64,000 nt of DNA from an uncultured Rickettsiales bacterium (GTDB lineage Bacteria > Myxococcota_A > UBA796 > UBA9615): positions 3,488-67,487 of the forward strand of contig CAYQEG010000010.1 in the NCBI GenBank assembly GCA_964416435.1, in the 5' to 3' direction. The stretch's first letter is position 1. Each line of letters opens with the position of its first letter. Shown here piece by piece: positions 1-64,000 of the stretch. Under the pieces are notes generated by a model. It did not search any database. It was not told the origin of the DNA and saw only the letters and a list, made by a program, of their open reading frames with translations. A program made the position numbers and the translations under genes.

Positions 1-1
1 C

Positions 2-196
2 TTTGTGTCCGTCGCCTTCCCGGCCATCTCCACCGGCGTCTACGGCTACCCGAAGGACAAGGCCGCCATCGAGGCCTCCACCGCGATCGCCGAGCACTTC
101 GCCGGCGAGACGTCGGTGGAGCGCGTGCTCCTCGTCTTCTTCCACCCGTCCGACGCCGAGACCTTCGCCGCCCACTCGCCGCTGGAATCCCCATGA
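2..196 (+). CDS. Macro-domain protein (O-acetyl-ADP-ribose deacetylase-like), C-terminal fragment; the gene begins upstream of the window
   Basis: Translation VAFPAISTGVYGYPKDKAA is the conserved macro-domain core; the frame runs in from the window edge. Confidence 0.6.
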   Translation, partial: FVSVAFPAISTGVYGYPKDKAAIEASTAIAEHFAGETSVERVLLVFFHPSDAETFAAHSPLESP

Positions 197-582
197 CCAC
201 CGTCGCGTGCGCCGGGTGCGGCACCCTGGTCGACCCCGCCGTCGCGATCCTGGGCGACGACGGCAAGCCCATCTGCGATTCGTGCGAGTCGGACCAGATG
301 GTCGCGGGGGGCTTCGACAAGGTGCTCGGCGGCTATGCCGCCGGCGCGCTGGGAGCCGGGCTCTTCTCCGTCTGCTTCAACCCCCTCTTCCTCCTCTCCA
401 TCGCCGCGCTCCTCGCCGCCGTCGGCGGCACCTTCGCGATCATCCAGAGCGCCGACATCCGCGAGAGCGCCAAGCGCAAGCCGTGGTTCCCCGTGATGAT
501 GGGGCTCGGCGCCGCCGCGGCGTTGGTCCAGCCGGCCCTGTTCATGCTGCAGGTGCTGGTGAGCGCGGCGACCGGCTACTGA
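193..582 (+). CDS. Hypothetical small membrane protein with N-terminal Cys4 zinc-ribbon (CAGCG...CDSC) and two TM helices
   Basis: ORF in track; ATGA overlap with upstream macro gene; hydrophobic C-terminal half. Confidence 0.5.
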   Translation: MTTVACAGCGTLVDPAVAILGDDGKPICDSCESDQMVAGGFDKVLGGYAAGALGAGLFSVCFNPLFLLSIAALLAAVGGTFAIIQSADIRESAKRKPWFPVMMGLGAAAALVQPALFMLQVLVSAATGY

Positions 583-1880
583 CGGATCAGCCGCACCTCG
601 ACGACCTCCGCCGGACGTCGCCCCGACTGCACCGTCACCCGCACCCCCTCCAGCCGCGCCGTGCCCTCGGGTCGCCAGATCCACGTCCACTCGTCGCGAC
701 CGGGACCGTGCTCCACGACCGCGTCTCCCTCGCCGACGATCCCGCCGCCGACCTGCAGCCCCTCGACGGAGACCCTGCGGGCCTCTCCCCGGAGCACCAC
801 CTCGACCCGGTCGATGCGACGCGCGGGCCCCTCCAGCCGCGCCTCCACGACGCCGCGCCGAACGCGAGGTCGGAGCACCGACCAGGCGCCGTCCGGCTCG
901 CGGCGGAGCGGGCCGACCGCGAGCCGCGCCCCGTCCACCCGCTCACCACGCCAGAACCGCGCCCCCTGCGTGCCGTCCGCGAGGTGGTGGGGCAGGTCGA
1001 ACGCCGTCACCACCGACGCGTGGTCCCGGGCGGCCCGGTACTGCGCCTCCAGCCGCTCCAGGCTCGGCGTCTCCCAGTTCGGCCCGAACAGCTCGACGTC
1101 GGCCCACAGCGTCGCGCCGGCCCGGTCCGCGCAGCGGTGCATCAGCTGGTACAGCGCCGGCGCGAGCAGCACGTCGAGGTGGGCGCTGCCGACCCCATCC
1201 ATCACGACGACGACGTCGGGGTCGGCCCCCTGAACGTAGCGGCACCAGGAGATCGGCAGCAGGTTCGCCTGCCCTCGCCCCGACGGCCCCATCACGATGG
1301 CGACCGGGTGCCCCGTCAGCACCCTCAGCCGCGCCACCGCCTCGGCCGTGATCGCGGTCAGCCGCTCCAGCCGGAACCCCCGCGGGGGCGTCCACCAGAC
1401 GGCCTCCGGCGTGTAGTACCAACCCGCCAGGGCCGGGTGGTCGCCGTACCGGGACGCCGCGACGGTCGCCAGCTCGGTGCCCGTCTCCATCGCCTTGCGC
1501 CAGACCGCGAGCGGCACGTTGCGGGTCCGCCAGATCGCCGGGTTCTCCCACGTGCCCAGCCACACCTGCAGCCCGCGGGCGTGGGCCTCGTCCATCAGCA
1601 CCCGGATCGGGTCCCGCCCGTCGGACAGCTTCGCGTCGAGCAAGCTCTGCTCACCGTGGGCGATCCACTGGACGACGATGCCGCGCGTGCCCGCGGCGGA
1701 CGCCCGGTCGAGGTCCTCCCGCATCTGGACGACATCGCCGGTGGAGCCGGCGAGGTTGGGCTGCCAGAACAGGTAGTCGAAGGTCGGCTGGGCCGCCGCG
1801 GGCGACGGCCCGGCCCCCAGCGTGGCGGCGACGAGCGCCGCCGCCAGGATCAGCCGGCCTTGCAGACGCGCACCTCCCAG
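576..1880 (-). CDS. Exported glycoside-hydrolase-like TIM-barrel protein (DUF4434-like); start codon uncertain, possibly CTG or further upstream with an SRRRLL Tat-like motif
   Basis: Signal peptide LILAAALVAATLGAGPSPAAAQP, then GIVVQWIAHG...LQVWLGTWENP; the ORF-track N-terminus (to 2567) overlaps the upstream gene and is likely artifact. Confidence 0.4.
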   Translation of the reverse strand: MGGARLQGRLILAAALVAATLGAGPSPAAAQPTFDYLFWQPNLAGSTGDVVQMREDLDRASAAGTRGIVVQWIAHGEQSLLDAKLSDGRDPIRVLMDEAHARGLQVWLGTWENPAIWRTRNVPLAVWRKAMETGTELATVAASRYGDHPALAGWYYTPEAVWWTPPRGFRLERLTAITAEAVARLRVLTGHPVAIVMGPSGRGQANLLPISWCRYVQGADPDVVVVMDGVGSAHLDVLLAPALYQLMHRCADRAGATLWADVELFGPNWETPSLERLEAQYRAARDHASVVTAFDLPHHLADGTQGARFWRGERVDGARLAVGPLRREPDGAWSVLRPRVRRGVVEARLEGPARRIDRVEVVLRGEARRVSVEGLQVGGGIVGEGDAVVEHGPGRDEWTWIWRPEGTARLEGVRVTVQSGRRPAEVVEVRLIRQ

Positions 1881-3196
1881 GAGCCGGCGCCGGCTCCCCT
1901 GGTGTCGACGATGACCTCGTCCAGGGGGCTGTCGTAGGCGTCGGACAGCTCGACGAAGAACATCCCCGAGTTGGGCAGCAGCTTGCTCCGGGTGACCTCG
2001 ACCCGCTCGGCCCGCGCGCCCTGCACGAAGGTCAGGTCGAAGTCCGTCAGCGACGTGTCCGTCAGCTTCACGCCGACGTACCAGTCGTGGCCCGCCGCCC
2101 CGACCGAGCGCTCCACCGCGACCTTCGGCCGGTCGCCGCCCAGCTGACCCTTGCCGCTGGCGGCGGGCGAGGGGCACCAGCCCCACGCCGCCGGCACGAC
2201 GCGCCGAAGCGCCGCGGGATCGGCGAAGCCGTCGGTGTCGTTCATCTCCCAGATCAGCACCTTGGGCGTGCCCCGCTGGTACTCGCGGGACGTCAGCCAC
2301 GCCTCGATCGACGTGTAGGTGCCGCCCCCCTCGACCGCCAGGTTGAGCAGGTCCGCGCCGAGGCTGTAGCGGAGCAGCGCCGCGAAGCTGTCCTCGAAGA
2401 TCGGCCCGCCCGAGACCAGGTCGTAGTCCTGGCGGCGGCTCTGGCTCGTGCCGACGAGCACCACCTCCGGCGCGGCCACGTCCCCGAGCAGCGACTCGGC
2501 GCTCACCTCTTCGTCCGACGTCGCCTTGTAGGCGACCGACTCCGTGGCCGGCAGGTCGATCTTGCACTTGTCGACCACGATGAAGCGGTAGGTGCCCGAG
2601 TACTTGACCGCGCGCTCCTTCAGCTCGAACGCCGTCTTGGGCACCGACGCCCAGGTCGGCAGCGCCGCCAGCTGGCGGGCCAGCTCCTCCGCCACCACCC
2701 TCTCCGCCGCGGTGCTCCAGTGGTGGTCGCGGTCCATGAACATGTCCGGCCCGAGGCCGCTGCTCTTGCCCAGCTCGACGACGTCGATGACGTTCCAGCC
2801 GGCCGCGCGGAGCTCCTTCACCTTGCGGGCGTAGGACGCCGCCATCGAACCGTCGGCGTAGCCGGAGAACTCCGACCTGCTGCGGTCGAGCTTGGACTCC
2901 GAGAGGGTCAGCCGGCCCGGCACGTCCACGAGGTAGGGGGCGACCCCCTTCGCCCGCAGCGCCGTCGCCAGCCGGGCCAGCGGCGCGGTGCTCGAGCCGA
3001 GGTCGCCCGGCACGAGCAGCTCGCCCTTTGCGAACACCCAGCCGTCCTGGCCCTGCTCCGCGATGACCGCCCAGCGGTCGTGGGGGGCGAACTGGCTCGG
3101 ATCCTTGGCCGCGTCGCAGACCTCGAAGGCGGCGGCGGCGCCCGGCAGCAGCAACGTCAACGCGAACAGCAGGGCGGTGGCACGGGTCGCGGTCAT
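1850..3196 (-). CDS. AlgX/AlgJ-family periplasmic SGNH-like polysaccharide O-acetyltransferase (AlgX-like, cleavable signal peptide)
   Basis: Signal peptide MTATRATALLFALTLLLPGAAAA; DRDHHWS motif paralogous to the DTHW motif of the adjacent AlgJ-like protein; 4-nt overlap with upstream gene. Confidence 0.6.
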   Translation of the reverse strand: MTATRATALLFALTLLLPGAAAAFEVCDAAKDPSQFAPHDRWAVIAEQGQDGWVFAKGELLVPGDLGSSTAPLARLATALRAKGVAPYLVDVPGRLTLSESKLDRSRSEFSGYADGSMAASYARKVKELRAAGWNVIDVVELGKSSGLGPDMFMDRDHHWSTAAERVVAEELARQLAALPTWASVPKTAFELKERAVKYSGTYRFIVVDKCKIDLPATESVAYKATSDEEVSAESLLGDVAAPEVVLVGTSQSRRQDYDLVSGGPIFEDSFAALLRYSLGADLLNLAVEGGGTYTSIEAWLTSREYQRGTPKVLIWEMNDTDGFADPAALRRVVPAAWGWCPSPAASGKGQLGGDRPKVAVERSVGAAGHDWYVGVKLTDTSLTDFDLTFVQGARAERVEVTRSKLLPNSGMFFVELSDAYDSPLDEVIVDTRGAGAGSWEVRVCKAG

Positions 3197-4308
3197 TCTT
3201 CGTCTCCGGGGAGTGTCAGATCGTAAGACACAGCCAGGTAGCGTTCCGGGATCTCCCAGATCACGAGCAGCGGCGGCGCGTCCGTGATCTCGGGGCCGCC
3301 AAGATACGTCCGCATCGGCGCGAACGGGCCGCCCCCCTCCTCGGCGACGTTCAGCACGTCGGCCTGCAGGCCCTGCTTGAGCGCACCCGAGAAGTTCCAG
3401 AGCGGGTTGAACGAGTAGGACGTGCCGACCAGCGCCACCATCGGCGCCCCGGCGTCCCCGAACAGCGCCGCGCTGAGGTCCTCGCCCGCTCCCTGCACCT
3501 CGCTCGTCTCCTGCGGGACCAGCTCGTCGGGCGCCGGGCCGTACTCCTGGAGCACACCGAGGCGCAGGTAGTTCAGCAGGTCGCCCGAGTGCTCGACCGG
3601 GGCGCCGGGCTGCGTGTCGAAGGCCTTGCTCGGCAGGCCCCCGGCGATCCCGGCGGCCCGCAGGTCGGCGACCAGCGCGTCCGCTGCGATGCGCGCTCCG
3701 TCGGGCGTCCAGTGGGTGTCGGTGCGCAGGAACGTGGTCGCGCAGTCAGACGCATCCAGGGCGGCTTCGAGGTCGGGGACGCGGACGCGGCCGTCGACCA
3801 GCGCGCTCCGGACCGCCGCGTAGCGCCCCGGCGCGTGCAGCGGGTAGCGCCCCAGCTTGTCGTCGCAGATCCGCGCCTTGGCCGGCACCAGCGCCACCAC
3901 CAGGTCGATCCGCTGCGCCTCCAGCAGGCCGTGCACCCGCCGGATGAACGCCACCTTGGCCTCCACCTCCGCCTCCTCGTCGGGCAGCGCCTCGAACTCC
4001 TCGGACGTGAACAGGAAGCCGTCGGAGCCCACCAGCGCCCCTCGTCGGGCGGTGCGGAAGCCGAACCACTCGAGCGCCCCCCAGGTCGCGATGCCGAAGT
4101 CCCGGCTCGGCAGCGCCTCGTCGAACTCGTGCTCCCAGCGCGCGGTCCACTCGCCGTGCAGGAAGTCGGCGTCCTCCGGGGCGGTGCGGGCCGCCTTCGT
4201 GGTCAGCGACGACAGGCCCCCGGCGACCAGCAGGACGATGAAGATCACCGCCTGCGCCCGGCTCTGGCTGGCGCCCTTGTGCAGCGGGTCGAGGAAGTCC
4301 TTGGCCAT
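3193..4308 (-). CDS. algJ: Alginate O-acetylation protein AlgJ-like (type II membrane anchor + SGNH-like domain)
   Basis: N-terminal TM VIFIVLLVAGGLSSL; FLRTDTHWTPDG motif typical of AlgJ/AlgX; start overlaps the algI stop codon by 1 nt. Confidence 0.65.
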   Translation of the reverse strand: MAKDFLDPLHKGASQSRAQAVIFIVLLVAGGLSSLTTKAARTAPEDADFLHGEWTARWEHEFDEALPSRDFGIATWGALEWFGFRTARRGALVGSDGFLFTSEEFEALPDEEAEVEAKVAFIRRVHGLLEAQRIDLVVALVPAKARICDDKLGRYPLHAPGRYAAVRSALVDGRVRVPDLEAALDASDCATTFLRTDTHWTPDGARIAADALVADLRAAGIAGGLPSKAFDTQPGAPVEHSGDLLNYLRLGVLQEYGPAPDELVPQETSEVQGAGEDLSAALFGDAGAPMVALVGTSYSFNPLWNFSGALKQGLQADVLNVAEEGGGPFAPMRTYLGGPEITDAPPLLVIWEIPERYLAVSYDLTLPGDEE

Positions 4309-5726
4309 CAGAACTGGAAGTAGAGGAAGGGGGAGTAGGACTGCGCCGCGAGCCGGAGGACCGCGAACACGAACAGGGGGGTGATGACGAGGGGCGAGTG
4401 GGCGAAGCGGAGCCAGGACGTCTGCACGCCGTCGGCGTCCAGGGACGTCCAGCGAGGGGCCAGGTAGCAGAAGGCGATCCCGATCACGATGGTGGCCAGC
4501 TGCAGGCCGGTGACCTGCCAGGACAGGGCGTCGCTCACCCCGAAGCCGTTGAGGCCGATCAGGCCCGCGTACATCGAGCCGGCCGCGCTCAGCGACTCGG
4601 CCCGGAACACCACCCAGCCGATGATCACCAGCACCATCGTCCAGCCGATCCGGCCGACGGTGCGGCTCTTCTCATTCTTGTTGTGACGGAACCCCCGGTT
4701 GCGCTCCAGCGCCAGGATGATCCCGTGCCAGAAGCCCCAGACGATGAACGTCCAGTTGGCGCCGTGCCACATGCCGCCGAGCACCATCGTCGCCATCAGG
4801 TTGATGTACGTGCGCTTCTCGCCCTTCCGGCTGCCGCCGAGGGAGATGTACAGGTAGTCCCGCAGCCAGGAGCTGAGGGACAGGTGCCAGCGGCGCCAGA
4901 ACTCGGTGATCGACGCGCTGATGTACGGGTGGTCGAAGTTCTCGGGGAACCGGAACCCGATCATCAGGGCCAGGCCGATCGCCATGTCGGAGTAGCCGGA
5001 GAAGTCGAAGAACAGCTGGAGCGTGTAGGCGATCGTGCCCAGCCAGGCGTCCCCCATCGTCGGGTCCGACAGCGCGAACGACGCGTCGACGAGCGGCGAG
5101 ATCGAGTCGGCGATCAGCACCTTCTTGCTGAAGCCCGCCATGAACCGGCTGACTCCGCGGCTGAACTTCTCCTTGGTGTGGGTGCGGTGCCGGAACTGCT
5201 CGGCGACCACGTTGTAGCGGATGACCGGGCCGGCGATGAGCTGGGCGAACAGCGCGATGAACGCCGCGAAGTCGATGAAGTTCCGGGCCGGGCGGCTGGT
5301 CCCCCGGTAGATGTCGATCAGGTACGACATCGCCTGGAAGATGAAGAACGACAGGCCGATCGGCAGGATGATCCGCGTCCAGGCGAGCGGCTCCAGCCCC
5401 ATCGCGCCGAGCAGCGCGTTGAAGCTGTCGACCCCGAAGTTGGCGTACTTGAAGTAGCCCAGCGCGCCGAGGTTGCCGACCACCCCCGCCCACAGCCAGC
5501 GCCTCTTGCCGACCGCCGTGACCGCCGCTTCCATCCGGTGCGCGCACAGGTAGCTGCCCGCGGTGACCCCGATCAGCAGCCCCAGGAAGTCGGGCCGCCA
5601 CCAGCCGTAGAAGAACCAGCTCGCCGCCAGGATCCACGCCGATCGGTGCTTCTCGGGGAGCAGGTAGTAGACCCCCAGGAAGACCGGCAGGAACCCGAAG
5701 AGAAATACGTAGGAGCTGAAGACCAT
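4308..5726 (-). CDS. algI: MBOAT-family membrane O-acetyltransferase AlgI
   Basis: 472 aa multi-TM protein with the conserved MBOAT His region (WRRWHLSLSSWLRDYLYISLGG, MWHGANW), like AlgI/DltB. Confidence 0.8.
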   Translation of the reverse strand: MVFSSYVFLFGFLPVFLGVYYLLPEKHRSAWILAASWFFYGWWRPDFLGLLIGVTAGSYLCAHRMEAAVTAVGKRRWLWAGVVGNLGALGYFKYANFGVDSFNALLGAMGLEPLAWTRIILPIGLSFFIFQAMSYLIDIYRGTSRPARNFIDFAAFIALFAQLIAGPVIRYNVVAEQFRHRTHTKEKFSRGVSRFMAGFSKKVLIADSISPLVDASFALSDPTMGDAWLGTIAYTLQLFFDFSGYSDMAIGLALMIGFRFPENFDHPYISASITEFWRRWHLSLSSWLRDYLYISLGGSRKGEKRTYINLMATMVLGGMWHGANWTFIVWGFWHGIILALERNRGFRHNKNEKSRTVGRIGWTMVLVIIGWVVFRAESLSAAGSMYAGLIGLNGFGVSDALSWQVTGLQLATIVIGIAFCYLAPRWTSLDADGVQTSWLRFAHSPLVITPLFVFAVLRLAAQSYSPFLYFQF

Positions 5727-5753
5727 CGGCGGCGGGGCGGATCGAGCGCGCGG

Positions 5754-6404
5754 TCAGCGCGTCGTGGTCTCGTTCTGGATCCAGACGGGGGCGACGCCGT
5801 CGTCCGATGGGAAGATCAAGAAGCTGTAGGCGTTGCCACGCTCCAGCTGCAGACCGGCGATCGGCGCCGACGCGCCGCCGGCGCCGAAGGCCGCGAGGTC
5901 GACCTTGATCCCGTTGACCTCCCGGCTGCCGACCCCCCGCCGGCCGACGCCTTCGATCAGCGCCACCGAGCCGTCCGCCGTCTTGAGGTCCCACGTGCCG
6001 TCGTCGGCGAGGTTGTAGAAGACCACCAGCGCCTTCGCCCGGGAGGACAGGGTGGGATCGCTCAGCAGCGCCGGCTCACCCGCCGCGGTCAGCGCGACGG
6101 TGTAGAAGCCGCCCGCCTTCAGCTCGAAGGATGCCTTGGCGGATCCGGCGACGAGGTCGCGGGTTCCCTCGGCGACCACCCGGTACAGCGTCGAGGTGCG
6201 CGGCGCCACCGAGCCGAAGTCCCGGTCCCCCAGGGTCACGCCCACCGGCACCGCGCCGGCGTTGACCACGCGCACGAACGCGCTGCCCTCGGGCGGCTCG
6301 GGGTCGTACAGCGTGTCCTGGGCCGTCCCCGCCGCGGGCACGAGCAACAGGGAGCAGAGAAGGCCCATCAGGGCGCAGCGACGGGTCAACTGGGCGTGGT
6401 GCAT
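5754..6404 (-). CDS. algF: Alginate O-acetylation periplasmic protein AlgF homolog
   Basis: 216 aa with signal peptide; LYDPEPPEGSAFVRVVNAG, KALVVFYNL...LKTADG and PVWIQ align to P. aeruginosa AlgF (LYGPQAPKGSAFVRAYNAG, KALVRVQNL...LKTADG, PVWV). Confidence 0.75.
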   Translation of the reverse strand: MHHAQLTRRCALMGLLCSLLLVPAAGTAQDTLYDPEPPEGSAFVRVVNAGAVPVGVTLGDRDFGSVAPRTSTLYRVVAEGTRDLVAGSAKASFELKAGGFYTVALTAAGEPALLSDPTLSSRAKALVVFYNLADDGTWDLKTADGSVALIEGVGRRGVGSREVNGIKVDLAAFGAGGASAPIAGLQLERGNAYSFLIFPSDDGVAPVWIQNETTTR

Positions 6405-6446
6405 AGGAGGGTAGGACCGTGCGTGAGTCGAAGCAGGTGCCCCGGA

Positions 6447-8090
6447 TCACCAGGAAGCATAGCCGGCCAGGATCGCCCTCAGCTCGGCATATCCCAGGGT
6501 CTCCGGTGGCGGGTCGATGCTGAAGAGCCCGAAGTACGTCCCAGCGTGGATCCCGAGGTTCAGGTCGATGCCCACGGGGCCGCCCAGCCGCCAGCGGTGA
6601 CCGACGCCGAAGTCGATCAAATTGTTCCAGAAGTCGTTGCGCGCGTCCTTCGCGATCCGAACCTCGCCGAACGGCGCCCAGGCCACGGGGCCCGTCACCA
6701 GGTAGTGGAGGCTGACCCGCCCTCGGGCCGAGATGAAGAAGTTGTGCTCCGGGCGCAGCAGGTAGATCGCCTCGGCGTACACGTCTCCGCAGAACTGGAG
6801 GGTCGTGTAGACGGGCGCCCCGAACTCGAGCCGGCAGCCCGGGCTCTCGATGGCGAACACCGCCCCCGCGCGCACGTCGAGTTGCACCTTCTCCTGGCCG
6901 ATGTCGACCAGCGGGAACGCGGCGCCGACCTGGGCGAACAGGCTGACGCGGCGCTTCCAGAAGCGGAACAACACGCCGCCGCCGAGCATCGCGGTGTTGT
7001 CCGCGTAGATCAGCGGGAAGCCCTGCGGTCCCTGGGCTCGGGACGCCACATCGCGCGAGATCTGGAAGAAGATGTAGGGGTCCAGATCGACGTGCGGGAT
7101 CGGGTGGAGGTAGCCCCGCAGCCGCAGGAACGGCACGAAGTTGCTGAACGTCGTCGGGTGGAACCGGTGCCAGGCGTACCCCTCGAAGTAGACGTCGGCC
7201 CAGACCGGCTTCGCCGTGTAGCGCAGCTCGGCGCGGGCCTGCTTCGCCAGGTCCTCGTCATCGCCCCCGGCCGCCGCCTGGAAGTGGGAGCGGGCCGCGA
7301 AGTCCTTGCGATTGCCCTTGTCGACGTAGCCCCGCAGCAGCTCCACCAGCTGCACGTCGGCCCCCTCCTCGACCGCGCGGTCGTAGGCGGCGTCCGCCTC
7401 CTCCCACTCCTCGGCCTCGCGGTGGGCGTTGCCCTCCTCCAGGGCGAGGTACCAGTCGGGCTGCGGGGGCGGCCGGCTGGCCGCGAGCTGGGCCTCGGCC
7501 TGCGCCGCGACCTCCTCGTTGGGGCCGACCGTCGCCTCCTCGAGCAGCTCCAGCGCCTTCTCCTTGTCGCCGTCGAGCAAGGCGACGTAGGAGCGCTCGA
7601 ACGCGATCACCTGGGGGTCCGCCCCCAGCTCGGCGGCGAACTTCAGCGCCGCGTCGGCGCGGGCGAGCTCGCCCAGGTGCTTGTACTGCTCGGCGGTGGT
7701 CCGCCAGTGGGCCTGGAGGGCCTCCAGCTCCGTCTGGATCCGGGCCGAGAGCTCTTCGTCCGGGCCCGCGGCGGCGCGGATGAACGCCTTGCCGGAGCGC
7801 ACCTTGTCCGCGTCGGCGAGCCACTGGTAGCCGAGCTCGGCGGTGATCCGCTGGGCCGTGTCGGGGTCGGCGTCGGCGTCGACCGCGGCGTCGGCTCCCT
7901 CGAGCAACACCCGGAGGTCCTCCGGCTCGGCGCCGGCCTCCTTCTGCCCGTAGTACTCGCTCATCCACTGGTCGACCGTCCAGCCGGCGCGGTCGTCGTC
8001 CTGGGCGAGGGCGGGGGCGGCGATCAGCGCCACGAGCAGGGCCAACAGAGCGAACCGCTGTCGATGCCCGTGCTGGGTCCGCTGCCTCAT
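6447..8090 (-). CDS. Outer-membrane polysaccharide-export porin with N-terminal TPR-like helical domain (AlgK/AlgE- or PgaA/BcsC-like architecture)
   Basis: Signal peptide ending ALAQ; helical Ala/Glu-rich N-terminal half; beta-rich C-terminal half ending in aromatic AGYASW. Confidence 0.5.
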   Translation of the reverse strand: MRQRTQHGHRQRFALLALLVALIAAPALAQDDDRAGWTVDQWMSEYYGQKEAGAEPEDLRVLLEGADAAVDADADPDTAQRITAELGYQWLADADKVRSGKAFIRAAAGPDEELSARIQTELEALQAHWRTTAEQYKHLGELARADAALKFAAELGADPQVIAFERSYVALLDGDKEKALELLEEATVGPNEEVAAQAEAQLAASRPPPQPDWYLALEEGNAHREAEEWEEADAAYDRAVEEGADVQLVELLRGYVDKGNRKDFAARSHFQAAAGGDDEDLAKQARAELRYTAKPVWADVYFEGYAWHRFHPTTFSNFVPFLRLRGYLHPIPHVDLDPYIFFQISRDVASRAQGPQGFPLIYADNTAMLGGGVLFRFWKRRVSLFAQVGAAFPLVDIGQEKVQLDVRAGAVFAIESPGCRLEFGAPVYTTLQFCGDVYAEAIYLLRPEHNFFISARGRVSLHYLVTGPVAWAPFGEVRIAKDARNDFWNNLIDFGVGHRWRLGGPVGIDLNLGIHAGTYFGLFSIDPPPETLGYAELRAILAGYASW

Positions 8091-8215
8091 CGTCCTCCCG
8101 AACGCATGGGTATCCCCACCGACACCCTGCCCCGAAGCCTAGTGGATTGGCAAGTTGTGGAACGTCTCAGAGAGTCTCGATGTGCCCGAACTCGCTGGGG
8201 AAAGCGGTGAACGGC

Positions 8216-10345
8216 TCAATACGGGCTCGGCAGGACGTAGGTCCGCCCCGCCTCCGCGAGGGGTGACCAGCGCCCCCACGCTCCGATCACCAGGTCGTCC
8301 AGGCCGTCGCCGTCGATGTCCCCGCCCCGGCACAGCGTGCCGCCGACCGTGTCGCCCGCCTCCTCGCCGACGAACGCCGCGTCGGCGAGGCCGACGGAGA
8401 CCGGCCCGTCGAGCGACGAGAGCGACGAGCCGAGGAACAGGAAGGTCTTGCCGGCGAACTCGCCCCCCTCGGCGTCGCCGAAGGCGCCGATCAGCACGTC
8501 GTCCAGGCCGTCCCCGTCCACGTCTCCGGCCGACGCGACGCTGCCGCCGACCCGCTGGATGTCGGCCGTCGCGGTGAAGGTGATCGCGGCGCCGGCGAGC
8601 GTAGCGCCACCGGCGACCAGGTCCGAGCCGAGCACCAGGTAGGCCTCGCCGCCGGCCTCCTGGGTGCCGTCGGCGAACCAGGCGCCGATCAGCAGGTCGC
8701 CCCGTCCGTCACCGTCGACATCCCCCGCCGACGCGAGCTTGCGGCCCGCCTGGTTGTCGGCGGCGAGGCCGTGGAGCGTCACGTCGGCCGAGGCGAGCGG
8801 GATCGTGCCTCCGCCGACCGCCGACGACGAGAAGATGACGTAGGTGGCCCCGGCCTCGAAGGCCGTGACGCTGGCCCCCTTGCTCCCCACCACGATCTCC
8901 GCCCCGCCGTCGCCCTCGACGTCCGGGATCAGGTCCACCCACCAGCCGGCGAGGTCGAACGCGGCGACCCCCGGCATCTGGACGTCCGCGTCCCCCAGCC
9001 AGACGACCCCGCTGGCGGGCACCGACGACGCGAAGACGAGGTACGCCTTGCCGGCGTCGCCGGAGGTGTCGTTGTTGCCGTAGCCGCCGAAGAGCAGGTC
9101 GTCGCGCCCGTCGCCGTCCACGTCCTCGCCGCCCCGGAACGCCCAGCCGGTCCAGTCGAACGCCCACTCGCCCTGGAAGATCACGTCCGCGTCGCTCGCG
9201 ATCAGCGTGCCCCCTGCCGCCAGGGACGCTCCATAGAAGAGGTACGTCGCCCCCGTCTCCTGGTCCCAGGTGTCCGCGGTGTAGGACCCCACGAGCACGT
9301 CGTCGAGGCCGTCCCCGTCCACGTCGCCCGCGGGCGCCACCGACCAGCCGAGGTAGTCGTAGGGGGCGTCGCCGACGATCGTGGCGTGGGCCGACGTGGC
9401 GAGGCCCAGGTCGCCGCCGTCGGCCAGCGCCGAGCCGAGCACCAGCCACGCCTCGCCCGACGCCTGCCCGTTGGCGTCGCTCCAGTTGGCCCCGACGAAC
9501 ACGTCGTCCAGGCCGTCCCCGTCCACATCCCCGACGCCGCAGGCGCCCATCCCGCTGTGGTCGAACTCGTCGTGGCCGTCCAGCCAGGTCGGCGCGACGC
9601 TCAGGTCGAGGGCGTCGCTGCCGTCGCAGTTGCTGTCGACCCCGTCGGTGGGGTCCTCCCAGCCGGGCCGGCCGGGGTAGACGTCGGCCCGCTCGTCGTC
9701 GCAGTCCCCCTCGCAGGGGACGACGCTGTCCCCGTCGGAGTCGACCTCGAACTCCGCGAGCTCGCCGTCGCAGTTGTCGTCGAAGCCGTTGCAGATCTCT
9801 TCGGCGTCGGGGTGGATCTCGGCGACCGCGTCGTTGCAGTCCCCCAGACAGGGCCACAGGCCGTCCCCGTCCAGGTCCTGCTCGTTGCTCGGCACGTAGG
9901 CGTCGCAGTCGTCGTCGACGCCGTTGCACTCCTCGGGGCGGCCGGAGTAGCGGAGCGGGTCGGCGTCGTCACAGTCCCCCGCGCAGCCGGGCTGCCCGTC
10001 CCCATCACCGTCCAGCTCGCCGGGGTCGGGGGCCCCGTCACAGTCCGTGTCGATCGCGTCGCAGCCCTCGTCGGCGCCCGGGTGGACCGCGGAGGCGCCG
10101 TCGTCGCAGTCAGGGCCGCCGCTCGCGTCGCTCGCGAAGCCGTCCCCGTCGTTGTCCTGGCCGTCGACGCCGTCGCAGTCCTGGTCGATGTCATCGCCGA
10201 ACGGATCGAGAGCGAATCCCCGCTCGGGGTCATCCGGGGCGCAGTCGAGGTGGTCGGGGACCCCGTCCCCGTCGAAGTCGGCGAGGCCGCCGGGGCCACA
10301 CCCCCACGACAAGACCAACACGAACGCTGCGCCCAGACCCCTCAC
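8216..10345 (-). CDS. Lipoprotein with tandem Cys-rich myxobacterial-type putative metal-binding repeats (DCDD...CNG.DDDCDG) followed by FG-GAP integrin-alpha repeats
   Basis: Lipobox LSWGC; repeated CxDDDxDxxxPxxxExCNGxDDDCDG units; multiple GDVDGDGLDD FG-GAP motifs. Confidence 0.7.
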   Translation of the reverse strand: MRGLGAAFVLVLSWGCGPGGLADFDGDGVPDHLDCAPDDPERGFALDPFGDDIDQDCDGVDGQDNDGDGFASDASGGPDCDDGASAVHPGADEGCDAIDTDCDGAPDPGELDGDGDGQPGCAGDCDDADPLRYSGRPEECNGVDDDCDAYVPSNEQDLDGDGLWPCLGDCNDAVAEIHPDAEEICNGFDDNCDGELAEFEVDSDGDSVVPCEGDCDDERADVYPGRPGWEDPTDGVDSNCDGSDALDLSVAPTWLDGHDEFDHSGMGACGVGDVDGDGLDDVFVGANWSDANGQASGEAWLVLGSALADGGDLGLATSAHATIVGDAPYDYLGWSVAPAGDVDGDGLDDVLVGSYTADTWDQETGATYLFYGASLAAGGTLIASDADVIFQGEWAFDWTGWAFRGGEDVDGDGRDDLLFGGYGNNDTSGDAGKAYLVFASSVPASGVVWLGDADVQMPGVAAFDLAGWWVDLIPDVEGDGGAEIVVGSKGASVTAFEAGATYVIFSSSAVGGGTIPLASADVTLHGLAADNQAGRKLASAGDVDGDGRGDLLIGAWFADGTQEAGGEAYLVLGSDLVAGGATLAGAAITFTATADIQRVGGSVASAGDVDGDGLDDVLIGAFGDAEGGEFAGKTFLFLGSSLSSLDGPVSVGLADAAFVGEEAGDTVGGTLCRGGDIDGDGLDDLVIGAWGRWSPLAEAGRTYVLPSPY

Positions 10346-10395
10346 CTGACGATCCTACCCATCCCCACCTCGGAGCGAGTTAGATTGCGCGTCCC

Positions 10396-11748
10396 ATGGC
10401 CAAGGAAGGGAAGATCAGCGGGCTGTTCAAGCGCCTCACCGGGAGCCATCCGGCGGCGCCTCCGCCCCCGTTGACGGCGTTGGTGGTCGCCGACTCGTTC
10501 GAGGACGGGCAGCCCGTCGCCAACCTGCTTCGGGGCATGGGCCTGGAGGCGTCGCTGAACATCGGCGGCGAGCAGGCGCTCGCCAGCCTGCAGCGCAAGC
10601 TCCCCGACCTCGTCTACCTGGACTGCTGGGAGTCGCGCATGAGCGGGCTGCCGCTCATCGAGGTCGCCATGCACTACCACCCCACGCTGCCGTCGCGGGT
10701 GCTGGCGCGGCCCCCGGGACGGGTCGGCGGCGGCATCGGCAAGAAGCTGCTCGCGCTCGGGGTGCGGACCTTCGTGCCCGCCCGCCTGTCGGTGCGCTGG
10801 CTCGCCGAGGCGGTGGAGGAGACCACGGGCCGGTCGATCGACCCCGCGGTGCTGCAGGCCCTGGTCGGAAACGAGCCGGCCCGCAGCGCCGACGCCGACG
10901 AGATCGAAGCCGGCACGGAGATCGCGGGCCGCTACGTGGTCGACGGGTTCCTGGGGCGCGGCGCCTGCGCGACGGTGCACCGCGTGGTGGATCCCGAGCG
11001 GGACGGGCGGCCGCTGGCGCTCAAGCTGCGGGCCAGCGACGTCGTCGTCGCGGACGCCGAGGCGCGACTGCTCTGCGAGTTCGACGTCGGGCGTCGGATC
11101 GAGCACCCCAACGTCGTGCAGACCTTCGACCACGGCACCTGGGAGGGACGCGGCTTCGTCACCCTCGAGCTGCTCCTGGGCGAGAGCCTGGGCACCCGCC
11201 TGGAGGAAGAGGGGGGCGCGCTGCCGGTCCTGCGGGAGGCGGTGCCGCTGCTCGTCGGCGCGACGAGGGGGCTGGCCGCGGTCCACGAGGCCGGCGTCGT
11301 GCACCGGGACGTCAAGCCCGAGAACCTGGTGATCGACGGGGCCAGCGGCGAGGTGAAGTTGATCGACTTCGGCATCGCCCAGCCGCCCGACGCGCCGGAC
11401 GCCGGGCCGGTCGAGCAGATCCTGGGGACCCCCAGCTACGTCAGCCCGGAGCAGCTCCGCGGCGAGACCCACGGCACCACCGCGAGCGACGTCTACTCCC
11501 TCGGAGTCGTCTTCTACGAGACGCTGACGGGGCGGCGACCCCACCGCGGCCGCGACATCGAGACGCTGCTGATGCGCATCGCGACGAACCCTCCGACCGC
11601 GCCCGCCAAGCTCAACCCGGCGGTGCCGCGCGGGCTGTCGGACCTGGTGATGGCGATGCTGGCGAAGCAAGCCCGCCAGCGACCCGCCAACTGCGCCGAC
11701 GTGCTGGCCGACCTGGCCGTGGACAAGGTGCTGGAGGGGCTCGCCTGA
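10396..11748 (+). CDS. Ser/Thr protein kinase with N-terminal receiver-like domain
   Basis: Kinase motifs GRGACATVHR...ALK, HRDVKPENLV, DFG, SPE; N-terminal 120 aa resemble a CheY-like receiver (LVVADSFEDG...LVYLDCW). Confidence 0.75.
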   Translation: MAKEGKISGLFKRLTGSHPAAPPPPLTALVVADSFEDGQPVANLLRGMGLEASLNIGGEQALASLQRKLPDLVYLDCWESRMSGLPLIEVAMHYHPTLPSRVLARPPGRVGGGIGKKLLALGVRTFVPARLSVRWLAEAVEETTGRSIDPAVLQALVGNEPARSADADEIEAGTEIAGRYVVDGFLGRGACATVHRVVDPERDGRPLALKLRASDVVVADAEARLLCEFDVGRRIEHPNVVQTFDHGTWEGRGFVTLELLLGESLGTRLEEEGGALPVLREAVPLLVGATRGLAAVHEAGVVHRDVKPENLVIDGASGEVKLIDFGIAQPPDAPDAGPVEQILGTPSYVSPEQLRGETHGTTASDVYSLGVVFYETLTGRRPHRGRDIETLLMRIATNPPTAPAKLNPAVPRGLSDLVMAMLAKQARQRPANCADVLADLAVDKVLEGLA

Positions 11749-11751
11749 CGG

Positions 11752-12465
11752 TCAGGCGGGGCTCACCGCCGGGATCGGCGAAGCCTGAGACTGCCGGACG
11801 AAGATGGAAACCGACGCCAGGTCGGCGATCAGCGTCGCAGCGAGCAGCCACTGGACGAACGGATCGTTGAGCGACGTTCCGTTGCCGGTCGCGAAGACCG
11901 CCGCCCAGGGCATCAGCACCACGTTGATCGCGGTCAGCGCGTCCGCGGCGACGCGGGTGCCCAGCGTCCAGCCGGTGACCGCCCCCCGCCCCCGGAGGAT
12001 GAACGCCGGGAACAGCACGGCGATGATCCCCTGGGCGATGAGCGCCGGGAGCATGCCGTTGGTCTGCTGGAAGAACGCCACCCACCCGATCGTGCCGCCC
12101 AGCGCGAGCACCGTGACGATGGCCGCCCAGGCGCGGGCATAGCGAGCCCACTCCTCCTCCGGCATCAGCTTGCGAGCCCACACGAACGTCTGCACGAGCA
12201 GCACGGTGTCGAACACGAACCACGACAGCTCGAAGGCGTGGAAGAGCGGCGACTCGAACGGGAAGACGAGGGCGAACATCGCCTCGTACGACCACATCGC
12301 GGCGATCGCGACGAGGGGGAACGCCGGCTTCTTGGACTTGTAGGCCGCGTAGATCGCGGTGAGGTAGCAGGCAGTCCAGGCCATGTCGGCCAGACCGCCG
12401 ATGACGTAGTTGTGAACGCCGAGGAACGGCGCGTCGATTCCAGCGAACAGTGTGCCCAGGTTCAC
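11752..12465 (-). CDS. Hypothetical polytopic membrane protein (6-7 TM helices)
   Basis: ORF in track; highly hydrophobic, Trp-rich; no recognised motif. Confidence 0.45.
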   Translation of the reverse strand: MNLGTLFAGIDAPFLGVHNYVIGGLADMAWTACYLTAIYAAYKSKKPAFPLVAIAAMWSYEAMFALVFPFESPLFHAFELSWFVFDTVLLVQTFVWARKLMPEEEWARYARAWAAIVTVLALGGTIGWVAFFQQTNGMLPALIAQGIIAVLFPAFILRGRGAVTGWTLGTRVAADALTAINVVLMPWAAVFATGNGTSLNDPFVQWLLAATLIADLASVSIFVRQSQASPIPAVSPA

Positions 12466-12537
12466 AGTCGTCCTCCGTCGGGGCTCTATCGTCCGACGGA
12501 GGGCTCGCTTGAGTCACTCAAGCGGCGGTCAGCGCTC

Positions 12538-12696
12538 TCAGTTGTCGTCTCCGTTGAGGATCACGAGCGCCGCGATGACGCCGGGAACCCAGCCGATGAT
12601 CGTCAGGATCAGGACGATGATCATGGAGCCGCAGCCCTTGTCCACGACCGCGAGGGGCGGGAAGAGGATGGCGAGCAGAACACGAAACAGACTCAC
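12538..12696 (-). CDS. Pmp3/YqaE (UPF0057) family small hydrophobic protein, 52 aa; not in ORF track
   Basis: Hand-translated: GTG start 6 nt after GGAGG; MSLFRVLLAILFPPLAVVDKGCGSMIIVLILTIIGWVPGVIAALVILNGDDN matches the Pmp3 consensus (LAILLPPLAV...GW.PG.IHA). Confidence 0.6.
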   Translation of the reverse strand: MSLFRVLLAILFPPLAVVDKGCGSMIIVLILTIIGWVPGVIAALVILNGDDN

Positions 12697-12738
12697 GGAG
12701 GACCTCCAGTCACCCCGGATTACGGATCGTGCGGCGCC

Positions 12739-14064
12739 CTATTTCAGCCAACCCTCGAGCAGGCCGCGGAGGGACGGCTCGCCGTCGATCTCCTCGAGGT
12801 CGTAGGCGACCCGGAGCAGCGGCTTGCCGACCGTGATGATCCGCCCCAGGTCGATGGGGGTGCCGCTGAGCACGAGGTCGGCCGGCACGGCGTCGAGCGT
12901 CTCCTGCAGATCGGTCCGCTGCTGCTCGGAGTAGCCCATCGCCGGCACCAGGGCGGCGAGGGCGGGGTAGGAGCGGCGGGTGGTTCGAAGCTCGCCCTTG
13001 AAGAACGGGCGGGGGTCGACGATCTCCGCGCCGGCCCGCTGCGCCAGGAGCGTCGCGGCTCCGTAGGGCATGCCGCCGTGGGTCGTCGTCGGCCCGTCCT
13101 CGACGCAGACGACGCGCTTGCCGGCGAGCTCCTCGATGTCGCCGTCGACGAGGCTGAGCCTGGACGCGACCGCGACGACCGTCGCCCCGGGGTTCACCTG
13201 GGCGACGAGCTTGCGCTCGCGGGCCACCAGCTCCGGCGACGCGGTCTGGCTCTTGGCGATGAGCACCACGTCGGCGAGCCGAAGCTGCGCCTCGGAGGGG
13301 TAGTACTTCAGCTCGTCACCGGCCCGGAGGGGGTCGACGAGCACGACGTGGAGGTCCGGGCGGAAGAACGGGAGGTCGTTGTTGCCGCCGTCCCAGACCA
13401 CGACGTCCGCCTCCTGCTCGGCCCGCCGCAGGATGCGCTCGTAGTCGACCCCGGCGAACACCACCCGGCCGGCCGCGACGTACGGCTCGTACTCCTCGCG
13501 CTCCTCGATGGTGCAGTCGTGGGCGGTCAGGTGGTCGAAGGTCTCGAAGCGCTGCACCGCCTGGGCGACCAGGTCCCCGTAGGGCATGGGGTGGCGCACG
13601 CCGACCGCCCGGACGCCGAGGTCCTCCAGGAGGCCGAGCAGGTGGCGGGTCGCCTGGCTCTTGCCGCAGCCGGTGCGCACCGCACAGACGGCCATCACGG
13701 GCCTGCTCGACGCGAGCATGGTGCGGAAGCCGCCGGGGAGCACGAAGTCGAGGCCGGCGGCCTGGACCCGGGCGGCCATGCGGGTGACGTACTCGTTGCT
13801 CACGTCCGAGTAGGCGAAGACCGCCTGGTCGAGCTGCTCCCGGGCGATCAGGTCCTCCAGGTCGTCCTCGGGGACGATCGGGATCCCGTCGGGGTACCGC
13901 GGTCCGGCGAGCGCGGCGGGGAACCGGCGGTCGTCGATGTAGGGGATCTGGGTGGCGGTGAACGCGACGACTTCGACGTTGGGGTCGTCGCGGTAGAGGG
14001 TCAGGTAGTCGTGGAAGTCGCGCCCCGCGGCGCCGAGGATGACGATACGCATGGCCGCGATCAT
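12739..14064 (-). CDS. COG2403-family P-loop protein (predicted GTPase; cyclic 2,3-diphosphoglycerate synthetase-like)
   Basis: N-terminal Rossmann-like MRIVILGAAGRDFHDY; Walker A RTGCGKSQ; 441 aa. This COG/family assignment is recalled from memory and unchecked; only the Walker A motif is firm. Confidence 0.5.
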   Translation of the reverse strand: MIAAMRIVILGAAGRDFHDYLTLYRDDPNVEVVAFTATQIPYIDDRRFPAALAGPRYPDGIPIVPEDDLEDLIAREQLDQAVFAYSDVSNEYVTRMAARVQAAGLDFVLPGGFRTMLASSRPVMAVCAVRTGCGKSQATRHLLGLLEDLGVRAVGVRHPMPYGDLVAQAVQRFETFDHLTAHDCTIEEREEYEPYVAAGRVVFAGVDYERILRRAEQEADVVVWDGGNNDLPFFRPDLHVVLVDPLRAGDELKYYPSEAQLRLADVVLIAKSQTASPELVARERKLVAQVNPGATVVAVASRLSLVDGDIEELAGKRVVCVEDGPTTTHGGMPYGAATLLAQRAGAEIVDPRPFFKGELRTTRRSYPALAALVPAMGYSEQQRTDLQETLDAVPADLVLSGTPIDLGRIITVGKPLLRVAYDLEEIDGEPSLRGLLEGWLK

Positions 14065-14113
14065 GGGCGAGATCGCACAAGCTCACCAGCCCCGACGCTG
14101 GGTGGCTCCGACC

Positions 14114-15034
14114 TCAGCCGACCCCGTCGAACCAGTCGTCGAAGGGGAAGTCCGACCCGATCCGCGACAGCGAGTCGCGGGCCAGCCGATCGATGGCCGC
14201 CTGCTGCTCGGAGGAGAGCGCCTCACTCGAGCCTCCGGCCTTGCCGGCGCGGATCATCTTGACCTCGGTCGCCGGGCCGGCGCCGGGCAACGGGATCGGC
14301 CGGAACTGGGACTCGTGGGCCTTCATCCAGGGCAGCCCCGCGCGCTCCAGGACCGTCGCTCGCTCGCTCTCCGTCAGCCGGACCCCCAGGTGGTCAGCGA
14401 TGCGATCGACGTGGCCCGGCAGGTCGCGCTTCATGTCGCGGAAGTTGAGCAGCAGCACGTTGGCTCGCTCGCGCTGCGGCCACCAGCCCGCGGTGTACTC
14501 CGCCCAGGAGCCGAACGGCAGGCGGTCGGCGAGCCACAGCGTCGTCCACTTCTCGATGGAGAAGGTGTCCAGGACGCCGACGAGGCCGATCATGAAGTAG
14601 TAGGCCGAGACCGCCACCTCCTTCGGGTCGCGGAGCACCACGACGATCCGGGCCTCGCTCTGCCAGGGCACCTGCCCCGCCCCGCCGTGGGTCTTGATGA
14701 CGCGGTGACCGGTGGGCGACAGGGGCGGGGGCGGGTCCAGGCCGAGGACGAAGCTGGGAGCGTCGGGCCAGGGCACCACGTCGTGGATGTGGTCGAACTC
14801 GGCGGCGCCCCGCCAGGCGATCTGCTGGGCGATCTGCAGGCACCAGTTGGTGCCGCTCTTGGGGTAGGTGGCGACGATCACGTCCTCGGGCCCGGCGTCA
14901 TAGCCCTCGAAGTGGCCCCGCGAGGCGAGCGCCCGAGCGGCGAGCGGCGACAGCAGCCGCGCCGCCGGCACGGCGAGGCGCAGCGCGTGCGCGGCGCGGA
15001 ACGCGAGGATGACCGGAGCGAGCGGCTCGATCAC
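14114..15034 (-). CDS. Sulfotransferase (PAPS-dependent family)
   Basis: 5'-PSB motif TYPKSGTNW and 3'-PB-like RDPKEVAVS. Confidence 0.65.
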   Translation of the reverse strand: MIEPLAPVILAFRAAHALRLAVPAARLLSPLAARALASRGHFEGYDAGPEDVIVATYPKSGTNWCLQIAQQIAWRGAAEFDHIHDVVPWPDAPSFVLGLDPPPPLSPTGHRVIKTHGGAGQVPWQSEARIVVVLRDPKEVAVSAYYFMIGLVGVLDTFSIEKWTTLWLADRLPFGSWAEYTAGWWPQRERANVLLLNFRDMKRDLPGHVDRIADHLGVRLTESERATVLERAGLPWMKAHESQFRPIPLPGAGPATEVKMIRAGKAGGSSEALSSEQQAAIDRLARDSLSRIGSDFPFDDWFDGVG

Positions 15035-15050
15035 GGCGACGTCGGAACCG

Positions 15051-15383
15051 TCAGCCGGAGAGGGCGGCGTCGAACTTCGCCGCGAGGACGAAGTCGCTCT
15101 CGGTCAGCCCGTCGATCTCGTGCGTCCAGATGGTCACCGCGACCTTGCCCCACGCCAACTCGATGTCCGGGTGGTGCCATTGCTCCTGAGCGATGGCGCT
15201 GATCCGGTTGACGAACGCCAGCGCCCCGACGAAGTCGTCGAAGCGATAGCGGTTGCGCAAGTGATGGTCGTCGACCACCGCCCAGGTACCGCCGAGCTGG
15301 GCCTGCAACGGCGCGATCTCCGCCGGCGTCAGCGGGTCCACGCCGCCCTTGCAGGGCACACAGTCCTTCTCAGCGAGGCTCAT
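15051..15383 (-). CDS. Pterin-4a-carbinolamine dehydratase (PCD/DCoH family); start taken at internal Met MSLAEKDC
   Basis: PLTPAEIAPLQAQLGGTWAVVDDHHL...WHHPDIE pattern of PCD; ATGA overlap with the upstream metallophosphoesterase stop at 15380-15383. Confidence 0.65.
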   Translation of the reverse strand: MSLAEKDCVPCKGGVDPLTPAEIAPLQAQLGGTWAVVDDHHLRNRYRFDDFVGALAFVNRISAIAQEQWHHPDIELAWGKVAVTIWTHEIDGLTESDFVLAAKFDAALSG

Positions 15384-16579
15384 CGCTCCTCCGTCGGGCG
15401 GGTCGCCGCCACGCCCTGCCACCACTCGAAGTGCCGACGCATCGGGTCGGTCCGGTCGAAGAAGACCAGGTACGACATCGCGTCGTACGCGAGGAACACC
15501 TCCTCGCTATCGGCCACCTTGCCGAGCTGGTGGACCGTGCGCCAGGTGCCGGTGTTGAAGTAGGCGGCGGGCTTGCCGTCGATCGGTCCGAGCGGCCGCA
15601 TGCCGGCGAAGTGCGTGTGGCCGTTGACCACGAAGCGCAGGCCCGCGTTGCGCTCCTCCTGCAGCGACTCCCAGGCGGCCTGGGCGAAGCGCGTGTCGAA
15701 CAGGCCGAACATCACCTTGTAGGCCTCGGCGAACTTCGGGTCCTGGATGCGGTAACCCTTCGCCGACAACGACAGCAGCATCCGGATCTTGGACGCCAGG
15801 TCGAACCGGAACGCCTTGTGGTGCTCCTTGAACCAGTCCGTGACCTGCGGGTTGTCGAGGAACTCGTGCACGAGTCGGCCCCACGCCCGCGCGACCTCGC
15901 GGCCGACTCCGTGAACCTCCTGGGCGACCATGCTCCGGACCCACGAGGGCACCGCGAAGATCGGACGGACGTCGTCGATGTCGTCCAGCCTCGGGTCGTC
16001 GATGCCCAGCTCCTCGCGGATCATGAGCGGGAACCGGACGACGAGCTCGGACGCGATCAGGTCCGCCAGCGGGGCCGCCCCCTCCGGGGCGCTGCAGAAG
16101 TCGTCCACGGTGTGGCCGTGATAGGCGTAGACCCCGTGCTCGGCGAACCGCAGCTCCAGCGGGAACGCGGCGTCGCCGCCGGGCAGCCCCAGCGCCTCCC
16201 GCACCGCCGCGCGCGCCTTCGGGGCGGTCGCGAGCAGCCGGTCGTGGTTGCCCAGGGAGTAGTGGACCCGGAGCCGGCCGCCCTGCACGCGCTCTCGGAT
16301 GGCGTCGAAGAAGGGCTGCTCAGCCGCCACGGTGGCGCGGACCTGGCGCTCGGTCTCCGCGGCGAGCTCGGCCGACGGCGGGTGGTAGGGGCGCAGATCC
16401 CCGTCCAGCCAGACCGGGGAGCGCACCAGGTCGAAGAAGTCGCCGACGATGGCGAGGTCGACCGGCCCGTCGTGGGGCTGCCGCTCGATCCGCTCCCAGA
16501 ACCGGGCGAACTGCTCGTGCTTGGGGATGTGTGACTCGGCCCCCGGGCGGAGGTGCAGGTCGCTGACGAAGATCAACAT
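15380..16579 (-). CDS. Calcineurin-like metallophosphoesterase
   Basis: MLIFVSDLHL, GDFFD, GNHD, GHTH phosphoesterase motifs. Confidence 0.7.
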   Translation of the reverse strand: MLIFVSDLHLRPGAESHIPKHEQFARFWERIERQPHDGPVDLAIVGDFFDLVRSPVWLDGDLRPYHPPSAELAAETERQVRATVAAEQPFFDAIRERVQGGRLRVHYSLGNHDRLLATAPKARAAVREALGLPGGDAAFPLELRFAEHGVYAYHGHTVDDFCSAPEGAAPLADLIASELVVRFPLMIREELGIDDPRLDDIDDVRPIFAVPSWVRSMVAQEVHGVGREVARAWGRLVHEFLDNPQVTDWFKEHHKAFRFDLASKIRMLLSLSAKGYRIQDPKFAEAYKVMFGLFDTRFAQAAWESLQEERNAGLRFVVNGHTHFAGMRPLGPIDGKPAAYFNTGTWRTVHQLGKVADSEEVFLAYDAMSYLVFFDRTDPMRRHFEWWQGVAATRPTEER

Positions 16580-16582
16580 CGG

Positions 16583-17389
16583 TCAGTCGAAGTCGAGGTC
16601 GGGGGGCAGGGGGTAGGAGCCGGACAGCGCGCTGAGGGGCCGGAACGACGCCGTTCGGGTGATGTCGTCGCCGATCTCGACGACCACGACCGTCACGTTG
16701 TCGTGGCCCCCGGCGGCGTTGGCGAAGTCCACGAGGGAGTCAGGGATCTCCGACAGCGGCGCGTCGAAGTCGACCAGGAGATCCTGGTCGGTGTGCACGT
16801 GGTCGCTCAGGCCGTCGCTGCACAGCAGCAGGCGGTCCCCCGGCTCGACCTCCAGGGGCAACACGTCCGGCTCCACCTCGGGATCGCGCCCGAGGCTGCG
16901 GGAGAGGACGTGGCCGAATTGACCGTTGCGGGCGTTCTTCTCCGACAGCACGCCCATCCGCACCAGCTCCGCCATCGCGGTGTGGTCGGAGGTGACCTGG
17001 TCCAGCTTGCCGTCCCGGAGCAGGTACAGGCGGGAGTCACCCACGTGGGCGACCGCGGCGTCGCCGCCCCGGACGAGCAGCAGGGTCAAGGTGGTCGCCA
17101 TGCCGTCGAGCTTCGGGTCCTGCGTCGAGGAGTCGTGCACGGCCCGGGCGGCGGCCTTGACGGCCGCCCGCACGACGTCGGCCAGGGTCGGACCGACGGT
17201 CGCCAGCCCATCGCTGACGGTCTTCACCGAGACCTCGACCGCGATCTTCGACGCCACCTCCCCGGCGGCCGCCCCGCCGACGCCGTCGGCGACGATGTAC
17301 AGCCCGAGCCCGTCGTCGGTGTAGAAGGAGTCCTCGTTGTGATCTCGGATCATACCGACGTCGGAGCGCGCGATGCCGCGTGTCTTCAC
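16583..17389 (-). CDS. PP2C-family Ser/Thr protein phosphatase
   Basis: ADGVGG, DGMATT, VGDSR, DGLSD, GGHDNVTVVVV motifs. Confidence 0.8.
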   Translation of the reverse strand: MKTRGIARSDVGMIRDHNEDSFYTDDGLGLYIVADGVGGAAAGEVASKIAVEVSVKTVSDGLATVGPTLADVVRAAVKAAARAVHDSSTQDPKLDGMATTLTLLLVRGGDAAVAHVGDSRLYLLRDGKLDQVTSDHTAMAELVRMGVLSEKNARNGQFGHVLSRSLGRDPEVEPDVLPLEVEPGDRLLLCSDGLSDHVHTDQDLLVDFDAPLSEIPDSLVDFANAAGGHDNVTVVVVEIGDDITRTASFRPLSALSGSYPLPPDLDFD

Positions 17390-17417
17390 CGTGTCCTCCC
17401 GATCCTTCGACCCCGGC

Positions 17418-18296
17418 CTACGTCGGCTCCCACCGCCCGTACGCCTCGATGTCCGCCTGCGCCAGTCCCCCCACCAGCCCCATCAGGTGGTCGGCGACCT
17501 CCTGGTCCGTCCGCCCCTCGAGCAGATCCCCCACCCGCACCGACTCGTCGAAGCGGATGCGGATCATGCGCTGGGGATCGCCACGGTGGCCTTGCGTCGA
17601 GTAGACGAAGACCTCCTTCTTGAAGTCGCTGCCCATGCCGATGATGAAGTACGGGAGCACCCGGGTGTCGGGGTGACACGCGCGCAGCATGCGGCCGACG
17701 CCCTTCTTCGCGGGCAGGAACTCGTACGGGTCCGGGCCCTTCCCCCGCGTCCCCTCGGGGTGGTAGCCGAGCACCGCGCCGCGGCGCTCGAGGGCCCAGC
17801 CGGCCTGCTCCAACGCCTGGGGGTTGAGCGACTGCTTGCGGTCGTCCCGGAACACCGGCGGCCACATCGCGCAGCCGCTGATCGACAGGTTCACGAGCAG
17901 CCCGATCGGGTTGCTGTAGAAGAACTTGCTGCGGACCGGGAAGTAGAGCCGGTCCATGAAGCGCGCCTTGCGCTTGTAGAGCAGCGCCGACGTCACATAC
18001 ATGTCGAAGAAGCTGCGGTGGTTGCTCACCAGCACCACGCCGTGGTCGCTGTCGATCGACGTCGCGTGCTCCAGCCCGGAGACCTGCCAGCGGCGACGGG
18101 CGAACAGGCTGATCCAGGTCGCCGTCCAGTAGCGGACGAAGAACTGGATGAAGTCCTTGAGCCCGCCGCTGGTGTTGATCGCGTTGCAGAGCGGCACGGA
18201 GAACTTCTCGAAGCCCCGCAGGGACGCCGGAGGGAACGAGGGGAACCGCCCGCGCGTGCGGGTCAGTTCCTTTGCTTGAGTGCTCGCCTCGGTCAT
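17418..18296 (-). CDS. Lysophospholipid (1-acyl-glycerol-3-phosphate) acyltransferase family protein
   Basis: NHRSFFD (HX4D) and HPEGTR acyltransferase motifs. Confidence 0.65.
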   Translation of the reverse strand: MTEASTQAKELTRTRGRFPSFPPASLRGFEKFSVPLCNAINTSGGLKDFIQFFVRYWTATWISLFARRRWQVSGLEHATSIDSDHGVVLVSNHRSFFDMYVTSALLYKRKARFMDRLYFPVRSKFFYSNPIGLLVNLSISGCAMWPPVFRDDRKQSLNPQALEQAGWALERRGAVLGYHPEGTRGKGPDPYEFLPAKKGVGRMLRACHPDTRVLPYFIIGMGSDFKKEVFVYSTQGHRGDPQRMIRIRFDESVRVGDLLEGRTDQEVADHLMGLVGGLAQADIEAYGRWEPT

Positions 18297-18308
18297 CAGC
18301 GTGGCAGC

Positions 18309-18872
18309 CTACCTCAGGACTCGCTCGAGCTTGCGTAAAGCACGACGCACCGACTCATCGGTGTCCAATTCGTGCACCTCGGACAGGGCCATCCAGCGGG
18401 CGTCCCTGGCGTCGCTGCCCGCCCTCAGCGCTTCGCTGCGGGCGTCGAAGCAGAAGCGCACGTCCAGGTGCTGGTGCGGGGGCTCGCCCTTGCGGGGGTT
18501 GGCCGGGATGTCGTGGATGTCGACGTCGAGCAGCCCGTCGAACAGCGCGCTGGGCACGAGGTCGGACAGCCCGGTCTCCTCCCGAACCTCCCGAAGGGCG
18601 GCGGTGGCGATGTCCGCGTCGTCGGGGTCCACGTGGCCACCGGGCTGCACCCAGAAGCCGAACTTGCCATGGAGGATCAGCAGGACGCGATCCCGGGCGG
18701 GGGAGAGGACGAACGCCGACGCGGTGAAGTGGCCGGGGTCGAAGTGGTCTCGGGCGAACGGATCGTCCTCCGAGCGGAGCACCGAGTACATCCTCGAGAC
18801 GAAGCCGGCCTCTCGCTCGTCGGCCGGTACGTGGGCGCTCAACAAGGCGGCGAGGTGGTCGCGACGCTGCAT
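18309..18872 (-). CDS. NUDIX hydrolase
   Basis: Nudix box GGHVDPDDADIATAALREVREETGL. Confidence 0.8.
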   Translation of the reverse strand: MQRRDHLAALLSAHVPADEREAGFVSRMYSVLRSEDDPFARDHFDPGHFTASAFVLSPARDRVLLILHGKFGFWVQPGGHVDPDDADIATAALREVREETGLSDLVPSALFDGLLDVDIHDIPANPRKGEPPHQHLDVRFCFDARSEALRAGSDARDARWMALSEVHELDTDESVRRALRKLERVLR

Positions 18873-18898
18873 GCCCGGACCAGTAGCATGCGGATCGC

Positions 18899-19438
18899 AT
18901 GTCGGCCTCCCGTCGCTCGGTGTTGAAGATCGGCCTCGTCGGATCCGCGGTCGTGGCGGTCGGCGGGGCGGGCCTGGCCCTGCGCCCGACCCACCTCCTG
19001 GCCCCCGGGGCCCCCCTCCGCTGCCTGACCGACAAGCAGTTCAGCGTGCTCGCGGCGGTCGCCGACGCCCTCCTCCCCGAGCGGGACGGTTGGCCGCGCC
19101 CCGGCGAGATCGGCATCGCCGAAGAGGTCGACGCCACGCTCGCCTGCTGCCATCCGGGGGTCCGCAAGGAGATGGGACAGGTCCTCGGCCTGATCGAGAA
19201 CGCCCTCGTGGGCCTGCTCGTCGACCGCCGGTTCACGACGTTCACGGGATCCAGCCGCGAACGCCAGCGCAGGATCCTGGAGGGCTGGCGGCACTCCCGC
19301 AGCGCCACCCTCAAGGCGTGCTTCCTGGCGGTACACGGCTTCGTCGTCGCCGCCTACTTCAACCGACCCGAGATCCACGCGCTCATCGGCTACCCCGGCG
19401 TCCCCTCCTGGATCACCGACATCCGGCTGGCCGAGTGA
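18899..19438 (+). CDS. Tat-signal small subunit of a GMC oxidoreductase (gluconate 2-dehydrogenase subunit 3-like)
   Basis: Twin-arginine signal SRRSVLKIGLVGSAVVAV; GTGA overlap with downstream flavoprotein start. Confidence 0.6.
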   Translation: MSASRRSVLKIGLVGSAVVAVGGAGLALRPTHLLAPGAPLRCLTDKQFSVLAAVADALLPERDGWPRPGEIGIAEEVDATLACCHPGVRKEMGQVLGLIENALVGLLVDRRFTTFTGSSRERQRRILEGWRHSRSATLKACFLAVHGFVVAAYFNRPEIHALIGYPGVPSWITDIRLAE

Positions 19439-20967
19439 CCATCCACACCGCCCCCACCCTCACCGCCAGCGTCGAACGGAGCTGCGACGTCTGTGTGATC
19501 GGCTCGGGCGCGGGCGGCGCGGTGACGGCAGCGCGCCTGGCGGAGCAGGGACTGAACGTCGTGGTGCTCGAGGAGGGCGGCCACTTCACGAAGCGGGACT
19601 TCGACGGGGACGAAGGCCGGGCCTACACGCGGCTGTACCAGGGGCGCGGGGCGTGGGCCACGACGGACCTGTCGATGACGATCCTGCAGGGCCGCACCGT
19701 GGGCGGCAGCACGACCGTCAACTGGACCACCTGCTACCGCACCCCCGAGCGCATCCTGGAGCACTGGCGCGCGGTGCACGGGATCGAAGGCTGGGACGCC
19801 GCCACGCTGGCCCCCCACTTCGACGCCGTCGAGGAGCGGCTCAGCATCACCACCTGGCCGCGCCCGTTGATCAACAAGAACAACGAGGCGCTGCTCGAAG
19901 GCGCCAGCCAGCTCGGCTGGGAGGCCCATCAACTGCGACGGAACGTCGCCGGCTGCGCCAACAGCGGCTTCTGCGGGCTGGGCTGTCCGGTCGGCGCCAA
20001 GCAGGCGATGGGCGTCACCTACGTGCGAGACGCGACCGAGGCGGGGGCCGAGGTGTTCGCCAACACGCGGGTGGATCGCATCGAGGTGTCGGACGGCCGG
20101 GCCGTCGCGGTGCACGGCCAGGTCCTCGATCCGGACGACGACCACGCGACGGGCGCCCTGGTCACGGTGCGACCTCGGGTCGTGGTGCTGAGCGCCGGCG
20201 CCATCGGCAGCCCCTGCGTCCTGCTCCGGTCGGGCATCGAGGGGGGCCCCGTGGGCCGGCGCACCTGGATGCATCCGGTCATCGCGGTGTCCGGGATCTA
20301 CGGCCGACGGATCGACGGCTTCTACGGCGCCCCCCAGTCGGTCGCGTCGCACCAGTTCGTGGACCGGGGCGACGGCAAGATCGGCTGGTTCATGGAGACG
20401 CCTCCGATGCAGCCGATGCTCATCTCGACCGGGACCGCGCTCCACGGCGGCGATCTCTACGACCTGATGGCGACCCTCCCCAACGTCTCCTCGGTGCTCG
20501 GGATCACGGTCGACGGGCTGCTCCCCCACGAGACCGGCGCGACGGTGACGCTGCGCAAGGACGGCCGTCCCGACATCACCTACGACTGGACGGAGGAGCA
20601 CCGGGAGGCGTTCCGCGAGGCGTCGGTGGCGATGGCGCGCGTCTGCCTCGCGGCGGGCGCCACCGAGGTGGCGACCGGCCACATCGAGCCGGTGCGGATC
20701 CGCTCGACCGACGGCCTGGACTCGATCCGGTCCGCCACGTACGGGCCGATGGCGCACCGGATCTTCACCGCCCACCAGATGGGTGGCTGCGCGATGGGCC
20801 CGGATTCGGAGACGAGCGTCGTGGACCCGTCGCTGCGGCATCACCGGGTGCCCAACCTGTTCGTCGTCGACGGCTCGGTGCTGCCGACCGCGCTGGGGGT
20901 GAACCCCAGCGAGACGATCTACGGGATCGCCCATCGGGCCGCCGCCGGGGTCGCCGCGGCGGTCTGA
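19435..20967 (+). CDS. GMC-family FAD-dependent oxidoreductase (flavoprotein subunit); GTG start overlapping upstream stop
   Basis: CDVCVIGSGAGGAVTAARLAEQGLNVVVLEEG FAD-binding fingerprint; C-terminal GMC motifs (HQMGGCAMG); the track ORF from 18280 is over-extended. Confidence 0.75.
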   Translation: MTIHTAPTLTASVERSCDVCVIGSGAGGAVTAARLAEQGLNVVVLEEGGHFTKRDFDGDEGRAYTRLYQGRGAWATTDLSMTILQGRTVGGSTTVNWTTCYRTPERILEHWRAVHGIEGWDAATLAPHFDAVEERLSITTWPRPLINKNNEALLEGASQLGWEAHQLRRNVAGCANSGFCGLGCPVGAKQAMGVTYVRDATEAGAEVFANTRVDRIEVSDGRAVAVHGQVLDPDDDHATGALVTVRPRVVVLSAGAIGSPCVLLRSGIEGGPVGRRTWMHPVIAVSGIYGRRIDGFYGAPQSVASHQFVDRGDGKIGWFMETPPMQPMLISTGTALHGGDLYDLMATLPNVSSVLGITVDGLLPHETGATVTLRKDGRPDITYDWTEEHREAFREASVAMARVCLAAGATEVATGHIEPVRIRSTDGLDSIRSATYGPMAHRIFTAHQMGGCAMGPDSETSVVDPSLRHHRVPNLFVVDGSVLPTALGVNPSETIYGIAHRAAAGVAAAV

Positions 20968-21005
20968 TCTGGCGTCGGGCGCGGCCGTGCGCGTAGACTC
21001 CGTCG

Positions 21006-21491
21006 ATGCGTTACCTCCCGATGGTCCTGGTGCTGCTCGGCGCCCTGCTCCTCCCCCCGCCGCTCGACGCCGCCCCCAAGGGCGACAAGCGCGTCGAGTC
21101 CGCGCTCAAGCGCCTCAAGGTCAGCTACGAGGTCGATGACGAGGGGGACTTCCTGCTCGACTTCGCGATGGATGGAAACCGCACCCAGCGGGTCGTCGTG
21201 TTCTCGCGCACCCAGACCTACGGCGCCTACGAGATCCGCGAGATCGCCTCGGGGGCCCACTACGCGGCCCTGCCGATCGACGGCACCGTGGCGACCCAGC
21301 TGATGCTCGACAACCCGACCCGCAAGGTCGGGCACTGGGAGATGCAGTCGGGCAGCGACGCCTGGAGCGTCGTCTTCACGGCTCGAATCCCGGCGAAGAT
21401 GAAGCCGGATCAGCTGCTCGACGTCATCGAGGCGGTCGGCGCCACGGCCGACGACATGGAGCAGCGCCTCAACGGCGGCGACCGGTTCTGA
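21006..21491 (+). CDS. Hypothetical secreted protein, possibly YbjN-like fold
   Basis: Signal peptide MRYLPMVLVLLGALLLPPPLDAA; ~150 aa mixed alpha/beta; function is a guess. Confidence 0.4.
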   Translation: MRYLPMVLVLLGALLLPPPLDAAPKGDKRVESALKRLKVSYEVDDEGDFLLDFAMDGNRTQRVVVFSRTQTYGAYEIREIASGAHYAALPIDGTVATQLMLDNPTRKVGHWEMQSGSDAWSVVFTARIPAKMKPDQLLDVIEAVGATADDMEQRLNGGDRF

Positions 21492-21591
21492 GCGGGGCGC
21501 CAACGAGCGCTCCCGTTCCCTCACAACCGCTTACTTCCTGCGATGGGCCGCAGTCCCCACCATCGGTACCTGACACCGATGGAGGACCGCC

Positions 21592-22413
21592 GTGCTTCGC
21601 TTCACCCCTGCCCTGCTCGCCCTGGCCCTGACCGCCTGCACCTCGGGCGTGCCCGCGGACGCCGACCTGGACTGCGCCCAGGCCACCTCGTTGCTCGACG
21701 TGGGCGCAGCGCCCGGCCCGGGCGCGAGCTACGTCGACGCCGACCTGGCCGGCTGGTGCGCCGGCGACAGCTTCGTCGTCGAGGGGAACGGGCTGCCCCA
21801 CTACACCTTCATCGCCATGACGCCCAACGCTCTGGAGGAGGCGGACCATCGGTGGGAGCTGCCGACCGACCCGACCGTCGCCAGCTCGCCGTCGGCGATT
21901 CCGCTGCTCGGTCAGATCGGCTTCACGGTCGGCGGCACGTCGATCTTCGGCCCCAACGAGGCCGAGTTCCCCGACCCCTACGGCGACCCCGTCTACAACG
22001 GCATCGTCGACGGCTGCGCCGGCCACACCGCGTTCGAGTATCACAACCACGCCCTGGACGAACGCTGCCTGAGCGACGACGGCCTCGTCGCCGAGCCCTG
22101 GACCCTGCCCCAGCCGGACGGCGGCGAGCCGTCTCCCATCATCGGCTGGGCCTTCGACGGCTTCGCCATCTACGGGTCGTTCGGCTGCGCCGACGCGGAC
22201 TGCACCGAGGTCGTCGAGTACGTCAGCGGCTACCAGCAGATCGCGGACCCGTCGACCTACGCCTGGGACGCCCACGAGTACGTCGCGAGCAGCGACGACC
22301 GGGTGCTCGACGCCTGCAACGGCCACGTCGGCCCCGAGGGCGACTACCACTACCACGCCACCTCCACCTTCCCCTACGTGCTCGGCTGCTACGCCGGCAC
22401 GCCCGCGGAGTGA
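21592..22413 (+). CDS. YHYH-domain lipoprotein, paralog 1
   Basis: Lipobox LTACTSG; C-terminal DACNGHVGPEGDYHYHATSTFPYVLGCYAG (YHYH motif). Confidence 0.65.
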   Translation: MLRFTPALLALALTACTSGVPADADLDCAQATSLLDVGAAPGPGASYVDADLAGWCAGDSFVVEGNGLPHYTFIAMTPNALEEADHRWELPTDPTVASSPSAIPLLGQIGFTVGGTSIFGPNEAEFPDPYGDPVYNGIVDGCAGHTAFEYHNHALDERCLSDDGLVAEPWTLPQPDGGEPSPIIGWAFDGFAIYGSFGCADADCTEVVEYVSGYQQIADPSTYAWDAHEYVASSDDRVLDACNGHVGPEGDYHYHATSTFPYVLGCYAGTPAE

Positions 22414-22417
22414 CCCG

Positions 22418-23446
22418 ATGAGCCACCGAATCCTCGCCCTGGTCGCGTTCCTGCTGCTGCCCCTGACCGGCTGCGTCACCCCGACCGGCAGCTTCGCCGA
22501 CGATGACGACGCAGCCGATGACGACGACGCCACCGACGACGACGACGCCACCGACGACGACGACATCGCAGCCGATGACGACGACGCGACCGACGACGAC
22601 GACGACGCGACCGACGACGACGACGACGCGACCGACGACGACGACGCGACGCCGTCGGGCTGCTGGGAGGCCGAGACGCTGCTGGACGTGGCGTCGGCGC
22701 CCGGCCCCGGCGCCGGCTACCCCGACCCGGAGCTGTCGGGCGAGTGCGACGGCGACCTCTTCGTGGTGGAGGGCAACGGCATCCCCCACTACACGTTCGT
22801 CGCGCTGACCCCCAACGAGCTCGTCGAGGCGGACCACAGCTGGGAGATCCCCCGGGATCCGGAGGTCGCGGACAGCCCGTCGGACATCCCGCTGCTCGGC
22901 CAGATCGCGTTCACGGTCGGCGGGACGTCCATCTTCGGCCCCAACGAGGCCGAGTTCCCCGACCCCTACGGCGACCCCGTCTACAACGGCATCACCGACG
23001 GCTGCACCGGCCACACTGCGTTCGAGTATCACAACCACGCGCTGCAGCAGAAGTGCCTGACGGTCGCCGGCCTGGTGTCCGAACCGTGGACCCTGCCGGA
23101 CGTCGACCAGGACGAGCCGTCCCCGGTCATCGGCTGGGCCCTGGACGGGTTCCCGATCTACGGCCCCTACGGCTGCCTGGACGCCGGCTGCTCCGAGGTC
23201 GTCGAGTACACCTCGGGCTGGGTCCAGATCGCCGACCCGAGCACGTACGCGTGGGACGCCCACGAGTACCAGCCGTCGAGCGACGCCTCGGTGCTGGACG
23301 CCTGCAACGGCCACGTCGGCCCGGACGGCGACTACCACTATCACGCCACCGCCACCTTCCCCTACGTGCTCGGCTGCTACGCCGGCACCCCGGTCGCGGG
23401 CGGCGGCCCGGGCGGCGGCGGCGGGGGGGGAGGACCCGGTCGGTGA
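22418..23446 (+). CDS. YHYH-domain lipoprotein, paralog 2, with ~60-aa poly-Asp low-complexity linker after the lipobox
   Basis: Lipobox LPLTGCV; DDDDAADDDDATDDDD... repeats; ~70% identity to paralog 1 over the globular part; same YHYH motif. Confidence 0.65.
   Translation: MSHRILALVAFLLLPLTGCVTPTGSFADDDDAADDDDATDDDDATDDDDIAADDDDATDDDDDATDDDDDATDDDDATPSGCWEAETLLDVASAPGPGAGYPDPELSGECDGDLFVVEGNGIPHYTFVALTPNELVEADHSWEIPRDPEVADSPSDIPLLGQIAFTVGGTSIFGPNEAEFPDPYGDPVYNGITDGCTGHTAFEYHNHALQQKCLTVAGLVSEPWTLPDVDQDEPSPVIGWALDGFPIYGPYGCLDAGCSEVVEYTSGWVQIADPSTYAWDAHEYQPSSDASVLDACNGHVGPDGDYHYHATATFPYVLGCYAGTPVAGGGPGGGGGGGGPGR
22500..22650 (+). repeat. Tandem GAC/GAT-rich 12-15 nt repeats encoding the poly-Asp linker
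   Basis: gacgacgacgcsaccgacgac units repeated ~9 times. Confidence 0.8.
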
Positions 23447-23463
23447 GCGCTGTGTCCTCGCGC

Positions 23464-24309
23464 ATGTCCGGCAAGACACCGTCGGGTCGGCCTCACGTGC
23501 CCCATGTGCTCGACAACGCGGTGGGTGCCGCACTCGCGCTCGCCTCGAGCCTCTTGCTGGGCTGTCCCGGCGTCGAGGACGACACCGCCGCTCCGGCGTC
23601 CATCGACAGTGACGCCGCCCTGACGTTGAGCTCGGCCAGCTGGGGGCTGGCGTGGGATCTGGGCCGAGTCGAGGCAGCGGGCGACGGGTGGGTCGGCAAG
23701 ACGGACACGGGCTACCGCTTCGAGCTGGAGTCCGGGTTCCTGGTCGACTACGCGGTGCAGCTGGTGGCCTGCGACAACGCGGTGATGGCGAGCCGCGGCG
23801 GTGACCGGTGGCTGGGGCTGTTGGGGATCGGCGTGGCGCACGCCCACCACGGCGAGGTGCAGGACACATCGCTGATCGAGCCGGTGGAGGTCGAGGTCGT
23901 GGGGGCCCCCGACCGGGCGCTCGCGTGGTCGCGGTTCACTCCGGGGGAGTACTGCGGCCTGCACTGGCTGGTCGCGCGGGGCGACCCCGAGACCCGGACG
24001 GACGACGGCGCGAGCGCGTGGGGCACGAGCCTGAAGCTGACGGGCCGCTGGTGGGGCGTCGACGGGGTCGCGGGTGACATCGCCCTGAGCACGTCGCTCA
24101 ACCGGCCGATGCTCCGCGGCTTCGACGACTGCGCCCTGCGCGGTAACGGCGAGCACGCCACGGTCACCCTGACCCGGGACCTGGGCGGCCTCTTCGACGG
24201 GGTCGACTTCGAGCAGGACGGCCCGTCCGCCATCGAGTGGGCGGTGCTGGGCAACCTGGTGGACCAGGGGAGCTGCGACGTCGCCCTCGGCTCTCCGTCG
24301 AGGGGCTGA
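23464..24309 (+). CDS. Hypothetical lipoprotein
   Basis: Lipobox ASSLLLGCPG; in-frame ATG 18 nt after upstream stop; the track ORF from 22744 is over-extended. Confidence 0.45.
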   Translation: MSGKTPSGRPHVPHVLDNAVGAALALASSLLLGCPGVEDDTAAPASIDSDAALTLSSASWGLAWDLGRVEAAGDGWVGKTDTGYRFELESGFLVDYAVQLVACDNAVMASRGGDRWLGLLGIGVAHAHHGEVQDTSLIEPVEVEVVGAPDRALAWSRFTPGEYCGLHWLVARGDPETRTDDGASAWGTSLKLTGRWWGVDGVAGDIALSTSLNRPMLRGFDDCALRGNGEHATVTLTRDLGGLFDGVDFEQDGPSAIEWAVLGNLVDQGSCDVALGSPSRG

Positions 24310-24312
24310 CGC

Positions 24313-25827
24313 CTACCAGGGGCTGAGCAGGATGTAGGCCTTGCCGGGGCCCGCGTCGCCTGGGGCGCCGACCAGGAGGTCGCCGAGGCCGTCGCCGTCG
24401 AGGTCGCCCAGGCCGACCACGTCGCTGCCGAACTCGTCGTCCGCCACCGCGCCGCGGACGAGGCCCCCGCTGAACGCGACCGGGAACGCTCCGCCGGCCG
24501 CCACGATGGCGCCGGACGTGATGTAGACGGCGCCTGCGTCTTCCCCGGCCGCGTCGTTGCGGGGAGCGCCGATGCCGATGTCGGGCACGCCGTCGCCGTC
24601 CACGTCGCCGAGGGCCGTGACCGAGAAGCCGGCACGATCGCCCTCGACTTCGCCGACCAGGGCCGTGGCGGCGGAGACCAGGTAGGCCTGGCCGAACGTC
24701 ACCGTGCCGCCGCGCACGACGTAGACCTTGCCGGCGTTGCTGCCGCCGTCGTCGTTGTTGCGAGCCGACAGCACGAAGTCGGAGATCGAGTCGCCGTCGA
24801 TGTCGCCGATCTCGGTGAGGTCGGTCGCCAGGCGGTCGTCGCCCGACTCGCCCAGGAACCGCGCGTCCGCCCCGGGCAGGGCGATCGTGCCGCCCTCGGA
24901 CTCGATCACCGTCGCGGCGAGGAACAGCGACACCTTGCCCGCGTTGGGGCCGCCCCCCTCGGAGTTGCCCTGCGTGCCGATCAGCAGCTCCCGCAGCCCG
25001 TCGCCGTCGAGGTCGCCGATGCCCCCCGACTGGCAGCCGGACGCCTGTCCCGGTCCCTGCCCCGGGAAGTCCGCCCAGGCGGCGAACGCCGAGGTCGCTT
25101 CGCTCGCCATGAGCGAAGCGCCGCTGACCAGGTAGCTGCGGCCGGCGACGTTGCCGGCCGTCGAGTTGACCGTGTTGGAGACGATCACCTCGCTCGAGCC
25201 GTCGCCGTCCATGTCGCCGACGAAGCGGACGCACTCGGCCACCTGGTCCGTGACCCGATGGGGGGCGTCGGTGGTCGCGATGTCGCCGCCGGCGGCGATC
25301 TGGTCCCCCAGGAAGATCCAGGTGTCGGTGACGCCGTCGGCCCCGACCGCGAGGTCATCGACGCCGTCGCCGTCCAGGTCTCCGGCGTCGAGGGACTCCC
25401 CGAGGTTCCCGCCCGCCAGCGGTCCGATGATGGTGGCGTCGGCGTCCGCGACGTCGATCTCGGCGCCGTCATCGGCGGCCTGCAGGGTGGAGCCGAAGAA
25501 GACATAGACGCGACCGGACGCGTCCTCCTCCGGATCCTCCGGCGCGCCGAGGGCGACATCCGGCACGCCGTCACCGTCGAAGTCGCCCACCGCCATGGCG
25601 CCGCCGAGCCGCTCGACCGCCCCGACGAATCGGATCCGCGCCTCCTCCAGGGTCGGCCACTCGGCCGCCGGGGTGGTGTCGTCGTCATCGACCGCGGCCG
25701 AGTCGTCGTCGTCGTCGACCGCGGCCGAGTCGTCGTCGTCGTCTGCCACGGGGGGCGCGGAGTCGTCGTCGTCGGTGGGGCAGGCGGCCAGGAGGGCCAC
25801 GGCGAGCAGCAGGGGCATGAAGCGCAT
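24313..25827 (-). CDS. FG-GAP repeat lipoprotein with poly-Asp linker
   Basis: MRFMPLLLAVALLAACPTDDDDSAPPVADDDDD; repeated GDxDGDGxxD FG-GAP motifs; 504 aa; the track ORF (to 27189) is over-extended. Confidence 0.7.
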   Translation of the reverse strand: MRFMPLLLAVALLAACPTDDDDSAPPVADDDDDSAAVDDDDDSAAVDDDDTTPAAEWPTLEEARIRFVGAVERLGGAMAVGDFDGDGVPDVALGAPEDPEEDASGRVYVFFGSTLQAADDGAEIDVADADATIIGPLAGGNLGESLDAGDLDGDGVDDLAVGADGVTDTWIFLGDQIAAGGDIATTDAPHRVTDQVAECVRFVGDMDGDGSSEVIVSNTVNSTAGNVAGRSYLVSGASLMASEATSAFAAWADFPGQGPGQASGCQSGGIGDLDGDGLRELLIGTQGNSEGGGPNAGKVSLFLAATVIESEGGTIALPGADARFLGESGDDRLATDLTEIGDIDGDSISDFVLSARNNDDGGSNAGKVYVVRGGTVTFGQAYLVSAATALVGEVEGDRAGFSVTALGDVDGDGVPDIGIGAPRNDAAGEDAGAVYITSGAIVAAGGAFPVAFSGGLVRGAVADDEFGSDVVGLGDLDGDGLGDLLVGAPGDAGPGKAYILLSPW

Positions 25828-25902
25828 CGACAATGATGGTGGTACAAACCCAGCCGCCTGCAAAGGGGCGGCACCGACCCGGACGGCGCGGAGGGAGCGA
25901 GG

Positions 25903-26799
25903 ATGGGCGAGGTCGCTGCGCTGGCCGCCGCCCTCGCCTGGGCCTTCGCCAGCGTGCTGTGGGCGCGCCTCGGCCGCGAGACCGACGAGGTCACCCTCAA
26001 CTTCCTCAAGTGCACCCTGGCCGCGGCCGCGCTCTCCCTCACGCTCCTGATCCTCGACGGCGTCGGCTGGCCCGTCGGCGTCAGCCGCTCCGACCTCCTG
26101 TGGCTCGCGGCGTCCGGGGTCGCGGGGCTGACGCTGGGCGACTCCGCCTACTTCGCGGCCCTGACGCGCATCGGGCCGCGCCGCGCCCTGCTCGTCTGGG
26201 CCCTCGCGCCGGGGCTGTCGGCGCTGCTCGCCTGGCCGGTGCTCGGCGAGCCGATCCACGCCCGCATGGTGCTCGGCATGGTGCTCACCCTGGGCGGGGT
26301 CGTCTGGGTGATCGTCGAACGAACCCCCGACGACGACGGCAAGGCCTCCTCGAGCCTGAGCCGGAGGGAGCTGATGGGGGTGGGGTTCGCCGTGATCGCG
26401 CTGCTCGGCCAGGCGTCCAGCAACGTGCTGCAGAAGTTCGCGGGGCAGGACGCCGGCGCGCTGGGCTTGTCGGTGGTGCGGCTCTCCGTCGGCGCCCTCG
26501 GGCTGGGCATCTGGCTCGGCGCGATGGGTCGCCTCGCCGCCGCCGTCACGCCGATGAAGGAGCCGGCGAAGGCCGGGCGGATCGTGCTCGCGACGGCGAC
26601 CGGGACCTACATCGGGATCTGGCTGTCGGCCTACGGGCTGCTCCACGCCGAGGTCGGCGTGGCGTCGACCCTCAACGCCACCAGCCCCATCTTCGTGCTC
26701 CCCATCGCCGCCACGATGGCCGGTGATCGGATCTCCCGTCGGGCCATCGCCGGGGCCGTCATCGCCGTAGCCGGGGTGGCGATCTTCTTCGTGGGCTAA
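25903..26799 (+). CDS. EamA/DMT-family transporter
   Basis: 10-TM protein with two EamA-like halves. Confidence 0.6.
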   Translation: MGEVAALAAALAWAFASVLWARLGRETDEVTLNFLKCTLAAAALSLTLLILDGVGWPVGVSRSDLLWLAASGVAGLTLGDSAYFAALTRIGPRRALLVWALAPGLSALLAWPVLGEPIHARMVLGMVLTLGGVVWVIVERTPDDDGKASSSLSRRELMGVGFAVIALLGQASSNVLQKFAGQDAGALGLSVVRLSVGALGLGIWLGAMGRLAAAVTPMKEPAKAGRIVLATATGTYIGIWLSAYGLLHAEVGVASTLNATSPIFVLPIAATMAGDRISRRAIAGAVIAVAGVAIFFVG

Positions 26800-26809
26800 C
26801 CTCAAGGGA

Positions 26810-28192
26810 GTGGAAGGTTCCCTCGCGTTCATCGGCATGCTGGTGCTGCTGATGGCCTGCTTCATGACGGCGATCGTGCTGACGCTGATGTCCGCCCGAC
26901 GGCAGGTGGCCGCCAATCGCAGGCGCTGGATGGCCGCCGGCAAGCGCATGTCGTTGACGTTCAACCCCGGCACCGCCGGCCGGCTCGGCGAGCTGACCGG
27001 CAACTGGTGCGGTCGGGACGTCACGATCCGCCACGTGCCCGACGGCAACCCCAGCCCGGGGACCGAGTTCACCGTCGGGCTCAAGGGGCTCGCGTCCCGG
27101 ATCTCCCTCAAGACCGAGAGCCTCGCTACCGGGCTGGTGAAGACCGTCGGCGTGACCGACCCGGAGGTGGGAGACCCCGAGTTCGACAAGCGCTTCTACC
27201 TGCAGGGCAGCCAGGAGGCCCTGTTGACGGCGCTGGGGGCGGACGCGCGGGCCAAGCTCAACCGACCGGGCCTTCCTCCCGTGATCGAAGACGGCTGGAT
27301 GACGCTGCGGGTCGCCGACCTGGTGACCCACCCCGACCAGCTGCAGAAGTTCCTGCGTCGCGCTACGGCCGTGGCCGACTCCCTGGACGAGCTGCCCCCC
27401 GACGAGGCGCTGTTCCGCAACGCGACGGGCGACCCCGTCTGGGAGGTGCGTCGTCGGAGCGTCTCCGAGCTGCAGCATCGCCACCCGGGCAGCCCGCTGA
27501 CGGCCCAGCTCGGCGACGCGCTGGCCGACGATCGGCACCCCCGAGCCCGCGTCCTGGGGGCGACCCTCCTGCGGGACGGGGAGCGAGCCCGAGAGGTGCT
27601 GCGCTCGGTCGCCTTCGACGCCAACGCGCCCGGGGAGGCGCGGCTGGACGGGCTGCTCCTGCTGGAGGATCTCGGCCCCGAGGAAGACGACGCAGACGCG
27701 CTCTGGGTGGTCGCTCAGAAGGGACGGCTGGACGCTCTGCGGGCGTGTGCAGTGCGCACGATCGCCCAGCTCGGGCGGCCCCTCGACGTGCCGCGCCTCA
27801 TCCGCGCCAGCTCGATGGAGACCCCGATCGTGCGCGTCGCGGCCTGTCAGGCGGTCACCGCGATCGGCGGGCCCGACGCCCGGGAGCTGCTCGTGGAGGG
27901 GGTCACCGACCCGGACCCCGACGTCCGGCTGGCCGCGGTCCAGGGGCTGGAGCAGATCGGAGTCCTGGAGGACGTCGAGCTCCTGGTCGGGCCCGGCAGC
28001 AAGCGGGGCGACCTGGCGGTGGCCGCCAACGCGGCCATGGTGGCGATCCGCAAGCGGGCCGGCGTCGACCGGGCCGAGCACGGCCGGCTCGCGGTGTCCG
28101 ACGCCGAGCCGGACGCGGAGGGGCGGCTCAGCCCCGAAGCGGGCGAGCCGGGCGCGCTGAGCGCGCCGGGCGCGGCGAAGACGAAGGCCTGA
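26810..28192 (+). CDS. Membrane-anchored HEAT/PBS-lyase-repeat protein
   Basis: N-terminal TM; repeats of the form DPDPDVRLAAVQGLEQIG. Confidence 0.5.
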   Translation: MEGSLAFIGMLVLLMACFMTAIVLTLMSARRQVAANRRRWMAAGKRMSLTFNPGTAGRLGELTGNWCGRDVTIRHVPDGNPSPGTEFTVGLKGLASRISLKTESLATGLVKTVGVTDPEVGDPEFDKRFYLQGSQEALLTALGADARAKLNRPGLPPVIEDGWMTLRVADLVTHPDQLQKFLRRATAVADSLDELPPDEALFRNATGDPVWEVRRRSVSELQHRHPGSPLTAQLGDALADDRHPRARVLGATLLRDGERAREVLRSVAFDANAPGEARLDGLLLLEDLGPEEDDADALWVVAQKGRLDALRACAVRTIAQLGRPLDVPRLIRASSMETPIVRVAACQAVTAIGGPDARELLVEGVTDPDPDVRLAAVQGLEQIGVLEDVELLVGPGSKRGDLAVAANAAMVAIRKRAGVDRAEHGRLAVSDAEPDAEGRLSPEAGEPGALSAPGAAKTKA

Positions 28193-28207
28193 AGAGAGCC
28201 CCTGGGA

Positions 28208-29059
28208 TCAGGGGTCGAAGCGTCCGCGCTCCCGGGCGAGCAGCACGAACGGCTCGCCGAGGGCGGCGTCCTCCCGGGGCAGGAACACGACGGCGTCCTT
28301 GGTCAGCCGGATCTGCCCGGCGTCACAGGTCGCGATCACCTCGCCCTTGTGCACCTCGGTGCCGTTGGCCAGCGGGCGCGCGAACTGGAGGCCGGTCGCG
28401 GGCACGTGCAGCGCCTCGGTGATCTCGATCACGTGCACGACGGCAGGCTCCGCCGAGCCGGTGAGGAACCGCACCGCGGTGGAGCGCGCCGTGTCCAGCG
28501 CCCGCGCCGTGCCGACCTGGCCGACCTCCGCGGTGATTCCGATGCCGCCGCTCCGGTCGATGAGCGACGCCAACGTCGTCTCCTGAGCCGCTTCGCTGCG
28601 GCCGACGATCGCCAGGTTCAGCCCGATCTGGCCCACCGCCTTGAGGTGGTGGGGCGTGTCGCGCACGACCGCCAGGGGAGGCGTCGGGACCTTGGTCTGG
28701 CGCAGGTCGAGCAGCGAGTCGACGGGCTTGAGCCACTTCCGGAGCAGCGCTGCCCTCTCCCGCTCGTACTCCGGCCCATCGTCGTCACCGTCGCCCGCCT
28801 CGGGTCCGAAGTACCGACTCAGGTCGGCGCCCTCCTCGCTGCCGCGGGTGCCCGCCTGCAGCGCTCTGGGGTTTCCGATGACCAGCCACACCTCATCGCG
28901 GGATGCCTCCCACAGCGGGTGGTCCGGATCCGTCAGCTCGCGCACGACGGTCGCGCCGTCTCCCTCATCGCCGTGCATGGAGCCGACGATGGCAAGTGAG
29001 CGACGTTTTCCGGACAGCCCTCGGCGCAGCCAGAGCCCCTCCTCGATCTCGGTGACCAC
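28208..29059 (-). CDS. Succinylglutamate desuccinylase/aspartoacylase (AstE/AspA) family zinc deacylase
   Basis: GSMHGDEGDG metal-binding motif; ~280 aa. Confidence 0.5.
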   Translation of the reverse strand: MVTEIEEGLWLRRGLSGKRRSLAIVGSMHGDEGDGATVVRELTDPDHPLWEASRDEVWLVIGNPRALQAGTRGSEEGADLSRYFGPEAGDGDDDGPEYERERAALLRKWLKPVDSLLDLRQTKVPTPPLAVVRDTPHHLKAVGQIGLNLAIVGRSEAAQETTLASLIDRSGGIGITAEVGQVGTARALDTARSTAVRFLTGSAEPAVVHVIEITEALHVPATGLQFARPLANGTEVHKGEVIATCDAGQIRLTKDAVVFLPREDAALGEPFVLLARERGRFDP

Positions 29060-29081
29060 GATGCAATTGTAGAGTGGTCCG

Positions 29082-29948
29082 ATGCGTCACTCCACGTTCG
29101 CCCTGATCGGACTCGCGTTCTTGCTCCTGGCGCCGGCCGCCAGAGCCGAGACCGTCGTCATCAAGACCAAGGCTCCGCGCAAGGGAATGGTCGTCAAGAC
29201 GACGGACCTGCTCGAGTTCAGCATGGACCTCGACATCAAGGCCGACGGGCAGCTCCTGGGGACCATGAAGGGCCACCACATCGAGCGATCCCAGCGGACC
29301 GAGAAGGTCCTGCTGTGGACGCACGCAAAGCAGAGGATCTCGGTCGAGTACGTGGAGGTGACGAGCACCGAGAACACCACCGACCCGATGGGGCAGACCG
29401 AGCGCAAGTCCCAGCACGAGGTGCTCTCGGGGCGGAGCTACATCGTCGAGATCACCGAGGACGAGGTCACCTTCGAGTCGCTCGACGCCGACTTCGTGAC
29501 CAACGAGGAGCTCGCCGCGCTCAAGGAGGACTACGAGCCGATGTCGTCCGGCGGCGGCGACTTCAACGACCTCGTCGTCGGCAAGGAGCTCGTGGTCGGG
29601 GAGGAGATCGAGGTCCCCCCCGAGACCATCGCCGAGCTGATGGGAGCGGACGAGGAGTTCGAGGTCGGGGAGTTCGGGATGAGGCTGACCGAGACCCGAC
29701 GGGTCGGCGGCAAGCCGTGCGCGATCTTCGCCATCGACATGGTGCTCAGCAAGCGGGAGGAGGGGCTCCGCATGGTGGTCCGCATGGCCGGCGAGGTCGT
29801 CATCCGGATCAAGGACGGCTGGCTCGTGTCGGTCTCGCTCGAAGGACCTCTCGCCGCTGACGGCACCCTGGAAGACGGCGAGATGAGCCTGTCGATGGTG
29901 GGCGGCGGCACGATGAAGGGGACCCTCAACTACCGCTACAACCGGTGA
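29082..29948 (+). CDS. Hypothetical secreted protein
   Basis: Signal peptide MRHSTFALIGLAFLLLAPAARAE; Lys/Glu-rich; no motif recognised; slightly lower GC than neighbours. Confidence 0.45.
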   Translation: MRHSTFALIGLAFLLLAPAARAETVVIKTKAPRKGMVVKTTDLLEFSMDLDIKADGQLLGTMKGHHIERSQRTEKVLLWTHAKQRISVEYVEVTSTENTTDPMGQTERKSQHEVLSGRSYIVEITEDEVTFESLDADFVTNEELAALKEDYEPMSSGGGDFNDLVVGKELVVGEEIEVPPETIAELMGADEEFEVGEFGMRLTETRRVGGKPCAIFAIDMVLSKREEGLRMVVRMAGEVVIRIKDGWLVSVSLEGPLAADGTLEDGEMSLSMVGGGTMKGTLNYRYNR

Positions 29949-30010
29949 TCTCCGATAGTGACTCTGCCTTGAGTCACTAATCATGGTGGCGGCCTGAGAT
30001 CGCTGGTACG

Positions 30011-32293
30011 GTGCCAACCATGGCCCGGCTCCTGCTGCTTCTGTCCCTCCTGGCGGCCCTCGCGCTGAGCGGCTGCGACCAGGAATGCATCGCCAACTGT
30101 CCCGAAGTCGACGACGACGACTCCGGCGACGATGACGACGTCGCCGACGACGATGACGCGGCGGACGACGACGACACCACCCCACCCATCGACGAGCCGG
30201 ACCCGGAGATCGTCACGGTCCGCGACTGCACCCCGGTGCTCGCGTACCGCCCCGACTGGACCCCCGGCTCGGTCGACGTGGCCGGCGAGTGGAACGCCTG
30301 GGTCGCGGAGCCGATGACCGGCCCCGACGAGGACGGCACCTGGACGATCGAGCTGCCGGCGTTGGACCCGGGCGAGTACGCCTACAAGCACCTGCACAAC
30401 GGCGAGTGGGAGGGGGATCCGCCCCCCTGGGCGTACGCCAAGTGGCTCGACGGCAACGAGAACCGCAACCTGCGGGTGGGCGACTGCAGCCGGCCGCTGC
30501 TGCAGACGGTCGACGCGTCGGCGACGGCCGCCGGCGCCCTGCGGGCGACCGTGCAGATCGCCCTCGCGGAGGACGAGGCGTCCGTCGTCGCGGACGACAT
30601 CCTGGTTCTCGTCGGGGGCGTCGCGGCGCCCGTCGACTTCGACCCCGCGACCGGCCTGCTGAACATCGAGGTCGACGGCCTGGATCCCGGCAAGCACTCG
30701 GTCCTCGTCTACGCGAGCGACGAGGAGGGACGCACGGCCGAGAACGAGCCCCTCTGGATCCCGCTGTGGGTCGAGGACGAAGCGTTCACCTGGGAGGACG
30801 CGCTCATCTACTTCGCGTTCGTCGACCGCTTCCGCAACGGCGACTTCGGCGAAGATCCGTTGTTCGGCCCCGTGCCGGACACGCCGACGGCGGCCAACTA
30901 CCAGGGAGGCGACTTCCTGGGCGTGCTCCAGGCGCTGGAGGAGGGCTGGTTCGAGCAGCTCGGCGTCAACGTGATCTGGCTGACGCCGGTCTACGAGAAC
31001 CCGGACGACCCCTACATCGCGGTCGACGGCATCCACAACTTCAGCGGCTTCCACGGGTACTGGCCCATCGACCCGCTCGCCACCGAGTCCCGCTCCGGGG
31101 ACGTCTGGGTGGACAGCGAGGAGCGGCTCCACGAGCTGATCGAGGCGGCCCACGCGCGCGGCGTGCGCGTCATGTTCGACCTGGTGCTCAACCACGTGCA
31201 CGAGGACCACGTCTACGTGAACGAACACCCCGAGTGGTTCGGCGGCGGCTGCGTCTGCGGCTCCGACGGCTGCGGCTGGGAGGAGCGCGCGCTCGACTGC
31301 TGGTTCACCAGCTACCTGCCCGACCTCGACTACCGCAACCACTGGGTCACCGAGCGCGTGCTCGACGACACCATCGAGCTGATCCGCCGGTACGACGTCG
31401 ACGCGGTGCGGGTGGACGCCGCCAAGCACATGGACCATGTGGTGATGCGGTCGCTGTCGCGGCGGCTGCGGGACGAGTTCGAGGTGGGCGGCGGCGCCGA
31501 GTTCTACCTGGTGGGCGAGACGTTCACCGGCGGGGACGGCCACGGCACGATCATGGACTACGTCAACCCGTGGGAGCTCGACGGCCAGTTCGACTTCCCC
31601 CTGTACTGGACGATCCGCAGCACGTTCGCCCACGACGCTTCGTTCTTCGAGTTGGACGGCGCGGTCTCCACCGGCGAGGCCCAGTACGGCGACGGGCTGA
31701 TGTCACCCTTCGCGGGCAACCACGACATCGCCCGTCTCGCCACCGAGATCGCCGGCAACGACGGCGGCGCGTGGGGCTTCACCGAGGACTGGATGGCGGG
31801 CGGCGGCGACGAGGTCACCCAGTGGGACCTGATCACGCGGCAGTCGATGGCGCTGGCGTTCACGCTGACCCAGCCGGGCGCGCCGCTGCTGTACTACGGC
31901 GACGAGATCGGGCTGGCCGGCAGCGGCGACCCGGACAACCGTCGGTTCATGACCTTCGAGCCGTACCTGTCCGCCAACCAGAGCGAGCTGCTGGGCCGGG
32001 TGCGGAACATCGGGCGAGCGCGCGCCGAGAGCCGGGCCATCCGGCGGGGCGAGCGGCGCACCCTGTGGGTCGACGACGAGCTGTACGTGTACGCGCTGGA
32101 GGCCGGTGACGACGTCGCGATCGTGGCCCTGCACAAGGGCTGGTCGGAGCGCACCGAGACGATCCCGCTGGGCCGGAGCGACCTCGGCGAGTCGCTGGAC
32201 GACGCCGCCTTCGGCCGCAGCTTCTCGGTGGACGGCAGCGACCTGAGCCTGACCCTCGGCTCCTGGGACTACGCGATCCTGATCGCCGACTGA
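30011..32293 (+). CDS. GH13 alpha-amylase-family lipoprotein with poly-Asp linker and starch-binding-like N-domain
   Basis: Lipobox LALSGC; DDDDSGDDDDVADDDDAADDDD; GH13 regions GYWP, GVRVMFDLVLNHV, DAVRVDAAKHM, YLVGE, FAGNHD. Confidence 0.8.
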   Translation: MPTMARLLLLLSLLAALALSGCDQECIANCPEVDDDDSGDDDDVADDDDAADDDDTTPPIDEPDPEIVTVRDCTPVLAYRPDWTPGSVDVAGEWNAWVAEPMTGPDEDGTWTIELPALDPGEYAYKHLHNGEWEGDPPPWAYAKWLDGNENRNLRVGDCSRPLLQTVDASATAAGALRATVQIALAEDEASVVADDILVLVGGVAAPVDFDPATGLLNIEVDGLDPGKHSVLVYASDEEGRTAENEPLWIPLWVEDEAFTWEDALIYFAFVDRFRNGDFGEDPLFGPVPDTPTAANYQGGDFLGVLQALEEGWFEQLGVNVIWLTPVYENPDDPYIAVDGIHNFSGFHGYWPIDPLATESRSGDVWVDSEERLHELIEAAHARGVRVMFDLVLNHVHEDHVYVNEHPEWFGGGCVCGSDGCGWEERALDCWFTSYLPDLDYRNHWVTERVLDDTIELIRRYDVDAVRVDAAKHMDHVVMRSLSRRLRDEFEVGGGAEFYLVGETFTGGDGHGTIMDYVNPWELDGQFDFPLYWTIRSTFAHDASFFELDGAVSTGEAQYGDGLMSPFAGNHDIARLATEIAGNDGGAWGFTEDWMAGGGDEVTQWDLITRQSMALAFTLTQPGAPLLYYGDEIGLAGSGDPDNRRFMTFEPYLSANQSELLGRVRNIGRARAESRAIRRGERRTLWVDDELYVYALEAGDDVAIVALHKGWSERTETIPLGRSDLGESLDDAAFGRSFSVDGSDLSLTLGSWDYAILIAD

Positions 32294-32382
32294 GGGTGCG
32301 CGCCCCACGGACGCACCGTGCGCGCACCGGCGCGGAGGCCGGGCCGATCGCGCAAGTAGCTGAAATCTCTAGCTTCCCAACC

Positions 32383-32398
32383 TGGCACGGCGGTTGCT
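32383..32398 (+). promoter_or_regulatory. Candidate sigma-54 (-24/-12) promoter TGGCACG-N4-TTGCT upstream of the lipoprotein gene at 32411
   Basis: Exact match to the TGGCACGnnnnTTGCW consensus; the expected TSS lies at the ATG, implying a leaderless or near-leaderless transcript. Confidence 0.35.
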
Positions 32399-32410
32399 CT
32401 TACGAGGTGC

Positions 32411-33976
32411 ATGCGCACTACCACGCCGATCTCGATCGCCCTGCTCGCCCTGACCACCGCCTGCACCCCCGACGGCGCGTTCCCGACCGACGCCGAGATC
32501 GAGGGGGTGATCCAGGAGGAGGTCGTCATGGACGACTCCCCCGACTGGAACTACCTGACCGAGTTCGAGAACGACCCCGCCTTCGTGACCGGCGCGCTGT
32601 ACGGGCGGGGCGCCGGCTGGGACCTGGACACCGGCTGCAGCGGATTCCTGGTCGACGACGACATCTGGGTCGACGCGTCCCATTGCGGCATCGTGGCCGA
32701 CGACGACCTGACGATCACGATCCAGATGGGCAACTTCGGCGGGACCGACCCCGGTAACAACGACCCGGCGATCGCCGAAGCGCGCCAGCGGCTGGTCGCG
32801 CTGGGCATCCCCCAGGCGACGGTCGACGGGCTGGGGACCAACTCCTTCACCCGGTGGGTCTGCGACCTGGACCAGGAGATGGTCCCGGACCGCGACATCG
32901 ACTACTACGAGTGCTCGCCGAACCGGGTCAGCTGGACGGAGAGCCCGTCGTGGGAGCCGCGGAGCACGTACGTGGACCTGCTGCCGGGGCACGTCTGGGG
33001 TCACTTCAACGTGGAGCCGGGCGACCGACCCGACGGCCGCGACCTCTACCTCATCTCGCACAACACGAAGTGCGGTGACGGCTCCCGCACGTCGCTGCTG
33101 TCGCCGGGCGAGGTGACGGACGACAGCTCGACCTGCGCCGACGGCGGCGGCTACTCCTGGGGCGACGACTGCTTCAACCACAACGCCGACTCGATGGCCG
33201 GCTCGTCCGGCGCCGTGCTCGTCGACTCGACCACCAACCGCGCCTTCGGCGTGAACCACGGCCACGAGGTCTACTGGTTCGGCGACGAGGACGATCCCTG
33301 CGACAGCTGGTCCTGGGCGGTCAACGACGCGACCTACATCCGCAACGAGATCTACGACTACACGGACGAGGACGCCGGCGGAAACGGCTGGCCGATGGGC
33401 GGCTGGACCTGGGGCACGGCGCCCTGGATCGGCGGCTTCGGGGGGAGCCAGAAGGGCGCCTACTGCGAGGACGGGATGATGGTCGGCGGCGTCGTCGGTT
33501 CGACGGCCCAGGGCGGCTGGGCCGGCAACCTCGGGTTCGTCTGCGTGCCGCACAACAGCAAGTCCGCGTGGCGGTTCGACCGGGCCGAGGTGCTCGCGAT
33601 GGGCTCCTGGGACACCGGCTTCACGTTCGACGTGGTCGACGCCAACACCTACCTGCACGAGGTGCGCAGCGACAACGAGCCGGGCGCCGGCGTGCAGCAC
33701 CTGGCGATGTGCCCGGCCGGCTACTTCGTCGACGGCATCGGCGCGATGGCGGGGCAGTACGTCGGCAAGCTGCTGTTCCTGCTCTGCGAGGACCCCCAGA
33801 ACGGGCACGAGACGTACCGCTGGATCGCCAACGGCGACGGCTTCATCGGCACGAAGGCGTCCGGCCTCGACTACGAGTTCAGCGGCTGCCCGGCGGGGCA
33901 GTACTTCGCCGGCCTGGAGGCCAACACGGGCTGGCACCTGGACGGGTTCAACCCGGTCTGTCGGTACGAGGACTGA
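32411..33976 (+). CDS. Lipoprotein with putative trypsin-like (S1) serine peptidase domain and C-terminal beta-rich domain
   Basis: Lipobox LALTTAC; DASHCG (His) and DSMAGSSGA (Ser) resemble S1 catalytic motifs; the assignment is tentative. Confidence 0.45.
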   Translation: MRTTTPISIALLALTTACTPDGAFPTDAEIEGVIQEEVVMDDSPDWNYLTEFENDPAFVTGALYGRGAGWDLDTGCSGFLVDDDIWVDASHCGIVADDDLTITIQMGNFGGTDPGNNDPAIAEARQRLVALGIPQATVDGLGTNSFTRWVCDLDQEMVPDRDIDYYECSPNRVSWTESPSWEPRSTYVDLLPGHVWGHFNVEPGDRPDGRDLYLISHNTKCGDGSRTSLLSPGEVTDDSSTCADGGGYSWGDDCFNHNADSMAGSSGAVLVDSTTNRAFGVNHGHEVYWFGDEDDPCDSWSWAVNDATYIRNEIYDYTDEDAGGNGWPMGGWTWGTAPWIGGFGGSQKGAYCEDGMMVGGVVGSTAQGGWAGNLGFVCVPHNSKSAWRFDRAEVLAMGSWDTGFTFDVVDANTYLHEVRSDNEPGAGVQHLAMCPAGYFVDGIGAMAGQYVGKLLFLLCEDPQNGHETYRWIANGDGFIGTKASGLDYEFSGCPAGQYFAGLEANTGWHLDGFNPVCRYED

Positions 33977-34009
33977 GCCGAGCCGATCCGACCGGCGTAG
34001 GGTGTCGGC

Positions 34010-34771
34010 ATGCAGACCCAGAACATCGCCGTCTTCGCCGACTTCGAGAACGTCGCCATCGGCGCCAAGGACGCCAAGTTCGACACGTTCAAGATCGAGG
34101 TCGTGCTCCAGCGCCTCCTGGACAAGGGGAGCGTCATCATCAAGCGGGCCTACGCCGACTGGACCCGCTACAGCAGCTCCCGCAAGCCGCTGCACGAGCA
34201 CGGGTTCGAGCTGATCGAGGTCCCCCACGTCAGCTACGGCGGCAAGAACTCGGCCGACATCAAGCTGGTCGTCGACGCGATCGATCTGTGCCACACCAAG
34301 CCCCACGTGCAGGTCTTCGCGATCATCTCGGGCGACTCGGACTTCAGCCCGCTGGTCGCCAAGCTGCGTGAGAACGGCCGGTTCGTCATCGGGGTGGGCG
34401 TCCGGGAGAGCACCAGCGGCCTGCTGGTCGAGTCCTGCGACGAGTTCATCTTCTATGACGACCTCGTCGCCAAGAAGAGGCGCACGAGGAAGGCGCGGGC
34501 GAAGAAGCCGGCGGCCGATTCGAAGGGCAACGAGGCGCTCGACCTGGTGGTCGACGCGGCCGAGGCGCTGCTGCGGGACAAGGGCGAAGCGGTCTGGGGT
34601 TCGCACGTCAAGCAGGTGATCAAGCGCAAGCGGCCGGACTTCGACGAGACCGCGTTCGGCTATCGGGGCTGGGGGGACCTGCTCGAGGACGCCGCCCGCA
34701 AGGGTCGCCTGGAGGTGACGCGCGACTCGGCGTCCGGCGGCTACCGCGTCACCGCGGTGGCGGACGCGTAG
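34010..34771 (+). CDS. NYN (LabA-like) domain + OST-HTH/LOTUS domain protein
   Basis: IAVFADFENV...ISGDSDFSPLV NYN core; C-terminal LDLVVDAAEALL...WGSHVKQVIK OST-HTH-like. Confidence 0.65.
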   Translation: MQTQNIAVFADFENVAIGAKDAKFDTFKIEVVLQRLLDKGSVIIKRAYADWTRYSSSRKPLHEHGFELIEVPHVSYGGKNSADIKLVVDAIDLCHTKPHVQVFAIISGDSDFSPLVAKLRENGRFVIGVGVRESTSGLLVESCDEFIFYDDLVAKKRRTRKARAKKPAADSKGNEALDLVVDAAEALLRDKGEAVWGSHVKQVIKRKRPDFDETAFGYRGWGDLLEDAARKGRLEVTRDSASGGYRVTAVADA

Positions 34772-35117
34772 CGCCGCAGCGTCCCCCTCCAGCTGAGAGG
34801 GGGGTGATGCGGGCTGAGACTACACCCGCTTCATGACCGGTCTCTCGTCGCCGTACCCCGGAAGTGGCAACCGGGTTGGCTCCTTGTCCGCCGCGTCTCC
34901 GCGGCATCCGATCAGGACCGCCTTTGTTGAGGGGGAGGCTGTTCCCCCATCGTCACGCCTCGCTCGGCGCGCGGCTTCCGTCCGACGCAGGCCTTGCGCC
35001 GGGTCTTCTACCCGCAACTCGCCAACCGCTTCGGCCTTGGGAGCGTCCGCGGCCTCCGTTCCCCGAGGGGCGGAGGTTTGGGCCCTTCGTGAGGGCATGA
35101 CCGGCAGGGTCTTTCCT

Positions 35118-35193
35118 TGGCAACGAACGTCGGATTCGCACCGACGACCGCCTGGTCAAGAGCCAGGTGCTCTACTTGCTGAGCTAGTTCATC
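35118..35193 (-). tRNA. tRNA-like gene, anticodon CUU (Lys), 76 nt with encoded CCA; noncanonical G37, G55, A18; may be a pseudo-tRNA
   Basis: Hand-folded cloverleaf: acceptor GATGAAC/GTTCGTT (2 GU pairs), D-stem GCTC/GAGC, anticodon stem CCTGG/CCAGG with loop CUCUUGA, variable loop CGGTC, T-stem GTCGG/CCGAC with loop TGCGAAT, discriminator G, CCA. Confidence 0.45.
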
Positions 35194-35623
35194 GTCACGC
35201 CTCAGCGCCCTGCCCGCCGTTCCGCCGCCTTTTGAGCGACCGAATGCGACACTGCGACTGGCGTTCGCCCTGGCGGGCTTTACCCGAAGGTCGGGATTCG
35301 GGGAGTTCCACCCGTCACCCCGGCTCCTGCGACGCGGCCCTTGGCTTCCACCTCTCGGACTCGCGCGCTACCGGTTGGGACTCCCCGACAATCCGGTTGG
35401 AGTCGATCGGCCTCCGACGTCCCCGTCGGGTGCTTCCGGTGACCTCCTTGCGGGCCGAAGCCCCGGTTTGGACCACCGTCCCCGCCCTCCCGGGCGGGCC
35501 GACCACCGGACCGCCGGATCGGACCGCCAGCTGACGATCCGCCCTGGGTCAGGTGTCCCTCGGCTTGCGTAGACGGTCCCGTTCCCGGGCGACAGGGCTG
35601 TGACATCCCTGCCTTCCGCCGGG

Positions 35624-36784
35624 TCACCCCGACGTCTCCTGACGACCCCACGCGGCCGGTCGTGCTCCGGGCGGCCCGGCCCGCCGGCGCGCGCCCCCGG
35701 CGGCGCCCCGCCCCGGCCGGGGGGGGGGGGGGGGGGGCGGGGCCGCCCGGGGGCGGGGGGCCCGGGGGGGGGGGCCCCCACGGCGACTGCGGTTCATGTC
35801 CGCCAGGGTGGTGCGCGTGTGGTGGTCGATGTTGGACTCGGAGAGCAGCTCGGCGACCGAGCCGGGCTCGAAGAAGCCCTCGTCGAACCCCTCCGCCCGG
35901 GCGCGCTCGGTGGCGGCCATGACCGCGGCAAACGCGCGCGCGACTTCGACCCGGTCGGCGTCGGCCGGGCAGACCCGGTCGAGCAGCTTCAGGCCGAACC
36001 CGAGCAGCGCGCCGCCGGTGCACGGCACGGGCGGCACGTAGAGCTTGCCGCCCCGGTAGTCGATCTCCAGGGGGTCGAGGACCGTCGGCCGGAACCCGGC
36101 GAGGTCCTCCATCGTGATCGAGCCGTTGGGCGGGCCGAATTCGTCGACCAGCGCCTGGGCGTATCGACCCGAGACGAACGGGCCCGAGCCGTCGAGCGCG
36201 AACGCCTCCAGCGCGTCGCCCATCGACGGGATCGTGACTCGCATCCCCTCCCCCAGCGGCCGACCGTCGGGGTTGAACAGCGCGTCGCTGCACGGACCGA
36301 CCGACGTGATCGCTTCGAGCATCGTCGAGACGACCTGGGTGCCGTGAGTGGCGTCCCATCCGCCCCGGGCGAGCCGGATCGCGGGGCGGGCGATCGTCTC
36401 CAGGGGCAGCCGCCCCCAACGGCTCCACAGCAGCTCGAGCCCCGGGGCCACCGTCGGCACGGCGGTCGAGCCGCGGCCGGCGTGGAACAGCTGCGTGGTC
36501 GGGCCGTAGTCCACCTCCAGGGCGCGGAAGTCGCGAGGCTTCAAGCCGACCCCGAGCCCGGGGAACACCGACATCGAGTTGACGATCTGGACGCGCCCGG
36601 TCGCCCCCTCTCGGACGGTGGCCACCATGCCGCCGCCCAGCCCCATCAGCAGGGGCTCGCACACGCCCGCGGCGAGGGCCGCAGCCACCGCCGCGTCCGC
36701 CGCCGTGCCGCCCGCGCGCAACACCTCAACCGCTGCATCCGTCGTCGACGCGTGGCCCGTGGCCACCGATCCCAGGTCCGCCAT
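35624..36784 (-). pseudogene. Gamma-glutamyltranspeptidase family gene, large-subunit region only; reading frame dissolves into poly-Pro in G19/G11 homopolymer tracts. Truncation, frameshift or assembly error
   Basis: N-terminus matches GGT (TAADAAVAAALAAGVCEPLLMGLGGGMVA); homology ends near 35782; the remainder translates the poly-G tract; no small-subunit coding sequence downstream. Confidence 0.5.
35719..35775. repeat. G19 and G11 homopolymer tracts
   Basis: Runs of 19 and 11 G directly visible at 35719-35737 and 35764-35774. Confidence 0.9.
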
Positions 36785-36899
36785 CCATCGAAGGTATCAG
36801 GCCGATCGCGGCCCCGCGACCACCCGGCGCCGGATCGCGGTCCGGGCCGCGCTGCCTGGGTGCCCCAGCCCCGAGGAGCGGGAGACCGGGTCTCCGCGA

Positions 36900-37829
36900 T
36901 CAGAACGCCGGCGCCTCCTCGACCCAGACCGTGCGGCCGAAGTTGCCGTCGTTCTCCTCGCACGAGGTCGCGCTGCCGCGCAGCCACAGCGACACGGTGT
37001 GGGGGCCCGTCGCGAGGCCCTCGAAGACCGTCTCGACCGCGATCGCGGTCGAGCCGTAGTTGACGGCCCGCCCTCCGCTGGAGTCGTCGGCGAAGTCGTC
37101 GACCCGCAGCTGGTAGTCACAGAACTGCCCCGCCGTGCCCACCATCGTCACGTGGCTGTTCCAGGTGAGCTGCACGTCCGTCTCGGCGGCCACCTTCACG
37201 AACTCCCCGACGTCCCGCACGTGGATGTACGAGAAGGTCGGCGAGAGGGTCGGGTTGCCGGTGTAGTTGAGGCGGGTCCGAACCGTGACGTTGGCGTCCA
37301 CCTCGGCCTGGAGCAGGCCCAGGTCGGCCGCGAGCGCCCCGAGCGCCGACGCCCCGGCCGCGATGTTCGCGGCGTTGGTGGAGATGTCGCCGGCGTTGGT
37401 GGAGATGTTCGTCGAGTTGGTGTCGATCTCGACGGTGTGGGTGTCGATCGCGGCGGCGTGGGCCGCCAGCCCGCCGATCAGGCTCACGATGGCCGCGTCG
37501 TTTTCGCTGATGGCGCCGTCCAGGGTGTCGATGTCCGACGCGTGGGCGAGCAGGGCGGCGTCCTGAACGGCCTCGGCCTCCTCCAGGGCGGCGATCCGCG
37601 CCTCGAACGCGGCCGGGTCCAGGTCGTCGATCTGGGCGCCCTGGGCGGTCAACTCGGTGCGCGCAGCGGCCAACTCGTCCGCCAGCTCGTCCAGGGCCGC
37701 CTGGACGTCCTCGCTGTCCAGGCCGCTCTCCTCGCCGTCGTAGGCGACGTCAGCCGCCCCGGTCCCCTGGCAGGCGACGAGGGGCAGGGCGAGGAGCCCG
37801 ATCAGCAGGTTGAGGGGGTGCTTGCTCAT
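36900..37829 (-). CDS. Lipoprotein with coiled-coil region and Thr/Asn-rich pseudo-repeats (start taken at internal Met MSKHPLN)
   Basis: Lipobox LPLVACQG; IDTNSTNISTNAGDISTNAANIAAG repeats with matching DNA-level repeats; beta-rich C-terminus. Confidence 0.5.
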   Translation of the reverse strand: MSKHPLNLLIGLLALPLVACQGTGAADVAYDGEESGLDSEDVQAALDELADELAAARTELTAQGAQIDDLDPAAFEARIAALEEAEAVQDAALLAHASDIDTLDGAISENDAAIVSLIGGLAAHAAAIDTHTVEIDTNSTNISTNAGDISTNAANIAAGASALGALAADLGLLQAEVDANVTVRTRLNYTGNPTLSPTFSYIHVRDVGEFVKVAAETDVQLTWNSHVTMVGTAGQFCDYQLRVDDFADDSSGGRAVNYGSTAIAVETVFEGLATGPHTVSLWLRGSATSCEENDGNFGRTVWVEEAPAF

Positions 37830-38010
37830 GACGACCTCCGATGCGGCGCGCTGGCGGAGGCGCACAGCGCCGGGCGATCGAGGTCGCAAGAGCTGTGCCT
37901 TGCAGCGATCGGGCTACTGCGACGCCGCGGTCCGGCGCCGAGGGAGGTCGGGCGTGGAGCGCTGCACACCGGGGCGGGAGGAGGCGCACAGCCCCCCGCC
38001 CCGGAGCGGG

Positions 38011-38772
38011 TCAGCTCCCGGAGAGGATCGCGAGCGCCTCGTCGACCACCTGAGGAGCCCCCGCGAGGGTCGGGACCCGGTCCCAGATGCTGACCGACCG
38101 ACCCTCGAAGTCGACCACCACGCCGCCGGCCCGCTCCACCAGCAGGTAGCCGGCGGCGACGTCCCAGGGGTGGTTGCGAGCGGCGTGGAAGCCGAACCGG
38201 CCCTCGGCGGCCCAGGCCAGGCCGAGGCTCGCGCAGCCCATCGCCCGCACCCCCGCGAACCGATCCGCGGCCAGGAGCAGCGGCACGACCGCGTGGGACA
38301 GGCCGACGGACGCGAGGGCATACGCGGGGGCTCGGGCGCTCACCGACAGCGGCGCCCCGTCGACCGTGGCGGGGCCGTCCGCGGTCGCGTGGAAGAGCCT
38401 CCCGGTGCCCGACTCCAGCAGCCACCCCTCGGCGAGCTCACCCGCCTCCACCCGGCCCAGCGAGATGCCCCACCAGGGCACGCCGGCGGCGAAGTTGTGG
38501 GTGCCGTCGATCGGGTCCAGGACGAACGCGTCTCCCCGCACTGGCGTGCTCGACGGCCGGGCCCCCTCCTCCGAGATCACCGCCACCCCCGGGAAGTGCT
38601 CGGCCAGCCCCCGGGTGACCAGGCGATCGACCCGCAGGTCGCACTCGGTGACCAGGTCCACGCCGCGGCCGGCGCCCTCCTCCCGCTTGTCGTGCAGCTC
38701 GAGCCGGGCCGCGCCGGACCGCTCGGCGACGGCTCGCGAGGCGCGCCGGAGGAGGTCGGGGACCGGGTTCAC
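38011..38772 (-). CDS. suhB: Inositol monophosphatase family protein (SuhB/ImpA-like); GTG start overlapping the hemD stop (GTGA)
   Basis: VLDPIDGTHNFAAGVPWWGISLG and WDVAAGYLLV IMPase motifs. Confidence 0.7.
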   Translation of the reverse strand: MNPVPDLLRRASRAVAERSGAARLELHDKREEGAGRGVDLVTECDLRVDRLVTRGLAEHFPGVAVISEEGARPSSTPVRGDAFVLDPIDGTHNFAAGVPWWGISLGRVEAGELAEGWLLESGTGRLFHATADGPATVDGAPLSVSARAPAYALASVGLSHAVVPLLLAADRFAGVRAMGCASLGLAWAAEGRFGFHAARNHPWDVAAGYLLVERAGGVVVDFEGRSVSIWDRVPTLAGAPQVVDEALAILSGS

Positions 38773-39539
38773 CGCCGGCCCCACCAGGTGGCGACGGCGT
38801 CCACGAGGGCCGCGATGGACGCCTCGGACGCCTCGACGGCGACGCTCAACCCGAGGTCGCGGCACGCCTCCGTCGTCACCGGCCCGATGGAGGCGACCGC
38901 GACGCCGCGCAGCGCATCGGCGATCGGCCGGTCCAGCGCCGCGGCGAGGTGCCGGACCGTCGCGCCGGACGCGAAGGTGATCGCGTGCATGCCCGCGCCG
39001 ACGGCGCGCCGCAGCGGCTGCGGATCCGACGGCGGGGTCGACCGGTAGGCCGTGACGACGTGCACCGAGCTGCCCCGGGACCGCAGCCCGTCGGGGAGCA
39101 CCTCACGCGCCTGCTCGGCTCTCGGGAGCAGCCAGCGGAACCCATCGAGCCGGGCGCCCATCGCCGCGTCCAGCGCGGTCAGCAGCCCCTCGGACAGGAA
39201 GCGCTCGGGCACGACGGAGACGTCGACGCCACGCGCGGCGAGGGCCCGGGCGGTGGGGTCCCCGGTCACGGCCACGACGCGGCCGGAGAACACGCCGGGG
39301 TCGACGCGGGCCAGGGTTCGCTCGACGGCGTTGACCGACGTGAACAGCACGCCGTCCCAGCCGTCAGGCAAGGCGGCGAGGGCCGCGTCCAGCGGCTCGA
39401 AGGACTCGGGATCGACGATCTCCAGGCAATGCAGCTCGACCGGCTCGGCGCCCGCGGCCGCGAGCAGGCGGGCGAGCTTGCTCGCCTGGGCCCGGGACCG
39501 GGTCACCCCCACGCGGGCCCCCGAGAGCGGGCCGGTCAC
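38769..39539 (-). CDS. hemD: Uroporphyrinogen-III synthase
   Basis: HemD-like 256 aa; position immediately after hemC; overlaps the hemC stop. Confidence 0.65.
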   Translation of the reverse strand: MTGPLSGARVGVTRSRAQASKLARLLAAAGAEPVELHCLEIVDPESFEPLDAALAALPDGWDGVLFTSVNAVERTLARVDPGVFSGRVVAVTGDPTARALAARGVDVSVVPERFLSEGLLTALDAAMGARLDGFRWLLPRAEQAREVLPDGLRSRGSSVHVVTAYRSTPPSDPQPLRRAVGAGMHAITFASGATVRHLAAALDRPIADALRGVAVASIGPVTTEACRDLGLSVAVEASEASIAALVDAVATWWGRR

Positions 39540-40492
39540 GCCTGGGAGAGCACGGCTCGGGCGCCTCGATCGACCAGGTCGCGGGCGAGCACCCGCCCCA
39601 GGCGGCGGGCCCCCTGCAGCGTCGCCTCCCCCTTTCGCTCGGCCCTCAGGGCCTGGGCGCCATCGGGGGACAGCACCATCGCCGACAGGCTCAGGGTCGT
39701 GTTGCCGGCCTCCGCCCGGACCGCCAGCGGGATCGAGCAGCCGCCTTCGAGCACGGACAGGACCGTGCGCTCGGCCTCCACCTCGATCCGGGTCGACTTG
39801 TGCTCCAGGGGGCGGACCAGCTCGAGGACGTCGTAGTCACCGGCGCGCCCCTCGATCCCGATCGCCCCCTGCCCCGGCGCAGGCAGCCACGGCGGGTCGA
39901 GCCGAACATCGATCCGGTCGCCCAGCCCGAGGCGGTCGAGCCCGGCGCAGGCGAGCAGGAGCGCGTCGTACTGGCCCTCGTCGAGCTTGCGGAGCCGGGT
40001 CGGCACGTTGCCGCGCACGTCCCTCGTCACCAGGTCCGGCCGCAGCCGGTGGAGCATCGCGCTCCGGCGCAGGCTGCTCGTGCCGACGACGGCCCCTTCG
40101 GGGAGCAGATCGACGCCCCCCCGCGACAGCGGCAGCCGCTGCACGGCCGCCTCGCGGAGCTCCGGCTCGAGCACCAGCGCGTCCCGGGGATCGGCCCGCT
40201 TGGGCACCGCGACGACGCCCAGCCCCTCGGGGAGCTCCGTCGGCAGGTCCTTGAGGGAGTGCACTGCGATGTCGACCGTGCGGTCGTGCAGCGCCTGCTC
40301 CAGTTCGGCCGTGAACAGCCCCTTGCCGCCGACCTCGGGGAGCGGTCGATCGACCACCCGGTCGCCCTTGGTGGAGTAGATCTCGATGTGCACGTCGAGG
40401 GTCGGGTGCAGGGTGCGGAGCATGTCCGCGACGGCGTTGCTCTGCCACAGCGCCAGCTTGCTCCCGCGGGAGCCGATCACGAGCCGGTCCAT
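39536..40492 (-). CDS. hemC: Porphobilinogen deaminase (hydroxymethylbilane synthase)
   Basis: MDRLVIGSRGSKLALWQSN...GGKGLFTAELEQALHD...GTSSLRRSAML...APGQGAIGIEGR; 318 aa; the track ORF is over-extended upstream. Confidence 0.85.
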   Translation of the reverse strand: MDRLVIGSRGSKLALWQSNAVADMLRTLHPTLDVHIEIYSTKGDRVVDRPLPEVGGKGLFTAELEQALHDRTVDIAVHSLKDLPTELPEGLGVVAVPKRADPRDALVLEPELREAAVQRLPLSRGGVDLLPEGAVVGTSSLRRSAMLHRLRPDLVTRDVRGNVPTRLRKLDEGQYDALLLACAGLDRLGLGDRIDVRLDPPWLPAPGQGAIGIEGRAGDYDVLELVRPLEHKSTRIEVEAERTVLSVLEGGCSIPLAVRAEAGNTTLSLSAMVLSPDGAQALRAERKGEATLQGARRLGRVLARDLVDRGARAVLSQA

Positions 40493-41850
40493 CAGGCTCC
40501 TTCGTCGTCGGCCGCCGCGGCAGCGGGGGCGACGGGTTCGTCGTCGGCGAGCTCTCGCACCGACAGCAGGGTCGCCTGGACGCCCAGGAGCGCCGCGGCG
40601 TGGTCGAGCAGATCGATCTCGCCGGTCTCGCCCAGCTCCTTGATCCGCGACATCGGGTGATGCAGGTACCGCTTGGCGATCGCGCCGGCCATGCGCTCCA
40701 GGGCGACCGCGATCTGCTCCTGGGCGTCGCCGGGCAGGCCGTCGAGCACCGGGCGCAGCCCCGCCAGCGTGCGCTCCGCCTCCTGGTGGCCCTCCCGGGC
40801 GACCCGCTGGCCCACCGCGCGGAGCAGCGGGGCGACGTGCACGCGGGCGAGCACCCGCCCGAACGCGTCGGTCTCTTCCTTGACGAGCCCCTCGGCGAGG
40901 GACGCTTCCCGCTGACGCGCCTCCCGGCCGGACTCGACCACCCGCCCCAGATCGTCGATGTCGAACAGGTAGACGGAGTCGAGATCGTTGATCGCCGGGT
41001 CGAGGTTCCGCGGCACCGAGATGTCGATCAGGAGCAGCGGCCGACCCTTGCGCGCGCGCCGCACGCTCTTGACGTCGGCCCGGTTCAGGATCGGCTCCCG
41101 AGCGCCGGTCGAGGCGACGACGATGTCCGCCTTCTTGAGGAACTCGACGCGGCGGCTCCAGGGGAGCACCGACGCGTTGAGGGGGCCCGCCACGTCGGCG
41201 GCCCGCGACATCGTGCGGTTGGCGACGTACAGGTCCCGGCAGCCCCGATCGGAGAAGCCCCTCAGCGCCAACTCCGCCATCTCCCCCGCGCCCAGCAGCA
41301 GGACCGGGTGGCGGTGGAGGTCCTCGAACACGGCCCCCGCCATGTCGACAGCGGCCCGCGCGACCGACAGCGTGGAGGCCCCGATGTCGGTCTCGGTCCG
41401 GACCCGCTTGGCGACGGCGAAGCCCTTGTGGAGCAGTCGATGGAGCACCGGCCCCACCGTGCCGACCTCCGCCGCCACGCGGTACGCCTCCTTGACCTGG
41501 CCGAGGATCTGGGACTCGCCGAGCACCATCGAGTCGAGCGAAGAGCAGACGCGGAAGAGGTGCTGCACCGCCTCGGCGTCGTCGTAGGCGTACAGGTGCT
41601 CGTCGAGGCGGGCGGACGGCAGCCCCGACCAGTCGGAGATCGCCGCCTCGACGATGCCCGGCTCGGCTCGGACCTGGACCGTGAGGACCTCGACGCGGTT
41701 GCACGTCGACACGAGCACGACCTCCCGGATGCCGGGCTGGGCGTGCAGCTCCTGCATCACGGCGGTCATCCGATCGTCCGGCAGCGACAGGCGTTCTCGG
41801 ACTTCGACCGGCGCGACCTTGTAGCTGGTCCCGACGAGCTTGAGCCTCAT
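40492..41850 (-). CDS. hemA: Glutamyl-tRNA reductase
   Basis: MRLKLVGTSYKVAPVEVRE start; GAGEMAELAL NADPH-binding region; ATGA overlap with upstream hemX-like gene. Confidence 0.85.
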   Translation of the reverse strand: MRLKLVGTSYKVAPVEVRERLSLPDDRMTAVMQELHAQPGIREVVLVSTCNRVEVLTVQVRAEPGIVEAAISDWSGLPSARLDEHLYAYDDAEAVQHLFRVCSSLDSMVLGESQILGQVKEAYRVAAEVGTVGPVLHRLLHKGFAVAKRVRTETDIGASTLSVARAAVDMAGAVFEDLHRHPVLLLGAGEMAELALRGFSDRGCRDLYVANRTMSRAADVAGPLNASVLPWSRRVEFLKKADIVVASTGAREPILNRADVKSVRRARKGRPLLLIDISVPRNLDPAINDLDSVYLFDIDDLGRVVESGREARQREASLAEGLVKEETDAFGRVLARVHVAPLLRAVGQRVAREGHQEAERTLAGLRPVLDGLPGDAQEQIAVALERMAGAIAKRYLHHPMSRIKELGETGEIDLLDHAAALLGVQATLLSVRELADDEPVAPAAAAADDEGA

Positions 41851-42689
41851 GCGTGCGCGACTCCAACGACGGAGGCGATGACCCCCGCGAAGCCCACGAT
41901 GGCGATCCAGGCGGCCTTCCGCCCGCCCCATCCCAGGAGCGAGCGCGCCTGCCACGCCAGGGCATACAGCAGCCACAACCCGAGGGTCACCACGACCTTC
42001 GGCCGGAGGTTCACGCCCTCCGCTGCACCATGAATAGCCCACAGGGTGCCCGTGAGAATGCCCATCGTCAGGAACGCGAGCCCCAGCGCGAAGCTCTTGC
42101 GGTTGAGCGAGTCGAGCACCTCGAGGGACGGCATCCGCAGCCCCGCGTCGGTGGACGGCAGGGGGAGCTTCTTCTTCTTCAGCCGGTTGCTCTGGATGAG
42201 GTAGAGCACCCCGCAGCCGAAGGCGAGGGCGAAGAAGCTGAGGCTGGAGTAGTTGGAGAGCGAGTGGAACGGCAGCCAGGTCGACGCCAACTGCTCGGGC
42301 AGGAACGCGGCCGGGTCCTCACCGATCAGCATGCCGCCCAGCGCCAACCCCATCGACACCGGCGCGAGGAACGCGCCGAGCACGCGGACCTTCTCCCGGG
42401 TCAGCCCGGCGACGACCGCAGCGGACGCGGCGAGCCAGGCGATGGTCGCCAACGGGTGGTCCCAGGCGCCGCCGCTCTCCCCGCTGAACGCCCCCAGGGG
42501 CATCCGCCCGAAGTGCGCGACGTGAAGGATCGCGACGACGGTGTGAGCCACCGCGGCGACCAGCAGGACGTAGAAGCCCGCGCGGACCGCGCTCGCCCGA
42601 CCCATGGTCAGGCCGAGGGCGTAGACGACGGTGCTCGCGCCGTAGCCGACCAGCGCGACGAGGAAGAGGACCGCCGCGACGGTGGTCAT
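41847..42689 (-). CDS. CcsA/HemX-like cytochrome c assembly-family membrane protein upstream of hemA
   Basis: 8-TM protein with Trp-rich WAxxxWG-like region; position equivalent to hemX in hemAXCD operons. Confidence 0.55.
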   Translation of the reverse strand: MTTVAAVLFLVALVGYGASTVVYALGLTMGRASAVRAGFYVLLVAAVAHTVVAILHVAHFGRMPLGAFSGESGGAWDHPLATIAWLAASAAVVAGLTREKVRVLGAFLAPVSMGLALGGMLIGEDPAAFLPEQLASTWLPFHSLSNYSSLSFFALAFGCGVLYLIQSNRLKKKKLPLPSTDAGLRMPSLEVLDSLNRKSFALGLAFLTMGILTGTLWAIHGAAEGVNLRPKVVVTLGLWLLYALAWQARSLLGWGGRKAAWIAIVGFAGVIASVVGVAHA

Positions 42690-44704
42690 CTACGTCCCCG
42701 AAGGCGTGAGAAGAGGCCGCCCTTCTTGGGCTCTTCGGCGGCTTCGGCGTCCTCGCCGTCGAGGGGGGGGACGGCGTCGGGCACGCCCTGGCCGCGTCGG
42801 TCCATGAGCCTCAGCTCGCGTGTCGCCTCGACGTGCTCGGGATCGGCCTTGAGCGTGCGCACGAAGTACTTCCGGGCCCCGACGAACTCCTCCTGCAGGA
42901 ACGCGAGGCGGCCGAGGTAGTACCACGCATCGGCGTAGCCTTCGTCCTTGCGGACGATCTTCGACATCTCCGCCATCGCCTGGCGGGGGTTCTCGGGGTC
43001 CAGCCGGAAGCGAGCCCACGCCAACTGCGTCTGCGCGTCGAGGTTGTCCGGGTCGTGGAGCGTCGCGTCCTTGAAGTCCTGCGCCGCGTCGGCGTAGCGC
43101 TTGTGGCGCAGCCGGATGCGTCCCCGGGCCATCGCGACCTTGCCCATCTCCATGTCCGTGGAGTCGAGGTCACCCTCGAGCTGGCCCAGGTACTCCGCGC
43201 GGCGAGGCGGGTCGCGCAGGACGTCGTAGGCGTCCTGGATCCTGGCGAACACCGCGTTGGCGGTCTCCTGCACGCGCGGATGCAGGCCGTACAGCTTGTC
43301 GGGGTGGTACTTGAGCGAACGGGTCCGGAGCGCTTCGCGGATCTTCTTGTCGTCCGCGTCTCGCTTCAGCCCGAGCACCTGGTAGTGGTCCGCGGTCCCG
43401 AGGCGGTGAAGCTCGGTCACGAGCTCGGTGAGCCGCTTGCCGGTGTCGGCGCCCCACGGCCTCCCCGAGAAGTGCAGGAAGCCGATCCGGCGGAGCAGCT
43501 CGACCAGGGCGTGCACGTGGTGGGTTCGAGCGTCGTCGTCCCCCGCGCAGACCCGGACGAGCTGGGCGAGGGTGATCTCGCGGCCCCGGGCCTTCATCAG
43601 CTGGGCCAGCACCTCCTGCTCGACGCCGGACAGCGCCCACGAGCGGATGGTGGCGTCGCTCGGCAACCGGACGACGACCACCGCGTCGGGATCGACGTCC
43701 AGCAGCTCGCGCCCCTCGGCCTCCGAGGCGACCGCCCGGATGAGGAGCGGGATGACGGGCGTGGGGTCGCCGAAGTGGTCCTCGGGGGCGAGGCCGGGGA
43801 TCGCGCGGAGCTCGCCGTCCCAGGCGTCGAGGGCCCTCGAGATCAGGGCGACGGCGGCCTGCTGCTCCAGCCAGCCGGTCTCGTGCATGCCGATCCCGCG
43901 CAGCGCCATCAGCAGCTGGGCCTCCTCCTGGATGTTCTGGAGCGGGACCTCGGGCACGTGCACGCCGTCCAGGCGCCCGTGGGCCGCGGCCGCCGCGACG
44001 AGGTCCCTCCCGGCGGCGGAGCGAGCGAAGGTCAGCTGGCCCAGCTCGAAGTACAGGGCGAGGTCGTCCGCGTCCTCCTGGGCGATCTCGAGGCACCCGG
44101 TCCAGTCGCTCCGGTCGATCCCGCACAGCTGCCTGGCCATCTCGACCTTGGCGAGCGGGCGGGTCCCCGTCGGCGCGTCGACCCGGAGCTCGGCGGCGCT
44201 CTCGGCGGCGAGATCCGCCACCACCTGGACCGCTGCGGCGCGGTCGTCGGGCGGCGCGAGCAAGGTGACCAGCCGAACGAGCTCGCCGGGATCCAGGGGG
44301 GCGACCATCACCGCGCCGAGGTTGAGCTCGACCGGCGCGAGCTCCTTGAGCGCCTCCGGCTTGTGGTAGCTGGACCACGCGATGACCGGCACCGGCGCGG
44401 CGAAGTGGCGGTACTCGTCCCGGATCAGGTCGAGCCCGCTGCCCGACTGCATGTCCGCCGAGATCATCACCAGGTCGGGGTTCCGGGCCCGGATCTCCAG
44501 CTTGAGGCGCTCGGCGTCCACGAGCCGCACGATCTCGTAGCCGAGCATGCCGAGGACCGACTCGACCACGCGGGCGGTTCGATCGTTCGACTCGATGAGC
44601 AGGAGGGTCGGCACGGAGGCCGGGAGGATAGCAGCCAGCCCTGCGCTTGCTCCCCCCAACGTCGGTGTGGTTCGAGGGCTTGACCCGGCCCGGACCGGCA
44701 CCAT
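42686..44704 (-). CDS. Fusion protein: N-terminal response-regulator receiver + central domain + J-domain (DnaJ-like) + TPR repeats
   Basis: Receiver PTLLLIESNDRTARVVESVL...LVMISADMQ; J-domain HYQVLGLKRDADDKKIREALRTRSLKYHPDK; TPR-like C-terminus; start taken at ATG 44704; ATGA overlap with hemX-like start. Confidence 0.6.
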   Translation of the reverse strand: MVPVRAGSSPRTTPTLGGASAGLAAILPASVPTLLLIESNDRTARVVESVLGMLGYEIVRLVDAERLKLEIRARNPDLVMISADMQSGSGLDLIRDEYRHFAAPVPVIAWSSYHKPEALKELAPVELNLGAVMVAPLDPGELVRLVTLLAPPDDRAAAVQVVADLAAESAAELRVDAPTGTRPLAKVEMARQLCGIDRSDWTGCLEIAQEDADDLALYFELGQLTFARSAAGRDLVAAAAAHGRLDGVHVPEVPLQNIQEEAQLLMALRGIGMHETGWLEQQAAVALISRALDAWDGELRAIPGLAPEDHFGDPTPVIPLLIRAVASEAEGRELLDVDPDAVVVVRLPSDATIRSWALSGVEQEVLAQLMKARGREITLAQLVRVCAGDDDARTHHVHALVELLRRIGFLHFSGRPWGADTGKRLTELVTELHRLGTADHYQVLGLKRDADDKKIREALRTRSLKYHPDKLYGLHPRVQETANAVFARIQDAYDVLRDPPRRAEYLGQLEGDLDSTDMEMGKVAMARGRIRLRHKRYADAAQDFKDATLHDPDNLDAQTQLAWARFRLDPENPRQAMAEMSKIVRKDEGYADAWYYLGRLAFLQEEFVGARKYFVRTLKADPEHVEATRELRLMDRRGQGVPDAVPPLDGEDAEAAEEPKKGGLFSRLRGRR

Positions 44705-44707
44705 AAT
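44680..44707 (+). promoter_or_regulatory. Sigma-70-like promoter for trxA: -35 TTGACC, 16-nt spacer, -10 CATAAT
   Basis: Seen directly; AGGAGA RBS 6 nt before the trxA ATG; the -10 overlaps the divergent gene's ATTATG start. Confidence 0.35.
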
Positions 44708-44761
44708 GCGGACCCCACCCCCCAGGGAGCGGCCGGACGCCGCCCCCACCCAGGAGATCAG

Positions 44762-45088
44762 ATGGCCGGCAACGTCCAGGAGTTCAGCGACACCAACTTC
44801 GACGCCGAGGTGCTCGGCAGCGACCAGCCCGTGCTGGTCGACTTCACCGCCGTCTGGTGCGGCCCCTGCAAGAAGCTCTTCCCGCTCGTCGAGGCGGTCG
44901 CGGACGAGTACGCCGGGCGTGTCAAGGTCGGCAAGCTCGACATCGACCACAACCCCAACACGGCCATCAAGTACCACGTCCGGTCCGTGCCGACGCTCGT
45001 GGTGTTCAAGGACGGCAAGCCCGTCAACAAGGTCGTCGGGCTCACGAACAAGCGGAAGATCGCCGCGATGTTCGACAGCGCCCTGTAG
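44762..45088 (+). CDS. trxA: Thioredoxin
   Basis: WCGPCK active site; 108 aa. Confidence 0.9.
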   Translation: MAGNVQEFSDTNFDAEVLGSDQPVLVDFTAVWCGPCKKLFPLVEAVADEYAGRVKVGKLDIDHNPNTAIKYHVRSVPTLVVFKDGKPVNKVVGLTNKRKIAAMFDSAL

Positions 45089-46421
45089 CGCCGACGAGCG
45101 CCAACGCCAGGAGCCAGATCGCCATCCCTGCGGGGGGCTCGCCGTGCTCGCACGTGCAGCCTTCGGCGGGTGGCTCCGTCGCCGGCTCGACCCGCGCCAG
45201 CCCGCACTGGATCTCCGCCGGCGCCGGCCCCACCGACGCCCCCACGATGCCGATCCGGCCTTGGGGGTCGACCGCGCCCGTCAGCCGAAGCTCGACCACG
45301 CCGCCGCCGCTGCCTGACGCCACCTCCCCGCCGGACCCGACGACGTCGATCGCGACGAGGCGGATCTCCGCCACCGCGCCCTCCGGCTCGACCGAGCAGG
45401 CCAGCGCGAGCGGGCGCTCCTCTCCGTCGTTGGGCAGCTCCGCGAACAGGGCCGTGAACGGGGCGTCGACGTGCAGGAACGCCACCTCACCGGCGTCCAC
45501 GGACAGCTCCTCGACGTTCACCTGGGCCGCCTCCAGCACGCACCCGTGGGTCGCCGCGTCGTAGTGGGCGCCGTCGTCCCGGGCGCACGCGAACAGGTTC
45601 CAGAGCGCGTAGGTGCCGAACGCGGCTTCGAACGACTCGCCCAGGTCCGCCCGCGTCGCCGAGTCGAGCGCCGCGGCCCAGTCCGGGTCGTCGGCGAGCG
45701 CGTCCCAGACCGCCCGGACGGTCCCCTCCCCGTCCCCGCGGTCGAACAGGTGCTTGAACAGCAGGAACCCGGCGTACTCGTACCGATCCCCCTCCAGGTG
45801 GATCGCGGCGTCCATGCCGCGCAACCGCTGGTTCCACAGCACGCCGAGGGCGAACTCCAGCGCGCCGCCGGTGTACAGGCGGTACTGCTCGAAGGTGGCG
45901 GTCGCCTCGTAGATCCAGGACTCCGCGGCGTTGGTGTAGGCGTACTGCACGCAGTGATGCAGCTCGTGGGCCGCGACCGAGCGCGCCGTCTCGTCCCCCA
46001 GGGAGGTGTTCCCGGGATCGAGCTCGACGTAGCAGGAGGTCCCGTCGGCCACCGGCACGTGCCAGGCGAACCCGAAGGCGGTGATCTCGCGGAGGTAGAC
46101 GTCGATCTCCGGGGTGCCGCCGCCCCCCTCGTCCGGGAGCACCGTGCGCCAGCCCATCGCCTCGTAGTCGGCGGCGGCGTCGGTCAGCGCTTCGAGCACC
46201 AGGTCGACCCCGTCGGGGATGCCGTCCCCGTCGTCGTCCCCCATGTCGGCGGGGCGGTCGACGCCCTCCTCCGTCCAGTGCACGACGAACTGGCCGTCGT
46301 CGCTGAGCACCGTCTGCTCCGGTCCCGACAGCGAGGGACGCCCCCCCCCGCGAGCCTCGTCCGCGGGGCGGGTGCACGGGGCCAGGGCCAGAGCCGTGGC
46401 CGTCAACAAGGGCAGCAGCAT
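45042..46421 (-). CDS. Secreted HExxH zinc metallopeptidase-like lipoprotein with MYXO-CTERM sorting signal
   Basis: Lipobox LALAPC; AHELHHCVQY; C-terminus GCTCEHGEPPAGMAIWLLALALVGATGRCRTSRR (Cys motif + TM + Arg cluster). Confidence 0.6.
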   Translation of the reverse strand: MLLPLLTATALALAPCTRPADEARGGGRPSLSGPEQTVLSDDGQFVVHWTEEGVDRPADMGDDDGDGIPDGVDLVLEALTDAAADYEAMGWRTVLPDEGGGGTPEIDVYLREITAFGFAWHVPVADGTSCYVELDPGNTSLGDETARSVAAHELHHCVQYAYTNAAESWIYEATATFEQYRLYTGGALEFALGVLWNQRLRGMDAAIHLEGDRYEYAGFLLFKHLFDRGDGEGTVRAVWDALADDPDWAAALDSATRADLGESFEAAFGTYALWNLFACARDDGAHYDAATHGCVLEAAQVNVEELSVDAGEVAFLHVDAPFTALFAELPNDGEERPLALACSVEPEGAVAEIRLVAIDVVGSGGEVASGSGGGVVELRLTGAVDPQGRIGIVGASVGPAPAEIQCGLARVEPATEPPAEGCTCEHGEPPAGMAIWLLALALVGATGRCRTSRRSSACS

Positions 46422-46447
46422 CGGGCCATCGTACGTAAGCTGCCGCG

Positions 46448-47467
46448 GTGCTGCCGGTGCTCCTCGCTGCCCTCCTGACGCCCCTGGACGCCGCCCACGC
46501 GGTGGACCGGGACCGGCCGTTCGAGACGGTCGAGCATCTCGCCGGGGAGCGGCCCATCAACGGCGCCCCGCTGCGGTCACGGCACATCGAACACCCCGAC
46601 CACGCGGTCGCCGGGGCCTGGGTGGTCGAGCAGTTCGAGGCGGTCGACGGGCTGGACGTGCAGACCGAGGGGTTCAGCGCGCTGGGCCAGGACGACCTGT
46701 TCAACGTCATCGCCGACCTCCGGTCCCCCCTGGACGCCCCCGAGGGGCGGCTGGTCCTGGGCGCCCACTGGGACTCCACCGCCTCGTTCGAGGACGACTG
46801 GGATCCGCTGACCACCGAGGCGCCCGGCGCCGACGACGACGCGTCGGGCGTCGCGGTGCTCCTGGAGGTCGCGCGGGTGCTCGCGACCCACGAGGGCGGC
46901 TTCGCGTGGGACGTGCGGTTCATCGCGTTCGACGCCGAGGAGGAGGGGCTGATCGGGTCGTACCACCATGTCGAGCAGCTGGACGTGCCGGTGACGACCG
47001 CGGTCATCCTCGACCCCGTCGGCTACAACCCCGGCGACTCCGGGCTGCTCTGGTTCGCCTTCCACGCCTCGTGGCCCGAGGCGGGCGACGCGTTCACCTC
47101 GACCGCCGCCGACCTGGGGACGTGGCTGGACGTCAGCGGCGTCGACCAGGACCTGATCGGCGGGGACGCCCGGTCGGACCACTACCCCTTCTGGCTGGAG
47201 GACATCCCAGCGATCCACGTCGGCACGTTCCCCCAGCCGCCGGCCTATCACACGAGCGACGACCGGCCCGACGTGGTGGATCCGCAGTTCCTCGCCGAAG
47301 TGACCGCCCTGGTGGCCGCCCACGCGGTCTCCCTGGCCGGCCCGTTGGAGCCCGAGGAGCCCGACGGGGGCGCCTGCGACGGCTGCTCGGCGTCCCTCGC
47401 GGGGGGCGCACCGGGAGCAACCTTCCTGCTCCTGCTTGCCGCGCGGGCCCGACGTCAGCGAACATGA
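46448..47467 (+). CDS. M28-family aminopeptidase with MYXO-CTERM sorting signal
   Basis: GADDDASGVAVLLE and FDAEEEGLIGS M28 metal-binding motifs; C-terminus GGACDGCSASLAGGAPGATFLLLLAARARRQRT. Confidence 0.7.
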   Translation: MLPVLLAALLTPLDAAHAVDRDRPFETVEHLAGERPINGAPLRSRHIEHPDHAVAGAWVVEQFEAVDGLDVQTEGFSALGQDDLFNVIADLRSPLDAPEGRLVLGAHWDSTASFEDDWDPLTTEAPGADDDASGVAVLLEVARVLATHEGGFAWDVRFIAFDAEEEGLIGSYHHVEQLDVPVTTAVILDPVGYNPGDSGLLWFAFHASWPEAGDAFTSTAADLGTWLDVSGVDQDLIGGDARSDHYPFWLEDIPAIHVGTFPQPPAYHTSDDRPDVVDPQFLAEVTALVAAHAVSLAGPLEPEEPDGGACDGCSASLAGGAPGATFLLLLAARARRQRT

Positions 47468-48537
47468 CGGCCGTGCGCTTCCCCCTCCTGCTGCTCCTGG
47501 CCTCCACCCTGCTCGCCGGCTGCCACGTCGGTGACCTGAGCGAGTCGTACGACCTCAGCGTCACCCCGCTCGGCGGGGAGTACCTCACCCGGGGCGAGGC
47601 GACGCTCCAGATCCGCAACGCGGACGGCTACACCTGCCCCGACGGGCGTCCCGCGCGCATCTACTTCGTCGATCCGGTCGGCGTGCCGGGGCCCCGCCCC
47701 CTCGCGGTGATGCTGCACGGCCGCCCCTTCGACTACGTCGACCTGCAGGGCGACCACTACACGAACGAGGATCGGCTCAACAGCCCCTGGGCGGCGGACA
47801 CGGTCGAGGAGATGATCGGCCTGGACGACCAGGCGTCGGCCGACGGCGAAGGCGCCTGGGTCGCCGCGCTGGTGCGCGCCGGCTGGTCCGTCGCCGCGCC
47901 CGCGGACTGCTGGGGCGACCTGTGGCACGGCCGCGGGGCCAACGACTACGGCGGCGAGGGCTTCTTGCGCCTGGGCAGCTACCTCGCGAGCGAGGCGATC
48001 CTGCTCGCCCAGGAGCGCGAGGACATCTCGGACCAGCGGGTCCTCGCGATCGGCCTGGGCGAGGGCGGTCGGGGCGTCACCGAGCTGATCCTCACCGGCT
48101 TCGCGCCGGACGCGGTGGTGATCGACTCGTCGCCGGACTGGCTCGCCCCCGTCGTGACCGCGGCGGCCACCAACCAGGGCTACGTCGAGGGGCTGCTGGC
48201 CATCTACGACGACGAGGTGGGCACGATCGAGGACCCCGACACCCGCCTGGAGGCGCTGCGAACCGCGCTGCGGCGGGACTCGATGGTCCACGCGGTGCAG
48301 GACCTCGGCTTCCGCGCGCCGATCGCCTACTTCTGGTCGGCCACCGACGAACGCATCGACCCCGAGACCTCCCGCCCGGCGGCGGACGCCGTGCTCGCCA
48401 GCTACCCCCCGGACGACGCCCGGGTGCTCGACACCCAGCGCTCCGACCATGCCCCGAGCAACCGCGACCTGGCCGAGGCGACGGAGCAGCTCGAGTGGCT
48501 CGTGAGCCGGCTCGGCCCCCTGCCGAGCGATCCGTAA
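47464..48537 (+). CDS. Lipoprotein, alpha/beta-hydrolase-like
   Basis: Lipobox LLAGC; ATGA overlap with M28 peptidase stop; in-frame ATG inside over-extended track ORF 46219..48537. Confidence 0.5.
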   Translation: MTAVRFPLLLLLASTLLAGCHVGDLSESYDLSVTPLGGEYLTRGEATLQIRNADGYTCPDGRPARIYFVDPVGVPGPRPLAVMLHGRPFDYVDLQGDHYTNEDRLNSPWAADTVEEMIGLDDQASADGEGAWVAALVRAGWSVAAPADCWGDLWHGRGANDYGGEGFLRLGSYLASEAILLAQEREDISDQRVLAIGLGEGGRGVTELILTGFAPDAVVIDSSPDWLAPVVTAAATNQGYVEGLLAIYDDEVGTIEDPDTRLEALRTALRRDSMVHAVQDLGFRAPIAYFWSATDERIDPETSRPAADAVLASYPPDDARVLDTQRSDHAPSNRDLAEATEQLEWLVSRLGPLPSDP

Positions 48538-48692
48538 TCGCCGCCTCGCCGATCCGGACGTGATCCGGGCGGGGGGAACTCGCGTTGACAGGGCCTCTTG
48601 GGGCCGATAGGGTCCCGTGCCATTTCGGCGGAACCGGCGTACGTCGCCTCGATCCGCCGGTTCGATGCACGTTCAGCTGAGAAGATTCGCCC

Positions 48693-50192
48693 ATGCAGGT
48701 CCAGGTAGGCTCGGTCTCCCCCTCCAATCACTCCACGGACCTGGCGGTCGTCGCCTTCTACGGCCGGGGTGGTCGCCGCTCGCCGGCCTGGACCGCGCTC
48801 AACCGGGCGATCGGGGGCGGGCTCGCCACCACGCTGGAGGCGCTCGGCTTCCGGGGCAAGGGCGGAGAAGCGGTGACGATGGCCGCGCCGGCCGGCGTGC
48901 GCGCCAAGGTGCTGCTCGTCGCCAGCCTGGGGGAGCGCAGCAAGCCTCACCCGGGCGCGCTGCGGGACGTCGCGATCCGGGCCGGCATGGCCGCTCGCAA
49001 GGGATCGCTGAGCCGCGCCGCCTTCTGGACCGACGCGTCGATGGACGCGCGCACGCCGTTCGACCGGGCGAGCGCCCAGGCGATCGGCGAGGGGCTGGAG
49101 TACGGGGCCTACCGGTTCGACCGGCACCAGGCCAAGAAGATCGGCGAAGGCGCGCCGACGGACGTCTACGTCTACTTCGACGGCCGCAAGGAGCGCCCCC
49201 GCATCGCCGCCGACGTGGCGCGCGGAGCCACCATCGGCCGCAACCAGAACATCGCCCGCGACCTGGGCAACGAGCCGGCCAACGTGCTCAACCCCGAGAG
49301 CCTGGTCGACTTCGCCCGGACGATGGCGGCGGACAAGGGGATCGAGATCACCGTGCTCGACCGCGACGAGTGCGAGGCACGCGGCATGGGCGCGTTCCTG
49401 TCGGTCGCCCAGGCGAGCAAGTACGCCCCCGCCTTCGTGCACATGGTCCACCGCCCGAGCAAGCCGCGGAAGCGCGTGGTGCTCGTCGGCAAGGCGCTGA
49501 CCTACGACAGCGGCGGCATGTGCCTCAAGCCGGCCGCGGGCCAGGAGCTGATGAAGATGGACATGTGCGGCTCGGCCGCGGTCATCGGCGCCATCGGTGC
49601 CGCCGCCGACCTGGACGTCGACGTGGAGGTCCACGCGATCTTCGCGTCCTGCGAGAACGTCATGGGCGGGTCGGCGTACCACACCGGCGACATCCTCACG
49701 GCGAGCAACGGCAAGACCATCGAGGTCCTCAACACCGACGCCGAGGGCCGCCTGACGCTGGCCGACGCCCTGGTCTACGCCTGCGCCGAGACGAAGCCGG
49801 ATCTGCTGATCGACCTCGCGACGCTGACCGGCGCCTGCATGGTCGCGCTCGGCCCGTCGATCGCCGGCGTCATGGGCACCGGGCGCGGCCTCATCCGCGA
49901 CCTCAAGAGCGCCGCGGAGAGCTCCGGCGAGCCGCTGTGGGAGCTGCCGATGCCCGAGCAGTACGCCGAGCTGCTGCAGAGCAAGGTCGCCGACACGACG
50001 AACCTGGGCGGCCGCTACGGCGGCGCCATCACGGCCGGCATGTTCCTCAAGGAGTTCGTCGACGACGGCGTCGCCTGGGCCCACATCGACATCGCCGGCC
50101 CGGCGATCAACGACAAGCCGCTGGGCGGCATGCCAGCCGGGGCGACCGGGTTCGGGGTGCGGGTGCTGAGCGAGCTGATCGCCTTCGGGTAG
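48693..50192 (+). CDS. pepA: Leucyl aminopeptidase (M17)
   Basis: NTDAEGRLTLADAL M17 signature; 499 aa. Confidence 0.85.
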   Translation: MQVQVGSVSPSNHSTDLAVVAFYGRGGRRSPAWTALNRAIGGGLATTLEALGFRGKGGEAVTMAAPAGVRAKVLLVASLGERSKPHPGALRDVAIRAGMAARKGSLSRAAFWTDASMDARTPFDRASAQAIGEGLEYGAYRFDRHQAKKIGEGAPTDVYVYFDGRKERPRIAADVARGATIGRNQNIARDLGNEPANVLNPESLVDFARTMAADKGIEITVLDRDECEARGMGAFLSVAQASKYAPAFVHMVHRPSKPRKRVVLVGKALTYDSGGMCLKPAAGQELMKMDMCGSAAVIGAIGAAADLDVDVEVHAIFASCENVMGGSAYHTGDILTASNGKTIEVLNTDAEGRLTLADALVYACAETKPDLLIDLATLTGACMVALGPSIAGVMGTGRGLIRDLKSAAESSGEPLWELPMPEQYAELLQSKVADTTNLGGRYGGAITAGMFLKEFVDDGVAWAHIDIAGPAINDKPLGGMPAGATGFGVRVLSELIAFG

Positions 50193-50261
50193 CCCGGGGC
50201 GCCTCGCGCTCAAGCTCGGCCCCGGAGCCCCGATAACGATCCCAGCAGGTGTCGCGTCGTC

Positions 50262-52016
50262 GTGACGCAAGACCAGGAGGAGCGGCTCGTTGCCGCCCCG
50301 ATCGCCTGCTCCCGCCACGGACGACCACCGACGCCGTCGGAGTCGTGCATGCATCGAGACCGCCGACACCCAGCCCCCGCCTCCCCCCGGGTAGCTCAGC
50401 GCCCGCACCTGCCGCGGGTGCTCGTCATCGCGCCCGACGGCCACGAACGGGCGGAGCTCGTCGCCCGCCTGTCGGAGCTGGCGTTCGAGCCGTGGCCGAC
50501 CGACTCGGGCGCCGCGGCGATCCCGCTCCTGAACCAAGGCCGCTACTTCGCCGCGCTCTGCGACCTCCACATGCCGGACCTCGGCTGCTTCGGCGTCCTG
50601 CGGGAGCTCGCGCGGCTGCGGCTGGAGACGCCGGTGGTCGCGCTGACCGATGAGCCCACCGTCGGCGAGGTGATCGCGCTGTTGCGCAAGGGGGTCGGCG
50701 ACGTGCTCGTCCGGCCCGTGAGCGTCGACGCCCTCTCGGCCTGCCTCGACCGGCTCCGAGACGCGACCGAGCCGCAGGTCCAGGTGCCGCGAGACGCGCC
50801 GTCCTGCCCCTGGAACCTGGGCGCGGTGCTGAGCGATCCCCCGCCTGCGTTCACGATCTCCGGGTCCTCGCTGTCCGGGCCGATGCCCGCTCCCATCGCG
50901 CCGACCCGCGCCCGAGCAACGCCGCCGGCTGGCGCGGCGGCGCCGGCGCGTCCACCGGCGGTGAAGGAGATCCCCAGGCCTCGACCGGCGGACAAGGCGC
51001 GCGCGGCCGCCCCTCCCGAGCCTGCACGACCCAGGCGCAAGGCCCGTCGGACCAGGGCCCACCCCCCCGAGCCGAAGCAGCAGCGCGAAGAGCCCGCAGC
51101 GGCGCGACGGACGCCTCGCTCGGTCACCCCCGGCCCGGCCGCCCCCGCCGAGGCCCGCAAGCTGGCCAAGGAGGCCGTCCGCGAGCTCAAGCAAGGCCTG
51201 GAAGACGGCAGCTTCAGCCTGCCGGCCATCGGCCCCCTCGCGCCCGAGATCCAGCGGCTGCTGAACCAGCCGACCTGCGGGGCCGGCGACGTCTTCAACG
51301 TCGTGCACCGCGATCCGGCCATCGCCTCGACCGTGCTGCGGACTACCAACAGCGGCATGTACGGCGGCCAGGCGACGATCACCGACCTCAAGGCCGGCTG
51401 CCTCCGCCTCGGCAACCGACGCGTGCTCGCGATCGCCCAGGAGGTCCTGATCAGGTCGATCTTCGAGTTCCAGGCCGGCCCCCTCCAGGCCGTGATCGAG
51501 GACATGTGGCGCAACGTGATCGTATGCGCCCGCGGCGCCCACAAGCTGTCCGCGAAAGTAGGGGTCGGTGATCCCAACCAGGTCGAGGTCGCAGCGATGT
51601 TCCACAACCTCGGGGAGATCGTCTTGCTCCGGCTCGGTCGGGAGCTCGGGCTCCAGCTCGTCGGCGGAGAGCTGCCCACCGAGTACCTGGCGGTCATCGA
51701 GGCGAGCCACGAGCGGCTGGGGGCCGAGCTGCTCAAGTCCTGGGCGATGCCCAACGACCTGATCCAACTCGCCGGCTCGCACCACTCCGCCCCCCGGCGC
51801 CCCGAGTCCCGCGACGCCACCAGCCTGCGCATGCTCGTCCGGGCGGCGTGGGTCGGCGCCTGCCGCGCCGGCTACACCTACCTCCCCGACCAGGACGACG
51901 AGGACGGGGGAGCTGCGCTGAAGCACCTGGGCCTGGGGCTGGACGAGCTGGACGAGATCTTCGAGGCCGCCGAGACCTGGTTGAAGCCCGCCGGGGACGC
52001 CGACAGGAGTTCCTAG
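50262..52016 (+). CDS. HDOD-domain signalling protein with N-terminal receiver-like domain and Pro/Ala-rich linker (true start may be the internal ATG near 50349)
   Basis: Receiver-like VLVIAPDG...LCDLHMPD; HDOD region GSFSLPAIGPLAPEIQRLL...MFHNLGEIVLL. Confidence 0.6.
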   Translation: MTQDQEERLVAAPIACSRHGRPPTPSESCMHRDRRHPAPASPRVAQRPHLPRVLVIAPDGHERAELVARLSELAFEPWPTDSGAAAIPLLNQGRYFAALCDLHMPDLGCFGVLRELARLRLETPVVALTDEPTVGEVIALLRKGVGDVLVRPVSVDALSACLDRLRDATEPQVQVPRDAPSCPWNLGAVLSDPPPAFTISGSSLSGPMPAPIAPTRARATPPAGAAAPARPPAVKEIPRPRPADKARAAAPPEPARPRRKARRTRAHPPEPKQQREEPAAARRTPRSVTPGPAAPAEARKLAKEAVRELKQGLEDGSFSLPAIGPLAPEIQRLLNQPTCGAGDVFNVVHRDPAIASTVLRTTNSGMYGGQATITDLKAGCLRLGNRRVLAIAQEVLIRSIFEFQAGPLQAVIEDMWRNVIVCARGAHKLSAKVGVGDPNQVEVAAMFHNLGEIVLLRLGRELGLQLVGGELPTEYLAVIEASHERLGAELLKSWAMPNDLIQLAGSHHSAPRRPESRDATSLRMLVRAAWVGACRAGYTYLPDQDDEDGGAALKHLGLGLDELDEIFEAAETWLKPAGDADRSS

Positions 52017-52194
52017 AGCACCGATCATGGAGTCCGACCGAGCCGCGTGAGGCGGAGGCGCGCGAGGTCAAGGAACGACGAGGCCGCGCATCGAGATGCG
52101 CAACGAGGAGTGACGCAGAGATCGGGTGGATCCGTCCACGGAGCGACCGAGCGACTATGTGATTGGTGCTCTAGTCAGGCGGAGATCGAGGCCA

Positions 52195-52797
52195 TCATCG
52201 GCGGCCCAGGCCGACGTGGAAGATCTCCCGGCTCACGCGGCGCGTGCCCTCGGGCTTGATCGTGCGGACCTTGGAGAAGGCCGCCTGGATCCGCTTGCGG
52301 AGGGCCGGCTCGTCCTCCCCCTGGAACACCTTGCAGACGAAGTGGCCGCCCGGCTCGAGCCAGCGGACGGCCAGCTCCAGGGCCCGGTCGCACAGCTCCA
52401 CGGACGCGACGTGATCGGCCAACTGCACCCCCGTGGTGTTGGGGGCCATGTCCGACAGGACCACGTCGAACGGCGGGACGTCCTCCGGGAGCGCTTCTTC
52501 GTCCAGGGTGAACGCGTCCGCCTTCAACACGGTCGCGCCGGGCAGGCTGACGCCGATGTCCTGCAGGTCGACCGCGACGAGCACCCCCCGATCACCGATC
52601 TTCCGCATGGCGTACTGGCTCCAGGATCCCGGGCAGGCGCCCAGGTCGAGCACCTTGTCGCCCCGACGGAGCAGCCGGACGCGGCGGTCGATCTCCTCCA
52701 ACTTGAAGACGCTGCGCGCGGCGAAGCCGGCCTCGCGGGCCGCCTTGCTCCGGTGCTCCTCGCCCGTGTAGTCGGGCTTGCGGCGGCGGCGCGCCAT
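52195..52797 (-). CDS. rlmE: 23S rRNA (uridine-2'-O)-methyltransferase RlmE/FtsJ
   Basis: VLDLGACPGSWSQYA SAM-binding motif; 200 aa from internal Met MARRRRKPDY; the track ORF (to 53346) is over-extended. Confidence 0.8.
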   Translation of the reverse strand: MARRRRKPDYTGEEHRSKAAREAGFAARSVFKLEEIDRRVRLLRRGDKVLDLGACPGSWSQYAMRKIGDRGVLVAVDLQDIGVSLPGATVLKADAFTLDEEALPEDVPPFDVVLSDMAPNTTGVQLADHVASVELCDRALELAVRWLEPGGHFVCKVFQGEDEPALRKRIQAAFSKVRTIKPEGTRRVSREIFHVGLGRR

Positions 52798-53390
52798 CAG
52801 GGCGTCCCCGCGGTCGCCTCGAGGATCCGGGACCACAGCTCGCCGCGCCCCGTCCGGTCGACGCTGCTGAACAGGAGGCTGGCCTCCCGCTCGACGCCCA
52901 GCCCCTTGCAGATCAGGCTGTGGCGGTGGAGCCGCTTGGACTTGGCGATGCGGTCGACCTTCGTGAGCACCAGCAGCCCCAGCCGCTCGGTTTCCTCGAG
53001 CCAGTCGAGCATGCGGTCGTCCAGGTCCGTCGGGTCCCGGCGCATGTCGACCAGCACGACCACCAGCCTCAGCGACTCCCGGCTCGCCAGGTACTCGCCG
53101 ATCATCTTGTCCCAGGTCCGCTTCACCTTGAGGGGCACCTTGGCGAAGCCGTAGCCCGGCAGGTCGGCGAACCGTAGATCGCGGCCGCTGTGTCGGACGT
53201 CGAAGAAGTTGATCGCCTGGGTGCGCCCCGGGGTCTTGCTCACCCGCGCCGCCCCGTGCCGCCCCACCAGCGTGTTCAGGCAGGAGCTCTTGCCGACGTT
53301 GCTGCGCCCCACGAACGCCACCTCCGGGCGATCGTCGTCGGGCCATTGCTTGCGCGCGAAGGCCGACAGCAGGAAGCGGACGTCGGTCAT
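52797..53390 (-). CDS. engB: Ribosome biogenesis GTP-binding protein EngB/YihA
   Basis: VAFVGRSNVGKSSCLN G1 motif, DLPGYG, LTKVD; ATGA overlap with upstream cytochrome gene. Confidence 0.8.
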   Translation of the reverse strand: MTDVRFLLSAFARKQWPDDDRPEVAFVGRSNVGKSSCLNTLVGRHGAARVSKTPGRTQAINFFDVRHSGRDLRFADLPGYGFAKVPLKVKRTWDKMIGEYLASRESLRLVVVLVDMRRDPTDLDDRMLDWLEETERLGLLVLTKVDRIAKSKRLHRHSLICKGLGVEREASLLFSSVDRTGRGELWSRILEATAGTP

Positions 53391-54613
53391 CGGTTCAGGG
53401 GCGCGAGCACCGGGTCGCCGGGCAGGTGGCACCGCAGGCAGACGGTCCCCTCCCCCTGGCCGAAGCGCCAGGTGCCGACGTCCTCGGCCCAGGCGTCCGG
53501 ATGGGGGCTGACGAGCGCGCCGTGGCACTCCAGGCAGAGCGACTCCCCCTCTCCGCCGTGGCACGCGACGCAGGTCTCGAGCGAGCGCCGCGCCTGGAAG
53601 CTGTGGTGCTCGCCCGTCGGGATGGTGCCGGGCTCGCCCCGCCAGCCGTTGGGGTGGAACGTCAGGTCGCCGGGGTTGTCGAGGTTCTCGGGGCTTGGGA
53701 AGCCCGACGGAGTGACCCCCGCTTCGGCGTGGCAGGACCGGCAGTCCGCCTCGACCTCGTGGCAGGCGAGGCAGTCCAGCGTGCGACGCTGGGCTTCCAG
53801 GCCGTGGGTGTTCTTCCAGTCGGCGGGGTGCAGCCCGATCGGCTCCTGCAGGCCGTCGTGGCAGTCCAGGCAGCTGTCCGCGTCGTGGCACGCGCCGCAG
53901 GACGCCTCGTCGGTCCGCGCGGCGGCCCGGTGGACTTCCAGCCAGCGGCCCTGGTCGTGGTCGTCGGGGCGGAACTGGCCCGACGGACGCAGCCTCCCCC
54001 GGGAGTCCAGCATCGTCAGGAGCCGGCCGCCGTCGCCCTGCAGGTGGCAGGTCGTGCACTCGGACGGGGCGGCCCCTCCGGTGTGACAGTCCAGGCAGGT
54101 CCGCATGGTCGGCAGGTGCTGTCGCGTCGCCAGGTCCGCGCTGTCGACGCCGACGTGGCACTCCAGGCACGGGGTCCCGAGGTCGACGTGGAGCTTGTGA
54201 CTGAACGTGATGCGGGCCGGCGGGATGTCGATCCGTTCGGGCTGGGGAGCGGTCGGCAGCGGCTGCCCCATCGGGTCCACGTCCGCGTGCGTGCCCCCGT
54301 CGATCGCGGTGTGGCACGCCCCGCAGCCCGCCTTGGGGTAGCGCTCGACCGCGTCGGGCGCCTGGGTGAGGTGGCAGATGTTGCACTGGGGGTGACCCGG
54401 CACGAGCGAGTCCCGCGCGTCGGTGCTCGTCGTGGCCGCGACGTGGCAGACCTGGCACTGGAGGCCGAGCTCCAGGTGCTTGCTGTGGCTGAACGTGATC
54501 GGGAGGTGCTGCTCGGGGTAGACCAGCGTGGAGCGCGGATCGCCCACCGGCGACCTGGCCACCGCGGTCGCGGTGAGCAGCAGCAGCGCGGCGACCAGCA
54601 GCGCGCGCTTCAT
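53387..54613 (-). CDS. Periplasmic multiheme c-type cytochrome (13 CXXCH motifs)
   Basis: Signal peptide MKRALLVAALLLLTATAVA; CQVCH, CNICH, CGACH, CLECH, CLDCH, CTTCH, CGACH, CLDCH, CLACH, CRSCH, CVACH, CLECH, CLRCH. Confidence 0.85.
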   Translation of the reverse strand: MKRALLVAALLLLTATAVARSPVGDPRSTLVYPEQHLPITFSHSKHLELGLQCQVCHVAATTSTDARDSLVPGHPQCNICHLTQAPDAVERYPKAGCGACHTAIDGGTHADVDPMGQPLPTAPQPERIDIPPARITFSHKLHVDLGTPCLECHVGVDSADLATRQHLPTMRTCLDCHTGGAAPSECTTCHLQGDGGRLLTMLDSRGRLRPSGQFRPDDHDQGRWLEVHRAAARTDEASCGACHDADSCLDCHDGLQEPIGLHPADWKNTHGLEAQRRTLDCLACHEVEADCRSCHAEAGVTPSGFPSPENLDNPGDLTFHPNGWRGEPGTIPTGEHHSFQARRSLETCVACHGGEGESLCLECHGALVSPHPDAWAEDVGTWRFGQGEGTVCLRCHLPGDPVLAPLNR

Positions 54614-56115
54614 CGCTCACCCCCCAGGCCCACGCCGCCGCCCAGCCCGGGCAGCGTCTCCCGCCCCGACGCCGCGCCGCCGACGAGGCGGGCGGGCTGG
54701 AACGCGTCGACCCGGGCCTCTTCGCGGGCCGCGGGGCCGAGGTGCTTGATGCCCAGGAGCAGGTCGAGCGTCGCCGAGATGCGCCAGTCGTTCTTCAACC
54801 AGGGAGAGAAGATCGTCTCCCCCCGCGCGCCGACCCGGAGCCACGGCAGCGGCCGCACCGCCCCGTCGACCACGAGCCCTCCGTACAGCCCCTGGAGGTT
54901 GGGCTGGATGGTGAAGTCGTAGGACTGCAGGTCTCCGCGGACGCCGAGCTCGATCCGCCCGTCCAGGGGCGTGACGCGGCCCGACAGGCCGACGCCGAAC
55001 TTGCGGCCGCCGGTGCCGTCGACGAGCCGCTGGTCCACTGAGAAGCGGAGGAAGTCGAGGGGACGCACCGTGACTCCGGCGCGCTGGGTGCCCGACAGGC
55101 GGCCGACCTCGTCCCGGGGCACGTCGTCCTTGGTCGCCGGGATGGGCAGGATCTGCAGGCCGCCGCCGACGTGCACCGACAGGACCTGGCCGACGCGCAG
55201 GTCGGCGTCGCCCCGGATCGCGTCGTAGGGGTCGGTGTTGAAGACGGAGAACAGCTCCGTCGAGTCGAACGTCGGCTGCCAGTGCTCGTACTCGACGCCC
55301 GCGCGCAGCCAGCCCGTCGGCTTCACGTCGACGCCGGCGAGCGCCTCGCTGATCCGGCGCTGGAGCAGGTCGACGGCCAGGTTGCCCCGCACGTTGACGA
55401 CGCCGAGGATCCCCTTGTGCACGTCGATCGTGAGGTTCCGGCGGGCGAGTTGACCGTCCCGGAATCGATCGACGAAGCCGATCCGGACCTGGGTCGTCGG
55501 CAGCCCCGAGGTCGCCAGGGAGACCCCCCACGTCCAGTCCCGGCCCCAGCCGGTCTCGTGGGTCTCCCGCTGTTCCTTCGGCACGACGAAGGCCCGGCTC
55601 CGCAGCGAGATCCCGGCGAAGGTCTCGATCTGCAGGCGATGCAGCGTCATCGACGCCCGCAGCCCGTCGATGCGGGTCAACCCGTGGGTCCCGCCGGTGG
55701 CGAGGATCTGGCGCCCCAGTCGGGCCGACACCCAGCGCCCCTCCGGGGCCACGTCGACGAAGGCGTAGAGCACCTCGCCGGTGAAGCCACCGCGGTAGAG
55801 GTCCGCCCCGCCCCGCACGGACGTCTCGAAGGAGACCCGATGCCGGCTCCGGTCGTCCCGGACGACGAACGAGAAGGCCTGGGTGAGGGGGCTGAAGGGG
55901 ACGACGCGATCGGTGCTGCTGCGCAGCGATCGCCAGCGGTAGACGGTCCGCGAGCGCCCCCAGAGGTAGATCCCCTGGCCGCTCCCCTTGAGGTAGTCGC
56001 CGTCGTCGACCTCGCCCCAGCCGGTCGCCAGCACGCCGCCGGAGCCGGCCTCCGCCGGGGGCGGGGCGATCAGGACCCCGAACACGATCGAGGCCGCCAG
56101 GAGGCGCAGTCGCAT
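54610..56115 (-). CDS. Predicted outer-membrane beta-barrel protein (porin-like), 501 aa
   Basis: Signal peptide MRLRLLAASIVFGVLIAPPPAEA; alternating amphipathic beta-strand pattern rich in G/R/Y/W; coupled (overlapping) to both flanking cytochrome genes; the track ORF (to 56820) is over-extended. Confidence 0.45.
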   Translation of the reverse strand: MRLRLLAASIVFGVLIAPPPAEAGSGGVLATGWGEVDDGDYLKGSGQGIYLWGRSRTVYRWRSLRSSTDRVVPFSPLTQAFSFVVRDDRSRHRVSFETSVRGGADLYRGGFTGEVLYAFVDVAPEGRWVSARLGRQILATGGTHGLTRIDGLRASMTLHRLQIETFAGISLRSRAFVVPKEQRETHETGWGRDWTWGVSLATSGLPTTQVRIGFVDRFRDGQLARRNLTIDVHKGILGVVNVRGNLAVDLLQRRISEALAGVDVKPTGWLRAGVEYEHWQPTFDSTELFSVFNTDPYDAIRGDADLRVGQVLSVHVGGGLQILPIPATKDDVPRDEVGRLSGTQRAGVTVRPLDFLRFSVDQRLVDGTGGRKFGVGLSGRVTPLDGRIELGVRGDLQSYDFTIQPNLQGLYGGLVVDGAVRPLPWLRVGARGETIFSPWLKNDWRISATLDLLLGIKHLGPAAREEARVDAFQPARLVGGAASGRETLPGLGGGVGLGGER

Positions 56116-56678
56116 CAGTTGTCCAGCGCCCCCTGGAGGATCCAGGACCAGATGAGCGACTTCTGCTCGTCCGACAGCGGCACCGCGCCGGCGAAGTTCT
56201 CCGGCGGCATCGGCCCCTGGAAGTAGCCCCAGTCGGGGTTCATGTTGTGACAGCCCAGCACCTTGCGGAACAGGTACGACTGCTGGGGATCTCCCGCGGT
56301 CACCCGTGGCATGCCGTCGCCCTCGCCGTACAGGAGCGAGTTGGGCACATCCACCAACTCGGCCCAGGACTGGCCGGGGGACAGCGTCAACTGACCCTGC
56401 TTCTGGAAGACGTGGCACTTCTGGCAGTGGTCGAAGAACATCGGCTCGATGTCGTCCCCGAGGGAGACCTCCGGCCGCTCCTCGAGGAAGTCCGTGTCGC
56501 AGATCAGGACCGCGGAGTCGTCGTCGTCCGGCGCCGAGTCGTCGTCGTCGTCGTCGGTCGTGTCGTCGTCGTCGACCACCACCGCCAGGGCGTAGGGCTC
56601 GTTGTCCGTGACCGTCGGACAGCCCGCGGCGAGGGCCACGAGCAGGACGATCAGCAAGAGCGCTCGGGCCGTGGTCAT
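56115..56678 (-). CDS. Mono-heme cytochrome c lipoprotein with poly-Asp linker
   Basis: Lipobox LAAGCP; DDDDTTDDDDDDSAPDDDDS; single CQKCH heme motif. Confidence 0.6.
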   Translation of the reverse strand: MTTARALLLIVLLVALAAGCPTVTDNEPYALAVVVDDDDTTDDDDDDSAPDDDDSAVLICDTDFLEERPEVSLGDDIEPMFFDHCQKCHVFQKQGQLTLSPGQSWAELVDVPNSLLYGEGDGMPRVTAGDPQQSYLFRKVLGCHNMNPDWGYFQGPMPPENFAGAVPLSDEQKSLIWSWILQGALDN

Positions 56679-56818
56679 CGCGGCATAGTGGCAGATCGAG
56701 GGTGCGCCTTCCAGCCACCGTGGCAGCCGCGCGCCGGTGTGTGCATCCTGGGGGGGTGAGCGACGCGCTGACCAGCCTGAGCGGCACCCTCGGCCGATCC
56801 GAGCCCGGCATCAGCACC

Positions 56819-57916
56819 ATGAACCTGCAGCGGGTGCGCGGCGGACGGGTCTACTTCGTCTCCGACATCCACCTCGGGGACGGCTCCCACGGCGATGTCT
56901 TCGGGGCCAAGGACGAGGCGTTCCTCGCCCTGCTCGACGAGGTGGAGCGGGACGGCCAGGCGCTGGTCATCCTCGGGGACGCCCTCGACTTCGAGCAGGC
57001 CTGGTACTTCAGCCGCATCGTCCGCGCGCACCAGCGGGTCATCTCCCGGCTCACCCGCCTCACCGAGCACATGCGGGTGATCTACGTCTACGGCAACCAC
57101 GACCCCGACATCGTGTTGTTCCGCGACATCCTCAACTGGCAACTCTGCGACAAGGTGATCGTCGACGGCCACATCCTCGCGGTCCACGGCTACGAGTTCG
57201 ACTCCTACGTCGGCAGCAAGTTCGAGGAGAGCAGCACCTTCGCCAAGATGTTCCACATGTACGAGCGGGTGTTCCGGACCTGGGTCCGGCTGCCGCTGCG
57301 CGACTACTACACCCTGAGCAATCGGTTCGCCCACTGGCTGTTCTGGTGGCTGGTTCAGTACAACAAGGCGGTCCGCTGGACCGGTCCCCGCGTCGGTCGC
57401 CCCGGGTGGGGCCAGGAGATGAAGGCGAAGCTCGACTTCTGGACCCGCGGAGTGATGGGTGACCCGATGGGGATCACCCTCCCCGCGATCGAGGCCCTGC
57501 AGGCCGACGGCGGCGTCTTCGACACGATCGTCTGCGGCCACAGCCACATCCCCGGCGTGGTCCAGCTCGACGACGGCAAGCGGTACGTGAACCTCGGCTC
57601 CTGGTCCTTCGCCAACAGCCAGTACGGGGTCTGGGACGGCGCGAACTTCACCGTGCACGACTGGATCTCGGGGCGCGAGGTCCGCGACGAGCACTACCGG
57701 CCGATCTTCGAGGGCGCGGCGGACCGCTCGTACGAGGCCTGGTTCGACGACCACTACCTGGGCTATCTACGCTTCCGGTGCGGCGAGGAGGCGCTGCGGC
57801 AGGGGGTCCGCCCCCGGCCCTGGACGCTGCAGCGGCCGCCTCGCCGACTGCCCTCCCACACCGAGCTGATCGACACCCAGGCCGACACCCCGGCCCCTAC
57901 CGAAGAGAGCGCCTGA
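56819..57916 (+). CDS. Calcineurin-like metallophosphoesterase (LpxH-like family)
   Basis: VYFVSDIHLGDG, ILGDALD, GNHD, GHSH motifs; start at ATG 56819 inside track ORF 56702..57916. Confidence 0.65.
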   Translation: MNLQRVRGGRVYFVSDIHLGDGSHGDVFGAKDEAFLALLDEVERDGQALVILGDALDFEQAWYFSRIVRAHQRVISRLTRLTEHMRVIYVYGNHDPDIVLFRDILNWQLCDKVIVDGHILAVHGYEFDSYVGSKFEESSTFAKMFHMYERVFRTWVRLPLRDYYTLSNRFAHWLFWWLVQYNKAVRWTGPRVGRPGWGQEMKAKLDFWTRGVMGDPMGITLPAIEALQADGGVFDTIVCGHSHIPGVVQLDDGKRYVNLGSWSFANSQYGVWDGANFTVHDWISGREVRDEHYRPIFEGAADRSYEAWFDDHYLGYLRFRCGEEALRQGVRPRPWTLQRPPRRLPSHTELIDTQADTPAPTEESA

Positions 57917-57918
57917 GC

Positions 57919-59016
57919 ATGCTGGTCAACAATGTCCCCCACCGCACGGTCGACTGGAGCGACGGCCGCTTGCTCCTCGTCGACCAGCCGCTGCTGCCGC
58001 ACGAGTTCCGGATCTGGTCGACCGACGACCACGCCGAAGCCGCGGTCGCCATCTCGACCATGATCGTCCGGGGGGCCGGCGCGATCGGCGCCGCGGGCGC
58101 CTTCGGCATGGCGCTCGCGGCCCGACAGGCGCCCGCCGACGCGGCCGGGTTCGACGCGTACATCGGCGCGGCGGCCTCGACCCTCGCGAACACCCGCCCG
58201 ACGGCCCAGAACCTGTTCGGCGGGATCGCGGCCGTCCGGACGGCGATCGACGGCGCCGGCGGAGGTGCACGCCCCGACGACGCCCGGGACGCGGCGCTCG
58301 CGGCGGCGCGAGCCTGGGCCGACGCAGACGCGGCGGCGTGTGAGGCGATCGGCCGACACGGCGAGCCGCTGTTCGAGGACGGCTGGGGCATCGGCACCCA
58401 CTGCAACGCCGGCTGGCTGGCGTTCGTCGACTGGGGCTCGGCGATCTCTCCGATCTACGCCGGCGCCCGGGCCGGCAAGACCCAGCGGGTCTTCGTCGAC
58501 GAGACCCGGCCCCGCAGCCAGGGCGCCCGCCTGACGGCCTGGGAGCTGGCCGGCGAAGGGATCGAGCACCACGTCATCGCGGACAACGCGTTCGGGTTCC
58601 TCGCGTCTCGGGGCGAGATCCAGGCGGTCATCACCGGCGCCGACCGGGTCGCGCGCAACGGCGACGTCGCGAACAAGATCGGCACGTTCGGCCACGCGGT
58701 GATCTGCCGCCACGTCGGCATCCCCTTCTACGTGGCGCTCCCCTCCGCCACGATCGATCCCGACTGCGTCGGGGGCGAGGCGATCCCGATCGAAGAGCGG
58801 AGCGCCGACGAGGTGAAGTTCACCTGGGGCGTCGACGACGACGGCCGGTTCCGGCGGGTGCGGACCACGCCGGCGGCGTCGGGGGCGCGCAATCCGGCGT
58901 TCGATGTCACCCCCGCCGAGCTCGTCGACGGGCTGATCACCGAGCATGGGGTGTTCCCCGCTTCCCGGGACGGTGTGGGCCGAATCCTCGACCTGTCGGC
59001 CCATTCGGACAATTGA
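57919..59016 (+). CDS. mtnA: S-methyl-5-thioribose-1-phosphate isomerase (eIF-2B alpha/beta/delta family)
   Basis: MIVRGAGAIGAAGAFGMALAA and C-terminal GADRVARNGDVANKIGT motifs; start at ATG 57919, 2 nt after upstream stop. Confidence 0.75.
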   Translation: MLVNNVPHRTVDWSDGRLLLVDQPLLPHEFRIWSTDDHAEAAVAISTMIVRGAGAIGAAGAFGMALAARQAPADAAGFDAYIGAAASTLANTRPTAQNLFGGIAAVRTAIDGAGGGARPDDARDAALAAARAWADADAAACEAIGRHGEPLFEDGWGIGTHCNAGWLAFVDWGSAISPIYAGARAGKTQRVFVDETRPRSQGARLTAWELAGEGIEHHVIADNAFGFLASRGEIQAVITGADRVARNGDVANKIGTFGHAVICRHVGIPFYVALPSATIDPDCVGGEAIPIEERSADEVKFTWGVDDDGRFRRVRTTPAASGARNPAFDVTPAELVDGLITEHGVFPASRDGVGRILDLSAHSDN

Positions 59017-59079
59017 CACACACGCGCCCGGACGCCTAGTCTCTCCCGGCCGCAGCCCCGGCATTCGACCCTCTTCCTG

Positions 59080-63504
<4,425 letters not shown>

Positions 63505-63532
63505 CGCGGCCCACCCCCCAAGGGAGCTGCCC

Positions 63533-64000
63533 GTGGTCAGCGTTCGTCCATTTCGCGCTCTGCGCCCCTCCGCCGCCCTCGCGCCCGAGATCGCGTCGGT
63601 CCCCTACGACGTGGTCGACACCGGCGAGGCACGGGCCCTCGCCGAGGGCCGGCCGTGGTCTTTCCTGCACGTGATCCGGCCGGAGATCGACCTCCCCGAT
63701 GGGACCTCCCTGTACGACGACGTCGTCTACGACCAGGCGCGCCGGTCCCTGGAGAAGTGGATCGCCGACGCTCCCTTCGCCGACGCCGGCCCTCAGCTGC
63801 TCGTCTACCGCCTGGTTCAGGACGGTCGGGCTCAGATCGGCGTGGTCGGAGGCTGCTCCGTGGCGGAGTACGACGCCGGGCTGATCGCCATCCACGAGCG
63901 AACACGGCCGGCCAAGGAGGACGACCGCACCCGCCACGTCGTGACCATGCGGTGCCAGGCCGAGCCGATCTTCCTGGCCTACCGGGCCCAGCCGGACGTG
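63533..64000 (+). CDS. DUF1015-family protein, N-terminal part; the gene continues past the window end
   Basis: GTG start 8 nt after AAGGGAG; translation VVSVRPFRALRPSAALAPEIASVPYDVVDTGEARALAEG...SFLHVIRPE resembles the DUF1015 N-terminus; absent from the track because no stop codon lies within the window. Confidence 0.5.
   Translation, partial: MVSVRPFRALRPSAALAPEIASVPYDVVDTGEARALAEGRPWSFLHVIRPEIDLPDGTSLYDDVVYDQARRSLEKWIADAPFADAGPQLLVYRLVQDGRAQIGVVGGCSVAEYDAGLIAIHERTRPAKEDDRTRHVVTMRCQAEPIFLAYRAQPDV

Follow-up and report, generated by a model that had tools for sequence, protein, structure and literature searches.

A candidate porin-cytochrome conduit with a lipid-anchored monohaem partner in Myxococcota

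Could three overlapping genes, encoding a monohaem lipoprotein, a barrel protein and a 13-haem cytochrome, specify an electron conduit across the outer membrane and, if so, which way would electrons flow? The genes lie in a stretch of DNA of 64,000 nucleotides, referred to here as the window.

The locus and its three proteins

Five overlapping genes occupy the minus strand, in the order lipoprotein, barrel, 13-haem cytochrome, engB and rlmE. The lipoprotein gene (56115–56678, 187 aa) shares one nucleotide with the barrel gene (54610–56115, 501 aa), at a TGATG junction at position 56115. The barrel gene overlaps the cytochrome gene (53387–54613, 408 aa) at an ATGA (54610–54613). Hence, the original prediction described the module correctly at the sequence level: overlapping genes, a CQKCH lipoprotein with poly-Asp, a 501-aa signal-peptide protein and 13 CXXCH motifs. 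A 4-nt overlap was also proposed for engB and rlmE. This is right for the cytochrome/engB junction (ATGA, 53387–53390); engB and rlmE have only 1 nt in common (TGATG at 52797). Note that engB (52797–53390) encodes a YihA/YsxC ribosome-biogenesis GTPase (TIGR03598, 1.7e-61), and rlmE (52195–52797), the final gene of the overlapping string, an FtsJ 23S rRNA methyltransferase (Pfam FtsJ, 7.5e-48). The ATGA predicts translational coupling of engB to the cytochrome gene, and the two are probably co-transcribed. Functionally, engB is outside the module. In the ORF map, the lipoprotein gene and a divergent metallophosphoesterase gene are separated by 56679–56818, where the promoter of the five-gene string is presumed to lie. 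A sigma-70-like consensus was looked for in this region without success, which says little in a 72% GC genome.

The lipoprotein has a signal peptide and a lipobox, MTTARALLLIVLLVALAAGC (LAAG followed by C20). An Asp-rich tract (residues 35–54, VDDDDTTDDDDDDSAPDDDD, 56517–56576, minus strand) separates the lipid anchor from the haem domain, in an acidic tether of ~40 aa overall. The sole haem motif, CQKCH, is at residues 85–89 (56412–56426, minus strand). An alignment of 16 homologues shows C20, C85/C88/H89, M157-P158, W179 and G183-A184 to be invariant, and repeated DDDD blocks are kept in 16/16 family members. An unrelated lipoprotein of the amylase family (30020–32293) has a poly-Asp tether of the same style behind its lipobox. 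Hence, the tether is a linker used throughout the lineage and is not peculiar to the cytochrome. While the lipoprotein in the window falls below every Pfam threshold, some family members give weak Cytochrom_C, CBB3 or PSCyt1 matches, the last in two. The best PDB profile match, to FoxE, is of marginal significance (overall E 6.4e-4; i-E of the domain 0.64). The alignment is to the second haem domain of FoxE and covers HCxxCH, GDPEAS (GDPxxS), MPP and WIxQGA. From these motifs, the C-terminal domain is predicted to be a monohaem class-I cytochrome c of the FoxE/PSCyt1-like type, and the protein to be lipid-anchored and of outer-membrane type.

The 501-aa protein has a signal peptide, with cleavage between AEA and G. 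Its AF2 model (pLDDT 76.5, pTM 0.69) contains 22 strands, arranged as ~22 antiparallel strands over residues 49–458 with no plug domain. A conserved, Gly-rich, disordered tail follows (459–501). Dyad hydrophobicity of the strands is 2.94, compared to 1.42±0.22 in shuffles. All loops of at least 6 aa are on one side, except for one 6-aa turn; loops are short only, and lumen-facing positions are strongly polar. As modelled, the protein is thus a transmembrane beta-barrel of the 22-strand size class, as had been proposed, and neither a soluble sandwich nor helical. Sequence searches of Pfam, NCBIfam and the PDB gave no match, nor was there any transporter, TonB-box or plug signature. By fold, the top matches are to transporters, ushers and porins. 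The fold is nearer to TonB-receptor barrels than to MtrB, and this likeness results from strand number only. The most conserved motif, FDSTELFSVFNTDPYD (residues 283–298, 55222–55269, minus strand), is in a predicted long loop, where F283, S290, V291, F292, D295, P296 and D298 are invariant. Conservation of the loop is 0.76, compared to 0.66 in strands. The model puts it with the other long loops, on the side that putatively faces the cell exterior.

The cytochrome has a cleavable Sec signal peptide, no lipobox and exactly 13 CXXCH motifs; a periplasmic location is predicted. All 13 motifs are kept in 11 orthologues and are invariant over 81 homologues, together with 9 further His residues. 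By sequence, the invariant His are predicted to suffice for bis-His ligation. Two c7/ActA-like trihaem units at the N-terminus precede a 7-haem C-terminal part. The AF2 model has a pLDDT of 81, with residues 30–200 above 90. The protein matches Pfam Cytochrome_C7 (2.7e-18) and its best PDB profile matches are ActA of Alternative Complex III (ACIII; 3e-17), HMC and c7.

Recurrence of the barrel-cytochrome pair

Sixteen related loci keep the three genes, 13 CXXCH motifs, lipobox, poly-Asp tract and overlaps, at 42–72% protein identity. Hence, the arrangement is not due to chance. Relatives are from pelagic marine MAGs, Haliangium, Kofleriaceae and Nannocystaceae. In the marine lineage, an overlapping barrel gene directly precedes the cytochrome gene in all 16 loci. 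However, the whole neighbourhood is collinear there, so this synteny alone is weak evidence.

Six distant cytochrome homologues were looked up (L017–L022; from Haliangium ochraceum, Kofleriaceae, Gemmatimonadaceae and other large contigs). The pair of Haliangium ochraceum is at 4928598–4931731 of CP001804. For all six, an overlapping gene for a 440–585-aa signal-peptide protein, lacking a Pfam match, lies directly upstream, and the other neighbours are unrelated. The barrel HMM matches three of these six upstream proteins (2e-15 to 7e-11), and in one case the alignment covers 382 columns. Similarity to the barrel is marginal for the remainder (L018, L020 and L022). The FDSTELFSVFNTDPYD motif is common to the upstream proteins of Haliangium and L019. 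Since the pair recurs in six unrelated contexts, we regard it as a self-contained module. Across Myxococcota and Gemmatimonadota, the barrel gene and a gene for a 13–16-haem cytochrome adjoin and overlap, while all other neighbours change. In a further genome, a frameshift-merged gene call (P0258) joins the barrel and 13-haem sequences.

No gene for the monohaem lipoprotein adjoins the pair in Haliangium or L019. In L021, the same monohaem domain occurs in a lipoprotein encoded two genes downstream of the pair (7851–8927; lipoprotein-family HMM 1e-5). In Gemmatimonadaceae-type relatives, upstream genes add 17–18-haem cytochromes together with lipoprotein cytochromes of 3 and 8 haems, as in a classic Pcc cluster. 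The linkage to engB and rlmE, thought unusual in the original prediction, is real and is kept in every marine-lineage locus that reaches that far. Conversely, it is confined to that lineage and missing in L017–L022. Elsewhere the pair occurs without it, so the linkage is an operon arrangement of one lineage and offers no functional clue.

Electron conduit or alternative functions

We think it probable, if well short of certain, that the module is a Pcc-type porin-cytochrome conduit, with the barrel and 13-haem cytochrome as a complex. Barrel and multihaem cytochrome genes are paired in many contexts, and the numbers fall inside the published Pcc range of 18–22 strands and 5–14 haems (Shi, Fredrickson & Zachara 2014, PMC4245776). 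Hence, the porin-cytochrome composition first proposed stands. Logically, a wide plug-less pore must be filled, since an empty one would leak. The barrel would form an insulating sleeve through the outer membrane, with the Sec-exported cytochrome partly inside it. Electrons would then move between periplasm and cell surface along a closely packed bis-His haem chain. The lipoprotein, held at the outer membrane by its lipid and acidic tether, would be a dedicated single-electron partner, docking its one His/Met-type class-I haem at one end of the wire. It is probably a periplasm-side shuttle. Two comparisons were counted in favour of the conduit: FoxE is the closest solved relative of the haem domain, and MtoD is a precedent for a class-I monohaem partner beside a porin-cytochrome pair, in the Fe(II)-oxidising Mto pathway (PMC4412085). 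We lean towards electron uptake from outside as more probable than metal reduction; Fe(II) or Mn(II) could be oxidised, as could reduced organic matter, and the electrons would pass into an aerobic chain. The conduit may be reversible.

Several observations count against a conduit. Neither an inner-membrane quinol oxidoreductase nor an extracellular multihaem cytochrome is encoded nearby. Carriers include obligate aerobes without known extracellular electron transfer, and the cultured aerobe Haliangium ochraceum has the barrel-cytochrome core. The conserved Gly-rich tail, or conserved loops, could occlude the pore in place of the cytochrome. The generic tether, the marginal upstream proteins, the likeness to TonB-receptor barrels and the collinear marine synteny were also counted on this side. 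Separately, the window contains a gene of the CcsA type, for cytochrome c maturation, which was counted in favour of a conduit.

The same architecture could serve an outward, dissimilatory metal-reducing conduit in an Anaeromyxobacter-like anaerobe, with the lipoprotein as surface-exposed terminal reductase. Anaeromyxobacter has two-gene Pcc clusters with 12–14 haems (PMC4245776), such conduits are reversible in principle, and a ~40-residue tether could span the barrel, through or around it. We nevertheless consider this unlikely. The lineage comprises pelagic marine MAGs, Haliangium, Kofleriaceae and Nannocystaceae are its closest relatives with a name, and neither Anaeromyxobacter nor Geobacter proteins are among the 120 cytochrome matches listed (of 200). 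The operon and the rest of the window lack an extracellular multihaem reductase and a quinol dehydrogenase cytochrome. A single His/Met class-I haem would be unusual as a terminal metal reductase; furthermore, FoxE and MtoD, the latter being the closest functional analogue, belong to oxidising pathways. The original prediction of an Anaeromyxobacter-like metal reducer is therefore not upheld for the host and, for the direction of flow, no sequence feature points to reduction.

Less probable still is that the barrel serves as a conventional channel for solutes or as an export pore, perhaps closed by its C-terminal tail or, in the manner of LptDE, by the lipoprotein. The cytochromes would then be mere operon companions, acting as periplasmic redox proteins that detoxify, store electrons or form a reductase chain in the periplasm. 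In favour of this, other systems commonly pair a lipoprotein with a barrel, no known family of electron conduits matches the barrel, its top fold matches are of this kind, and the conserved tail and loops could gate a pore. However, the barrel lacks the signatures of a transporter and, since the pair stays adjacent while all other neighbours change, a physical or functional complex is hard to avoid. Similarly, the lipoprotein cannot be an obligatory plug, because it is missing beside the pair in Haliangium and L019. Finally, derivation from an ACIII-like inner-membrane respiratory complex is effectively refuted. In its favour, ActA chains head both the sequence and the Foldseek matches of the cytochrome, and ACIII contains a monohaem lipoprotein cytochrome, ActE. 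However, similarity is confined to c7-like haem units (~130 residues, TM below 0.25), and the cytochrome carries 13 haems, as against 5, behind a cleavable signal peptide. No ActB, ActC, ActD or ActF genes occur at this or related loci, and the gene between both cytochromes encodes a beta-barrel, a fold that the inner membrane cannot accommodate.

Comparison with known systems

The best reading of the sequence comparisons is that the module probably represents a new sequence family, distinguished from OmbB/OmaB by its monohaem lipoprotein and gene order. The Pcc clusters considered were Geobacter OmbB-OmaB-OmcB, the two-gene clusters of Anaeromyxobacter and Ca. Kuenenia, and Ignavibacterium IALB_1838/1839. 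The likeness is in the ~22 strands, 13 haems and 408-aa cytochrome. Some Pcc systems have no outer-membrane multihaem cytochrome, including two-gene clusters with 12–14-haem periplasmic cytochromes of 338–400 aa (PMC4245776). The module differs in that its barrel matches no curated family model, its lipoprotein partner has one class-I haem, not many bis-His haems, its gene order is lipoprotein-barrel-cytochrome, and it occurs in pelagic marine MAGs and in aerobic Myxococcota.

MtoAB-MtoD of Sideroxydans lithotrophicus and PioAB-PioC also combine a barrel, a multihaem wire and a small, higher-potential one-electron carrier, likewise without an extracellular multihaem cytochrome. MtoD is an 11-kDa class-I monohaem cytochrome (+155 mV; PMC4412085). 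It is soluble and bis-His ligated, whereas the lipoprotein is lipid-anchored with a conserved MPP methionine. MtoB and PioB are 26–28-strand MtrB-family barrels, and MtoA and PioA decahaem MtrA-family proteins; the module matches neither family. Briefly, MtrB/PioB models and solved MtrB gave no match to the barrel, and the cytochrome profile reached MtrA at only E 2.3e-4, with no significant stretch. Assignment as MtrAB/PioAB was rejected, and the proposed distinction from Mtr and Pio holds. Compared to MtrCAB of Shewanella (6r2q), the module has ~22 strands rather than 26, 13 haems rather than 10, and a monohaem lipoprotein rather than decahaem MtrC; its barrel has no significant sequence similarity to MtrB.

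Cyc2, the fused cytochrome-porin of Fe(II) oxidisers, similarly brings one c-type haem together with an outer-membrane barrel. It is one polypeptide chain, its barrel is small (~16 strands) and it has no multihaem partner, whereas here the lipoprotein, ~22-strand barrel and 13-haem cytochrome are separate proteins, and Cyc2 was rejected as an assignment. FoxE of Rhodobacter ferrooxidans SW2 (PDB 5mab), a putative Fe(II) oxidase, is soluble, dihaem and of c-type; foxEYZ, where it is encoded, includes neither a barrel nor a multihaem partner, and the module has both.

Gene string and predicted protein folds

The ORF map and direct translation bear out three consecutive minus-strand genes. The lipoprotein gene (56115-56678, 187 aa) starts MTTARALLLIVLLVALAAGC, a signal peptide and lipobox. 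The barrel gene (54610-56115, 501 aa) encodes a signal peptide, ending PPPAEA ahead of GSGG, and no cysteine motif. The cytochrome gene (53387-54613, 408 aa) has a product with a signal peptide but without a lipobox, in which CXXCH occurs exactly 13 times. Two further minus-strand genes, engB (52797-53390) and rlmE (52195-52797), follow directly. The lipoprotein/barrel and engB/rlmE junctions read TGATG; the barrel/cytochrome and cytochrome/engB junctions read ATGA. Hence, because there is an overlap at every step, the five genes form one string. Its upstream edge is a divergent metallophosphoesterase gene, and its downstream edge a convergent response-regulator/HDOD gene. The original prediction, that the module runs into engB and rlmE with a 4-nt overlap, is right for cytochrome/engB; engB and rlmE overlap by 1 nt. 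A promoter and terminator scan yielded nothing informative.

The barrel had no Pfam or NCBIfam match at E≤0.1, and a profile of 32 homologues matched nothing among PDB sequences. An AlphaFold2 model, built from the 32-homologue alignment (pLDDT 76.5, pTM 0.69; most strands 85-96), has 22 long antiparallel strands across residues 49-458. Some 25 mature residues precede strand 1, and residues 459-501 form a disordered Gly-rich tail. Dyad alternation of hydrophobicity in the strands was 2.94, compared to 1.42±0.22 in 500 shuffles (maximum 2.09). Loops of at least 6 residues (8, 21, 17, 17, 7, and 6) all lie on one side, bar a single 6-aa turn, and turns on the opposite side have 2-6 residues. The predicted layout is that of a classical outer-membrane protein. 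Together, the modelled strands, dyad alternation, and one-sided loops argue against a soluble or helical protein, and the assignment as an outer-membrane beta-barrel stands.

Loop 280-296 bears an invariant FDxxELFSVFxTDPYD motif and, like loop 323-339, is better conserved than the strands. Such unusual conservation of surface loops suggests contact with a partner. Note that the C-terminal extension (residues 459-501; 54613-54741, minus strand) that follows strand 22 has a conserved Gly-rich terminus, AGLxGGIGLGG, in place of the usual terminal aromatic beta-signal. The tail may act as a plug or as a partner contact; both are candidate roles.

Each of the 13 CXXCH motifs of the cytochrome is kept in 11 orthologues from related loci, and all are invariant in an 81-sequence alignment reaching down to 32% identity. 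The same alignment has nine invariant and two near-invariant additional His residues, a complement with which most haems could be bis-His ligated. Two c7-type trihaem units make up the N-terminal half (Pfam Cytochrome_C7 2.7e-18). Among solved structures, the cytochrome profile best matches pentahaem ActA subunits of Alternative Complex III (ACIII; 3e-17), followed by high-molecular-weight cytochromes, c7/PpcA, and one MtrC domain. MtrA (6r2q_A) reached only E 2.3e-4, without a significant stretch, and was not found in fold searches with the cytochrome. The description as a 13-haem periplasmic-type protein, with a signal peptide and no lipobox, is confirmed by the motif count in the translation and by the homologues. 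Elsewhere in the window, a CcsA-type cytochrome c assembly gene (41847-42689, minus strand; Cytochrom_C_asm 2.6e-20) adjoins a DnaJ-TPR protein gene (42686-44398, minus strand). This pair is also near the module in two related loci, L003 and L005.

Conservation of the barrel-cytochrome pair

The barrel family, at first retrieval, was small and comprised 36 unnamed proteins, all from marine metagenomes. A scan of GTDB species representatives gave ten barrel loci, all in marine MAGs deposited as 'Rickettsiales', 'Deltaproteobacteria UBA6601/RS363' or 'Proteobacteria'. The closest named relatives of the cytochrome carry a Myxococcota label. In 16 of 16 related loci, as far as contigs reach, the genes run metallophosphoesterase / lipoprotein-barrel-cytochrome-engB-rlmE / pepA. 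The entire backbone being collinear, such conservation is by itself a poor guide to function. In one sub-lineage (locus L001, 11893-13179, minus strand; same position in L002), an additional 428-aa lipoprotein with 5 CXXCH motifs is encoded next to the operon, between rlmE and pepA. It has a weak Cytochrome_C554 match and a faint MtrC-domain match. The equivalent slot of the window holds the response-regulator/HDOD gene (50262-52016).

Distant look-ups, which carry the deciding weight, recovered full-length, 13-haem cytochrome homologues at 33-38% identity, plus 16-haem Gemmatimonadaceae versions. The former are from Haliangium ochraceum (L017), a Kofleriaceae MAG (L018), and contigs of 3.3 Mb (L019) and 1.8 Mb (L021). 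The latter are from two Gemmatimonadaceae-type loci (L020 and L022). In all six, the gene directly before the cytochrome gene encodes a signal-peptide protein of 440-585 aa and overlaps the cytochrome gene by 1 or 4 nt. No Pfam match was found for these upstream proteins. The barrel HMM matched those of L021 (2e-15), L019 (1e-11), and Haliangium (7e-11), and hhalign of the L019 protein with the barrel gave 95% over 382 columns. Likeness at L018, L020, and L022 is marginal and at motif level only. All remaining neighbours differ between the six loci, and engB and rlmE are not present. Hence, the pair, kept amid changed neighbours, is an autonomous and ancient two-gene module. The engB/rlmE linkage, singled out by the original prediction, has real overlaps but is not general, and is a lineage-specific accident of operon structure.

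In an exhaustive barrel profile search, 313 cluster representatives fell within E≤1e-3, and 59 of them also within E≤1e-10. Ten representatives were scanned, and their barrel parts had no Pfam or NCBIfam family. One 869-aa metagenome protein, P0258, resembled a natural barrel-cytochrome fusion. We rejected this as a frameshift or gene-call merger of two adjacent genes; an Arg-rich out-of-frame stretch (about residues 395-500) parts the barrel from the signal peptide and 13 CXXCH motifs of the cytochrome. P0258 counts as one more case of adjacency, and no more. Immediately upstream of the pair, Gemmatimonadaceae-type clusters also encode cytochromes with 17-18 haems and lipoprotein cytochromes with 3 and 8 haems. 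These extra cytochromes match the canonical full layout of porin-cytochrome gene clusters (Pcc). Downstream of the pair, L019 encodes a 161-aa Big_5-domain lipoprotein without haem (9112-9597, plus strand), and L020 and L022 encode small non-haem lipoproteins.

The monohaem lipoprotein and its tether

The 187-aa protein is predicted, by its signal peptide and lipobox (LAAG ahead of C20, invariant in 16 sequences), to be a bacterial lipoprotein. Residues 35-54 are Asp-rich and a single CQKCH occupies residues 85-89. The lipobox cysteine, repeated DDDD blocks, CxxCH, M157-P158, and a C-terminal W-I-x-Q-G-A are common to 16 homologues. Residues C85, C88, H89, M157, P158, W179, G183, and A184 are invariant. 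The monohaem lipoprotein with a poly-Asp linker, seen in translation, is thus also a property of the family. Features of class-I, PSCyt1 and FoxE-like domains are present: CXXCH, then a distal Met (MPP), and a C-terminal WIxxGA helix. The window protein gave no NCBIfam family and had no Pfam match at E≤0.1, and hence falls below the PSCyt1 gathering threshold. Two of 16 relatives match PSCyt1 weakly (best E 0.0028), and single relatives also weakly match Cytochrom_C, Cytochrome_CBB3, and PccH. The best PDB match of the family profile is FoxE (E 6.4e-4), a dihaem putative Fe(II) oxidase of Rhodobacter ferrooxidans, with HCxxCH, GDPEAS, MPP, and WIxQGA aligned. We infer a class-I-type monohaem domain, with probable His/Met ligation. 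At L021, a lipoprotein encoded two genes downstream of the pair (7851-8927, plus strand) has an Ig-like N-terminal part and a monohaem domain (CxxCH…MPP…WIQAGA; 1e-5 with the HMM of the lipoprotein family). The monohaem lipoprotein is therefore a recurrent, optional accessory of the pair.

An alpha-amylase-family lipoprotein encoded in the window (30020-32293, plus strand; Pfam Alpha-amylase 6e-29) has a DDDD-block tether of the same kind straight after its lipobox (…LALSGCDQECIANCPEVDDDDSGDDDDVADDDDA). Because this protein is unrelated, poly-Asp looks like a general style of lipoprotein tether in the lineage, and we downgraded metal binding as a specific role of the poly-Asp tract. The cytochrome lipoprotein may be a tethered periplasmic shuttle or displayed at the surface.

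Three other parts of the window deserve mention. A 712-aa protein (8216-10354, minus strand) has four MopE-type putative Cu-binding motifs, six FG-GAP repeats, and a lipobox-like N-terminus. An AlgF-like alginate O-acetylation protein (5754-6407, minus strand; Pfam AlgF 7e-35) adjoins an ORF with a hydrophobic N-terminus (4308-5753); the region (4308-6407, minus strand) hints at a polysaccharide O-acetylation cluster. Finally, a 1474-aa protein (59080-63504, plus strand) combines PAS-like regions at the N-terminus with a very long repetitive segment rich in Ala, Glu, and Lys (AEAAKADAEAAR-type repeats), coinciding with strong AT skew (up to 0.62) and a GC content of 0.76-0.78 at about 60-61.5 kb. 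In related loci, the orthologous PAS proteins have 818-1261 aa.

A putative conduit, its alternatives, and known systems

Shi et al. describe Pcc as a porin-like protein of 18-22 strands with a periplasmic cytochrome of 5-14 haems (PMC4245776). Here, the barrel has about 22 predicted strands, and the adjoining cytochrome, with 13 CXXCH motifs, a Sec signal, and no lipobox, shares an ATGA overlap with it. An outer-membrane multihaem lipoprotein cytochrome is missing; the lipoprotein has a single CXXCH. Note that Anaeromyxobacter and Ca. Kuenenia clusters are also without an outer-membrane cytochrome, and have instead larger 12-14-haem periplasmic proteins, proposed to span the membrane alone (PMC4245776). 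The published class thus has the outer-membrane cytochrome as an optional feature, found in most clusters but not all. Left unfilled by a partner, a plug-less barrel of 22 strands, with short loops, would be a very wide hole. We propose that its constant companion, the secreted 13-haem cytochrome, fills the pore. Given the fit to Pcc numbers and architecture, the module is, on balance, probably a porin-cytochrome conduit. The resemblance noted in the original prediction thus holds for strand number, haem count, and conserved pairing.

The same architecture would serve outward metal reduction by an Anaeromyxobacter-like anaerobe, as originally suggested. We consider this unlikely. Relatives are pelagic marine MAGs and aerobic Myxococcota, the operon encodes no multihaem extracellular reductase, and the 120 cytochrome matches listed (of 200) include none from Geobacter or Anaeromyxobacter; the taxonomic and physiological framing is without support. 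Less likely still is a solute or export barrel merely sharing an operon with periplasmic cytochromes, since the pairing is independent of context. An ACIII derivative is highly improbable: the likeness to ActA is confined to c7-like units, a beta-barrel gene stands between the two cytochrome genes, Act membrane subunits are lacking, and the actABCDEF set with ActB/ActC is missing from the window and every related locus examined.

As to direction, we incline to a conduit that takes up electrons or oxidises a donor, or one at least tied to an aerobic chain of high potential. The reasons are that the accessory partner has one haem, of class I and with a conserved Met ligand, that FoxE is the nearest solved relative of this partner, and that the module occurs in pelagic and aerobic Myxococcota and its operon encodes no extracellular multihaem reductase. 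There is also precedent in the Mto pathway of Fe(II) oxidation, where MtoD, a monohaem class-I cytochrome (+155 mV; PMC4412085), is encoded with a porin-cytochrome pair. Tentatively, the whole could be an unrecognised outer-membrane conduit family. Its ancestral core would be the unplugged 22-strand barrel and 13-haem cytochrome, widespread in mostly aerobic Myxococcota, with 16 haems in Gemmatimonadota. In the pelagic marine lineage, a FoxE-like monohaem lipoprotein of the His/Met type, held on a tether, would have been recruited as its head, to oxidise Fe(II)/Mn(II) or organic matter (or to sense surfaces). If so, free-living oxic-ocean bacteria and predatory myxobacteria would have a route for extracellular electron uptake hidden from present marker sets (Mtr, Mto, Pio, Cyc2, and Geobacter Pcc).

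Surveys of extracellular electron transfer lean on HMMs for MtrB/PioB, Cyc2, and Geobacter proteins. Having no Pfam or NCBIfam model, the 313-representative barrel family is invisible to them, as is its 13-haem partner. A working conduit would extend extracellular redox chemistry to pelagic marine Myxococcota and cultured aerobic myxobacteria. It would also offer a compact system (22 strands, 13 haems, one tethered monohaem partner) for structural and synthetic-biology use. An unannotated putative family spanning aerobic Myxococcota gains interest from a cultured carrier; Haliangium ochraceum DSM 14365 has the core pair and is a tractable test organism. Searches of the literature on Haliangium or Myxococcota with porin-cytochrome systems turned up no account of the module.

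The module is not a member of the MtrAB/PioAB, Cyc2, TonB-dependent transporter, or ACIII systems; for each, a defining feature was looked for and is absent. The barrel has no Pfam MtrB_PioB or TIGR03509 match at E≤0.1 and no PDB MtrB match at E≤10, which sets it apart from MtrAB, MtoAB, and PioAB. MtrB/PioB-family barrels have 26-28 strands, compared to about 22 here, and MtrA-family cytochromes are decahaem, compared to 13 haems here. The difference in haem count and the monohaem lipoprotein agree with the original prediction. Cyc2 is one polypeptide, with an N-terminal CXXCH and a small C-terminal barrel, whereas our barrel has no CXXCH and the haem protein has its own gene. Likeness to TonB-dependent transporters is confined to the barrel wall; there is no Plug or TonB_dep_Rec Pfam match, and the ~25 mature residues before strand 1 hold no N-terminal plug domain or TonB box. 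The marine 'Ptd' operon, alike on the surface, was compared because MAGs of the module lineage are often labelled Rickettsiales. Its composition differs: a pentahaem with a beta-sandwich, an FAD oxidoreductase, and a ferric-reductase-like protein (bioRxiv 10.1101/2023.11.21.568154). The SEEP-SRB1 16- and 26-haem operon (PMC5539420) is unrelated. The large diversity of Pcc is already known, and the module has the architecture that defines this class; we set it beside OmbB/OmaB by their published descriptions. What appears new is a barrel family without a curated model, a distinct 13-haem cytochrome architecture, and a monohaem, FoxE-like lipoprotein partner.
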